NCBI GenBank assembly: GCA_013115145.1
Contig: JAAPAO010000085.1
Coordinates: 1-64,000, forward strand
Length of the DNA: 64,000 nucleotides
Origin: Perkinsus chesapeaki ATCC PRA-425
Taxonomy: Eukaryota > Protista > Perkinsozoa
Reading direction: 5' to 3'
Positions within the stretch are counted from its first letter, which is position 1. Every line of letters begins with the position of its first letter. Below the pieces are notes generated by a model, which did no database searches, was not told where the DNA came from, and saw only the letters and a program-made list of their open reading frames with translations. This document shows, in pieces, positions 1 through 64,000 of this stretch. The translations under genes and the position numbers were made by a program.

Positions 1-151
1 TTCCACTAAGGCCAGTATCCATGTATAGTTGGATCGGTTGTCCGTCGAATCTGACTCCATTGATAACACCGTCTTCGAAAGGCAAAGATATCTCGCCACG
101 TGCCATAAGATACCAGCAGGTAGAAGCGATCTCAACGAAGAAGTATCGCAT
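1..151 (-). CDS. Pepsin-like aspartic protease paralog, 5' part only (runs off the window start)
   Basis: Minus strand from ATG at 151 reads MRYFFVEIASTCWYLMARGEISLPFEDGVINGVRFDGQPIQLYMDTGLSG, collinear with the N-termini of 1594-2691 and 8462-8947 and including the first catalytic DTG. Confidence 0.9.
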   Translation of the reverse strand, partial: MRYFFVEIASTCWYLMARGEISLPFEDGVINGVRFDGQPIQLYMDTGLSG

Positions 152-1593
152 TTTGTTCGAACTATGAAGCTCACCGCCGCGCACACAACGCTGCGAAGTG
201 TATCAAGTATTTTAACAGCTCCCCAGCACGCATGCACACGTTCTTTAAATATAGTGCTAAGCTTTGGATATGCTGTCATTTAGCTTGCAATCAATGTGCG
301 TCTATGGGTGATCTGATGTACCTAAGCTTACATAGTGTAAGCTTCTGCGCTGTCATATGTCCGTAAAGCACAGCATTTTAGTGATTGCGTTGGTGGAGCG
401 TCCTGAGCCATGCGCCGCTGGTCCATCATGTGCTTGCTCTCTGCGTGCGCATGCGTGCTCGTCCGTTATTTCTAAGTGTCGGATAGACGGTTATAGGTTC
501 ATTATTATTACTAACGACTAGTCGAGTAGTGACTTACATTCTTATAGTCACTTTCCGCAGGGCTTGTTTCGGGGGAGTCTCTTCGACGCTAAACATTCCC
601 TACATGAATGATCCGAAGGGTATGAAGCCTCTTTGAGTCCGTGAATTGTGGTTCCCAAGGACGAACTAGATATTGAGAAGGTGTAGTTATCTGACCGAAC
701 ATTCATCAGAGTTGAAATACTGTAGTGCCCAATGTAAAGTGGTAACCAGATCACAAACAAAAGGGTCCACGCTTATCGAAACCTACCTATAATGGGGAAG
801 TTTTGGCTTCCATAATTTAAATCTTTTAAGCTGCCCTATGCTCAGCTTATGAGTGTGTGTCCAGTCGTGAAGTCCTATTAGTTCGAAAGTCTTGTACATG
901 AGGCATATGATTCGCTAATTGAGCAATGCCCACTGGCGGTCCAAATCTACAGAGATGCCTATAAACATCGATTTCTGCCTACATTCACGGTTGATCATTA
1001 CGATTCACCCGATAAATACTTCATTCAACTCGAACGGCCCGAATGATTCATCCCCATACGCTTTTCATTGACCTTGATTTAACGCATAGCCGTGAAGGTG
1101 CCCAGAAAAGACTTATTCAGTTGAGATGGAATTTAAACCACCGCTCTGCTATGTCGGGCCTGTTTGCTTTTCATGACTGATAGTAGTTCAGTTAGCTATC
1201 CGCGTTCTAGGATCATCAGACACAGAGAATTGGAACTGATTCAGACACTGTGGCACATAATGTGCCTACCTCTAGTGGCGCACAAAGCAGCTTTACACAC
1301 CAAAGGCAATGAATAACAAGGTACGCGATAATGCGCCGCGTGTTGCACCTGTGCCCTTCAAACGAGTGAACGCACGCGTCCGCTACGAATACACGTATGC
1401 ACATAGGGTGCGATTATATCTTTGTATAGGATAGACGTATAACATTTAATATATCAAGTTGGAGCTAACACCATCTTTCGAACTTATAGCTCTAGGATTG
1501 AGTATTTGAAGCTCTATGAAAGATTGCGTAAGAATGTTCCTTGTGCCCTAGTGGGCCGGGCAGATGGAACCAAATAATAAGAATAACATGGAC

Positions 1594-2691
1594 TCATGCT
1601 TTTTTGCCGGATGCGTATTCGGCCATACTAACAGTTAGTGGCTTCAAATCGTAAGAGGAAAAGTAAGTGGTGAGGTAGGGGCGACCAAGAATAACGTCAG
1701 ATCCATCGTAAGAGGTGATTGTAAGCGCACACCATTTCCCATCACAGAGCATGGTGTACTTCTTAGGTGGGATACGTATAATTAGAGGACGCTGTAAGTC
1801 TCCGACAGAAAACGTTAGGGTTGGTAGAGAGCTGTATCCCTTGTCGGTGATCCTCCAGATTCCCCTGATAAACTTGACCTCCACCCCAGGTCCTGCCATT
1901 GAAGGGATATTTTCAAGGAGGGTATCAAATATACTCTTCGGAAGAGCAATAGAAAAGGTACCCGTGTCATAAATCGCAGGAATCTGTTGGACTTGCAGCG
2001 TGAACGTCTTCCCTGTAGGACTCACCAGACCATAAGATAAGAGCCTCGAGTCGATCGCTGGGTGCCTATGTGGTTGAGTCATCGGAATTGTGGTAACAGT
2101 AGACTTTATACCACACAACCCATTCCAATCACCAAATATTACAGCGCCGGTGAACGACATCACATCACCAGGAGAGCATATTGACAATGCATACTTCTTG
2201 ATGATCTTCTTGTTGTAAAGCTCACTCGTAACCGTTTGGGGATTGGAGCGAGAAGTTAATGCGAGTCCAATATAATTCTCTGGTTTTTGCTCTGGATTAC
2301 TTGGAAGAGGTTTGAAGTCTATAATCAAACTAAATTGCATGCTCAGTTGGTGTTTCCCAATAACAAGCGTTCCTTGGTGCAAGACTGACGTCATCGTCGT
2401 GCCATCCTCGAACGTTGTAAGATGCTTCTCTTCAGCATACGGGTTGCAACTGCCGGGGCAGGAGTAGCAGCCCTTTGGAAATTGCTTGCAGGCATCCTTC
2501 CCGTATGTTTTTTCATACCAATTCTTATACACGACATAAGTCCCACTAAGACCAGTATCCATGAATAATTGGATCGGTTGCCCATCAAACAACACTCCAG
2601 TGATAATACCGTCATCGAAAGGCAAAGATACCTGACCACATGCCAAAGGATACCAGCAGGCAAGAACAATGCCATAGATTAAGTGACGCAT
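1594..2691 (-). CDS. Secreted pepsin-like (family A1) aspartic protease, intronless
   Basis: 365 aa ORF with a hydrophobic N-terminal signal-like segment, two catalytic motifs (FMDTGLSG, IYDTGTF), hydrophobic-hydrophobic-Gly motifs (YIGLA, ILGRPY) and a C-terminal YFSSYDL strand typical of A1 proteases. Confidence 0.93.
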   Translation of the reverse strand: MRHLIYGIVLACWYPLACGQVSLPFDDGIITGVLFDGQPIQLFMDTGLSGTYVVYKNWYEKTYGKDACKQFPKGCYSCPGSCNPYAEEKHLTTFEDGTTMTSVLHQGTLVIGKHQLSMQFSLIIDFKPLPSNPEQKPENYIGLALTSRSNPQTVTSELYNKKIIKKYALSICSPGDVMSFTGAVIFGDWNGLCGIKSTVTTIPMTQPHRHPAIDSRLLSYGLVSPTGKTFTLQVQQIPAIYDTGTFSIALPKSIFDTLLENIPSMAGPGVEVKFIRGIWRITDKGYSSLPTLTFSVGDLQRPLIIRIPPKKYTMLCDGKWCALTITSYDGSDVILGRPYLTTYFSSYDLKPLTVSMAEYASGKKA

Positions 2692-5462
2692 TTTGATTGA
2701 AATACGAAACTGAACCTGTCAAGGCTTACACTGATTCACCCCTCGAGAGTACCAACTCGAGCTGAGACTGCCTTGAGACGAGATCAAAATGAACTCTCTG
2801 TGCGTGGCGGTGGATCAGCCCCGCCTTGTGCTGCCTGTGGCGTAGGACTGTTCAGTCTGTGGTAGGATAATTCTCTACTCTTTCTGCCTGTGCTCTCATC
2901 TGTAGCCACCCGCCTTCTGTCTCCCATGTAAATCGTCTCCGTGTAGGCGGGGATAATTGCATTCTGATGCCGTTTTACTTGGTCGTGGGCGCGCCGTTTC
3001 CTTTGTCCATGAGCCGGTGAATCAGTCACAAAATAGATTCGCCTGAATCTCGTTGCCATTGGTGAGAGCCTCTCACTGAGAGGTTTGCTTCATCTATGCT
3101 TCGCGACTTGTCACCGATGTGGCCGTTGTTCACTTGCTAAGCAGTAATAATACGTATCAAACCGCTATCGTCAACTGATATGACCGACGTATCAATCGTG
3201 GCGCCACCTGCGAGTTGGAACCGGAGCCATTGGTGATCCGTTTTACGAGCGGCATCTGATCTGATTCAATGACATGACTTTTGAGACCGATTTTGTATGA
3301 GCTTAGTTTACCAGACTTTCTGGTGCAAACATAGGGAGCTCTTGATAACCAACAGATTATTTGTAGTCCTTACCGAGTGACCCATCTGCGAAATTGTAAC
3401 CCAACTCGCCCAGCCCTAGACAACTAAGCAACTTGCCTACTGCAATTTAGGATCAACTATTGCTTTCCAGGATTAATCTCATCTACCTAGTAATACCTCG
3501 CATACAATAAACTGCAGGAGCATACGCGGAACCGAGGCCAACAAACACATAAGCTACCCAAGATATATTCGGGTCACACGTGTCAGGTGTCCGCACACGG
3601 TGAGACCAGCCCGCAACAGCCGGCCATATTCATTTTTCACTCACCGCGACAGTGGCCATGGCCGCTGCTTGCTCCCTTCTCCTATATTCGGGTCTCTATA
3701 TGCTTATCGTTCGTCCCAGATATCTCAACTGAGCTCTCGTGAGTCCGTAGTTCCGATGTGTATATGACTATATCCACACCCTAGCGCTGGGCTGCAGGCT
3801 TTCCTATACACGTGCTACAATATATCGTCACGCTGCTGTCTTGGACATATATATTGAAGGTGATGCTACCCCCTTTTTTGCTTAATCTGTCATCCTTTTA
3901 TCATTTTACCATTCTGTAAGTTACCGACTATAATTGAATTTCAGTTGGTGTGCCGGTAACGGCACTTGTGCGACTTTTTGTGCTGTAAAACTGATTTCCT
4001 GTGCTGAAGCTCGTCCGTCCCTATTTCTGTGCTATGTTCGGCAGAAGTGTTCCTCGCAATTGTGTGGTAATTTTCCTAGGGTCCAGCTAGTGGACTCGGC
4101 CCATTACTCATTAATGTAAGTTTACGGCTTCTACCGTAGAATTTCTACGGTATCGACTCCATCACCTGCGAATCACTTCTATCTTTAGAGGGAAATGAGG
4201 GTCGGTGAGACTTATTTCAGGCTGCGTGTTCGTTTCGGTGGTGCCGTTGGTTACCTATGGACCATATTTATCATTGCTGTTTGTTGTTTATTAAGGCCCA
4301 AGTGTCTAATTGCGCTTAGCGGCTAAGCCCTAAACGTTATATTGCTTGAGTAAGAATAATACGACTGAAATTTGGTCAAGTTCAACAGTAGTGGGTGGGC
4401 CATGATCTACGGCAGATCATCTGCCGTATTGAATACACTTCCCGATCAAGGTAACGAGAGCTTCCTGAAAAGGAGGATAAACTCGGCACTTACGGAGGTG
4501 TTCCTGCTAATACGTCCTTGTCCTAGTAGAAGGACAATCCTTTTGCTTGATGGGTGCATGGGATCCATCCGTCATTATGATGATTTCATATACGAAGGGG
4601 CTCTTTGAAAGGACCTCTGCCATGGGCAGTAATCCTCATAACGCTCATGCTCCCTCTGAGCTTTTAATTCAAAAGCCTGAGCTCAAAATCCCGAAATTTT
4701 CTGTACTAGGGGACGGCACCGACGATATGCAATAACGCCGTGTTATATCAAATAATCATGTTGTACATAACGATGATCATTAAATGATCTATGGCGCTGC
4801 ATATCCTAATCGTCCATGTTGAACATATGGAGTTAGCCCTGATAGCACCAATTATACCATAATTACATTGAAGCTTGAATAGATAGTATGCAGCATACTG
4901 TATGCTGTTATGTGCTGCTCTGTGCGTTAAGCACACAGTGACTGTGTTTTCTCGTTTCTGAAATTAGACAGCTTCTGTGCACGCGTGCATCTGTGGATAT
5001 GCGCCACGCTGATATGCTAGTAGTATTGATAATCCCAGATAAGATGCTTGAAGCTGTAACAGAACATTCTGAGTGATATTGTGTTGCTTTGATACATCTG
5101 CTGTCGACTTATTTCACCAGGAAAGTTGCGTTTGACAAGCCTGACTCCTGTACACGTGACGGCTGCGGAGGGACAATGGAGCAGCAAGGCGTCATTAGCC
5201 TGTTTACCTATTCTTTACTATTCGATTTTTTTACTATTTAGGTCATAATTATTACGAAAACTCGTATCATAGTTCGTATCATACACACGTATTTTATCAA
5301 ACTACAGGGTGTATAAATATTCGTAAATATGTGTAAATATTTGCCCTCCTGAGAAGGTTATTCAAAAAAACACATTGTTTGTGGAAAGCCTGTAGTACCT
5401 AAACAGATTCTCGCCAGGTTCTCGGTAGGTTCTCGACAGTTGCCCAACAGTATTTTATTGGC

Positions 5463-6327
5463 ATGTCCTCGGTATTAGAAGACCAAAATGATGTCGAAGT
5501 AGTGAAGGGTATATCTGCATGGTATCTACCTACTAATGATGGTATTAATAGTGGTTTTAGATTCTTATTCTTGGTATCGTAATTGTTATCAGATATTATA
5601 AAGAATAATCCTGGGATGCCGCATGAAACCTATAGTAAGGTTACGGTTGAGTACTTAAACAGTTTAGGTGTAATAGTAAATGATAGTATATTATAATGAT
5701 ATATATATTAGGTAATATCAACTAATCTTAATAATCCAACTGAATGGCAAAATGATGACGGATTAACCAAAATAAGAGACGAAAGAGGGTAACATCAACA
5801 CAAGCGTAATAAAAGTGAGTATTAGTGTAAGTTACCGTTCATGCGATGAAGTTGTATTCAACGAGCCTCTCAAGAACGATGATAAAGACAGGTTCTTCGG
5901 TGAGCATTTACACTCTGATGAGAAGAGTATGTTCCTCAGCCATGGTGTAGCGTAATTATATGGTATACCCCTGCGCTCATTCTTATGTTTTTATCGTTAG
6001 ATATTACGATATACGTGACACCAACGATAAATGGATTCGAATCATGATGGACCCAGGTGTACTTATTGTAATAACAATAACCATCAGCAGACGCACAATT
6101 GCTAGTATTATGGTGTTTAGATATTACCAGCTGGTATGTGGCATAGGTTCTATACAAGTGTTGATAAAAATGACACCACATATCCGTGCATAGTGCATAG
6201 ACTATTTACAACAGAACCTCATTGGAGAGGATATCATCGATCGAATGCTAGTATCATGACTGGGAATGATATTCGCGAAATGATGATGGCTAATATCAAG
6301 TATATGAGATCACTACCACCTTCGTAG
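5463..6327 (+). CDS. ADI1: Acireductone dioxygenase (ARD, cupin; methionine salvage), about 6 exons
   Basis: Manual splicing at GT-AG sites gives MSSVLEDQ...SAWYLPTNDDIIKNNPGMPHETYSKVTVEYLNSLGVI...KIRDERGYRSCDEV...RFFGEHLHSDEKSMFLSHGVAYYDIRDTNDKWIRIMMDPGVLIILPAGMWHRFY...VHRLFTTEPHWRGYHR. This matches the ARD signature EHLHxDEE..GxGYFDVRD..WIRI...GDLIxLPAGxYHRF...RLF..EPxW. Confidence 0.88.
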
Positions 6328-7854
6328 CCGACCATTACTGTCTTTGGAGTTACCTATTTATACTGGCCTTTATGGATGACTACCCGGTTTTTATCACTCT
6401 TAGATGACGATGGCTGTCTAGAGGCTTTACGTCATCTAGCAAGTCTGTTGCCATCGATGTTGACTCCGGTTTAACTCCTGGCCGTAGCAAGGGAAATCAT
6501 AACAACTATGTACCCTCTTTGCAGAAGCACTCAAGCTTTTACTGTCATCATAAGCTCCGTGTAGTTAATACAAATGATCGCTATAGTGGGGACTTCTCGT
6601 TCACCAGCATACCGGAATCTTCATCGGTCGGGGTCTCAGCCATCGGCTCGCCAAACTCAACAAAAATGAGCTTTGCAAGTCGAAGTGCAACTTACTCACC
6701 AGAGCAAGAGTGGACCGAGCCAGCTGGAGATGTCTTTGGTGGTATACTGTATACCTGCAAATTACGCCATGTCACAGGAGCCACAAACAGGCCTTGGCCT
6801 ACTGCTTTGACTTACAACCTGTGAGCACCTAGTATACGACCCGACCCTGCTCGCGGCTTGCTTCCGATTAACTGACGTGTAATGTCACCAGTCTACCCTG
6901 CACTGGGTTGACTGGTCCATTGTTTCCGTTGATGGGGAGTGTAGGTGGGATGAAAATTGAACGAACCACGCGTCTCCACGGCTTGTCTCCGAGGATGCCT
7001 GGTCGCTGAGTAGTTCTTCGTATAAAACCACCATCATCATCTACTAATATTATCAATCGACTTACTGCTCGGCCGGCGAGTTGGAGCCAACGCAACTTGG
7101 GCGCCATAACGCGTCATGCACGTTGATCCGTACAAAGTCCGGCATGCTTCATTCGATGGCACGACTTCGTGACAACGAGCTACTCTGAGCGCGGTTCGCC
7201 CGATTTTTGCTAGAAATTAGGGCCCCTTTATCACCTCTGTCGCGGTGAGTCAATAAAGAATATCGCCGGGCGGTGACGGGATAACTAATGTAACACCTGA
7301 GTCGCGGCATGTTGCGTCACGTAGTGTTAGGCCTCAGAATCGGATTCAGAGTCTGAGTATTCGGCACTATGACCTTCCGGGGGCTCTGCTCAACATCATA
7401 CAGCCTGCTAGATTCTCTAGGAGGTACCAGTTGCTCCTGGCAAGTTTGGCTTTGGAAATATTGCACCTTCCAGAGTTCAAGCCATTCCCCACGTCTTAGC
7501 ATCGATCTAAGTTTTAATCCCAGAGTCCAATATACTCGACCAGCCCTATGTGGCTATGCCTGTGGCATATCACTCCACACACCTCAATTGACGAGCACCT
7601 CACTAATTGTCCGTTTAACATTCACCGAACGGCTGTTGACAGTGATTTCCCTCTCAATCCGCTTAATTCATTCGAACACAACAAGTTCTCTGAGTGATAG
7701 AAGGTCGGCTTGTTGGACTCCATGGTAATGCCCGTGCCCTAGAGAGCTAGATATGGCAGACGAAACGGCAATCTTTCCTATCAACAACAACAATACTGCA
7801 GGCTGAAAAAGAGTCCATCCACTAAATCCACTAAACGAGCTGGACTCAGCGCTC

Positions 7855-8947
7855 TTAGCGGGATGCGTATTCGGCAATGCTAACAGTCTGGGACTTGTAA
7901 TCGTAAGAAGAGAAGTAAGTGGTGAAACAAGGGCGACCAAATAGGATATCGGTTTCATCGTAATGGTCGAGTGCAAGTATACACCATTTACCATCACATT
8001 TGATTGCGTATTTATTAGGTGGGATGCGTATAATAAAAGGACGCTGCTTACTTCCGACAGAAAATGTTAAGGTTGGGAAGGAGCTGTACCCCTTGTCTGT
8101 TATGAACCAGACGCCACGTATGGACTTAACGTACACACCAGCTCCAGCGAAAAACGAGATCTGGTTTAGGAGAGCCTCAAATATAGTCTTCGGGATATAA
8201 ATAGAAAAGACACCCGTGTCGTAAATAGCAGAGCCATGTTGGACCTGTTGCGCGAATGTTTCACCTGTAGAGCTCACCAGACCATAAGAGGAGAGATCCG
8301 AGTCAAAGTGGCTATCTTCATGGGGTTCGGTCATCGGAATTGTGGTAACAGCTGACTTGATAGCACACAAACCACTGGAATCACCAAGTATTAGAGTGCC
8401 GGTGAACAACACCACATCACCAGGAGCGCATATTGATACTGCGTACTTCTTGATGAACTTACTAATGTAAAGCTGCCTCGGGACCGTTTGGGGACTGGTG
8501 GGGGGTACGGAAAGCAAGGCCAAGATAGTTCTGCGGTTTCTCATTCGGCGCTCGTTGACCAGGAGAGAAGCCTATGATCAAACGAAATTGCATTTTCAGT
8601 TGGCGCTTTCCAATTGCGAGTTGTCCCTCGTGCAAGACTGATGTCACCGTCGACCCATCAGCGAATGTCCCGACATTCTTTTCTTCAGCATACGGATTAC
8701 ATTCACCGGGGCAGGAGTAGCAACCCATCTTAAATTGCTTACAGGCATCTTTACCGTAGGTTCTTTCATACCAATCCTTATACAGAACGTAAGTTCCGCT
8801 AAGACCAGTATCCATAAATAATTGGACCGGTTGACCGTCGAATCTGATTCCGCTTATGATGCCGTCCTTGAAAGGCAACGATATCTGACCACGTCCCAAA
8901 GAACACCAGCAGACAAGGAGAAACGTCCCGTAGAATAAGCATCGCAT
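7855..8947 (-). pseudogene. Aspartic protease paralog with a single +1 frameshift (pseudogene or homopolymer sequencing error)
   Basis: ORF 8462-8947 gives the N-half (MDTGLSG) and ORF 7855-8544 the C-half (YDTGVF). Removing one G from the G6 run at 8500-8505 yields GLAFRTPTSPQTV, the same length as GLALTSRSNPQTV in 1594-2691. Confidence 0.85.
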
Positions 8948-10201
8948 TTTATTGAAGAATAAAAACTAAACACCCTGAAGGCTTTATCGGATACCTATTC
9001 AGCACAAACTCGGTGGCACGCACCGATGTGCTTGATTGGATCAGTCTGATCCGATCTTGCCCAGCCAGTCCCGGTATAAACCGGGTGTTAAACCAACAAA
9101 TACACGTTGGTCCAATGATGCGTTGCAATTCCAAGGAGGTAACTCCAACGGATTCTTGTATTCCCAACGTTGTACTTGTAAAACTAATTAAAGCATCCCG
9201 ACGGTTAAACTTTACGTTTTCTATTGTTCCATATCGCCATGAACAATGTGAAATCAGTGAGGCGATTAGCTATCTCCGAGATACTATCTCGTACCGTAGC
9301 TGCTATAACATAGCACTGTGCTATTAGCATATCTATTCCATAGGTCGTCCTGTGAAGAAAACACAGTTTACTGTGAATTGTTTCCACTTATGAGTCAGAT
9401 TTATCATATTGACTAAATGAAGGATTTGAGTAGTAGGCAATCTTTCGACTATGAAGTTTTGATTTTGGAGTTTTGGCCTAACTTTGACTCCAATAACCTG
9501 TGGTTCTCGACCTAAGACGTATAGGCTATTCTGCATAGCCTATGCATCGTCACCCAAGTGATGGCTTCTAACTCGCCTTCTATGGCTCCATTTAGCCGCT
9601 GTTGACCGATTTGACAAATCAAATCTATAAACGAGACTTCTAGCAGGAACAAAATAGAAATACTGATCACAAGGTAAAATCGCCAATTTCGATAGTGCTA
9701 CAGCTACGGAGTCTACACAATCGCAACACAACACAACATAGTCTATGCTGCCTGAAACATGATGAACATGTATACATGAAACGTGTTATCAAGGGCGGCT
9801 TATTGGCTTAACTTCCATTGAACTCCCAGTGTTCGAGAACCGCTTGTTATGTTTTTTTGTATTATTTATGCTGAACAAAACTGAATCATTCAGCATCATA
9901 AACTTCATAAACTTGTTGCGATGGTCGATAGAACTGTGCTAACACAACAGCACAGTATAAACCGAGAGGCAGCATTGTATTTGCGTACATCATAACAAAA
10001 TAGCTACGACAGAAATAGATCAATCGGGCGACCTGTATAATTGTAGCAACAGAACCGTACGCAACAGTGAACTCAAGGTCATCGGCCACTGACGGAGGCA
10101 ATACTATCACAGCAAAACTCTCTCTGAAAAGTAATAGTTTCAATCGGTCTAAACGTTGCGAAGTTGAGAATTTAAAAAACGGATTGCAACTGAACGATGT
10201 A

Positions 10202-10710
10202 GATGTACACCTGCTGTACAGTACGTGTGCCGTAATATTGTATAGAGCCCACCGAAGCGGGGACCCCGAATGCGAGTATATTCCCGGTACGAGCGGTGAG
10301 GATCGCTGGAACACAAGAAAATAGAGAAAGAAAATAGGAATAAATTTTCCTACGGGAACCCCCCGGGTTCAACCCCGAGTACGAGTACTTAAGCCGTACG
10401 AGCGTTAGAGATCACTCAAGCGTGCAGGTACCTAATAAATTTCGCCTAAATAAGACTAAACTATGCCTAGGACCCCCGACCGCTCAAGATGTACATATGC
10501 CGTAGCACCGTACGGAGCCCACAGAAAAGGGGACCCCGAGTACGAGTACTTAAGCTGTACGAGCGATAGAGATCACTCGAGCATCACTCAAGCGTGTGTA
10601 TATGATATGAATATATCCAATGAATTTCGCCTCTACAACGTCCGCTGAAGTGGTGAGACACCACTGGTGACCCCGAATACGAATAAGGAGGCCGTACTAG
10701 CGGTGCACTC
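10202..10710. repeat. Degenerate repeat cluster, four copies of the core ACCCCGA(A/G)T(A/G)CGA(A/G)TA...GTAC(G/T)AGCG
   Basis: Cores start at 10263, 10372, 10533 and 10670. Copies 2 and 3 are nearly identical over about 50 bp. A longer upstream motif (GATGTACA...TGCCGTA...GAGCCCAC.GAA..GGGG) precedes copies 1 and 3. Confidence 0.8.
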
Positions 10711-11639
10711 TTTTAGTGAGATGGCGATTTTAGTGAGTCCAACCGCATACTACAAACATTGGTTCATTCCATGCGGCCAGCCTTGTCCAAAACGATTCCA
10801 GTCAGTACGAGTCACTCAAGTAGAGATTGGAGGTGTTCATTCTTTCAAGGTGGAGCACATAGGCCAAAATCGTCTTATTTCCTTAATAAACCTAAAAGCC
10901 TTCCCAGTTTATATAGTGTAGTTCACTTAGTATACTAACGTGAGAATCAGTCTAATTCGATTAAACCTTGAGTCCTCGACGTCCGAGCAGCTCTACCTAT
11001 CGGCTGTGACACAATTCCGTGCCGTTTATAGGACAAAGTTTGTGCTAGGAGAAGTCACTATTTCTTCTATGTCTACCATCTGCAGCTCAGTGTCTGCTAT
11101 CTCGCACGCAATCTGTCCTCGTTACGCACAGCTGCAAGTAGACTTCTTGCAACTAAGTTGCGTTCCCCTCCTGTTGTAGTTGGGCGGCGCGCACCTTTGT
11201 CTACGGATGAGCTCCTCCGAACAGTGAATCAAACTCACAAAGGCGATTCACCGCAATACTGCGTAGCTCCAGTAACAGGAGTCCTGCTGGTGGGAGGTTA
11301 CCTTCGCATATGCAGTGCATACATGTCGTTAGCCGGAGGTTTTTGCAACGCATCGATGTCTCACGCGATAATTGAGTTTAAAACGCCGTGTTCGTCGCGC
11401 TACATTCTTAAGGACACATGCAGTATAACTAACGCGGACAACTACATAATGCAACGTATTGGCTGGAAAGCTCCCATCTATATATACATTTAATATTATA
11501 TTATATCCTAATTCACTATTAATATTTACAGATCTATAGATTAATGATATAATATACAGTACATCACCTATGCTTTACATCGGTGTATGCGCGCAACTAT
11601 GATACCGTGATTCACTACGTTTCTTTCACACACTCCCAA

Positions 11640-12701
11640 CTAACGCCACATGTGTACAAAATAAAGAGACCAATTTGCAGGAGTATTTTCATCGATATTT
11701 CGTATATATGTATGAGCCTTGACTAATCGTATCGTCTTGTACCTTCCGAAACCACGCGGAGCGTCATGTACCTGTTGACTGATGAAATATGCCTTTCCGG
11801 TAGCATCGGATGCACCGAGGCTATCAAACAAATAGTCGTTACTGCCAAGTCAACTAACATTTTCCTCAGTTGGTGGATGGCCCGAAGTACAGTCCCACAA
11901 GACAAAAGCATCTTCATATCCATAACGACAGAAGGAAGAGCCCGCGATTGGATGAAGTTGCCAGGGTACGTTGACCTTTTGTGTTTTAACAGTAAAAGGG
12001 AGCTCGGGTGACCATCTTGTAAGCGCCGTCACTCTAAACGCTCTGTCTGCACTATACATAATCTTTACTATAGTGGGGTCCACAGATGTTGCCGTTAAGT
12101 GATAGACCCGATCATATGGCCTTTTTGGGCAGGTTGACCATATACCTGCGAGTTCATCCAGTCTAGCCAGACTGGTGTGGAAGACTTCAGCGTATTCATG
12201 CCAATCGACAACAAAGAACACCTCATCCTTCATGACAACCATTTTAATTGGCCATACACCAAGCTTACTCAGTAAAGGTATCTTATACACTTCATTAACC
12301 TTGTTACCTTTAACATCATAATCAAGCAAAGACGGACCATCATCATCGTATAAGACATATAAATGAGAGATATCAGCATTATAATAAAAGGTGGCCCTAT
12401 TTTCATTCGTCTTAGCTAAGGTCTCAATGTCACCGAAGGGATGAAGCGTCCTCTTATTAATCGTATCACATTCGACAAAGATACCATAGACCAGGCCACC
12501 TCTTGCGAAGATAAAATCGGGCTCTCTTTCGACATTTAAAACTATCTGTTCCATGGGGCAATTCAAGCTGAGCAGAGGCCGGGGGATGTAGGCAAGTATC
12601 TCAGCCAACAACATAAGTACAGGCTCGAGGGACGAATGCTCATCCCAAAGCTTCTTCACAAATAGACAGCGAAGTGCTTGAGCCTCAGATGGACGAATCA
12701 T
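11640..12701 (-). pseudogene. F-box-like family member (type B) with one in-frame TGA at 11850-11852
   Basis: Starts MIRPSEAQALRCLFVKKLW...LEPVLMLLAEILAYIPRPLLSLNCPMEQIVL. After the TGA the same frame continues LGSNDYLFDSLGASDATGKAYF...IRLVKAHTYI, homologous to the C-termini of 13109-14038 and 53769-54806. Confidence 0.8.
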
Positions 12702-13108
12702 TAGGGGATGGTTAAACGAGCACTTTATATACTCGAACACAACTTGAAGGAATAATGAAAGCCAATAACATGAAACAGAGAATCAGGAAAAATGATAATA
12801 TATACAACACTCAATATGCTGCTGCACGCAAGCAGCACAGGCAGGTATACCTTGGCTTAGCTGTCGACACCAACTAGCGATGTTGGTGTTGCAGCAGCAA
12901 ATTACAAGGAGCTTTTGTAGTAGAATATAGAGCAGTGTAACGGTACATTAGATGAGTTGCTACTATATAGTACTTCGGCAATATACAGTCTATTTCATTT
13001 GAACTACCTTCACGCCCACCAGTCGCACACACTAATTGTTTCACTTCTTTCGTGAACCCCCGCGAACTAACACCATACATGTAAGATTGCTGAGACTGAA
13101 TGGGAATG

Positions 13109-14038
13109 TTAGTTATCAATATTTCGTATATAAGTATACGCCTTAACCAATCGTATAGACTCATCTGGCACCCTCGCAGAGCGTGGATCTCTATATCGCC
13201 TTCCTCGAAGAAAATAAACTTTACCGTTGCCATCTGAGGCTGCAAGGCTGTCAAATAAGTCACCAGCACTGTCGAGCTGTCCACAATCTTCTCTTGCTGG
13301 TATATTGTCAGACGTACAGTCTAACAGAATGGAAGTACCTTCATCGCCATACCGGCCAAAATCCGAGCCCACGATTGGATGAAGTTCGGAAAAGCTACGA
13401 CATTTACTCCTCCATGGCTGAGCAACAAAAGGGTACTTGGGCGTCCACCTCTCAAGGGTCGTTGCTGCAAAGCCGTAATTCTTCTGATCCGAATAAAATA
13501 ACCTAACTGCAGGAGTTTCTCTCGGTAACGGCGCAAGATGGAAGACCAGATGACGGCTGCTTATATATATATCACATATTCCAATGAGTTCTTCAGGCGT
13601 GGCCAAGTTGACGTGGAAAACTTCGATTTCTTCATGCCAATCGACAACAAAGAACACCTCATCCTTCATGGCAACCATTTTAATTGGCCATACACCAAGC
13701 TTACTCAGTAAAGGTATCTTATACACTTCATTAACCTTGTTACCTTTAACATCATAATCAAGCAAAGACGGACCATCATCATCGTATAAGGCATATAAAT
13801 GAGAGATATCAGCATTATAATAAAAGGTGGCCCTATTTTCTTTCGTCTTGGCTAATGTCTTGGCTTCCCCTAGGGGATTTAAAGCTCTAAGCTGGATGGC
13901 ATCTGGACAGGCGAAGAGTCCATAAACCACATCTGATGTTGCAAATATATAGTTTGGTTCGATATCAATGTCCAAGATGAACTCCACCATGGGGCAGTTC
14001 AAAGTGAATACTGGAGGTTGATCAGCATCGTGGACCAT
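13109..14038 (-). CDS. F-box-like family member (type B) lacking the family N-terminal cassette, intronless
   Basis: 309 aa ORF. Homology to the paralogs begins only at PPVFTLNCPMVEFIL and ends with the family motif IRLVKAYTYI. Confidence 0.75.
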   Translation of the reverse strand: MVHDADQPPVFTLNCPMVEFILDIDIEPNYIFATSDVVYGLFACPDAIQLRALNPLGEAKTLAKTKENRATFYYNADISHLYALYDDDGPSLLDYDVKGNKVNEVYKIPLLSKLGVWPIKMVAMKDEVFFVVDWHEEIEVFHVNLATPEELIGICDIYISSRHLVFHLAPLPRETPAVRLFYSDQKNYGFAATTLERWTPKYPFVAQPWRSKCRSFSELHPIVGSDFGRYGDEGTSILLDCTSDNIPAREDCGQLDSAGDLFDSLAASDGNGKVYFLRGRRYRDPRSARVPDESIRLVKAYTYIRNIDN

Positions 14039-14187
14039 TAGCGATTGTCAACCTCAGATTGACTTCACCATTACTGAACAATACAGACTTTAACACAATA
14101 CAATTGAATGACAAAAGTCAATAACATGAGCAGGCAAGCATGATGACGGATAGAAAAACAATGTAACCGGGTTAGTAATAGGACATA

Positions 14188-15933
14188 TCAAGACGACCCC
14201 CGCCGCGTGGAGGCTTGGCTTTGCCTGGCCAAAACTAACCAACGATGTCTTTCGTATAAGTCAGTAGCATTTGGACGCGCCTCAGGATCTCTAATTGTAC
14301 CTGAAGTGGATACTAGGAAGACACTAATCAAATACATACATTGGTGGACAAAGTCCTTGCAATCATCGGTAACTAACTCATCGGCACCATCCTTCTCGGG
14401 CACTTCTGGCCCACCACTCGCTGTGGAGATACGCATTACCTGCTTCAAGATAAGATACTCTGCCGACACATATCCTTTACTGCTGCCATTATATTATCCA
14501 ACTTCCCCCAAGGTGGCTCAGCAGTTAACATCTCCACCACCATACATCCCACTGCCCATATATCAGCCTTTCGTCCATGTCCAGCACTACCAACAACCTC
14601 TGGTGCCATCCATGGTACAGAGCCTGTTATGGTATGGGTTAGGATGGTATTCTCTCCTCCATTGCTGGCTTCCTAAACCAAACAGGAGTAACAGCAATCA
14701 GGGGATGTGAAGGCAGCAACAGCAGCTACCAGAGTGTCGATCCTTTTAGAGCAGCCGAAATCGGACACCTTAACTGTTCCATTGAGTGATAGAAGGACAT
14801 TAGCACATTTAAGGTCTCTATGGACTATGTTACGTTCATGAAGGTAAACTAACCCACTTATGACCTATCGTAAAAGGGGTGTTCAGTATTATTAGCCTAT
14901 TCACACCTGATAAGTATAATGCCTTGACGTTCGCTCATCAAGCGGGCCAAGCTGTTTAAGAAGGGTCTGTAGGCATCCACCAGGCATCATCTCCTACTAC
15001 CAACATTACCAACGTTTGGTTGATGAAGCTTACCAGGAATATACACACTGAATGTGGGCGCAACTCCACGCCATAGAATTTAACAATATGCGGATGATCT
15101 AGGCCTTGTAATAGTTCAACTTCTGCCATTAATGACTTTGCTAATGTTGAGTCTTTATCATTATCCATATCAACATCCATCTGTTTGATGGCTAGTAGTT
15201 GACCAGTGCCACGTATCATTCCTCTAAATACTCTACCATTTGCACCCCGTCCCAGCTCTTCCCCTCTAGACCTGACTCAACCACCAATAAAAACACATAT
15301 TATAAAGCCTTACCAAGTGAAATCGATTGTACTTCTAAGGACCTTATCCCCCGTAGGGCTCTGAATAAGGCTTTGTCCAGTAGGTGTGATAGGAGGCGTT
15401 AGACTAGCTCTCTCAGGTTTAGCCGCTTCCCGGGGCAGCGGTGGAGGTGGTGGCGGTGGTTTTTTCTTGTCCTTCTTTTTCTTAGCCGATGGTGTCATTA
15501 ACGTTGGCACTTGTGGTGGTGTGACTGACCCCATACGTGGTGTAGCCTTAGCACTCGCCGCTGCAGTAGGTGTAACTGGTCTATTATAAGGTAATGTCGG
15601 CAGCCCTGGTGGAGCCTCCCCTTCATAATGTACTGCTACTTTCCTAGGCGTCGATCTAGCCGATGCCCCATTAGCCCCTATTGTTATTGGATGTGGTCTA
15701 TTTACTTTACCAGATGGCCCCCCACCATCATCAGAATGCCTTGGTTTATTTCCAGTGTCTGAAGGGATATTCTCCAACCACCCACATCATGACTTACGTC
15801 TATACGACAACCCAGTAGACTTCTTCTCCCCCTTCTTTGATGATGGACCACCAGATGATTGTCTCTCTCTAGTCTTCTCAACTGGTTCCTGTTCATCCAC
15901 TTTATATTCTAATGATGATGTCTTACACCCCAT
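14188..15933 (-). CDS. Ser/Thr protein kinase, STE11/MEKK (MAP3K)-like, multi-exon
   Basis: Exons encode [67 protein letters not shown] and [12 protein letters not shown]. The first exon reads [17 protein letters not shown] and ends at a GTAAGT donor. A Pro/Lys-rich linker precedes the kinase domain. Confidence 0.85.
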
Positions 15934-16122
15934 TTACCAACATTTTAACAAATCACACTTCCGTTGCTCGGAATGCTCCGTGCTGCTTCGCTCCGCTAAG
16001 ATTTGAAAACACTGTGACGATTCTGCGCAGAACACAAACGTCAACGTTAATCGCTTGTGAAGCTGCTGTATTGCCCAAACGGCGGTAGGGTTGATTAGAC
16101 TGTATAAGTTTGGTTGTTAACA
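15934..16122. promoter_or_regulatory. Putative bidirectional promoter (kinase / SAM50 head-to-head)
   Basis: Divergent start codons at 15933 (-) and 16123 (+), about 190 bp apart. Confidence 0.4.
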
Positions 16123-18235
16123 ATGGCAAAGGAGGAAGAAGATACACCATTGGAGGCCACCACTGAGATGCCACCTGAAATACATAAAGTACAAGATGAA
16201 AGGACACCAGAAATAAGGGTCCATGTGAAGGGACGACGGAGGCTTAATGAGGCCTTATTAGAAAGGTAGGTGAAGTGGTGGGCTGGGGAAGGGCTGTGGT
16301 GATGGGTATGGTAGGTTCATAGGGCCACTGCGAATGTGTGATACTTATGGTGAACTGCACGACACATTAAATCAAACAATAAGGGACTTGGAGGATCTAG
16401 ATGCATTTGAAGACATCAGAGCTACTGTTGATCATATGCCTGGGGTAGGTAGTTGCTCAAGGCTTGCTCTATGTGGTGTGGTTTAGTCGCCTGCAGGCAG
16501 TGCTGATGTTACAATAGAAGTGGTGGAGAAACAGAGGAACTATGAAGCTGGTGTGGATATGAATAGGATGGGGGAACCGGGAGCTGGTAATGATAAGGGA
16601 AGGAGAAAGAGAAGGAGTTAGCCTTATGTCAGATGCTACTATGAATATACCATACGTTTTTGGTGGCCTTAGCTCTATGTCTTTACGCTTTAATAAGGCA
16701 TGGCCAGGCTCGCAGATGCTAAATGCCACACTTACTATACCAAAGGTAGTAATGGTAATACTGGGATAAGGGATATGATGTTATTAGTTGAGGGGTGTTG
16801 GTATAACACCAGCATCGGAAGGATGGGAGCTTGATTTGGAGGCAACTAGGGATACCAATGATCATCGGACATATTCAAGCTGCAAGGGGATATCTACAGG
16901 GTTGGCTGCAGTATTCACAGATAGAGCCACTGGTCGACATACCATCACACTGAGCTCTGCCTTGAGGGATCTACTACCTGAGATACAACCGGCGCAACAG
17001 GCTGAGGACGGGGGTGGAAGGGAGGCTAATAAAAAGCCTTCTGCATCTTATGCTGTCAGAGGAATGCCATTACGTAATAAAGGGGAGGTGAGGTATGATG
17101 ATAGTGGGGTCTAATGATAGGGAATATGAAAACAAGTTTGAAGTATGCCTATACCAGAGATAATCTATTATTTGATGATAAAGAGGAGGGCAGCAGTCAT
17201 GCCATTGGAGGCTCTCTCTTGCATGCTTATGTTGACCTCACGCCAGGCGTGTTGGGTAAGTGATAGGAGGAGGGTTGAGATGATGGTGATGGAGTAGGCG
17301 ATGTGAAGTTCCTTAAATTGGCTGGTTTATCCCAATATTGTGGATACCTTTGGAAGGAGCATGATTGGACTTGGCAGGCTGGGGTAATACAACATTATCT
17401 CTCCATCTATCCATCACTTGGCAGCTCTCTGGAGGTGTTATCCTACATCCACCAACTAAAGGCCAATCACCACCTGTCACACCCTACCAGGACAGGTACG
17501 CTACTCATCACATTTGTTGTCTTAATGCGTCCTTCAGGTTCTTTCTAGGTGGTGGTGCTGTTGATCCCATTTCTGGTATGAGAGGCTTCCGATATCACTC
17601 TGCTGGTCCGGCAGCCCCTCGAGTCGGTGGGGCTCCTGGCGGTGTTCAGACGTAAGGCATCTTCGCTGTGAGGTTGGTAGTATCTTTGTAAGATATGACT
17701 ACACTGGTGGTGATATGCTCCTCACTGCTCATGCTCAAGCATCAATGCCCATCACTTGGCTTAATAATATCAAAACGTCATCCAATGACACTCCTCCGAA
17801 GGACTATGCCGAGGAGGTAAGGAATGGAGGGGAATGCTGCGAGCTGATGTGGATTTAGTTTGATGATGATCGTGATGATGGTACACTCTCCCTCAACTTG
17901 AGAGCCTTCGCATTTGCCCAGGCTGGATGCCTTATTGAGAAGCCACAATTCAACAGAAAGGTAAATCACCATTGTCGCCTATTGGTGTTACACTTTCACT
18001 TCAGCGTTTATTCGAGGACGCCAAGGAAGGCCTTCGGTCATCCGCGGGAATTGGTTTGTCTTTACCATTCCTTGGCACTAGTAAGTTACTTGTATGTTTA
18101 TTTAATATTATCCTATTAGATCTATTGGAGTTAAGCCTTGCCTTCCCAATGGTTAAAAAGGCATCTGATGCCATACAACGAGTACAACTTGGTGCTAGAA
18201 TACGAGGATTATTACCAACAGCATCATGGAGCTGA
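16123..18235 (+). CDS. SAM50: Mitochondrial outer-membrane Omp85-family insertase SAM50/Tob55, multi-exon
   Basis: POTRA-like N-terminus (IRVHVKGRRRLNEALLE...TIRDLEDLDAFEDIRATVD...IEVVEK). Barrel motifs DRFFLGGGAVDPISGMRGFRYHSAGP, YTGGDMLLTAHAQASMPI, LRAFAFAQAGCL, LRSSAGIGLSLP and LELSLAFPM...DAIQRVQLG follow the order of the conserved SAM50 C-terminal strands. Confidence 0.85.
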
Positions 18236-18533
18236 TTGTCTATACCAATCGAGTGTTTCAATAAACTCAACAACATCAATAACAACAACAGTGTGAGACC
18301 GTCTCTTGTTAGCATCTTGAGTTGGCCAGTTTGGAAGGGTGATGCGATCCCGAATATATCGGTTTAAGTCGGAATGCTATAAGTTAGCGACATCATTTGC
18401 CACCCCGTTGCACTTGTCCCCTCATTGAGGGGAACTAACATGACTCAACACCTGCTGTGATATAAGAAAAACAGATAACCTCGGATGTTGGATGAGCGGG
18501 TAGATAAATCCAATTTGATCGCATAACGTCATA

Positions 18534-19526
18534 TCAGTTGATATAAGGATAAAAACAAAGCACGCTGTAGCTCGTGTTGGAGAAGCTTGTGGCTCTGGTG
18601 TACTTTGTGCACGACGCTACGAGGTAAAAAGCATCATGGTCAGCGCTAATGCATGAAGTATAGGTCAGACGGCCCGGCAGGCTGCAGTCCTCCGACATTC
18701 TCTTCAGTTGGCTATTAACTATATAACCCTTCGTTCCAGATGTAGCCACGTGTAGCCCTGACCCAGGTAGTAGTTCAGTGTTAGCTGCTATACTGTTTTT
18801 ACGTCTTTCTTCGAATACCATCGGACACGCAGCCCTCGTCATGGCAAGTCTAACAGAAGTGTATTTGCCATCCATTTTATATACGACATCAACCATTAAG
18901 GGGGCCTTGGAGACTGCATGAAAGCCAATTAACTCGGCGGGTTGAGGGGATCGCCATATAACATTAATATCACCACATAGGCTCACGTGGAGAAGATCGA
19001 TGTACTTAGTATAGCTCCTAGATATTATACAATACTCGCTCCCTACAAACACGTGTTTGTCAATTACCAGCATCATGCTTGGCCAGTATGGTCTGGAGAA
19101 CAGATCAGGTAACTTATAGGTTTTGTGAGCCTTACCAGCCTTAACATCATAATCGAGTAGAGTGGGACCGCCACTGTTGTATAAGACGAAGAGATGAGAT
19201 GTATCTCGATCATAGTAGAAGGTTACCGTACAATCATCGGACTCTGCCAGAATTACTTCCTTACCCGGAATGGACCTGGCTTGAAGAGTGATGGCTTTTC
19301 CTTTCACAGAGATGGTATGTAGGACGTTACCTACGGCGAAGGCGAGAGCGGGCTTCTCGGCGAAGAGTATCTCTTCCATAGGGCAATCCAAGGTTAGTGT
19401 AGGTTCAGGAGTGTAGGCCATAATATCACTCATTAACTCTGGTAGTGGACCGATTGACATCGAATCCTTCCAGAGCCTCTCAACCATCATACAACGGAGG
19501 GCTTCAACGTGGGATGGTAGAAGCAT
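18534..19526 (-). CDS. F-box-like family member (type A), intact, intronless, dispersed copy
   Basis: 330 aa, MLLPSHVEALRCMMVERLWKDSMSIGPLPELMSDIMAYTPEPTLTLDCPMEEI..., collinear with 47665-48651. Confidence 0.85.
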   Translation of the reverse strand: MLLPSHVEALRCMMVERLWKDSMSIGPLPELMSDIMAYTPEPTLTLDCPMEEILFAEKPALAFAVGNVLHTISVKGKAITLQARSIPGKEVILAESDDCTVTFYYDRDTSHLFVLYNSGGPTLLDYDVKAGKAHKTYKLPDLFSRPYWPSMMLVIDKHVFVGSEYCIISRSYTKYIDLLHVSLCGDINVIWRSPQPAELIGFHAVSKAPLMVDVVYKMDGKYTSVRLAMTRAACPMVFEERRKNSIAANTELLPGSGLHVATSGTKGYIVNSQLKRMSEDCSLPGRLTYTSCISADHDAFYLVASCTKYTRATSFSNTSYSVLCFYPYIN

Positions 19527-19627
19527 TTAATTGCGTTATCTATTGACCCTCAACTATAGATTCGTTCTCAAAGGCTCTGCACGCATGCGCAAGCTCGTTG
19601 CGGTCAAAAAACGCCCGCGTGCTGCGC

Positions 19628-20222
19628 CTACTCCTGCGAGTATTCCTGTTCCCTTTGTTCACATATATATCCAATCGTAACTTACGACAACAACTCAATA
19701 ACACTCCATCGCAGAAACAACATGCCACCACTGTAGTATTCACACACCTCGAACATCTCTAATACGACTCGGTTCAACCTAAGATACGAATAATACTGAC
19801 TCCTGTCGCTACCTCCATTTACCTTCCAATATCTTTTAGATTCATCCAGCACCGCTTTGAATGTAATAGGTTCAGTCTCAGCTAATGTTGTTAATACCCT
19901 CCTCGATAACATCATATCACCAGTTCTCACACCATTAATAAAATGGGCATAAGGCATGTTATACTCTCGACTGGCAGCATTGAGTCGAGCTATCCAATGG
20001 CAACGATGAATTCTTGAACGCTTTTGTCGAGCGATATAGCTCCTCATCAGATCATGCATAACTCGCCCAATGGCCAATCTAAAGCACTTCTTAGTTCGAC
20101 CGTAACTGCCTCGAGCCTAACACACCAAACATCAAAGAGATGAGAGGACGAGCGTGGCTTACCATAGCGAACACCATTTCACGAGGGATCCTCGTGAGGG
20201 CTATCGGAGAGAGATAGAACAT
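19628..20222 (-). CDS. MRPL20: Organellar (probably mitochondrial) ribosomal protein bL20
   Basis: Spliced: MFYLSPIALTRIPREMVFAM|ARGSYGRTKKCFRLAIGRV...HWIARLNAASREYNMPYAHFINGV...LSRRVLTTLAETEPITFKAV, matching the bL20 WIxRINAA..R..G..YS.FI.GL and L.R..LA.LA..EP..F motifs. The 3' exons and stop position are less certain. Confidence 0.85.
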
Positions 20223-20336
20223 GAAACGAAATATGGCCTTCAAAGGATGGGTTATTAAGTGATGACTGAAAGCAACAACACTTGAGAGGTGCAGTGAAAC
20301 CAACGTGATGATGATGACAATAAATGACGTGGAGCT

Positions 20337-23300
20337 TCATCCTTCCATCGTTGCGGATCGTTTTGCCGCCGGTGGTGGCTCAGGCTGATCAGTGAGATCG
20401 CATAAGTCCTCGTCCGGCTGCCGCGTCCTCTTCCCGAACCGTATTGGTGACTCTTGCGTCTTGAGTGTCTCCACTTCACCATTAAGAATGGCTGACGTAT
20501 CCTCCTTCTTCCTCTTCAAACATGCATACACTGCCTCATCTGGAGAACCTCTCGCAATGAGGTAATGAATATCCACACAACTGAAGATAAAAACAATAAC
20601 ATTGAGGAGGAGGCTGTGAAGGAGGTATTTATTATTACTTCTTTGTTTGACCTATTCGATGTACCCTCGCCTCAGCCTGCTCTATTGTCCCAGGTACCCA
20701 ATATAGTTCAGCAAATACAACAACACTGGCAGCTGTAAGGGTGAGCCCTTCCGAACATGCAGTTATTGACAGTACGGCTATTATAAACCATTATCACCCT
20801 CCTACACGTTAATCCTTACCAACTCTTATGTCATCATCCTCTTGAAACTTCTTAACTAATTCAGGCCTCTTGGCTTGAGGCGTTTGTCCATCAATCCTTA
20901 TCATCCTAAATATGCCCATCTATGCCTGCCTCCCCACCCCTCCATGCTTGCCTACCCATACTTCTTCCCGGCTGAACTACCCTTTACATGTAAAATTCCT
21001 TCAACCTTCTCTTCTAGTTTATCAAGCATACTGCGATGATGAGCAAATACGAGCATTTTACAATCATTATCGAGGAGGTAGTCCAGATAATCCTGAGATG
21101 GCGGCAACTGTGAAGATCCCTACCATAGACAGCAGCAGCCTCACCTTCACAGCGCCTATCTTGGCTTCTCCTGTCTTCCGCCATACTTCTAAGAATCCTT
21201 CTGTTCTCTGCCCACTACCATTCATAATGCTATCTCTGCTGAGCTCCCTCATTGTCTTTTGTGCTTCTTGTACTTCAGCCAGCACCTTCTGTGCTTTATG
21301 ATCTGTTATATCCAATGGTACTTTAATTCTATTCTTTTCTGGTAACTCCTTCAACACATCCTTCTTAAGCCTTCGTATCATAATAGTGCCTAACAGCAAC
21401 AGCAGTGGCAGCCCCATCACCTCCGTACACTATAACCAGCCCTACTAGTTAAGAGGTTATATAATTCCTCCTTGTTCTTGGCACCAATCCATTTATTAAC
21501 TGTCCTGCCTGAGGACACGCAACACCATCATCCTCACCGTAGTAGCGCGAATGTTCCAATGCCCACCCTTCCCAATGTGCTGCTGCTCCTTTATACAGTA
21601 TCGTTCATGGAACTTATGCTCACTTGGGAAGTCCTCTGAAATGCCACCCTTCCACTACCGCAGCGCTACTAAGGCATTACTTAATAGGCAATAAAGGATG
21701 TTGTATAGCTCAGCTGCTCTATTGAGGGCAGGTGTACCCGATATGAGTATTGCCCTATTAGCCCTTTGTATAACAGGAATAACCGCTTTAGTTCGCTTGG
21801 CTTTGCTATCCTTTATTGCATGGCATTCATCACAAATGACGACTTGGAAACTATAAAGCATGATTTAATGCAGCAGATGATAATGGATATAGTACTACTT
21901 GGAGCCATTGGGTCGTGTTTGGAACTTTGCATTGTTCATGAGAGGATACCCAACAATAACGAATTTGGCATCATTCAGTACATTATCCTTCCCCGTCATT
22001 ACAACCTATCCAATGGACCCTACTACCATCCACAACTTATTGACCTACCTGGACTTCATCACCTCTAACCTCATTCTTCAACCATTCTAATATCTGATCC
22101 TTCCATACAAACTTAAGACTCGGTGGGCATATAACCAACACTGGCCATTCTGTTCGATATGCCAATGTTGCTGCCAAAGCTTGAAGTGTCTTTCCAAGCC
22201 CCATCTCATCCCCGATAAGACATCTCCCTTTCCTCTGTAGTGCAAACTCCACCCCTGCCCTCTGATATGGCTTTAAAGGTGGTCGAATGACATCTATCGC
22301 ATCTGGTAAAGGTATGACTTCAGTCGGGATTGGATTACTAGATAGAACTGATAATACGAACCTGCCAATACCTTATCACTGTCTGACACGGCCGATAGAC
22401 CTTTACTTTGGTATTGGCTCAACTACAGCTACACCAGGTATCTTTCTAACATCAGCGATGACCTTATCGATTATCTTCTCTCGACTGGCATTTGGCATAA
22501 GCGTTTCATTTATGATAAATTCTTTAACTCCTCGTGCACTTCTCATTAAAATTGGTGTCTCGAAGCTACTTAGGAAAATGAAATGACCAGGCATGTAGAG
22601 CTGATTACATGAGAGCCCGCCAAAGATCATTCGGCAACCAGTCATCGTTGACTAGTTTAAGCGTATTGTTGCTGCCGACTTCAATACGGAAATTATACCT
22701 GATATTATTCGACCTAGGCAAGTGGGGCATGGACCGCTCACAGCTTCCCATTTGATGCAGGTGTTGGTTTATATGAGCCAGCTGGAGCAGACTTGGTGCG
22801 GTAAGTGGCCGACTGATCTTGTTGATTGAAGAATGCGGGTAACGGGCCACGAGATATAGGTTGTGGTGTCTGGTAAGATGCCATCGACCTGGATAAAGGA
22901 ATGGCTGTTAGTTATATGATTATCCATTACCCAGCGAAGGGCTTGGTAACCTTATTGGGGTCGTAGGTAGGCAGCCCGCACCCTACACTTGGTGGTTGGC
23001 TAGAAAGGGAAGTGCTGAAGATACTTCAAGTTGTTCAAGAAAGAGGATGCCCTACCGTGTTGCGGGTGGTGGTGCCGAGTAAGCGTAGTCACCAAAGGTA
23101 GGCAAGGGTTGTGGTCGGCTGTTGTTATTCTGTGGATGCCAGGCACTAGGGCGTGGAGGCTGATAGCTACTACTGTGGGGAGGGATGGACTGTGAGGCGA
23201 ATCTAAGGTTGAAGCTTGCAGTTTGTAGGGTGGTGGCGGCATCCTACCGATTATTTGTATCATTAGATGCCCCACCTTGCAGAAATGCCTTGAATAGTGC

Positions 23301-23647
23301 TAGCTGACCATTGCATTGTTCTTGGCCTAGAACCCATTGACAGTAACCATTATCGCTCCCCTTCACCTGAGAATGTGGTAATATGAAGATATTAAAGTGT
23401 CGTACTAGACGACGAAGTAAAGGATATGATAGGATACATCCTAATGAGCGATGATGGATGTGATGATGTTGTTGAATTAACATTATGAATTTGACATAAG
23501 GCAACTGATGATCACCTCTTCAAAGGTCTTCCCATTATGTTTCCCAAATGTTATTCTCATCGATCCATCAGCAGCGGCTGTCGTTGTTGTCCCCATAGAT
23601 TGGGTTCGTATGATAGATGATCCTCCAGTAGAGGATCTCTGCATCAT
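20337..23647 (-). CDS. SMARCAL1: SNF2-family annealing helicase, SMARCAL1/ZRANB3-like, multi-exon
   Basis: [65 protein letters not shown]...[36 protein letters not shown] and [12 protein letters not shown]. The 5' exon assignment is less certain. Confidence 0.85.
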
Positions 23648-23790
23648 TAACCAAAGCAGTAGTGATGGTTGGTTGTTGTTGTGGTAAGGTGATGTGTATC
23701 TTGCGCACTTGATATTCTTTAGCTTGATCGATTGTTACCTTCTTGCCGAGTTTGTATTTGGAAATCTCTCTCCTGCCCCTTGGAGCAAAG
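23648..23790. promoter_or_regulatory. Putative bidirectional promoter (SMARCAL1 / RPLP2 head-to-head)
   Basis: Divergent ATGs at about 23647 (-) and 23791 (+), about 140 bp apart. Confidence 0.35.
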
Positions 23791-24299
23791 ATGAAGTACG
23801 CAGCAGCCTACCTGATGTCGGTCTTGGCCGGCAATGACGAGCCTACTGAGCAGGATGTCAAGGATATCCTTGCTTCCGTTAACGCCGAGTGTGATGACGA
23901 GGTAATAAGAAGGGCAAAACCTGCCGCCGCGCCGTTGATCGATTTCATCAGTGCTCCTGTTTTGACCTTATTTGTATCTTTCCCTGTTCAACCTGAGATT
24001 CCTGTTATATAATATCATTTCTAATCAGATGCTCGCCAAGTTTTTCGCTCAAATCCAGGGCAAGAACGTCCACGAGTTGATCGCCACTGGCCTCACCAAG
24101 CTCGGCTCTGTCGCCGCCGCTGGTGCCCGCCCCGCCGCTGCTGGCGCCGGTAATAAATTCTTTCGAGTGCGGTGGTATAGAGTATCTTTATCGATTAGGT
24201 GCCGCCGCTGGTGGTGATGATGCCGCCGCTGCTGAGGAAGCCAAGCCTGTAGAGGAAGAGGAGGAGGAAGAGGAGATGGATTTCGATCTCTTTGACTAA
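23791..24299 (+). CDS. RPLP2: 60S acidic ribosomal protein P2, 3 exons
   Basis: MKYAAAYLMSVLAGNDEPTEQDVKDILASVNAECDDE|MLAKFFAQIQGKNVHELIATGLTKLGSV...|...[15 protein letters not shown] stop, with the canonical acidic P-protein tail. Confidence 0.95.
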
Positions 24300-24481
24300 A
24301 TCCTTGTTTGATGGCTGCAATCGGTTGTCGTCGTTAACTATTAACATCCTTGGTTCCGAGAGGCTATCTCTTTATGTGTTTAGTTAATATAGTATTAATA
24401 GAAATAATATGATGATAAATGGATAAATAGTTGTTGTGTGGTCGTCATTAGTGACGCCTGTGTTGTTGTTATCGGCTCTAT

Positions 24482-27400
24482 ATGGCACCAATAGACCGAA
24501 GGCTATATCTTGATCAACTTAAAGAGTTAGACCTACATAAAGAAGGAACACCACAGGAGGATGATAACCAGCACCCCTCATTAGGGCTCGATCCCCGTGA
24601 AGATTCAAAACTCAGACGGCAATGTCTACCACCAGCTGAGGCTAAAGCAGCTGATGTAAGTGTGTGTTGGGATAGAGGGGGTTACTATGGTGATGTTAGG
24701 AGCTGGAAGATGCACTTAGACACTTGAAATTGGAATCAGAGGGGTCATGCCGTGAAGTATTGGATTTAATGTGGCAACCTAGATTTAGAGAATGGCATTG
24801 GTTGGATGATGAGAGTGATGGTTATCGTGGTAGAAGGGGTAATGGTATAGAAGATGATAGATATGCTGAGACCAATTATGATGGTTTATGTTGGGCTGGT
24901 GTATTCGACGCTATGGATGCTGTTATTGCACAATACATGAACAATACGCCACCAGACCTTTTATTATTTATGGTAGGTTATAACAGTGGATGATGATAGG
25001 TGAAGTAGTGCTGCTGCTGTTGTAGGGGACGGAGGTTACTCTAGTTGATGAGGTTATTATAGAGCTCCTACGATGGTCTAAAATAGTATTAGTTAGCAAC
25101 TCACAGGCCACGTTATTGTAATAATAAGGGAGGAGGTTTAATGGATGTTAAATGGGCTGATGCTTGGATAGATACAACTCATTCGATCGGATAATGTCAT
25201 TGTTGGACAGCCCTCATCCCAGGATTATAGTAGCCGCTTTAGATGTGTTATGGAATTACAACTATTCTACTACTAATATTTTCAAACGTAATAATAGCCT
25301 CCTCCTTATAATGAACAAGAGTGACGGTGGTAATAGTAGGTGTGGTGCCAGTAGCAAATACTCAAACAACATCAATGACTGAGAAGATACAGATGGGGAC
25401 TAGAATGAGGCTTAGTTGGTTAACGGAGGGATGGGAGAATTACAACCCAAGTTATGATATCCTGTGCTGTTGTAGTCAAGCAGCAGCAGCAGCAGGAACC
25501 AAGTTAACGAAGTCGACAAATGATATGGTAGAATGGGAGGGGGTAGTAGCGATGTTGATGATGACGGTGTGTTACTTTTAGCCGCCTCAATTGGATCCAC
25601 AAATTGTGAGGTCGACAGCTATGTCACTTCCTAAGAGCATTGACTTCATATTTGATTATCAACAACCAATAACGCATGAGATGAAGTCATTACATTGTAC
25701 CTTATCAAAGGGGCAACAGGGGATAGACGCCGCGAATGAACTGATGGAAAAACTGCAAAATACTGTTACTGAGGAAACTGTATTGACGATGCTACGATAC
25801 AGGCTCCGACACTCGTTGGCACTCTTAAAGGGTGACAGCGATGTTATGTTACTTTTCACAGCCATACGCCTATGTACGGTGGATATTACATTACAAATCA
25901 AACCACATCATACACCACCGCCGTGTGGTAATATGGGATTACAAAACAACACATCTAGAGGGGATGGAACACAACAACAACGACCGCAGCAGCAACAGCA
26001 GCCAGCATTGGGCTGGGGACCTTCTGGGATTGGTAGTGTACACCATTTGGTGCGCGTCATACCATCATAACCTACTCTAATCAGGTAGTGGATTCCTTCA
26101 TATGTACCTACAAACCTATCCAGCATTCCTTGGCCAGTTAGCAGCACTCCCCTTCTCTGCTGTATCCTATGCTGAAATGGTTAAAGGTGTATCTGTGTCA
26201 CGGACATTACCAATAGAAGTTGAGACAGTGTTATTATGGTGTTATCGTTTAATGAGTACAGTATTGATGGAAGCTACATTATTAGGAGCTGGAGGACAAC
26301 AGTTGGTTGTTGGTAACAATGGGATATAGTTGGCTCGACAGAGCCATAAAATACGCACGCTTTGATAAATTCAACATTTTTGACGAAATTGCGGTCCTTG
26401 ACGGAATGGTGGTATGTGTTACAGTAGGGATAAGGGTTCACCATTCGTATCATTGGCAATTGTTAACTTGAACTATCTAGGACTCTGCCTCTATTGTTGT
26501 TGTCAGCACTGGCATCATCATCTAATTTGGGATATATGACCAAGATGATCCAAGGATCGAGGGATAGGCTGATAAACGCATTAACGGAGCAACCGCCGGC
26601 TGTGGAGGGCAGCGCACTAGCACCACCTCAGCAACAGCAGCAGCCAAGATTTACCCAAAGCTTAACAGTATGCAGTGAATGTATTGATGTTATGACTAAT
26701 CTAATAACAGCTATGCAATATCCTAATATGTTGGTAACAGTAGGCAACATGTCTATGGTAATAATAATAACTACCGCCCACTACTACTACAGTTATAGAT
26801 ACTAGACTTCCTTATACGATTATCAACTCATGAAGTGCCATTAGATTGGCATCATAATACAGTATTGGCATTGGTTAGTTGCTGCAAGTGCCTTGAGATA
26901 GCATTGGAGTATTCCCCCAGCTGTTTTGGTATATTATTCAGAGATCTCGGTGGCCTTGATAAGTAGAACTACTACCACCACCACCACCTGCTGAGGGTCT
27001 TATCTCTTTCTTGTTAGATTGTTGGATGTGGTGGCATCTTTATCGAAGGATTGTTATGATTGTTGGAAGTCGGCCGATAACACACCTGATGGTGTTGCTG
27101 GAGGAGAGGACTATGAGAAGATGCTCCTACTCTCGAATAGACGTAATAACCTTAGTAGTAGCATACAGGTTGGGGTGTACAGTGGGATGATGATGCAGGT
27201 AATGAACTGCAAGCAGTGCTGAATCTATTGAAGACATCGGTACATAATATAGATCCAGGAGTGGGAATGAACCTTAATGAGGCGCTTAGTGGACATGAAG
27301 TTGATGAGGTAATGGCAAGGAGGCAATAGTATGGGGTGATGGAGGTGTTGTGATATTTAGGGTGGAGATGGTCTAACAAGTGATGCTATAAGACGAAGGA

Positions 27401-30400
27401 AGGAAGGCTTTCAGAAGGTTATGGTTAGATTGTATGGTGATGGTGCTATGGCTATTGGTGCTCAGAATGTAGGGTATCTATCTCAACTAATGCATTATAT
27501 ATGCGATAATGATCCTATTATAATACCAACAGTTCTCGGTCCTAATGGTGAGCTTTTGAAGGCAGTCGCTAAGTGTCTGTCACCAGTACGAAGCTCGAGT
27601 TTTGCCCTCGGATGGACATCTACAGCATTGTCGAGCTTTTCTTTACATAACAGAGGAGCGGAGCTACTACGAGACCTGCCAAATGAGGATAACCCATTAA
27701 CATTGTTGGTGCGGATGGTAATGTCTGGTCAAGGAGCGGGGGTTAGGCCAATATCCCCGCTGGCTGAAAAGGTCACTTCTGATCTACCGATGATGTTGAG
27801 TCAATCACTTGAGGATATAGTTCGTAATCGTAATGAGTTGGCTAAACCTGTGGTGGAAGCAGTCTTTGCTGGGTTACAAGAGTTGATGGATTGGGCTGAT
27901 GATGATTGGAATAGAAATCATAAGAGAAGTGGTCTATTGAGTGCTAAGTTGGCACCGGCTTGTAGGCTGCTCACATCGTTACTGCAGACGCACTCATCGA
28001 TGGCAAAGCTATTGGTGATGACAGATGGTAAAGATGAAGCGAAGTCGGCTAAACCTGGTCAATCACTTTGTGATAAATTGATGAAGTTGGCAACTCATCC
28101 ATCATTACCTAAAGGCTCGACTATACTAGCACCAGTTGTTATGAGTGGTGCCAACCCTCCTACTGCCCAGACCCCACCATCACCATCACCGCAGCAGCAG
28201 CAGCAGCAGTCGAATCCACATTACCATCCTATAGTGGCCACCTTTAGAGCTTTGGAGAATGCATTCTATAACAATCTAAGTAATACCAAGAAGGGCAATA
28301 ATGTGCGCATTGAGTGTCCGACAACAGCAACTGCTGCTGCTGCTGTTCACTTTCGACAATTTCTCATGCCTCTCTAAGCTACATCTGTTGGACCTTCTCT
28401 CATAGCTATCAGAGCTGCTGTTTGATTGTTATATCTCTTCCTCAGGTCCAAGCCATGTCGGTGGTTCTTCTTCTTCATCCTCCCCATCCAATGAGCTCAA
28501 CACTGGGGATTGCCTCCGTCCAGTAGCAAGCCTGGTGGTAGATGATGCTGAGAAGCTACATACACAACATGATAGTGGCAGCAGCACCAGCATGTTGGAG
28601 GTGATGAGATCTTTAGCGTTTGGGCTGAAGGTCTTTGGTCTGGTTCATACGCCTGTTAAGGAGAATGCTGGAGGATTGTTTGGTAATTCATCATCAACAG
28701 GAGGAGGGAGTTCCTCTACTAGAGACTACCTGAGCTACAGTCTTCTAGCTGTCACTGACACTGTGTGTAAGTATGCACCACAGCTACTAGAGGAGATTTC
28801 CCTGGCAAAGGAGGATGAGTACGGGGGAACTGATATAACATTGAAGCTCAACTCGCCGCCTAGTCAAGTTAGACGTTCACGGTTTATGAGGGATACTATT
28901 GATTGGAGGAAGGCAGTGGAGATGATGAGCGGTGCATCCTCTGGTGGTGAAGAGGAGGAGGATGTAGGGCAGTTAAGGTGGACATTGTGGAAAGTGGTGA
29001 AACAGTTTATTGAGGCAGTGGCGAAGTTGGCCAATACCCCAAGTGGAAGGATTAAGAAGGTTCATGATATGTTCTTTAGCAGTCTAAGCCAAAAACAAAT
29101 ATCCAATGCTGCTAGGATTGCCTCTGTATTATTGAGCAATGCCTTTATCGATATGACCAAGAGATATCACACCCTCCAGGGTAAGGCAGCACTGTCACCA
29201 TCATCATCAGGGTTGGCTAGTCGAGCTAAGAAGAGGTAAGGAGGACTCGCTGGCTGGTTGGGATTGGCTGGATGATGATGGTCATGGTTATCAGGTTTAT
29301 AACGGAGATGTTTGATCTGTTGGTTAAGTGTCACGTGGAGGATAGGAGTCATCATACTAGGATATTATCGATTGATGCGATGTTTAAGGTAAATAAGGGG
29401 AGGCTGAGAGCTGATGATGTTATATGTTAGATGGGAGGATTCGGCAAGGAGTTTACTGATATGATTGTGGATATATCAAGGGGTAAAATGCCTTGCATGG
29501 GGTTCGAACTCAGGACCTTTGTCGTCAGATCCCTTGACTGATGAGACACTATCAGCTTCTGTGTTGGGCTACTGTGAAAGGATCACTTCGATAAAGAGGA
29601 TGGAGAACTCTAGTCTCACTCAACCATCTCTCTTCCCTACCATCGATAAGAGCGCCTCTTTGGGCCTTCAGAGCTTCCTTAAAGTTGATGGCTATAAGTT
29701 GGTGAGCTCCCTTCAAGTGAGGCTGTCATCCGCATTATTACCATTATGGAGAGATGATGCATGGTTGGCTAGGGAGTCCCCTCCGACAGATAAGGAGGAA
29801 GATGCCAAGCAACAGCAGCAGCAGCCGCAGCCGCAGCAGCAGTCGCGGTATGTGATGTCTGCTAGGGCATGTGGTTCAATGGTTAAACTATTCACACATG
29901 TTGTTGAACCAGACTCGAGAGTTATTGATATTACACCAGCCACTACAGCAGCAACACCTTCACCAGGAGGGGAAGAGACCCATCCTGCAGAGGCACACAT
30001 TGCTGAGATGTTAAGGGGTGCTGTAGTTAGACGCTTACCTCAGGGAGGAACTACGCCCGTAAACACTGCTGAAGCTGGATCCCCTAAGGAAACAACTGAT
30101 GGTAGCGGCGGTGCTGGCGGGGATCCTAACATTGGCCTCGATAACTCATCAGCTGCACATTATGCGCAAAAGAATAACTTTATAGCGGTACTGGAGGATA
30201 GGGTGACCGGCTTGAAGGGTGGAGGAGAGGGGCAAGCTGCTGTATTGGATTTACCAACAAAACTTACACCAAGTGAAGTTAGAAGGAATGCTGAGGATGT
30301 TGGCAAGGACTTTATATCTCGATGTGTAAATGTATCGAAGCTGGGCGGACAGCCTGGACATTGTGCTGATGTTATTGCTAGAGTTGCACAAAACTGCAAT

Positions 30401-33400
30401 AGGGTTAGACTTGGGGTAACTGACAGAGAGCAAGAGGAGGAGTTTAGGGAAGATGAAGTAACACGAGTCCAGATACATATTAGAAACCTCCTACATGTTG
30501 TGGAGGTAGTGGGTGATGAGTTTATTAAAGAGATCAATACTGCGGCTGATGATGATGATGGCGGCGGCGGTGAGAAGTCACCAGATGCTTTACAGTGTCT
30601 GGCACATGTATTGGCGTATTTGGTGAACTCTACAGAGAGGGTGAGGGCTACATTATGGAAGGGTCATAAGGCTGATAGGATAATAGAAGGGTTATGTCAT
30701 TACTGTGAAGAGAGGGTAAAGGGTAATGATGATGATAGAATGATGGATGCTGCATTATGGAAGGATATGATGATGGATGAGGCAACGATGCTGGGAGCAA
30801 CTCCTGAAGGGCCGGTTAAAGAGGACCAACAACAACAGCAGCAGCCGATGTTACCTAGTTGGTTGACAGAAGCCGTCCTTGTCATTGAAGGGCTTTGTGA
30901 AGAGCCGTATCTTTACACTGGCACATGGGACGCCCTTCAGATAAGGCTGTTATCCTCGGTTATGAGAGTGCTTACTGCATACGAGGAGAATCGTGGGCCA
31001 CCTGAAGATGGTAGTCAGAAGCTGGTTGGAGTTATGGTACCTTCACCAGACCTCACCAGAGCAGCATTGGAGGTCATGTCATTGTTGGTTAACAGGGAGG
31101 TAAGCACCACCACCACCAAGTGCTGCTGCTGTTCGATGCGGGAACTCTTATCTGCTTCAGGCAAACTGTGTGGCAGTATTCGCCACCTCGCCAGGAAGTC
31201 TGATGTCGTTGTTGTGTCTGAGGCGTGCATCCTCTTATCCAGAGATAACCACTATGTTGGCCAGCATACTATCAAAGCTGTTGGAGAACAAACAGTTTAT
31301 AGCGACGGTGATGGACTTGGCATTGATGCAGCTTAGTAGGGAAAATGAGAAGGATAAGAAGATGAGAGGCGGCAAGAAGGGAGGAACTAAGAAGATACAT
31401 CATCATGATCATCATACAGCCACTGAAGGACAGTAATTAGCCCCTCTTAACCTTATCTAGAGTATTATTATTCAGGGCCAATGGTGAGCAGTCCAGTGGT
31501 GGTGGTGCTCAATCATCTAAAGGGGTAGAGGTCGATGGTCATCTGGCATACAAGCTATCGGATATCCTGGCCAATCCTATGTTGAGAAGTCTCATGTTAA
31601 AGGATCCTCATACTGTACAGGAAGTCCTCCTTAAGGTAAAGCATTATCCTCGGGTATTAGTTGTATATTAGTGTGGTATAGGACCTGGTCAAGAAGAAGA
31701 AGAGGGGAGCTGTTGGAAGCAGTACATCTAGGGATGATGACGAGGATGAAGAAGGGGATGGGGGACATAAGAGTACTGTTATGGTTGCTTTGGCTAAAGG
31801 AGTTAAGGAAGGCTTTCGAAAAAGGTAAGGGTATCTTAGTTGTTACTGTTGTTGTCCCTATCTTCACTATTCAGTGATGGTAGGGCAGCCACTGCTTATC
31901 TATCTGGTGTCAACACTGCCAACTTCCCATACTCCATCCTCACTCTATCTGCTGAGTTCTTATTAAGAGCACTTGACCTTCTGTCATCCATAAGGAGGAG
32001 GAAGAAGTCCGATTGCCATTACCCCTTGGCCATATCTGTTGAAGCTGCTATGTACTACCATCACCACCACTGCCTCATACTCGACATCCAGTCTCTTTTA
32101 GGTACTTCTTTGATACTTTGGTGAGTAAAATACAATTCGCTGGAGCTAGCAAGGCTACAGCCGAGCAATCGGCTGGTTCTATTTCACTGACACCTCTAGC
32201 TACATCGAGGATGCTGTTGAATAAACCCATTCGGATTGAAGACTTCATCATCACAACCGTTGGTGATAAGTTATCATCCCTTCCTGTCGGTGGTAACTGT
32301 AATGGGCCTAATAACCGTGGTGGCAGCAGCAGCAGCAGTTTAAAGTCAGCCTTCCATCTCATATCTGGCTGCTGGACTCAGCTATGTGCATCATGTACAC
32401 CTGATTATACAGCAGATGAAGAAGAGGCTGAGGATAGGGTTAGGGTGTTGGAATGGTATAAAGGTCTAGCACAAAGACATATGCATGAACCATTCATTAA
32501 GTACAGTCATGCAGCTAAGACCAGCAACAACTCTACCACTGATGAAGAAGAAGAAGAAGAAGAAGAGCTTTCCTGGGTTATGTCAACTTATCGTCGCTTT
32601 GCTATACTTTATGCTTTTCTATTGAAAGTTTCCACGATGGATGCAGTTGATGAAGTATTGGGTAAAGATGAGAGGCAACAGCTCACTGAAAACTGCAATG
32701 AGGTGTTGGGATCGATAATGCTCCACAGGTAGTAAATAACGCCGATCTAGGATGGCAGCAGCTTATTTGGTGCTTATATTCTCATCATCAGACCTTACTC
32801 TGCTGACCTATCTGAGTCAGTCTTGGCTTGTATGGAGATATTAACACGTCCACCTCGGTTACAAAATGCAGGTGGGAAGAAGAAAACTGAAGTGGATGAT
32901 AATATAGAAGAGGAGGAGGATGATGAAGGTAATGAAGATAGGCCTCGGTAGTACCGCATCCACCGACTGTGGTAGATTCCTCTCCGAGTGTAATATACCA
33001 CTTTGGGCCACCAGCGGGGTTCCTGTTGGATGATGAGGACTCGGAAGAGGATGATGATGATGATGATGAGTTGATACCAACAATGATAGTAGAGCCTGTT
33101 ATTGGTGATGATGAAGAGGAGGGGGATGGTCAAGCTGATGAAGATGGTGCTGGAGGGGAATCGGGTCAACATGATGATGATGACCATGAAGGAGAGGATA
33201 ATGATGATGATGAAGAGGGAGATTGGGGTGATGATGATGAAGGTAGGTGGCTGTTGCTGCTGCTGGTGGGAGAGTGTTGTCTCACATCCTTCGCTATTTA
33301 GTGTATGATCGCCTTGGTGAGGAGGATGAGGATGCTCTGCTGGATGAGCTAGAGGATGACGATGAAGACGACGACGAGCAGGAGATGATACTTCAAGAGT

Positions 33401-36400
33401 CGGAGATCCATCCAGCGGAGGCACAGCCAGATGAGTTGGAGGAAGAGAGGGATCTTCAGTTGGAGAGAGAGCAGATGGAGAACATAGACCCTGATGATAT
33501 GGAAGAAGAGGATGATGATGATGATGGTAGCAGTAATGATGATAGTGAAGATGATGAGGAGGAGGGTGATGAAGATGTGGATGATGGTGATGTGATGGAT
33601 GTATTGAGAGATGTAAAATATGTAACAGGTTGAACGATACATGATTCTTCATAGGTTGTAATGGGAGCTACTGCTTCACCTCATCCCAGCACCTCAGCAG
33701 CAGCACCAGACAATTCAGCTGGAGAGGTGAGTGACGTACAAGTGTAGAGCTCTGATGAGTATTTTATTAGGCATCAACCCGTGATCAGCAACAACAGGAG
33801 GCTCTCCCTCATGGGCCATCTGATACTCCTCAAGAGAATGATGGGGGAGGGGATCATAGTACCGGAAGAGGAAGCAGCAGCAGTAGTAGTGATACTGGAA
33901 GTAGTAGCTTTGATGATGAGGACGACGGTGAGGTCGGCGGGGAGGATGAGGATGATGATGATGATGATGTTATACTGGAGGTAACCATTATTGCCATTCA
34001 TTATAGCCGATGGTTATGTTGTATGGTTAGTTCGATGATGGTCATCATCAACATGATGATGATCCACATGAAGATGATATGATGGATGAAGATGAGAGCA
34101 GCTCAGATGATGATGAAGATGATGATGAGGAAGGAGAGGGCAGTGATGATGATGACGATGACGCCTTCCCTATGTTTGGCTTTGATGGTGGTGAAATAGC
34201 ACCACATAGAGCTCGTCGTAGAAGAGGCGGTGGTGAGGATGGCCTTATGCTTCCCTTACTAGAGGATGGCCCCGGCAGAGTAACAGACAACTACCTGTAT
34301 CAACAAGCATGTCTCTCTTCTCTCAGATGTTTCGCATTCGGGAGCTGGGTCCCCGTCGACGAGCCGGCCTTGGAGCTGTTGCTGGTGGTGGACAAGGATC
34401 CTCTGCTGATAGAGGCGGAATTGTTAACCCCAATGGAGTGCCTCCGAGCGCCGTGCTTAGTGAACAGGTGATGATGATGCCACATGAGCTCCAGCCACTG
34501 TACACTTCAACTTGTCCCTTTCAGAGTTTACTCTTACCTAAGCCTCCTCGAAAGGTCTGGAGCTTCACCGACCCAGATGATGGTGTAGACAAGCCGGGTG
34601 GAAGATATTCAGCAGTTCATCCCTTCTTCGAGGGACGTCAAAATAACAGAATGCCCCCGTTGGTGTCGAGACCGCATGGCGACCCGAGCAGTTATCCTGC
34701 CACCGAGTTTGGTGAAGATACAGTTGATGTTATTTCTGGAGTCATAGAGCCCCCTAGCAGCCGAGCACTGGTTAATCTATTATGTAATAGAGTACAGACA
34801 GCAGTGGCAGAGGGATTGAGGGAAGAGACGCCTATCGAGGCTCCCACTGCTACTACACCAAAGCCGGGTAAAAGGAAAAGTGTTGCACAAGATGGGGAGA
34901 GGACACCAGCAACTGCTCCTGCCCTACCACCAAAGAAGAAGGCTAGACGAGGATCATCAAGAAGTAGGCGTAGTAGAGGACATGAGGGACGACAACAACA
35001 AGAGCAGCAGCAGCGGGGTACACCAGTTGCTGCAGCGGCATCTGCACCTGTTATGGACGAAGGAACACAGACTGCTGATACAACGGCAGAGATACCGCCT
35101 CCCACCACTGCAGCTGGGGGAAGTGAAGGGGCACCTGTTGATAGTGAGGATACTCAGACAGGGAATGGGACGGCGGCCCCAGCAGCAGAAGCAGCAGAGG
35201 GAGGAGGGAGTGGGAGTGCTGCTGCTGCATCATCATCATCATCATCACCAGCTGCTGCACCTGCTGCTGCTGAGGGGGTTGATACCAGTCAATATCCTCA
35301 AGCTTGTATTGATGCTGCTAACAGGATGAGAGTTCCGATTGCAGAAGTTGTTAGAAGGTCTGGCATTGACTTATCAGTCTTGGTTGAGCTCCCTCCTGAT
35401 CTACAACGTGAAGCTATATTTAATGCTATTGGAGAGATGGATGATGCTGTTCTTGGCGAACTGCGTATTCAATATAGACGAGAGAATCCCCAAACTGATA
35501 ATAACCACAACAACCAGGATGAGCACGTAACAAATACTACAGCCTTATAGGCTTAATCTTATTGTTAGGGTGATGGTGGTGGACTTGCTGCTGCTGCTGG
35601 TTTAAACGATGCTAATGAGACCGCTGAGTTCCTCAATGCTTTACCACCAGACTTGAGGAGAGATGCCCTCATATCTATGCAGTTTGACGACCCAGGCTTG
35701 GTGGAGTCATTGCCGGTGGAGATGAGAGTAAGTCGACTTCCATGATACAGGAGACATCACCGAGTTCTACTCGATAGGCTGAAGCTTTGGCGGCGAGTCA
35801 GCAGCAAGCCCGTCGTCAGAGGAGAGTGGCTGCTGCCGCAGCGCAGATTGGAAGGCCTCGAAGGGGTCTATCTAACACGTCCCGCCTCGGTGGGAGTAGA
35901 AGTGCCCAACAACGCCAAGCCGAGGAGCAATCAAGAAGGCTTCGTGCAATGGGAGACAGCATTCGAGGTATCCCAAGTCCAGATAACATTGAAGATTTGA
36001 ATAATGGTTCCTATTCAGGGTCAGTTGATAACATAATGCACTCAACAACAGCATCATCATCATCTGATGTTGGTGGTGGTGGCGGTGCTTCAGCAGCAGC
36101 AGCGCCTCGACGGATAGGAGCCTATCTTAATAATCCCTTCCTTGACGAACGAATCGGAGGAGGAGAGGCCATTACTTTCGATGACACCAACCCTGATGAT
36201 GGTGCTCTGGTAGTTGGGCGACGGTTTGATAACTTCGCTCAAAGGCTTACCAGTGGAAGTAGAGGCCATCAACAGCTAGCTGCCATTATAAGGGAGTTTG
36301 GTAAGTGCGATCCTGCCCCGCTACTGATGATGCTTCATGGCTGTTATTTCAGAGTCATTAGCTAGCAGTAATGATACGTTCCTGTTTGAAGCCAATAGAG

Positions 36401-39400
36401 GGGTAGGTTAGCATCCTCAAACTACCGCCTGACATGTTGTCTATCAGAATCGTCGTGGTGGATCTGCCATTACCATCAACGCTCCTGGCGTGGACTTTGA
36501 CGGCTCCTGGGGTAGCTGCTATTTTTCCAACTATAATCCCTCGAATTGTCCACTAGGTGCACCAGCAGGCTTTATTGGTGGCCGACAGGGCCGTAGAAGA
36601 CCGGACCTCGGCGGTGACTGGGCATCGACCTCTAGTGTGAGGACAGCTGCTCAATCACCCAATGGTGGTATGAATACCCTTGCTCGTCGTGGTGCGGGAC
36701 TCTCTCCTGCGGCACTAGACTCTCTTAATCTAGGCCTCCAATCCCCTTTACGTAAGCAGTTCTCATGTACAATAGATGAGGATCCTTCTTTATTAGGTAT
36801 CGTCAGTGGTAGAGGTTTCCCATCGTCTGGTACCGGTGGTGGACAGGCTATTGATAGGACTTGGTTACAGAGTCCCCTACAGACTGAGGACATCGCTCAT
36901 ATGTATTTTAAACCACATGCTGCTCCACCCTTTACATTACCTCTTCAGGTACAGCAATGGTAGCTGCTCATCCCTGGTGCCTGCTGGAGCTCGCTCAACC
37001 AGTGGTCAAGGGCTAGCTGATGGAGCACAGAACCTACTGAGGTTGCTCTTTATGAGGTCAGGCTTGTCATTACTATCATTTAACATAACTCCATTATAGA
37101 TACCAACCGTTACGTCCTTTGGTGGATAAGACTATCTTCAATGTGTGTCTAGAGCCTAAGCTAGAGGATGCTGTCCTGCAAGCGTTGGTACAGGCATTAC
37201 TGTCTTTAGCATGTGATGATAGGCTTATTGTACTTATCACATCTACTCCATTGTTATAGGTTCGAGTAATCGTCGACATGGTCACAGCGTCCATGGATGG
37301 TCATTTGTTGTTGAGGGTGGTGATGGATCTATCGGAAAGTCTACAACTGGAGCATCATCTAATGATGATGAGAATGAGACCTTCCCTCCATGGTATCTCT
37401 ATGAGCCTCCAATGCCATCACCACCCACTGCGAGATCAGCTGGTACCACCAGTCCTGATCCAAATGTAACCTGCTCGATTGTTGTAATAACTTTACCATC
37501 TTAGCTTACCTTAGGCACCAGCTGCATCATCAGCTGTAACAGCCTCCCCAACGGTTAGAGCATTGGCTAGATCAGTTGGCTGTGGCAGAGTCTTGAATGC
37601 TATAAGCTTTTTGGTCTCTACTATACCCAGAACACGGCAATGGTTTGCCTCGCCGAGCATGTAGCCCAATCATTTAACGCCAGCCATAACCTTCATCCAG
37701 GACAAACAACGCTCTACTGCAGAGGACATCCTCAACGACCATTTCAAAGACAGTCAGCAGTCCCTCTCCTAAGCGTGCTTCAACATCTGGTGTTAAACGG
37801 CGTAGAAGTAAGAAGCTGATAACGAGGTGTGCTTTCTATACTTCATCACCCCCTTTTAGGTTCTATAACTACAATGGAGCCTTCTGATGCCACTGAGGTT
37901 CGTAGATCACGTCGACTTCTTTCTCGTACAGAGTCAGCAACTGACCCTTCTGAGGGAAGCGGCTCAGCAAGGAAACTCCAGCGAACCAAGTCCGTTGGAG
38001 GAAAGGAAGCCGGTAAATCGACAATGGTGACTTCTGGTGAGGCTGAGATGGGCTCTGCTCCCTCGGCAAACCATTCACAGCAGAAAGCCAACAGATCATC
38101 TCAACCGATTCTAGTGGCTCCAGTGAATGTTGTGGTAGGAAGACTGAAAGAGATGGATGATGGTACCTGTATTGTTTAATTCAGGTTCAGCTTTTGGGAT
38201 CACCATTATTACGGTCATCACCAGCCCACACATTATTCCTTGTCACTGTGCTTGTATCGATGCTAACACTACCAACTCATACAGGGAAGGCTAATACGCA
38301 TCATGCGGCCAACCATAATGCCACCGCGGCTCTTCCTGCTCCTCCTCCACCACCACCGCCTCCAGCTAGTACAGCTGCGCAGCATCCAACACCTACTTCT
38401 ACAGCGACTGCTTCTGCTGCTGCAGCAGCTGAGGTGCCCAAGCCAGCAACAGCTGCTAGTAGTCCCAAGAAGGCTGCTAAGACAACTAATGATATAATAC
38501 GCATGTAGCCAGTCTTCAACTAGAGCTCCTCCTACCTTTATTCCTCCTAGGCACGTCCGTCATCTACAGAGAGCTGTGTCGGGCAGCTCTGTGAGCGCCT
38601 TGTGTGCATTCTTGGCAAATGATAACCCCATTAGTGGATGCCAGGTCAACAGTACAGAGCTTGATAAGGCATTAGCCAAGACGAGTAGGCCGCTGCCGCC
38701 GCCTCATTGTAGCCACTCCACCATCGTTCGTCTTTGTTAGGCTCACTCATTCAAGCATTGGCTAGCACTGGTGACCGTCATAAGATGGTTATACGAAAAC
38801 AGCTGCTTATTCACGTCCGACAGCTATCCAGCAAAGTATCCAGTATGTTAATGGACTTGGCAGAAGGCCGAACATCACCAGAGGAGCACACTGAACAACA
38901 GCCATCAACGGCAATCAATGACACTTCTAGTGGAATATTGCTGATGACGTCCAAGAGGCTTCTCCGTGTTGTACAATGCTGGAGCGATGCGTACGGCTTC
39001 AAGCCTCATGTGTTATTGGACTTCGCCACCTTTCAGTCTCCTTCCGAAGGGCAGCACTCTCACCCCTGAGGCAGAGGAGGCAGCTGAGAAGGAATTTGAT
39101 GAGTTCTTAGTTGAAGCTCATGTTGAGGACCTCTGGCCAGGATTGGACAAGGCTCTGACCAAGTAGCCCCCTCCACTTTATGGTCTGTAGCAGCTTTATT
39201 ATTAGTAGATACGACAATGACCCGAAGGTGCTCGAGTCTCAGCTTGCATCGGTGTCAAGAGCTCAAGCAGCATTACAGGCAAGGAGGGAGAATGAAGAGA
39301 GGCATCGTCAACAGCAACAACAATATGCAAGAACAAGCAGTACACGGAATCCAATATCACCACACCACGATTCGTTGGATAGAGTAGAAAGGCCAGAGAG

Positions 39401-41606
39401 GGCCCAACCATCTCAGCAGCAGCAAGAGCAAGGCAGCGGCGGTAGGCTGTACCCTTCACTACCATTTAGTATTATCATTCAGGTGCTGCTCCCGGCCAAA
39501 GGCCCACCAACAGGCATTTGCCTTCGGGTTTGACATCCCTACTACCGGTCATTGAGCTCTACCTCATAGCGATGTTACCGACTAAGTCTGATAGACTCAA
39601 GGTTGCATCAGCACGTCGGGGAATGGTAAAAGTTCTAGAGGCGTCAATATCGGAATATTCATCTTTTTCAGGCGAACAATAACGGTGCTACTTCTCCAAG
39701 GGCAGGGGGCCTTCCAAAGACACCTTCAGCGTCTAGTAAGGCCGAGCCCTCTACTGCAGCTCGACCAGAAGATCACGACCCGAGGCACCAGGAGCTCTCA
39801 CGTCAAGGTGAGTGCTCACTGATGTCACGTGTCTGGTCATCTGCGTGTTATTAGCACGTGCTGTGGCAAGCTTTTGTGAGTCCCATAGAAGGCCTTTGAA
39901 TGCTCTCATCAAGAACCAGCCATCACACCTTCTACGAGCCCTTAACCCAATAGTGTATGCTGCTCCTCAAGTAAGGTAAACAATTAAGCCCGATGGAATA
40001 GTCTTTATGTAGGCGCTCGACTTTGATAATAAGCGTCAGTTCTTCCGATCAAAGCTGAAAGAACAATCACGAAGAGCTGGTCACATGTGAGCATTGATCC
40101 AAGCAGCTCTTAACCATATTCCTCCTGGCAGGTCTGGCCCACCGATACGTCTCCATGTCCGACGACACGAGGTGTTTGTTGATAGCTATCATCAGCTGCA
40201 GCATAGAAAGAAGAGTGAGATGATGAATAAGATCATCGTAGGCGTATCCTCAAAAAGCCTGACTCATCTTCATTGCTTTTGGATAGGTTCAATTCGTTGG
40301 AGAGGAGGGTGTCGATGCTGGTGGGTTAGTTCGAGAATGGTTTGGTATACTAGCAAGGGAGATCTTCAATCCCAACTATGCACTCTTCTTACCAGCTAAT
40401 GGAAGGCCTAGTACATTCCTTATCAATCCAGCTTCGTACGGATACAACAGTGTGTCGGGCCATTCCCAGAGTCTTTCAGGAGTGTTAACCCCGACCATCT
40501 GTCATTCTTCCGATTCTGCGGCCGTATTATTGGAAAGGCTATCTACGAGAATCAGCGCCTGGATTGCTACTTCGTTCGAAGTATAGAGCATGTCATTGAT
40601 GTTATCCTTATACCTTCGTTCAGGCTTCTATAAGCATATGCTGGGACGACCTGTTACTTGGCATGATATGGAGGCGATGGATCCGGACTACTATAGGAAC
40701 CTCAAATGGATTCTCGAGGTAACCTCAGAAGTTAGTGCTAGATAATGATTGAGTATTCTCAGTGCCAAGATGATGAGATGTTGAAGGCATTAGATCTGAC
40801 CTTCACTATTGAGGAGAGTGACTTTGGCAAGACTAATGTTGTCGAGCTGGTAAGCCAACATTATATGAGACTACATCGTGTTAATGAACCTCTTAGATAC
40901 CAAACGGCAGCAACACGCCTGTTACGCAACAGAACAAGCATGAGTATGTCCAGAAGGTTTGTGAGCATAAGATGACTTCGGGTATTCAAGATCAGCTCAA
41001 TGCCTTCCTTGAGGGCTTCCATGAGCTGGTAAGCATCATCATCATAATCACCGTTATGATGTGTATTATTATTCAGATACCAGCTGATCTTGTTGGTACA
41101 TTGTTTGATGATAAGGAATTAGAGCTGCTTATTGCTGGTCTTCCTACTATAGATGTGGAAGATCTCAAACGCAATACTGAATACGTAAACTATAGCAGCC
41201 AAGACCCTCAAATCAAATGGTTCTGGAGTGAGTTGCTCGTGTTTGCCGCTGCACTGTTATCGCTCGTCTCAGAATGCCTCGAGGAGGATTTCACTGAAGA
41301 TGAAATGGCTTGGTTCTTGCAGTTTGTAACGGGCTCAACTCAGGTAAGACCTACGCTTAGACTTGTTCAAATCTCTGTGAATGATTACCACCACAGGTGC
41401 CTCTAGAAGGGTTCCAAGCTCTTACTGGCATGCGAGGGCCTCAAAAGTTTAGCATCCATAAGGCGCCTGGCGATAAGACACGGCTGCCGAGTGCACACAC
41501 TTGCTTTAACCAGCTTGATTTACCTGACTATGATACTGAAGAAGTTCTGAAGACGAAGCTTAAACAAGCTGTCTGTGAGGCACATGAAGGATTTGGATTT
41601 GTATAA
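24482..41606 (+). CDS. Giant HECT E3 ubiquitin ligase, HUWE1/Tom1/UPL1-like, many introns
   Basis: Helical N-terminal region, long Asp/Glu tract, UBM-like repeats ([19 protein letters not shown]; [15 protein letters not shown]) and a C-terminal HECT domain ([23 protein letters not shown]...[43 protein letters not shown]...EAHEGFGFV stop) with the catalytic Cys. Confidence 0.92.
32900..34165 (+). repeat. GAT/GAG-rich low-complexity tract encoding the acidic region of the HECT ligase
   Basis: Dense (GAT)n/(GAG)n runs; plus-frame translations are poly-D/E. Long antisense ORFs here are artefacts of the repeat. Confidence 0.85.
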
Positions 41607-42043
41607 TCCTTGAATATGTTCTTAACGTCAATGCAATATGATATGTGGCATCAGCGCCACCAATATCTACCACCACTTCCATTAATATCATCATCGTAAT
41701 AGTTTCCCTATTTTTCGTCTCAAGTCGCAAGTGTTTCGTTACACTGTCAATCATCGTTACCGACCCGATGATAACGATTTGCCGATTCTGTTAGATATCT
41801 GCGTATTTGTCGTTGTTGGGAATTGCTCGCTGACTTTATTTGCCAAACACCTGGTAGTCAACGAGGAATAACTCAAGTAGCTACTCTTTACGGTGAAGGG
41901 CAAGCCGGACAAAGAACCTTGGCTAGCCGGCGATGCCTCTATCTATCCTTTGCAACCAAAATTCAGTCTTTTCATTCTCGTGAAGGAGATACTTTAGTAA
42001 TAATAGAGGCATTAGTTGATAGTTCATCGCATATAGTTCTCTA

Positions 42044-42606
42044 ATGCTTCTCCCATCCCACGTCGAGGCCCTCGGTTGTATGATGGTTGAGAGGCTCTGG
42101 AAGGATTCGATGTCAATCGGTCCACTACCAGAGTTAATGAGTGATATTATGGCCTTTACTCCTAAACCTACGCTAACCTTGGATTGCCCTATGGAAAATT
42201 GTTCCTAGAAACCGACTACTACAGTATATCCATATATATATATACTATTGTCGTAGGAAACCTTGTATGATGTTCCACGTTCTATGTGGCGTATATATGA
42301 TGAGGTAATCATTTGTTCGTTGGTATCCAACGGACGCGAGCTGAGGTTCAAGGCTCATTTAAAGTTATCTACATGAATACTGAGTTTGATGAGAACCCGA
42401 GAGTAATCTGGTCTACCTATGATGCAGCTGCTGTACTAGCTTATCTCTCTGTGGTATCCGTTAATCCTGTGGTGACGATATTGTGTGTGAAGCACGACGA
42501 AGCTTGTGGTATCATACGGTCTGATGGGAAAGAGGCGCTCGTCGAGCGCATGCGTCAACCTTATGTCACGGTGTACATGCGTACGATAATCGGGGGGAGC
42601 TGCTGA
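42044..42606 (+). pseudogene. F-box-like family pseudogene (type A): 5' cassette with ATG preserved, then frameshift and internal deletion
   Basis: 42044-42200 is near-identical to the 5' cassette of 47665. The frame breaks just after CPME. 42313-42480 (FVGIQ...FKVIYMN...RVIWSTY) aligns to the middle of 51496-52002. Confidence 0.8.
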
Positions 42607-42723
42607 AGGCGGTTGAGACTTTTACTGGAGGTCTAAGAGTTTCAGGCTCGTTACTGCAGGGAGTCTGAGTGTCTCATTGATTTCGTCCCGCCCTCCACTC
42701 CCTCACAATTGTTTGAAAGAGAG

Positions 42724-42789
42724 GTCAAGATGGTTGTCGCTCGTCTCCGCTGGGACTCACTCTGTCAAGATGGTTGTCGCTCGTCTCCG
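42724..42789 (+). repeat. 26-bp exact direct repeat GTCAAGATGGTTGTCGCTCGTCTCCG, two copies with a 40-bp period
   Basis: Copies at 42724-42749 and 42764-42789. Confidence 0.9.
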
Positions 42790-43454
42790 TTGCTCACCGC
42801 CCAACGTAGTTTGAGACGGACATGGGCTGAACCATCAAGGAGTGTATCCTCTACCAACTTGGTAGTACCAAGACCTCCACCCCGCATACGGCCAGATTAG
42901 TTCTAGATAGGTCTTCTCCTATAGTGGAGTTTACGTCCAAACCGTCATCAACTGGAGTGCGTCCCAGTATCCGCGAAACTAGAGCTGGTTAAGCTATCGA
43001 CGACAGTCGTTTGAAGGGGATGTCTCAGGTGCTCAATCTACCTGGAAAACACCTGTTGGGAGGTACTACAGGTAAGTCCGGTGGAATGTTCTCGTTAAGC
43101 GTAAGATAGATGTTACAAGTAGTCAGAGGCTTGTTCGTGACCTTCCATATCTGAACTGAGATCAATCTCTATGCACCATTACAACCAAACATAATTTGCA
43201 TTAACCAGTAGCATTGTGTTGGAGTATATCGTCACTCATTCTCCAGCGTATTAGACGCTGAATTGAGCTCTCGTTGTTCAATATGGTTACGCTTGTGCCA
43301 CTGTTATCGAGGACATTCTATTTGCGAGGTATTCACTCCCTGTACTGTGGGGGATTCCTCGATATCAAGCCATACGATATGTTGTAGCTCTTCAGGAATT
43401 ATTCATCGATCTTACCGTTGCTCTTGGTGGATGGCGCCTTTGCGTCACATCGAC

Positions 43455-43493
43455 TTGGGCGCGCGCGGGTAGGGCCCCGTATGCGCGCCCCAA
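43455..43493. other. GC-rich hairpin
   Basis: GGGCGCGC (43457-43464) pairs with GCGCGCCC (43483-43490). An inner stem GCGGG/CCCGT closes a short loop. Confidence 0.7.
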
Positions 43494-43711
43494 AAAACCA
43501 CGGAGTAACCTCACTGCAAAAATGTAGGACTGCGGAGCCGATTTCGCGATCTACCCAACACGTAATTGCAATACTATCTTGACACAGCTTTGTGTATACC
43601 ATTTGCACACTACTGCAAGCCATCACATATCCTATCTTGTTTTGTTAACTCAATTATTCGTATCCTCTGCACGTAATCATTTCAGTTATTTGTTGTTGTT
43701 GTTGACAAAAA

Positions 43712-45818
43712 ATGCCAGTCCTGGGCAAAGACAGCACCGTTATGCAGGAGGTTTTAGAGCTGAAGACTATCAGCTATCACGATTTGCCTGATGACATGTC
43801 GGAAACCAGTGCAGCGACCATGGACGCCAAATTAATCGTCAGGTTGCTGAACTGTAAGGCGCCCGAAAAAGCGGTCAGGTAAGAATCACTTGTAGAAACT
43901 ACTGCCACGCATTCGTCTGTTAGGTTCAATAAGTTCGGTGGTGCGCAAGGTACCAATCCGAACAAGAAGGTTATGGTGGAGCAGTGTTACCATCGTTGGG
44001 TGCTCTGCTACGATATTCTGACCGGCGAACCTGTAATAACGTATAGTGTTGGGTAGTAGTAATTTGATATCTTCAGGTGGTCGTTATCACCCACGATGCG
44101 AAGGAGAGCCACCAGCTCTTGACATTCGTCGGTGACCTCTACCCAGGGGCGACAGCAGCTTTGGTCGAACCAGAGACAGTTGGTGTCTTGGATAACGGCC
44201 TAAAGTTGCTGTCGTCCCCTGATAGGTTGGTACCTATCAAGGTTGAAGAGGTCACGACGGAGATTCCAAGTGGGATAGAACATTTTACTCGATATCGAGT
44301 ATATAATCTCCACTTGGAGAGTCTTGAGCTGGTGAGGGCCACAATCCTCAACGATATCTGTCCTGGTATACTTTGTGACGCCCAAAGTGCACCAGGAGGA
44401 AAACGTTGTGGATGTGTGTCAAACAGTGGGAAGAGTGATCGATGGGCAATCCAGCTTGGCTTTACTACACCAAGTCTGAACCATCCCATTGCGATTGTCT
44501 CCCACCGTCTGACTGCCCTTTTCGTGGATGAAAAAGCATCTGAGGTAAAATGACTTCGTTCTTCCGATTATTTCATCATTTTCTTGTAGGGTATTTGTCG
44601 TTGGAGTGCACGGCAGCTACGGCCGACAATTAAGCAAGTATTAACCTATATTTGCAATCATGGCGGATTCGTAGCAACGGCTTGGGTGGAACCCGGGAGG
44701 CAGGCTGCAGTTGGTGATGAGGTTGATGCCATCACAGAGTCTAAACTTCACGTTTGCTCTCTGCGGCCTTCCAATCCCGAGGTTATTAACGTCACCAAGG
44801 ATATGAGGTAAGATATTCCACATTTTGTAATAGTATCTTCTTATTCACAGGATGAAGCTGGTTGTCCAAGATCCTAACAACCTCAACATCCAAGCCGCCC
44901 AAATCCAAGGACCACAACGACAAGGAACACAACCGGTAGGCTTTGGTATAACATGAGTTTTTCGTCACGCCCCATAATGCTTCCGACACTACTGCGTATG
45001 TTTTTAGGTTAATGTACCGCCTTTACCACCACAACAGCAAAAACCAGTTCCACCACCGCCACAACTGGTTTTACCACAACAACAACCACAACCGGTACAA
45101 CAACAACCACAACCCGTACAACAACAACAACAAAAACAACCACCACAACCACAACAACCAGTTCTGCCACCACAGCAACCAAATCCACCACCACAACAAC
45201 CAGTTCTGCTACCACAACCGCTACAACAACCACTGCCTCAACAACAACAACAACAACAACAAGCACTACCCCAACAGCAGCCACAACTTCAACATGATCA
45301 GCTACTACAATTATTACAACAACAAATGCTGCAAATTCAACAATTACAACAACAACTGGTACAGCAGCAACAACAAATGGCAGAGCAGCAACAACAACTG
45401 GCAGGGCAGCAACAACCTCAACCACCACAGCAACCACAACCACCACAAGAACAACAGGAGGAGCAGCGGCAACCACAACTACCGCATCATCAACAAGAGC
45501 AGCAACCTCAAGGGGAGAAGGTGGAAAAACAGCAAGAGATTCAAGAACCACAACAGAAGCAACAGCAGCAACACAGACAGAATGTTAGTAGGCAAGGAGG
45601 CGATCAAGGTGGACTTGTGGGCTCTGTAATGCGAACGATAATACGAGTTGGTGCTTATATTATTTCAGATATTCTGCCATCAAGAACCACCAGCGGTGCG
45701 TCGCCTCGCTGCTGAGGCCGCTGCTGCTCGTGCTGCTGCTGCCGATTCAGGACCAGCGAATGAAAATGCTGACCCTGCAGCTGCTGCGGAAGTAGAAAAC
45801 GAGAGTGACGACGAATGA
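43712..45818 (+). CDS. Hypothetical multi-exon protein: beta-rich domain with a CxGxxCD...CGC motif plus a long Gln/Pro-rich tail
   Basis: GT-AG splicing joins MPVLGKDSTV..., ...CYHRWVLCYDILTGEP, VVVITHDAKESHQLL...DICPGILCDAQSAPGGKRCGCVS..., ...LTYICNHGGFVATAWVEPGR...LHVCSLRPS, MKLVVQDPNN..., the Q/P tract and ...ENESDDE stop. Confidence 0.7.
45010..45570 (+). repeat. CAA/CCA/CAG-rich imperfect trinucleotide tract (poly-Gln/Pro coding)
   Basis: Visible (CAA)n runs; the spliced frame reads VNVPPLPPQQQKPV...QQQQ. Confidence 0.9.
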
Positions 45819-46208
45819 AAGACACTTATCAAGTCTTTCATAATTATAAGGCTTTAACCTATTCTCAACGTAAGTGAATTATTCCTAATAAATAGTAAAA
45901 CCTTTTTCGCAGATACCTAAATAGTAATCATCCCTTTACGCCGTAATGACGGAGATTTAGCTTTTAGATTCAAGTGATATGACTATTCCATGTGATCAAC
46001 TACTCCGCATGAAGTCCCTGTTGGGCGCGTCGTGTTTTTACTTCATTAGCGTTGTGTTTAGTAGCACTAAATTAGTTTATTAGTACAGTATTGTTTTTCC
46101 CTCAGTAGCGCTCATCTTTATTCGCCCTATGACATCCTTCCCCTTCAACTTTGCCGCATACCAAGGTTCAGATCTGAACTTCAAATCGAGGTATTTCAAA
46201 CAATCCAG

Positions 46209-46739
46209 ATGAGTCTGAGGCTGGAGGTCTTCTATATTAATTTAAATGATCCAAACCTTGACCTTGTCTCGATCTGGTCCTCTGAAGCCTCTGACGTTGG
46301 GGAGATCGTACCCGGTCGCTTCACCGTTATCTCTCATGAACCGCTCGATGCGAGGCTACATTATGATCATTCCACGAGAGGATATATTATGACTTCATTT
46401 ACTAAGTCTCAGTATTTGCCTGGTTTCACTTCGCATACTATAACAGTAAGTACACACTCGAGCGATTGGATCCACTTTCCAATAGCTGGCTCGACGTTCT
46501 GCCGCTATGGGGACTTTGGAAACTTCGTTCTGTGGGATTATAAAACTGCAAGTACACCACCAGTGATTTACGACTGTCAAGCAGACGCTCAGCAAGACAG
46601 GTCACTCTTTGCTTGCCCGGCAGCGTTCGACGGCACTGGGAAGATTTATTACGTTATCTCGCATAAAATTGAGGGAGTTTCTGACATGTACAAGTCGATA
46701 CGGTTAGTTCGGGCATTTATTCATCTGCCCTTGAAGTAG
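46209..46739 (+). pseudogene. F-box-like family (type B) C-terminal half only
   Basis: LEVFYINL...IWS...FPIAGSTFCRYGDFGNFVLWDYK...LFACPAAFDGTGKIYYV...SIRLVRAFIHL aligns with the C-half of 53769-54806. No N-terminal cassette is found upstream. Confidence 0.75.
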
Positions 46740-47664
46740 ATACATAGCAGTTAGTTTAATAAGTGAGTCTTAGTTTCTCTCATGTTATTGTCTTGGTTTT
46801 TGTGTTAAGTGTGGATCCACAAAATACTCTACAAAATACACTGTTTTAAATAGAGTGTAACCTCTGCCACTCCTAGTTCAAATCTGCATCGGCACTGAAG
46901 TTCTGAAAAGAGGGTTCACGAATCCAGCAAGGCCCGTGGGTTATCGAGCTCATCTGAGCATTCCTGTTTGTGATACTCACATCCCATAGTGGGTCGAATT
47001 TCCTGAAGATATTCAAAGTAAGGGTTTTTTATGTGTTTTCCGCTAACTCTCCTCAACTTCATCTGATCGTCACCACATTTAGCGCGGCGTTACGAAGGTA
47101 TCGATCGCTAACCCTCATCAACAACGCAATTTCCAGTATGCAACTACATGAGGGCAAACGTACACGGCTTATATACAGTGCAGCAAGCCCCACTGGTGCA
47201 GGTAGCTGAGATGTCACGAATTCTGACCTCTACCCCAGAGCGCCATCAAGTCCGCTGTTCGGTCACGCACGTGTGTGCTCATTTCGTTGCGTCACGGGGG
47301 CGGCAAAACACTACGAGGGCTCGTATCGCACCGGCTCCACCGTATCATTAGGCCTTAACAAGTGACCGGCAAATTCGCTCGCCTTTTTTTACTTTGAGGG
47401 GATGCCACCTCATGACCTGCCCCTTTCCATACCGCTGAAGGGTTTCCAGACGGGGTTCCGGCAGGATTGTATAGATACATCTGAGTTAAACCTTTCAGTG
47501 ACCGTTTCCGTAACAGAGCATCGTCGGCAGGAAGTTTCGATGAGTTAGCGTGATAGTATCTCCCTTTTAGAGACTCGAGGCTACATCCTACACTAATCAT
47601 CATGGCATAATGTAGATGCGCAATATTACCTTATCCATTGTCATAGTTACCAGTCTCGATTCTA

Positions 47665-48651
47665 ATGCTTCTACCATCCCATGTCGAGGCCCTCCGTTGT
47701 ATGATGGTTGAGAGGCTCTGGAAGGATTCGATGTCAATCGGTCCACTACCAGAGTTAATGGTTGATATTATGGCCTTTACTCCTAAACCTACACTAACCT
47801 TGGATTGCCCTATGGAAGAGATAGTTCTTAATATTGACAGGAAGCCTGACTTCATCTTCAACACGGGTAACGTCATATATGGCGTCTTTAAGAATGAAAA
47901 GTCCATACTTCTCCAAAGTATATCCCCTCCTGGTGAGGAGGCAACTCTAGCAGAGACACTAAACTGGAGAGGCACCTTCTACTATGATCCAGGCACGTCT
48001 CGTCTCTTCGTTCTACACGACAGAGGCGGCCCCTCACTCCTTGATTATGATGTTACTTCTGGCATGGCTCACAAAACCACAAGGTTGTCTGCTGTCCCAT
48101 CTACCCCTCATTGGCCAGATGAACTGCTCGTTATTGGCGGGCACGTTTTCTTAGTAAGAAAGTGGAGTAAGGCGCAGTCCGGAACCTTTCATGTGGAAGT
48201 ACTACATGTCGATCCGAGTGGGCATGTGCATGTCGCATGGCGAGCTCCACGACAAGCACAACTGACCAGCCTTCACTCGGTGGCCGAGGCTCCTTTGACA
48301 GTTAATATCATGTATAGAACGGGTGACACCTATCACTCTATTAGAATTGTTATGATAAGAGATGCATCCCCTACGGTATTCGAGTCGAGGCATCAAAACA
48401 ATATCTCTGCAGACCTTCTGCTACCCGGGCCAAACATTCATGTAATCACCTCTGGAACAAGCCGTTTCCTCGTCGATGATATGTTGAATAGATTATCGAA
48501 GGACTTTACCCTGCTAGAGGGTTTAACCTATATTGATTCGTTCCGTAGTAATGGTGTTTTCTATTTCCTTGTACTACGCGAAGAGTACGGGTATGAACAT
48601 TCCCCTACTACTGTTTATAGGTTACTCTGTCTTTACCCTTCCTTCCGCTAA
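47665..48651 (+). CDS. F-box-like family member (type A), intact, intronless
   Basis: 328 aa with the conserved cassette, TFYYDPGTSRLFVLHD..GPSLLDYDV and terminal YRLLCLYP. Confidence 0.85.
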   Translation: MLLPSHVEALRCMMVERLWKDSMSIGPLPELMVDIMAFTPKPTLTLDCPMEEIVLNIDRKPDFIFNTGNVIYGVFKNEKSILLQSISPPGEEATLAETLNWRGTFYYDPGTSRLFVLHDRGGPSLLDYDVTSGMAHKTTRLSAVPSTPHWPDELLVIGGHVFLVRKWSKAQSGTFHVEVLHVDPSGHVHVAWRAPRQAQLTSLHSVAEAPLTVNIMYRTGDTYHSIRIVMIRDASPTVFESRHQNNISADLLLPGPNIHVITSGTSRFLVDDMLNRLSKDFTLLEGLTYIDSFRSNGVFYFLVLREEYGYEHSPTTVYRLLCLYPSFR

Positions 48652-49720
48652 TCGCATATTTGGAATGATATATTTCATAGGACGCCAACCTACCCATAAC
48701 AACCTATCTAGCCAATTCTAGTTGGACGGATTTTTCTTATTGCTTTTCCGTATTATTGACCCCATTGCCAGAGCGAAGTGAACATGCATTCCTTGACGGA
48801 ACTGGATTGTCGCTTTTTTGCTTTTGGAAACACACTTCCATTTCACTTGCGCTCAATACTGCAACTGAGGATCAATCTATTAGCTGCGCACATACAAAAG
48901 CTGCTTGACCATATATCTAAGATTTAATATCTTGATGATTTTTCATCTTTTTTTATCGATGAAGACCTTGTTGGGTTAGTCATGACACTTTGAAGTATAC
49001 ACCTTCGGTTAGGATATTGTAGGACACAGCCCCTAGCTCATCCCCAACTCGAGGAGCCGAAATGATGCCCATCGTGTAAGAGCAAATCTGGGAAGCTTGA
49101 AAGGATATCTATATACGAGTCAGACTCCTTGGAGACTTGCAGGCGCCATGGTCCGAATAGTTTCTCAGAGCTTCATTTCGGGGAAAATGCAGCGCAGTAT
49201 TCAATGTGAGCTTATAATGTTGGTCAACTACGGGGTGTATTCGAGAGCCCCTGGTAGAGGTCGAGTGCGTTGCCAAACCATAACGCTAGAACATCACAAT
49301 CCTAACAATAAGCCAAGCATGTATGAAGACATCCACTCTACGACGTTGCGAAGTAGATAACTTCAACTGCTAGCTGAAGGCAAAGGTGGTTCAATATTGT
49401 GAAAATTCGGTTAATCCGATTCACATGCGCCTTCGCAAGCCGCAAACGCTCTTTCACCGCCTAATATAGAGGGGATTTTAATGACTCGTCCCTGGCTTTA
49501 CCGTGACGTTGGTCAATCAATTAGTGTACTGATGTATCGAGTCGGCATGACAACACCGCGATGCACGTTTACTAGACTTGGACTTGTAGACTCCTCCGCG
49601 TTACGGATCGCTCTACCTAGTCGTTTACCAGGCATGCTATTGCTGCGCTATAGTTTATGATACCGTATCATTGGTACGTTCTTTGTCTGCGAGCGACTTT
49701 CAGTGTATCTTCATTATCTA

Positions 49721-50786
49721 GTGCTTCTTCTATCCCACGTCGAAGCCCTCCGTTGTATGATGGTTGAGAGGCTCTGGAAGGAGTGAATGCCTGTCGGTCC
49801 ACTACCAGAGTTGATGAGCGATATTATGGCCTACACTCCTAGACCTACACTGACCTTGGATTGCCCTATGGAAGAGATAGTTCTCAGTATCGAGAAGGAG
49901 CCCCATATGATTTTTCCTGTTGATGGTGAGGTCTACGGCTTGTATATCGAAGAAGACAGGATTCTTTGCAATAGGCTTTACCCGCGCAGAATTAAAGAGA
50001 ACTACGTGGCACAACTATCACGAAAGGGTTTCGCATGGTGGGCTTCTGTTTGTTCTACATGATGTAGACGAACACGAGAATGTCGTTATTTTAACTGATT
50101 ATGATCTCAAAACTGGGACGATCAAGAGACATGAAATGGGCCAACTGATGGACGTGTTTCACTCGGCTATGAAGATGGAAGCCACCGGTTACCATTTAGT
50201 CATTGGCACCAGTTGGGCAGAACCTGGGAAGCTCGATTCAGTTGAGGTTATCTATACAAATATAAACTCTGATGAGGCCACAGTAATCTGGTCTTCCTAT
50301 GACGAGGGCACTAAATTGGATAATCTCTCTGTGGCATCTACTCATCCCTTGGCAGTCGACATTGTGTACTCCACCAACGACTCCAGCAGTCATTCGACGA
50401 CAGTTGTTCTAGAGAGGTCGGCTCCTATAGTACAGTTCAAGCCCAAGTCTTCCCCAATTCGGTTATGGGCGACTATCCGCAAAACCCGGGCGGGTTACGC
50501 AATCCTTGATAAGCGTTTGAAGAGGGTATCACCGGTACTCAACTTACCCGGAAATCCCCATGGGACCCTCTGTGCCACTGACAAGTGTAGTGGAATGTAC
50601 TTCCTCATTAAGCGTAGCACTAAGGGTACAATTAGTCATAGGCTAGTTCGGGCCTTTCCTTACTTGAACTTAGTGTTTTATTCCCTACATAGTCTCGTCA
50701 CCAGACTGAACTTTTCAAGACTCACAGACCTGTGTTCTATTTTACCCTTGGCGCTTCTCTGGCGGATTGCGAGCTATCCTTGTTGA
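49721..50786 (+). pseudogene. F-box-like family pseudogene (type A)
   Basis: Start mutated to GTG (49721), in-frame TGA at 49784-49786 and a frameshift near 49985 between ORFs 49787-50062 and 49920-50786. The family terminal motif HRLVRAFPY is present. Confidence 0.8.
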
Positions 50787-51049
50787 TTCACTGTGACATC
50801 ATTAGTTGAAATGCGCCAAGACGTTTTCATATAAGGAATCGAACTCTAGCCGGGTTTCAGTTACTTCATGTGATGCTCTTCAGAGAACTGTCGCTCATTT
50901 ACAGCAGTTCACTAAGAACTCAATATTACACGAGATGTTTCGGCAAATTCATCTTTGAGAGTCGTACTTACGTATACTCTACTTTTGCTAGTCGTCGAAC
51001 TATGCAAGTACATTATAGCCTCTCACATAGCGCAACTTCCCACTCTGTA

Positions 51050-52002
51050 ATGCTTCTCCCATCCCATGTTGAAGCCCTCCGCTGTATGATGGTTGAGAGG
51101 CTCTGGAAAGATTCGATATCAATCGGTCCACTACCAGAGTTAATGGTTGATATTATGGCCTACACTCCTAAACCTACACTAACCCTGGATTGTCCTATGG
51201 AAGAGATAGTCATTAATATCGACAAGGAGCCAGCTTATATCTTTACCGAAGGCGGCGTAGTCTATGGCGTACGTAATCAAGATAACTGTTTTTCCTGCGA
51301 GAAGCTTTATCCTTTCGGTGGCAGCATCACCCTCGCCCGGACTTCCTCAGGAAGGGGCCAATTCTACTTCGATTCGGTGACTGGTCACTTGTTCATCCTT
51401 CATGATGATAATGGTGTCACTCTCCTGACTACGATATAAAAGCCGGTGTACCTAGGACTTACAAGTTATTACAATTACCGAAGTTATGGGATTCGGTGAA
51501 ATGTATGGTAGCGACAGGTTCTGACATTTTCGTTGGTATGCAGTGGTCTGAACAAGGGCAACCTCCCTCTATCGAAGTCATCCACGCAAACCTTAACGAT
51601 GAAAAGGTCTCTAGAGTAGCTTGGTCTTCATATCGTAAAGGTGCCCAATTGGTTGCCCTTCATATAGCCTCTGGAAAGCCCATAGCATTTGATATTATCT
51701 ACGCTATAGCTAAGCGCAAGCACTCCAGTAGGGTTGTTCTCGAGATGTCTGCTACTCTATTAGGATTCACCACCATCAATACTGCAGTAGGAGTAAGTGC
51801 TATTGTTCGCAAGAGTGGAACGGGTTACGTTCTTCGCGATAGTCTCTATAGGAGAATGTCCGAGCAGTTCAACCTACCTGGCGAGCCAAGTTGCAGCCTG
51901 TGTTCAACAGACAAGTCTGGTGGAATCTACTTTGCCGTTACACGAAGCAGAAACGGTGTAGTTAGCCATAGGCTTGTTCGTGCTTTTCCTTACTTTCACT
52001 AG
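51050..52002 (+). pseudogene. F-box-like family member (type A) with a 1-nt deletion near 51425
   Basis: GVTLL then DYDIKAG is restored by adding one base in CTCCTGAC. ORFs 50870-51439 and 51496-52002 differ by one frame. Ends HRLVRAFPYFH. Confidence 0.8.
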
Positions 52003-52526
52003 GTAGTTATCACTTACATACGTGATAACCGTTCTCAGCTCGATATATTTCATCATTGGCAGCAGGATTGTGTTAAATACATTGACTGACTTTGTCCGTT
52101 TGTATTCGGCGGTGAAGGCGGGGTGACCCCTCGTCTCGTGCCAAATACCTCATAGAGGCACCCACTGTGAGTTGAAAGGCCTTGTGAACCAGATACCTCC
52201 CGAAAGGTGGTTCAATACTATGGTAATTCACATACAACCTCGCAAACTGTGGATCATGAGATTTCAGTACCTCTTTTTCACCATTCTGGATTGTTGCGCA
52301 TAATCATCCATCGCTTTACCCTGTCTAATCAATCAGCAGTATATTCTAGTATTGAATGAGCGAGCGACATGAATCACGGTGGGCCCTCACTAAAACCGAG
52401 TTTTCATTGTTGATTATCGCGAACTAAACGCAGCAATAAGTAGTTCAACAGGCGCGCTATTATTGTGTTGCAGTTGATGTTGCATTGCTCACCTGCGAAT
52501 GGATTTCAGTGCACCTTCATTCTCTA

Positions 52527-53513
52527 ATGCTTTTTCCATCCCACGTCGAGGCCCTCCGTTGTATGATGGTTGAGAGGCTCTGGAAGGAGTCGGTGCGTAC
52601 TGGTCCACTACCAGAGTTAATGGTTGATATTATGGCCTTCACTCCTAAACCTACACTAACCTTGGATTGCCCTATGGAAGAGACTATACTAGATATCAAA
52701 AACGAGCCTGACTATATCTTGGTTAGGAAAGACGTCGTTTATGGTATATTTAAGTATACTTCTTCTGTCATGATTGAACAGTTATACCCTGCTGGTATGA
52801 GAAGCGAAATAATATGTAAACCTTCAACTTCCCTGCCCGACTACATCTACTACTATTGCCCCCAGTCTGCTCATCTTTTCCTACTCTCCTGTCACGGCTT
52901 TCTCATCGACTTCGATATTGATGCTACCAAGGTCCACGCAACGTTTGAGATTCAGCAGCTGTGTTCTGGTGGAATGTCGCCGAAGCATATGGTTGTCATA
53001 GGGGACAATCTCTTTGTTGTGGTGTTTGGATCTACAGGAGCCGAAGTTCGGTACACGAGACTGTCCGATCCTATGCGGGTCATAGTCGCACATTCCTTAC
53101 CCTCGGTTGATGACAGTTCTGAGATTTTGTCACTGAACCCAATTTCTGCTAGTCCCTTAGAAGTGTCCGTTTGGTTGAATACGCGTGGGGACATATTTGT
53201 CTGTATCCTGAGGATGATTCGCCAGGAATCTCCTATATTGTTCGCGGAGATGGGGTTCTCGAGTCATCCTGGAACAGGAACTCTCCCTAAGACTGCGTTG
53301 GTCGCCGGATCGGGTGTTCACCGTATCCCTGGTAAAGATGGCGGATACTGTTTGAGGAATAATAAAGGGAAGCTGCTGTTTCGGAGCCCTGATAAGACTA
53401 ATCCCCCGGTACTCGAACACCGTGCAGCATCTGACGGTGCTGGAGATATATATTTTCTGTCCAACAAAGGCGATTGCTACAGGCTTCTCAGAGCATCACC
53501 TTACCTTCGCTAA
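52527..53513 (+). CDS. F-box-like family member (type A), intact, intronless
   Basis: MLFPSHVEALRCMMVERLWKESVRTGPLPELMVDIMAFTPKPTLTLDCPMEET..., ends YRLLRASPYLR. Confidence 0.85.
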   Translation: MLFPSHVEALRCMMVERLWKESVRTGPLPELMVDIMAFTPKPTLTLDCPMEETILDIKNEPDYILVRKDVVYGIFKYTSSVMIEQLYPAGMRSEIICKPSTSLPDYIYYYCPQSAHLFLLSCHGFLIDFDIDATKVHATFEIQQLCSGGMSPKHMVVIGDNLFVVVFGSTGAEVRYTRLSDPMRVIVAHSLPSVDDSSEILSLNPISASPLEVSVWLNTRGDIFVCILRMIRQESPILFAEMGFSSHPGTGTLPKTALVAGSGVHRIPGKDGGYCLRNNKGKLLFRSPDKTNPPVLEHRAASDGAGDIYFLSNKGDCYRLLRASPYLR

Positions 53514-53768
53514 TACCGGCCTATCAAAAAGGGGGGACTGGCTGCTGGCCGTGATATGACTCGTCTGTTCGCTTTCACTAATTTCACATTTCGAAACTTT
53601 TCTGTTGAGTTATGCAGAATTATTCTCCAACGAGAGTAGTTTTCACGTACCATTTGCCACGAATGGGCACGAATGGTCACGAGTTTTGCTCCATATACTC
53701 CGTTTCTTTTGCCGCAAGATGCTAGAGGAAACAGGATACTTGTGTGCGACTTTTCACAGTGTTTCACA

Positions 53769-54806
53769 ATGATCCATCCATCCGAGGTTCAAGCTCTCCG
53801 CTGTCAGATGATGACGAAGCTCTGGAATAAATATTCCTCCCTCGAACCAATGCTGGTGTTGTTGGGTGAGATCCTCGCGTACGTCCCTCCACATGTACTC
53901 ACCTTAAACTGCCCCATGGAGGAGATAGTTCTAGGTATCGAGAGGGAACCTGAATTTATCTTTGTCTATGCTGACATTGTCTATGGTATATTTGTTGGAA
54001 AGGACACCATAAACCTTAGAATCATACATCCTTGGCAGAAGGACGTGAAACTTGCCAAGTCGGTAGCTGGAACAGCTCAATTCTACTACGACCTCAGCAC
54101 TTGCCACCTCTTTGTACTACACGATGATGGTACTTATCCCTGCGGTGGTGCCTCTCTGTTGGATTATGATGTAAAGGCTGGTGTTATTCATAAGAGTTAC
54201 AGACTTCCGGGTCTGTATTTCTTCTCAGCGTCGAGTTCGATTAAGCTGGCTGTATTAGGTGGACATCTCTTCATCCTTGTGAGTTGGTTCAAACACTTAG
54301 AGCTTTTCCATCGCCATTTGGACTCCTCCCAAGATCTTGCTCTAATCTGGTCAACATATGACGTTATTCAGGAGTCATTCAACTACCACTTGACCGTCGT
54401 CTCTCACACGCCGATCATACTGAGAGTCCACTACGAGACGATAGAGGGCTTCGTGATGACTACACTCCAACGATCGCTTCTATCGTTTGCTTACACACCA
54501 AAGACGGTAGTAGTCCTCCCCGAGGACTCATATCCCTTCAATCCGATTCAGGGTTCTACATTTTGCCGTTACGGTAGCGATGATAGTTTTAAACTCTGGG
54601 ATTGCAAGGTTAGAAGTCGACCACCAGAGGACGACGAAGGTGAAGATGGGCTCGAATACCATGGGTTACTATTTGATTGTCCCGCAGCGACCGACGGCTC
54701 GGGCAAGATATATTATGTCTTCGGAAAGCGTGTTGAAGTAGACAACAATGTCTATAAGCAATCAACTAGGTTAATTCGTGCTTATACATATTTAAAGAAC
54801 GAGTAA
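53769..54806 (+). CDS. F-box-like family member (type B), intact, intronless
   Basis: MIHPSEVQALRCQMMTKLWNKYSSLEPMLVLLGEILAYVPPHVLTLNCPMEEIVL..., ends TRLIRAYTYLKNE. Confidence 0.85.
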   Translation: MIHPSEVQALRCQMMTKLWNKYSSLEPMLVLLGEILAYVPPHVLTLNCPMEEIVLGIEREPEFIFVYADIVYGIFVGKDTINLRIIHPWQKDVKLAKSVAGTAQFYYDLSTCHLFVLHDDGTYPCGGASLLDYDVKAGVIHKSYRLPGLYFFSASSSIKLAVLGGHLFILVSWFKHLELFHRHLDSSQDLALIWSTYDVIQESFNYHLTVVSHTPIILRVHYETIEGFVMTTLQRSLLSFAYTPKTVVVLPEDSYPFNPIQGSTFCRYGSDDSFKLWDCKVRSRPPEDDEGEDGLEYHGLLFDCPAATDGSGKIYYVFGKRVEVDNNVYKQSTRLIRAYTYLKNE

Positions 54807-55389
54807 GTGTATGTAATGTTCCGGGTCTAGAGTTTCTGACCTTAATGGATCCTTGAGTTTAGTGAGTCTCTGTATTGTGTTTTGTACCTTTGTGTGTGTG
54901 AGAATGGGGCTGTGTTAAGCCCCGAACTTCCTCAGAGAATTGAAAATGAAAACATGCTTGTTAGTGCCGAAAGATATGCAACCTTTCTTGACCAGCGTCA
55001 CGTTGACGTGTTTCATTGTGATATGTCAAGGTTCAATTTGAATGGATTGCAAGAGATTGACACTCTACAAGTAAACGAGAACAGCAGTCTACGAGGGACA
55101 ACAACAACAACGGATGACACAATATGAATTTCATTTCCTCATTAAACACTTCTGTTTAGCGAATTCTCCAGCCTGAAGGATTCGAAGTAATGGAGCAACT
55201 TCAGAGGAATCTCACAATTTCGGTTATAGCATTCCGTTTAAAGTGATGTTCTTTATCGCATTTAACCGCTGCTCGTCTGAGCTGTTTGGAATCGAAGTAG
55301 CTATCAGCGTAAAGAGACATGAGACGGGCTCGCCCGTGACGGTATCTACACGTAAACAATCCTCTCAACCTGCACAGGACTGCACAGCC

Positions 55390-56009
55390 TCACTTTGATT
55401 TTGGTAGTATAGGATCCAATAAAATGTATTGTACGTTATCTCTACTAGCAAAATTGGGAAAGGCGGCTGTAATGCCAACCTTTGTTACCGAAGAACTGGA
55501 TCTCAACGAACAGACAGACTTCACTTTTGAAGGGCATGTTGAGCCCACACAAGACCCAACAGGTTCAGTTAAAACAACACTTGACAATTCTTCATCAATA
55601 ACTGTGCCTTCTTGACAACTCTTCACGTCCGCTGCAGTATGCTGGTGATGCAATGAAGGAGTTGATTTTGATCTCCACCGCCAATAAGATGATATCTACA
55701 AATAAATGATATCCTCCTCTGTGATACTGAAGCCTTACTTGTTCACATGCATGCCCATAATCGGAATACATCTTCTCAAGCGGAGGACCATCCAACCCGA
55801 CGGGCCTTTGACAACCGTCCATCCAGTAGAATCGGTGGTGTTCCGTACAAGGGTGTACATCAAGCGGTGCCTGATGGGAGGGTCAATCTTTACCTCATAA
55901 GCTGCCCTACATGGACAATCCTCTTCATCTTCCTCATATGATCATCGGGCTCTCTTGGCGGTCTCGATGATGTTATCGTTGTAGCCAGCGATGTTGTAGA
56001 TTGAGGCAT
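55390..56009 (-). CDS. Possible small hypothetical multi-exon protein
   Basis: An ATG at 56009 and candidate GT-AG introns link MPQSTTSL...MKRIVHVGQLM to ...ISSYWRWRSKSTPS...LLDPILPKSK. No recognisable domain. Confidence 0.35.
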
Positions 56010-56067
56010 GAGCACCAATACAACTAAAACAGTATCCAAACCACTCCTTTTTATTATTTAACACGAT

Positions 56068-59000
56068 TTAACTTATAATGCAAAGCAGCACGGCTATCAA
56101 GGAACACACCACAACTTGCATGCTCACTGTGAGCAGCTCACAACACTGTCGGCGGTTCATCTACAATATCTTCGATCTCGAGGGTCTGATCCTGTAATGC
56201 TGCTGGCTGGCCATTCGCGGCATTCGCTAACACTCCGCGAATATCTGTTTGGTACGGTTCCGGCAATACACTCATGATGACCCACCTTCAACAGCACAAT
56301 AGTCGGCGGGTCGTTTACCTTGATGATCGGTTATATCAACTTTTGCACCATGTCTGATGAGCGCTTTAACTACTTCACTGTTTCCTGCCTTGCAATGAAC
56401 CTGTGTACATGGGCAATGCTGAGTTATTATCTCTACCGTTGAGGTACATGTAGTGGTGTTCTTTCATCTCCTTCTGTTGGTGAGTTAAGGTCTGCATTCA
56501 CTTCAACAAGTGCATCAACAACAGCTGCAGTTGAGGCAACATGAAGGCATGTTATACCACAATTCATTTTATTGCGAAATCTCGCTGCTGGAGGGTGCCA
56601 TTCTCCAATAGCAGCCACCTGATGAAGGGGGTAATGCTGGACTTGCTACCAGCCACCTACAAGCTTGTCTAGCCCATTCCTTGCTGCAACAGCCATCGCT
56701 GTTAAACCAGCATTATCTTCGGCATTGATCGGCACTCCACGTCTAAATACAACAACATATTACATCTGAGTAAGGAACACCTTTACCTCATAAGTAGTTT
56801 GGCAACCTCTACACTAGTACTCTGGTCGAATAACTGTGAGGCAGGTGTGGCACAAAGTGTATGTAGAGGAGTGAACCCTCGGTAACTGGTGTCAATAACA
56901 TGTAGAGTAATAATAAGCTGATGTTACTCCGTAGCAGAGACAATAGCCTTATGATCGAGTAGCAGCTTCACAGCAGCTATCGGATCCTCTTCTGGGCCAT
57001 CTGGAAATGTTACTCGAGGGGGGCGGTAGTTAACAGCCCTACAACATTCAGAGTTTCAAAAGCCTCAAGTGATGCATGATAGGCCTTACCGGACTGCAAG
57101 ATGGAGTGGTGCCCTCCCTGATGAATCACATGCAGTTACTCTCGCACCATGGGTTAATAATGTACTCATAACAGTAACTCGACATCCACATAAATGAAGG
57201 GGTGTCACCTTACTCATACGACTTGGTAAATTAACCTTACAACCATCCTTATAACAACCAATAGCAGAATGAGACTACATCAGCTTTGGTGTTGATGAGA
57301 TACTCTACCAAATGTTGAGCTCCCTGCAGAGTGGTCTTTGGTACACTCCTTTTAAAACATTCCCTAAATAACTAATATCTTTATAACACCTACTACTCTA
57401 TCCCTACCGTGCAATGCCTCCAATAGAACTGATGGTACAGAGCAGATGAAGAGGAGTAAAGCCAGCACCATCCATTCTATTAACCAACTCCCTCCTTGTT
57501 TCCTCATCTTTGCCTATATTACCCTATCCAACAGTCCACCCGTCTCCTCTCTCACCTTTGGTTAAAGCTTCCACCATCTCTTCTAAGAGCCATCTCCCCA
57601 ATCCTGGACTGATGAAAGTTTGGTCCATGAGGAGCCAAAATAGTGGAGAGTCTCCTCTAGTATCCCGACAATCGATAGGGTTAATGATGGCAGCAGACTG
57701 AATGATAGTATACATGATGAGCAGTTGTCGCATTTACCTTTCGTCGACCGACGCCAAGCAGTATCCTAACCATTTCTAACCTTCCCATTTTAATAGCATA
57801 CTTTAGAAACATAGAACAATCCATTCCCTACAATAGGAACTTCTAATACTCCTTAATGAGGACATGATAACTCACATCAAATGAGTGTAGACCACATCCA
57901 GCTACCTCAATGAGCGCTCTACTCAACCTGGTGTGCCCAGCTGTAATCTAATAGACTATCCCATTAATAGGTCTTTAATAATTATTAATACCGCCAAACT
58001 GAGGATGCTCAACCCAACCGCCGCCGATTGTCTTTCCTCTGATTCCTCTATTCCACCAATAATCGTCTTACGCATAACTTTCACCGTGGTGGTGGTATCC
58101 CTCCTCATAGTCATTATCGGTATACCAGTAAAGTGACAGCCTCCTCGATAAAGGCAACGACACATACTCTTTAAATCATCAAATACAGCACCACCAGCGT
58201 CATCAGCACTTCCCTGAGCATCGGAGCTTCCCCTCACTTCATTGTAGAAGTGTCCATGAACCGATGCCTTCATTCTACACCGAGTGCTGACGTCAGTATT
58301 GAGATAATGTAAACTATTCACATCTCTATCGACTGGATGACCATCTCCTATCACAAAGTGTTACCCAATTATCTCCTTTAACCTACTCTTGAAGTAATGG
58401 TAAGTACTGCATTCCCCAAAGCTTTCGTAGTCCTCCAATGAATCGGCTAAGTTTAACTGGAATAGAGTGACTATAATAAACCATAACCCCTTGGCTCACT
58501 AAGAAGTGTGCAGGTGGAGCGTAGACTGCTGGAGTGACAATCCCCTCCTCTTCAATTGATTCAGTACTCCATTGGCCTACAACTGTTGCTGCCTTCCACA
58601 ATGGGGTGTTACGTGGTACAAGACACAATGCGTTGGTATCACACTGAAGATGAGGCAGCAGTGCAGCGGCGGTGATGATGATGATGAATGGGTCAATGTG
58701 ATAGGTTAGTAGTACCAAGTTATTATTGAGTATAAATTGAACAACACTCGTCTTTCCATCTGCTATAGCATAGCTCAAATGAGCAGGCAGCTCTTCCTCA
58801 GCAAACTGCCTGCTCATCCTTCCACCAAACCTAATCGACCCTATGCATCATAAACATCATTACTACCATCTATACTACCTCCAAAGTATTTCACCAACTA
58901 TAATATTGCCTTTATCAATTGCCACATCCAACGGTGTCCTTCCTTGATTATCAATATCATTGAGGAGTTTAGCGACCTCTGGTCTAAGTGAAGGCCCACC

Positions 59001-60261
59001 ATTGGTCAAACTTGGCTTAATATGCCATCTATTCTGCTCGAGTAATATTTGCAACAGTCCTGTGGGTTGAGCAGCTGCTGCAGAGGCCAATAGGCTGCTA
59101 CATTTATGCATCAACCCAAACCCCCCATCAACCTGAGGGGGATCTCATCATCACCAACTACTTATACATCACTACATTGCTAACCTCATCTAGCTCTGCA
59201 ATATACGGTAAATCATACCGTCTTTGCTTCATTGCCAAATGGACCTATAAACCCCATAGAGTGAGCCCCCCCCCAGCCCAGAGGTGTATACCTGTGTTGG
59301 ATAGGCATTAATAAATGCTCTATCACTACAATGATGGTAGATAACATCCCATGCCATACATGCCTTTATTAATGGACCCTCTTTATCCACCATCTCTGAC
59401 ATATTCTTAATCCTCCACATTATTTTATCATATGTTGTTGGATCCTTCCTTGGTAACTTAATCCCCAATATGGCGGTGTGCAAATCATACCCCCTAAAAC
59501 CGTCAATAATCCCTTAACACCCAACCAATCAACTACTACATAATCCTTCCTTTTATTTCACTAGCAACCATTGCTGCCTCTTTCATGCCTCTTTCATTAG
59601 GCCCACCTATAATAAGTGTAACCTTGACCCATCCTCCTTTGTTAATGTATCGATTATATACTAAAGATGGCAGCAGCTGATGATGATAACCAATAGCAGT
59701 GTGCCCTGCCTTTGGCCGCAGAACACCACCTGCACCACCACCAGCATATGCAGCAGCCTGCATCCTGTATAAGATTATGATGGCCTATATCACCTCTATT
59801 AACACCAACGACATGACTACGACTTCGCCCTAACTGCCTGACCTCTACTGGTAGTAGCAGATCTCCTGTCTTCTCTCCAAGTGAATCTTAAGATAATCCA
59901 ATAATATTTTATTAGTATCTCCCACTGGTTCTACTCTTCGTTAATAGCTGCCTTAGTTCATCTATAACATTACCAGCTATCCCCGCATTACCGATACACT
60001 GTTGCCCCATATCCACTGACATACGCTTAACCACAGCAGGTCCAAGGACCTATAAGACGCTGCTGCCCTTTATTGCTTCCCATATGAGCTCACCAGTGAA
60101 TGTCCTCCCTCTACATGTCGGTGATATGAGCCAACATCGATAACTATAAGCTTCGAGGATGAGGGCTGTAGTTGGTGTTGTCGATGGTGTATGGTGGTGA
60201 ATGCTATCAGTAGGTCTTCATTATACCTTAATGGTTATCATTATATTAATATTGCAACTTG

Positions 60262-60316
<55 letters not shown>

Positions 60317-61782
60317 CCCTATTGATATAACATGTGTACTGCAATATAACATCATACATGAACTAACATCAATAGATGGTGATGATGGATACCATACAAA
60401 TGTAGGTATGACTCCACCGTGGGATAGTTCTAATAATAATACAGCTCAACTTTAATAACAATTAATACCCATTGATACCTTCCCCTAACTCAGCTATTAT
60501 ATTGCATATTGTACTAGATGACCCTACTTCTAATCCTTCATTATGAAGGTATCTATTATCCATTAATAATATTAAAATTATTACCAACTACTTATTATTA
60601 CATTATATTACACCCGGCTTTCCTCCCTCTATTGCTGTATTTATTATCACCTATTAACAACCATCTATAATTAACCACTATAACAACATCTTTCCCTTAC
60701 TTATTGTATTTATACTATATCCCAGCAATGCTGCCTCTTTACATGTTGGTAGCCTCCCCAGTGTCTTCATTGCCTGGTATGGCCTATAACACATCCCATC
60801 CTACTACCCCACTACATATCATCTCACACTAGCATATGCTCCGCTAAAGCCGAGTTCTCAGTCCACAGTGTTGTTGTTGTTATTAAAGCAGCAGCAGCAG
60901 ATAACCTCTCAGTAAGGGTGGTATAACCTACCCTACAGGATAGCTCTAGTGTTATAAAGTAGGCCCACCTCCCCCAAAGGCTATAACCTCCAAAGCTTTC
61001 CTGTGCCTTATTTTAATGTCTTCTTGTCCCTCTAAGTCAGCCTCCTAATAGAGCTGCTCTAATAGAACTATTAACATAATATTACCTCTGATATTGTACA
61101 AGATGACCATGAAGTGGCTATACCCTCCTTGACATTTAGCTGTTGTAGAGTATCCTCTACAGCCATAACTGTTGAATCAATAACAGTTACTAATGATGAT
61201 GTTGGTAATATCGGATGATGCCCTATACAACAATCACCATACCATATATTAATTAATTATTACCAATATGATGGTTTGGCGGCGGCTGCGGCTGGTGTCT
61301 ATCCCTCCATCCCTATAACACACCTCGATCCCCTACACATTTGCCATATTACCTCAGCAGTTGATGCATTAGTAGTACTACTACTCATAGTGCTATATAA
61401 TTCACTACTTGTCCATTTAATATCATTGTCTTTATTACCACTATTCCTTATATACCTGCAGCATCACCTCCTCTACCACCATCTCCTCCTCCCTATCCCC
61501 CCCTTACCGGCTCTTTGCTAACTTTCCCATCCAAGTCAACCTCGGTCTATACATACATGGGAACCCATCATCATCGTAATCTATCCTATCCTTTATTCTA
61601 TTTCTTCCTCCTCCTGCCCCCTTTACTTTGTGTGTTCTACATGTTCTTGTCCATAATGGCTTGGAGTACCCTATACAATAGCTTATAACCTCTATAGGTG
61701 GATGAATTCTACTGGTAAATGGTTGCTTATCAAAGCTCTTTGGTAAACTACATGCCTCTGTAGAAGATGAATGTTTGATCAT
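56068..61782 (-). CDS. Ankyrin-repeat protein with a C-terminal hydrophobic tail, many introns (the 5' part may be a separate gene)
   Basis: Ankyrin motifs GRTPLDVAIDKGNIIVGEIL, RGDSPLFWLL, GITCLHVA...VDALVEVNADLN...ERTPLHV and AGNSEVVKALIRHGAKVDITDHQGKRPADY. The terminus is MQVVVCSLIAVLLCIIS stop. Linkage of 59300-61782 to the ankyrin exons is not established. Confidence 0.65.
60262..60314. repeat. (CTA)n microsatellite, about 17 units, probably intronic
   Basis: Perfect ctacta... run. Confidence 0.95.
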
Positions 61783-61953
61783 TCTAGTAGCTCTAATGAT
61801 AGAGTAATAACAATTATTATTAACAACACTATACCAAGTCAAAGGATACTAGAAACCAACCACCACAATAAATACGACGACGGCACATACTGCTTCTTAT
61901 GCGAAAAAACGATTTAATCATATCTTTCAACATATCACGTTAACGGTGGTCCT

Positions 61954-64000
<2,047 letters not shown>

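Follow-up and report, generated by a model that had tools for sequence, protein, structure and literature searches.

Segmental concerted evolution by partial gene conversion is a general phenomenon that is known in many multigene families. Proteins in which a short N-terminal module precedes a propeller are found in the F-box families of plants and nematodes, where they have undergone lineage-specific tandem expansions, and in the DDB1-CUL4 receptors of the DDB2/CSA type, which carry an N-terminal helix-loop-helix in front of a seven-bladed WD40 propeller. The Crinklers (CRNs) of oomycetes are secreted proteins with unrelated C-terminal domains that are joined at a recombination motif. Members of the genus Perkinsus are major oyster and clam pathogens that live as intracellular parasites of bivalves, and they branch at the base of the dinoflagellate/apicomplexan radiation. 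To our knowledge, hardly any of the gene families specific to their lineage have been characterised.

The window analysed here is a stretch of 64,000 nt from Perkinsus chesapeaki. The initial annotation had placed ten copies of one gene family in it, and all ten were recovered by tblastn at the positions reported (Table 1). Four are intact, one has a whole frame minus the first half of the N-terminal cassette, and five are fragments or broken. The proteins share a predicted plan in which a small helix-loop-helix at the N-terminus is connected to a six-bladed beta-propeller by a linker that carries the conserved motif LDCPxEE, and the genes lie in tandem arrays under birth-and-death evolution. 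The family was detected in P. chesapeaki, P. olseni and P. marinus and has at least 70 representatives (clusters at 50% identity), annotated in the databases as hypothetical proteins only. Every representative checked by name came from Perkinsus, and the family is so far known from this genus alone.

Table 1. Members of the family in the window and a second shared tract, with the evidence on which each was delimited.
Feature	Position	Strand	Evidence	Details
Type B copy	11640..12701	-	tblastn	In-frame stop at 11850-11852
Mid-gene conversion tract of type B neighbours	12139..12438, shared with 13575-13874	-	Repeat search	About 180-200 bp at 98-100% identity, longest exact run 119 nt; flanks 30-70% identical
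Type B copy without first cassette half	13109..14038	-	tblastn	ORF begins just ahead of the LNCPM motif; stops upstream
Intact type A gene, 330 aa, inverted	18534..19526 (ORF 18537-19526)	-	tblastn, identity profile, repeat search	28 kb from 47665, propeller dS 1.4 between the two; adjoins an L20/SNF2-like gene; synteny with P. olseni array L001
Type A pseudogene	42044..43234	+	tblastn, identity profile	Cassette 42044-42196 open, 86-93% identical to other type A cassettes, nearest 47665 (11/159 nt different); deleted and frame-shifted remnants downstream at 42304-42471, 42864-43106 and 43088-43234
5'-truncated type B fragment, C-terminal blades only	46179..46739	+	ORF, tblastn
Intact type A gene, 328 aa	47665..48651	+	ORF, AF2 model, propeller matches, identity profile	Cassette 47665-47823, 53 codons (predicted helices 4-21 and 28-38, linker with LDCPMEE); predicted six-bladed propeller from about codon 51 to the end
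Degenerate type A copy	49721..50786	+	ORF, tblastn, identity profile	GTG at start position; codon 22 is TGA in frame; the frame changes near 50.0 kb; FOL47_010689 at NCBI, modelled from an internal ATG with an intron
Type A copy, frame change near 51427, cassette intact	51050..52002	+	ORF, tblastn
Intact type A gene, 328 aa	52527..53513	+	ORF, trees	Propeller orthologous to P. olseni P0014 (98/98); cassette in the P. chesapeaki clade
Intact type B gene, 345 aa when counted from the homologous ATG	53769..54806	+	ORF, tblastn, identity profile	Cassette diverged, 55-66/159 nt unlike type A, without LPEL

When the six type A copies were anchored at the ATG, mean pairwise identity over nt 1-159 was 0.90 (0.855-0.95), and it fell to 0.26 in the 159 nt upstream, to 0.39 at nt 160-180 and to 0.32 at nt 181-339. 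The near-identity of the first 159 nt in six copies, the 8 differences in 159 nt between the copies at 47665 and 19526, and the collapse of similarity directly past the cassette, all noted from the sequence beforehand, were thus borne out. The same cassette came out of an independent repeat search as five direct copies and five inverted pairs; 19368-19527 was the partner in each of these pairs, and the arms measured 154-163 nt and were 91-95% identical.

Synonymous divergence (dS, Nei-Gojobori) between the P. chesapeaki type A copies was 0.13-0.42 in the cassette and ranged from 1.4 to saturated in the remainder of the gene pairs, and in P. olseni the corresponding values were 0.03-0.19 for the cassette and 1.3 to saturated for the propellers of the same pairs. 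Synonymous sites are therefore conserved in the cassette, as had been proposed, and the equality of cassette and C-terminal dS that would have indicated simple purifying selection without exchange between paralogs was not seen, the cassette dS being far lower. The C-terminus is indeed strongly diverged, but the description of it as hypervariable did not hold, since the divergence is old, with saturated dS and a dN/dS of 0.3-0.6, and with a propeller dN/dS below 1 diversifying selection found no support. The peculiar part of these genes is the cassette and not a hypervariable tail.

The P. olseni arrays L001 and L004 have a near-identical, species-specific cassette of their own (2-14 differences per 159 nt), which also begins at the ATG. 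A tree of the cassette DNA placed the type A copies of P. chesapeaki in a clade of their own (96/93) and the main cassettes of P. olseni in a second one (94/97), with the P0014 cassette outside both. In the propeller tree the species were interleaved; the gene at 52527 paired with P0014 (98/98), and P0011/P0017 fell in a different deep clade despite carrying the main P. olseni cassette. The groups of each partition were rejected on the other partition by AU tests (p = 0.022, 0.0017 and 0.0019). The N- and C-terminal trees are thus incongruent, and some propeller lineages were shown to predate the split between P. chesapeaki and P. olseni. Taken with the dS values, this incongruence bears out the proposal that paralogs have exchanged sequence and that the boundary of the exchange lies at the CPMEE codons.

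A constrained N-terminus and a free C-terminus, shaped by nothing but purifying selection on the protein and with no exchange of sequence, would be compatible with the dN/dS of the cassette, which indicates purifying selection (about 0.1-0.45 for pairs from one species, about 0.2 for pairs from different species). This explanation has next to no probability in our judgement, given that synonymous divergence in the cassette is 5 to more than 10 times below that of the propeller in the same pairs, that the trees of the two parts are incongruent and that the four-gamete rule was broken by 30/55 informative site pairs inside the cassette. It is also contradicted by the pseudogenes at 42044 and 49721, whose cassettes are still 85-93% identical although the remainder of each gene is in decay; dead copies such as these cannot owe their cassette identity to selection on a product of their own.

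Outside type A the picture was different. The type B cassettes at 53769 and 12701 differed at 40/159 nt (dS 1.13) and are not homogenised, and the mid-gene tract shared by two type B neighbours (Table 1) is independent of the cassette. In another subfamily the best-conserved block begins at TLDCPREE and spans blades 1-2 and the helices vary, so a constant N-terminal handle is not a rule throughout the superfamily, and the LDCPxEE motif sits at a block boundary in two subfamilies. The lack of homogenisation in type B and the subfamily with variable helices count against the account given below. The two small RNA runs listed contained nothing from this region.

The contrast in dS, the incongruent trees, the cassettes of the pseudogenes and the second tract together identify segmental concerted evolution by gene conversion as the mechanism. 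Low dS was found in one segment, this segment grouped by species and the gene bodies in older groups, and mosaic sites and independent tracts were present. Short-tract ectopic gene conversion (about 160-200 bp) keeps the 53-codon module of type A near-identical within each species, and reaches across at least 28 kb in either orientation, with the propellers retaining their deep lineage divergence while the cassettes homogenise. We infer that the ATG and the CPMEE codons bound the tracts because the cassette alone, under purifying selection at the protein level, remains alike enough for heteroduplexes to form; the flanks may be too diverged. We consider it likely, as a complete account, that the type A cassettes are homogenised by short-tract conversion and that the module is a docking handle and the propeller a variable surface.

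The synonymous sites of the cassette are also modestly over-conserved between species. Consensus cassettes of the two species had the identical codon at 25/35 degenerate codons for the same residue (71%) compared to 147/330 (45%) in neighbouring orthologous genes, in which synonymous sites were saturated (pS 0.79), an excess that was significant on only 35 codons (Fisher's exact test, p = 0.004). Conversion alone leaves this cross-species codon identity unexplained, which counts against our account. The first 159 nt might be functional as nucleotides, as cis-regulatory DNA or RNA or as a target of small RNAs, besides or instead of being converted, and could then serve family-wide co-regulation or exclusive expression. 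In addition to the codon excess over adjacent orthologous genes, every copy from either species takes up the identity no more than about 10 nt from the ATG, and exact runs of 16-23 nt are common to the two. However, synonymous changes do accumulate (dS 0.47-1.13 between individual copies of the two species, above 1 between type B cassettes, and 1.3-1.7 between the unconverted P. olseni P0014 cassette and its own paralogs), no alternative frame is open throughout all copies, and the predicted RNA fold was no stabler than shuffled sequences (z = +0.49). An Rfam search of the cassette gave no match. Constraint alone, moreover, cannot yield species-specific cassettes on propellers that predate the split, and the codon test has only its 35 codons. 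We therefore regard a function at the nucleotide level as quite unlikely. It is a long shot, too, that the cassette is a nucleotide-level "family handle", with synonymous sites conserved across Perkinsus for co-regulation (small-RNA or chromatin-based, for example), for paralog choice or as a recombination handle.

The C-terminus had been expected to be a beta-propeller, and the structural predictions agree. The AF2 model of the 47665 protein had a pLDDT of 82 overall and of 80-95 over residues 51-320, with helices at 4-21 and 28-38 followed by about 24 strands in six four-stranded blades that form a closed ring. The best VIA matches were mostly six-bladed propellers (CyRPA, Neu2, NHL, Drp35; Z 13-16 over 240-265 residues), and structural matches in the Atlas and AFDB were lactonase/SMP-30/NHL-like. 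The C-terminal domain is therefore predicted to be a generic six-bladed beta-propeller of a non-WD40 type. DDB2 and CSA were absent among the best structural matches and gave no sequence match either.

The N-terminal module was modelled as two helices (4-21 and 27/28-38), a linker and a strand, with a pLDDT of 50-60 in the full model and 72 when folded alone, and a module of such low confidence may fold on a partner. It had been read as an F-box, which would make the proteins SCF substrate receptors that bind Skp1 via LPEL..DI..Y/F. Residues 28-48 do resemble the first two thirds of an F-box, with LP, an acidic residue, hydrophobic pairs, I, an aromatic residue and then L.L.C, as in the Pfam consensus. 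Type A and the main P. olseni group carry LPEL..DI..[YF], and a looser pattern, P-x3-L-hydrophobic-x-[DE]-I-hydrophobic-x-[YF], recurs in many subfamilies. When residues 1-56 were used in an ESM Atlas feature search, roughly one in four of the 100 closest clusters were F-box families, and the named Atlas neighbours of the divergent member P0045 were mostly F-box and F-box/Kelch families, with scores of 0.66-0.74; the tool's calibration treats anything below 0.9 as no more than a lead. A short N-terminal module ahead of a propeller in tandemly expanded, lineage-specific genes would also fit F-box families. Against this, the Pfam F-box models (PF00646 and PF12937) matched 0/34 N-termini at E<=10 and 0/40 full-length members at E<=1, no F-box chain was among the matches of PDB profile searches, and Foldseek with the module alone gave no PDB match. 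In the model a single helix follows LPEL and a beta strand lies where helix 3 with its conserved Trp is expected, and the LP is not kept outside these groups, with EPML in type B and EPMH in other subfamilies. PF03478, the KIB1-4 propeller of plant F-box proteins, matched 1/40 members at E = 0.028, most likely by chance. The identification as an F-box was consequently not upheld, and we think it doubtful that the cassette is a genuine F-box in degenerate form.

Host-delivered effectors of the Crinkler kind, in which the fixed junction TL(D/N)CPM would join a delivery header to interchangeable C-termini, were also considered. The intracellular life of Perkinsus, the conserved header with its sharp junction, and the position of LDCPxEE at a block boundary in two subfamilies are in keeping with this idea, but the precedent drawn in the initial annotation is a loose one. 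It fails for the C-termini, which are not unrelated but all homologous six-bladed propellers of one family, and for the exchange, which homogenises the header and does not reassort the tails; conversion tracts occur elsewhere in the gene too. Longer matches with HAD, BT1, Myb or RNase H always retain the first blades, and their carriers are most plausibly fused gene models or insertions. As read from the sequence, the N-terminus has charged residues at 8, 11, 16, 17, 20 and 21 and no hydrophobic core, which agrees with the earlier remark that no signal peptide is visible and that host delivery is therefore unsupported. We judge it very improbable that these proteins are effectors of this kind.

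Under the conversion account, the constant module would be a common docking handle and the propeller a variable binding surface, although this part, in which an adaptor function is suggested by the architecture alone, is less certain than the conversion. A handle in front of a propeller would follow the adaptor logic of substrate receptors of cullin-RING ubiquitin ligases, and the handle may be an F-box in degenerate form, a helix-loop-helix of the DDB1 type or a module of a new kind. The family offers an unusually clean natural case of conversion confined to one structural module. Should this module prove to be a ligase-docking handle, the parasite would have an expanded family of substrate receptors that form a new class, and the constant handle would provide a single bait for finding the partner. 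The synonymous excess between species is a small hint of a second functional layer. If the cassette were a recombination handle, propeller bodies could be activated or replaced, and a family handle would amount to a system for managing the repertoire, for which no precedent is known among perkinsids.

Compared with known systems, the family resembles the oomycete CRNs in being a parasite multigene family whose conserved N-terminal header ends at a sharp junction, past which the members are diverse, but neither a secretion header nor unrelated C-terminal domains were found and it is set apart by the missing signal peptide, the homologous propellers and a homogenising gene conversion. With the DDB1-CUL4 receptors DDB2 and CSA it shares a helix-loop-helix directly ahead of a beta-propeller, which is seven-bladed and WD40 in those receptors and six-bladed and non-WD40 in Perkinsus. 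F-box proteins with propellers (FBXW, F-box/Kelch and plant F-box/KIB1-type) likewise place a short helical module ahead of a propeller, are cytosolic, and belong to large, fast-turnover tandem families with a conserved module and a diverging binding domain; the local sequence around LPEL..DI..Y/F and the weak language-model neighbourhood add to the likeness, whereas the Perkinsus family has no HMM or PDB match, two helices instead of three and an LP that is not conserved. With segmental concerted evolution in other multigene families it has in common that dS is low in one segment only, that species-specific variants of the segment sit on older bodies, that trees of the segments disagree, and that there are mosaic sites and tracts a few hundred bp long. 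It differs from them in that the same boundaries, the ATG and one motif, recur throughout the type A copies of two species, that the tract corresponds to exactly one structural module, and that synonymous conservation between the species is above expectation.

When the window was searched with family members (tblastn), exactly the ten places named in the initial annotation were found and no others, but the damage carried by most of these copies had been overlooked there. The features are collected in the table below, in which family copies are named by their start coordinate or, for the minus-strand copies 19526, 12701 and 14038, by their 5' end. The family is undergoing birth-and-death turnover.

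Features of the window, with the state of the family copies
Feature	Position (nt)	Strand	Basis or state
Aspartyl protease paralog 1	1594-2691	-	Pfam Asp, E = 2e-14; apparent signal peptide
Aspartyl protease paralog 2	7855-8947	-	Apparent signal peptide; two overlapping ORFs
Damaged copy 12701	In-frame stop at 11850-11852	-	
Damaged copy 14038		-	First cassette half missing
Intact copy (19526)	18537-19526	-	ORF/tblastn
Ribosomal L20/SNF2-like gene	19682-21864	-	Counterpart L001:328-2563 in P. olseni
HECT ubiquitin ligase gene, very large	25500-41406 (about 25.5-41.4 kb)	+	DUF913 and HECT domain matches; HUWE1-type-like
Damaged copy 42044	42044 to 43234	+	Cassette good; then frame-shifted, deleted remnants
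Type B piece	46179-46739	+	5'-truncated
Intact copy	47665-48651	+	ORF/tblastn
Damaged copy	49721	+	GTG at start position, TGA at codon 22, frame change further on
Damaged copy	51050	+	Frame change near 51427
Intact copy	52527-53513	+	ORF/tblastn
Intact copy	53769-54806	+	ORF/tblastn

The HECT ligase gene ends about 600 bp ahead of the first family copy of its array, and this linkage is not conserved at the P. olseni loci examined. The second aspartyl protease gene is split over its ORFs and must therefore contain a frame change or an intron. Within the array, an ORF of 158 aa (44077-44553) bears no resemblance to the family and is followed by a low-complexity stretch rich in Gln, Pro, Asn and His (45009-45715) that is open in several frames.

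A profile search against 1.84 billion representatives returned 70 family proteins (49 at E<=1e-10), and the members checked by name belonged to P. olseni, P. marinus and the clam parasite P. chesapeaki. All matches in a protein search with copy 47665 were likewise from Perkinsus and every one was named hypothetical, among them FOL47_010689, which is the annotated P. chesapeaki gene at copy 49721 of the window itself. No description of the family was found in the literature on Perkinsus with F-box or on the P. chesapeaki genome. An AF2 model built on a 16-sequence alignment (pLDDT 82, pTM 0.77) contained two helices (residues 4-21 and 28-38, pLDDT 50-60), followed across an ill-defined linker (39-48) by about 24 strands (pLDDT 80-95). 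The beta-propeller suspected in the C-terminus was thereby predicted, with six blades: VIA gave Z 13-16 over 240-265 residues against mostly six-bladed propellers (C45G9.5, PfCyRPA, Neu2, NHL, Drp35), the Sec12 propeller was also matched and none of the matches stood out. Foldseek searches of the full model against PDB, AFDB clusters and Atlas agreed with this, with generic propellers only; a match to Fbw7, one among hundreds of equal matches, was uninformative. These proteins thus form an orphan Perkinsus family, arranged in tandem arrays, in which a helix-loop-helix precedes a six-bladed propeller as predicted by AF2. The cassette, that is the first 53 codons from the ATG through CPMEE, ends at the onset of the first strand (51-57) and so matches a single structural module together with its linker.

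At the DNA level, a repeat search recovered the cassette as five direct copies and as five inverted pairs with 19368-19527, with arms of 154-163 nt and 91-95% identity. The near-identity of the six type A cassettes was reproduced when the copies were anchored at the ATG, the mean identity over nt 1-159 being 90% (85.5-95%), and copies 47665 and 19526, inverted and 28 kb apart, differed at 8/159 nt, exactly as first reported. Outside the cassette the identity of the type A copies was 26% in the 159 nt upstream, 39% at nt 160-180 and 32% at nt 181-339. The cliff is equally sharp on both sides, the likeness ahead of the ATG reaching only about 7-10 nt. Synonymous divergence (Nei-Gojobori) was 0.13-0.42 between type A cassettes and, in the same pairs, 1.4 to saturated over the remainder of the gene; since cassette dS is far below that of the remainder, equal dS in the two parts, an argument foreseen against the proposed junction, does not hold. 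Type A and type B cassettes are separated by a dS of about 1-1.6, and the two type B cassettes differ from each other at 40/159 nt (dS 1.13). Given this divergence of the type B cassettes, the homogenisation belongs to type A and not to the whole family.

The same pattern was found in P. olseni, where tandem arrays of at least seven copies are carried by two loci from two assemblies, L001 and L004. L001 adjoins an SNF2-like/L20 gene and is syntenic with 11.6-22 kb of the window; this shared gene (69% DNA identity between the two species) shows that the sub-array at 11.6-19.5 kb, with three copies compared with at least seven in P. olseni, is syntenic with the P. olseni array. The P. olseni cassettes differ mutually at only 2-14/159 nt, their identity likewise starts at the ATG and stops at the CPMEE codons, and dS in pairs is 0.03-0.19 for the cassette versus 1.3 to saturated for the propeller, while the cassettes of the two species are separated by substitutions common to all paralogs within each species. 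Some genes are nearly identical between the two loci (L001:7538 and L004:5741, dS 0.005); elsewhere the loci differ in order and content, with nearest counterparts at dS about 0.44, so that isolates or haplotypes differ in the copies they carry. Two cassette-bearing remnants with indels or a lost continuation (L001:13307 and L001:15137) show that pseudogenes with recognisable cassettes are present in P. olseni too.

The histories of cassette and propeller were compared with trees of each part. In the propeller tree copy 52527 was paired with the P. olseni protein P0014 (support 98/98), 47665 and 19526 were sister to the main P. olseni clade, and P0011 and P0017 fell in another deep clade despite having the main P. 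olseni cassette. The cassette DNA tree separated a clade of the P. chesapeaki type A copies (96/93) from a clade of the main P. olseni cassettes (94/97) and placed the P0014 cassette outside both. Using AU tests in which groups from one partition were tested on the other, the cassette data rejected the propeller pair 52527+P0014 (p = 0.022) and the propeller data rejected both cassette groups (p = 0.0017 and 0.0019), so the congruence of N- and C-terminal trees that would have argued against a recombination junction was not observed. Good cassettes persist in decayed pseudogenes, with 11 differences from 47665 in copy 42044 and 15-23 differences from other copies in 49721, which selection on the pseudogenes' own products cannot explain. 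Moreover, the middle of the gene contains, in the two neighbouring type B copies, a common tract of about 180-200 bp with 98-100% identity and a 119-nt exact run, flanked by sequence of 30-70% identity, so that conversion in tracts of such size also operates outside the cassette. Within the cassette all four gametes were present at 30/55 informative site pairs. No clear signature of GC-biased conversion was seen (GC3 0.49/0.62 in the cassette and 0.45/0.56 in the propeller). In P. chesapeaki and P. olseni alike, gene conversion in short tracts homogenises the type A module, and the tract boundaries might be set where sequence similarity suffices for exchange.

Several subfamilies have in common the pattern P-x-H-x-x-A-L ... 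LDCPxEE. In one subfamily (P0045, P0046, P0049, P0050, P0053, P0055, P0061 and P0065) the best-conserved block begins at TLDCPREE and extends over blades 1-2, and the N-terminal helices vary, the reverse of type A, although conversion and constraint are indistinguishable in this protein alignment. The N-terminal module is thus not the conserved block in every subfamily, and the LDCPxEE motif sits at its edge in this subfamily as well. The first blades are always present in long relatives that also have HAD, BT1, Myb or RNase H domains, and these proteins have the appearance of insertions or of gene models run together rather than of a cassette shuffled onto other domains.

Between the species, the cassette appeared to change more slowly at synonymous sites than its surroundings, which is not predicted by conversion within species. 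Synonymous sites are saturated in the neighbouring SNF2-like/L20 orthologues (pS 0.79 over 262 sites), and single cassettes compared across the two species have a dS of 0.47-1.13. The consensus cassettes have the identical codon at 25/35 degenerate same-residue codons compared with 147/330 in the neighbouring genes (Fisher p = 0.004), which, for a sample as small as 35 codons, hints at an additional constraint on the nucleotide sequence of the cassette. No stable RNA fold (z = +0.49), Rfam match or overlapping reading frame open across all copies was found in the cassette. In the two small runs of RNA data listed under the species label (5 million letters each) none of the sampled words was present, and nothing mapped to 47600-53550. 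A YAG lies 10-30 nt upstream of the ATG in every copy of both species (window, L001 and L004), often preceded by a pyrimidine-rich run; it might serve as spliced-leader acceptor and would then leave very short 5' UTRs.

The C-terminus had been described as hypervariable and the family as a diversifying repertoire, and neither description is supported by the pairwise substitution rates. Propeller dN/dS was 0.40-0.43 in moderately diverged P. olseni pairs (dS 0.4-0.5) and 0.59 in the youngest pair, and when sites were divided by predicted structure it was 0.30-0.32 for strands and 0.47-0.62 for loops. No pairwise value exceeded 1 in strands or loops. The oddity is the cassette and not the tail, and these pairwise values indicate relaxed constraint and old divergence of the propeller without gene-wide diversifying selection.

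The resemblance of the N-terminal module to an F-box core, pointed out in the initial annotation, was not backed by profile or structure searches. No F-box model in Pfam was matched by 34 N-termini (E<=10) or 40 full-length members (E<=1), and no Pfam family was assigned to these, to the window copies or to 10 long relatives; a match to PF03478, the propeller of plant KIB1-type F-box proteins (E = 0.028), was read as chance because it was confined to 1/40 members. PDB profile searches with three alignments gave no F-box chain, only noise including a designed coiled coil. Folded alone the module gave two helices (pLDDT 72) with 0 Foldseek matches, and LP is replaced in type B and other subfamilies. 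On the other side, residues 28-48 conform to the F-box pattern over its first two thirds, and a looser form of it is kept in many subfamilies. In an Atlas feature search with residues 1-56, roughly a quarter of the 100 closest clusters were F-box families, and among those neighbours of the divergent member P0045 that bear a name F-box families predominated, with scores (0.66-0.74) that serve as leads only. Taken together, it is unlikely that the cassette is a true F-box. The cassette module may act as a docking handle that the paralogs have in common, with the propeller as the variable binding surface. Neither DDB2 nor CSA stands out among the structural matches, and their propellers are seven-bladed WD40 structures whereas that of Perkinsus is six-bladed, but a helix-loop-helix ahead of a propeller, as found in the Perkinsus family, is the layout of DDB1-binding receptors such as these two.
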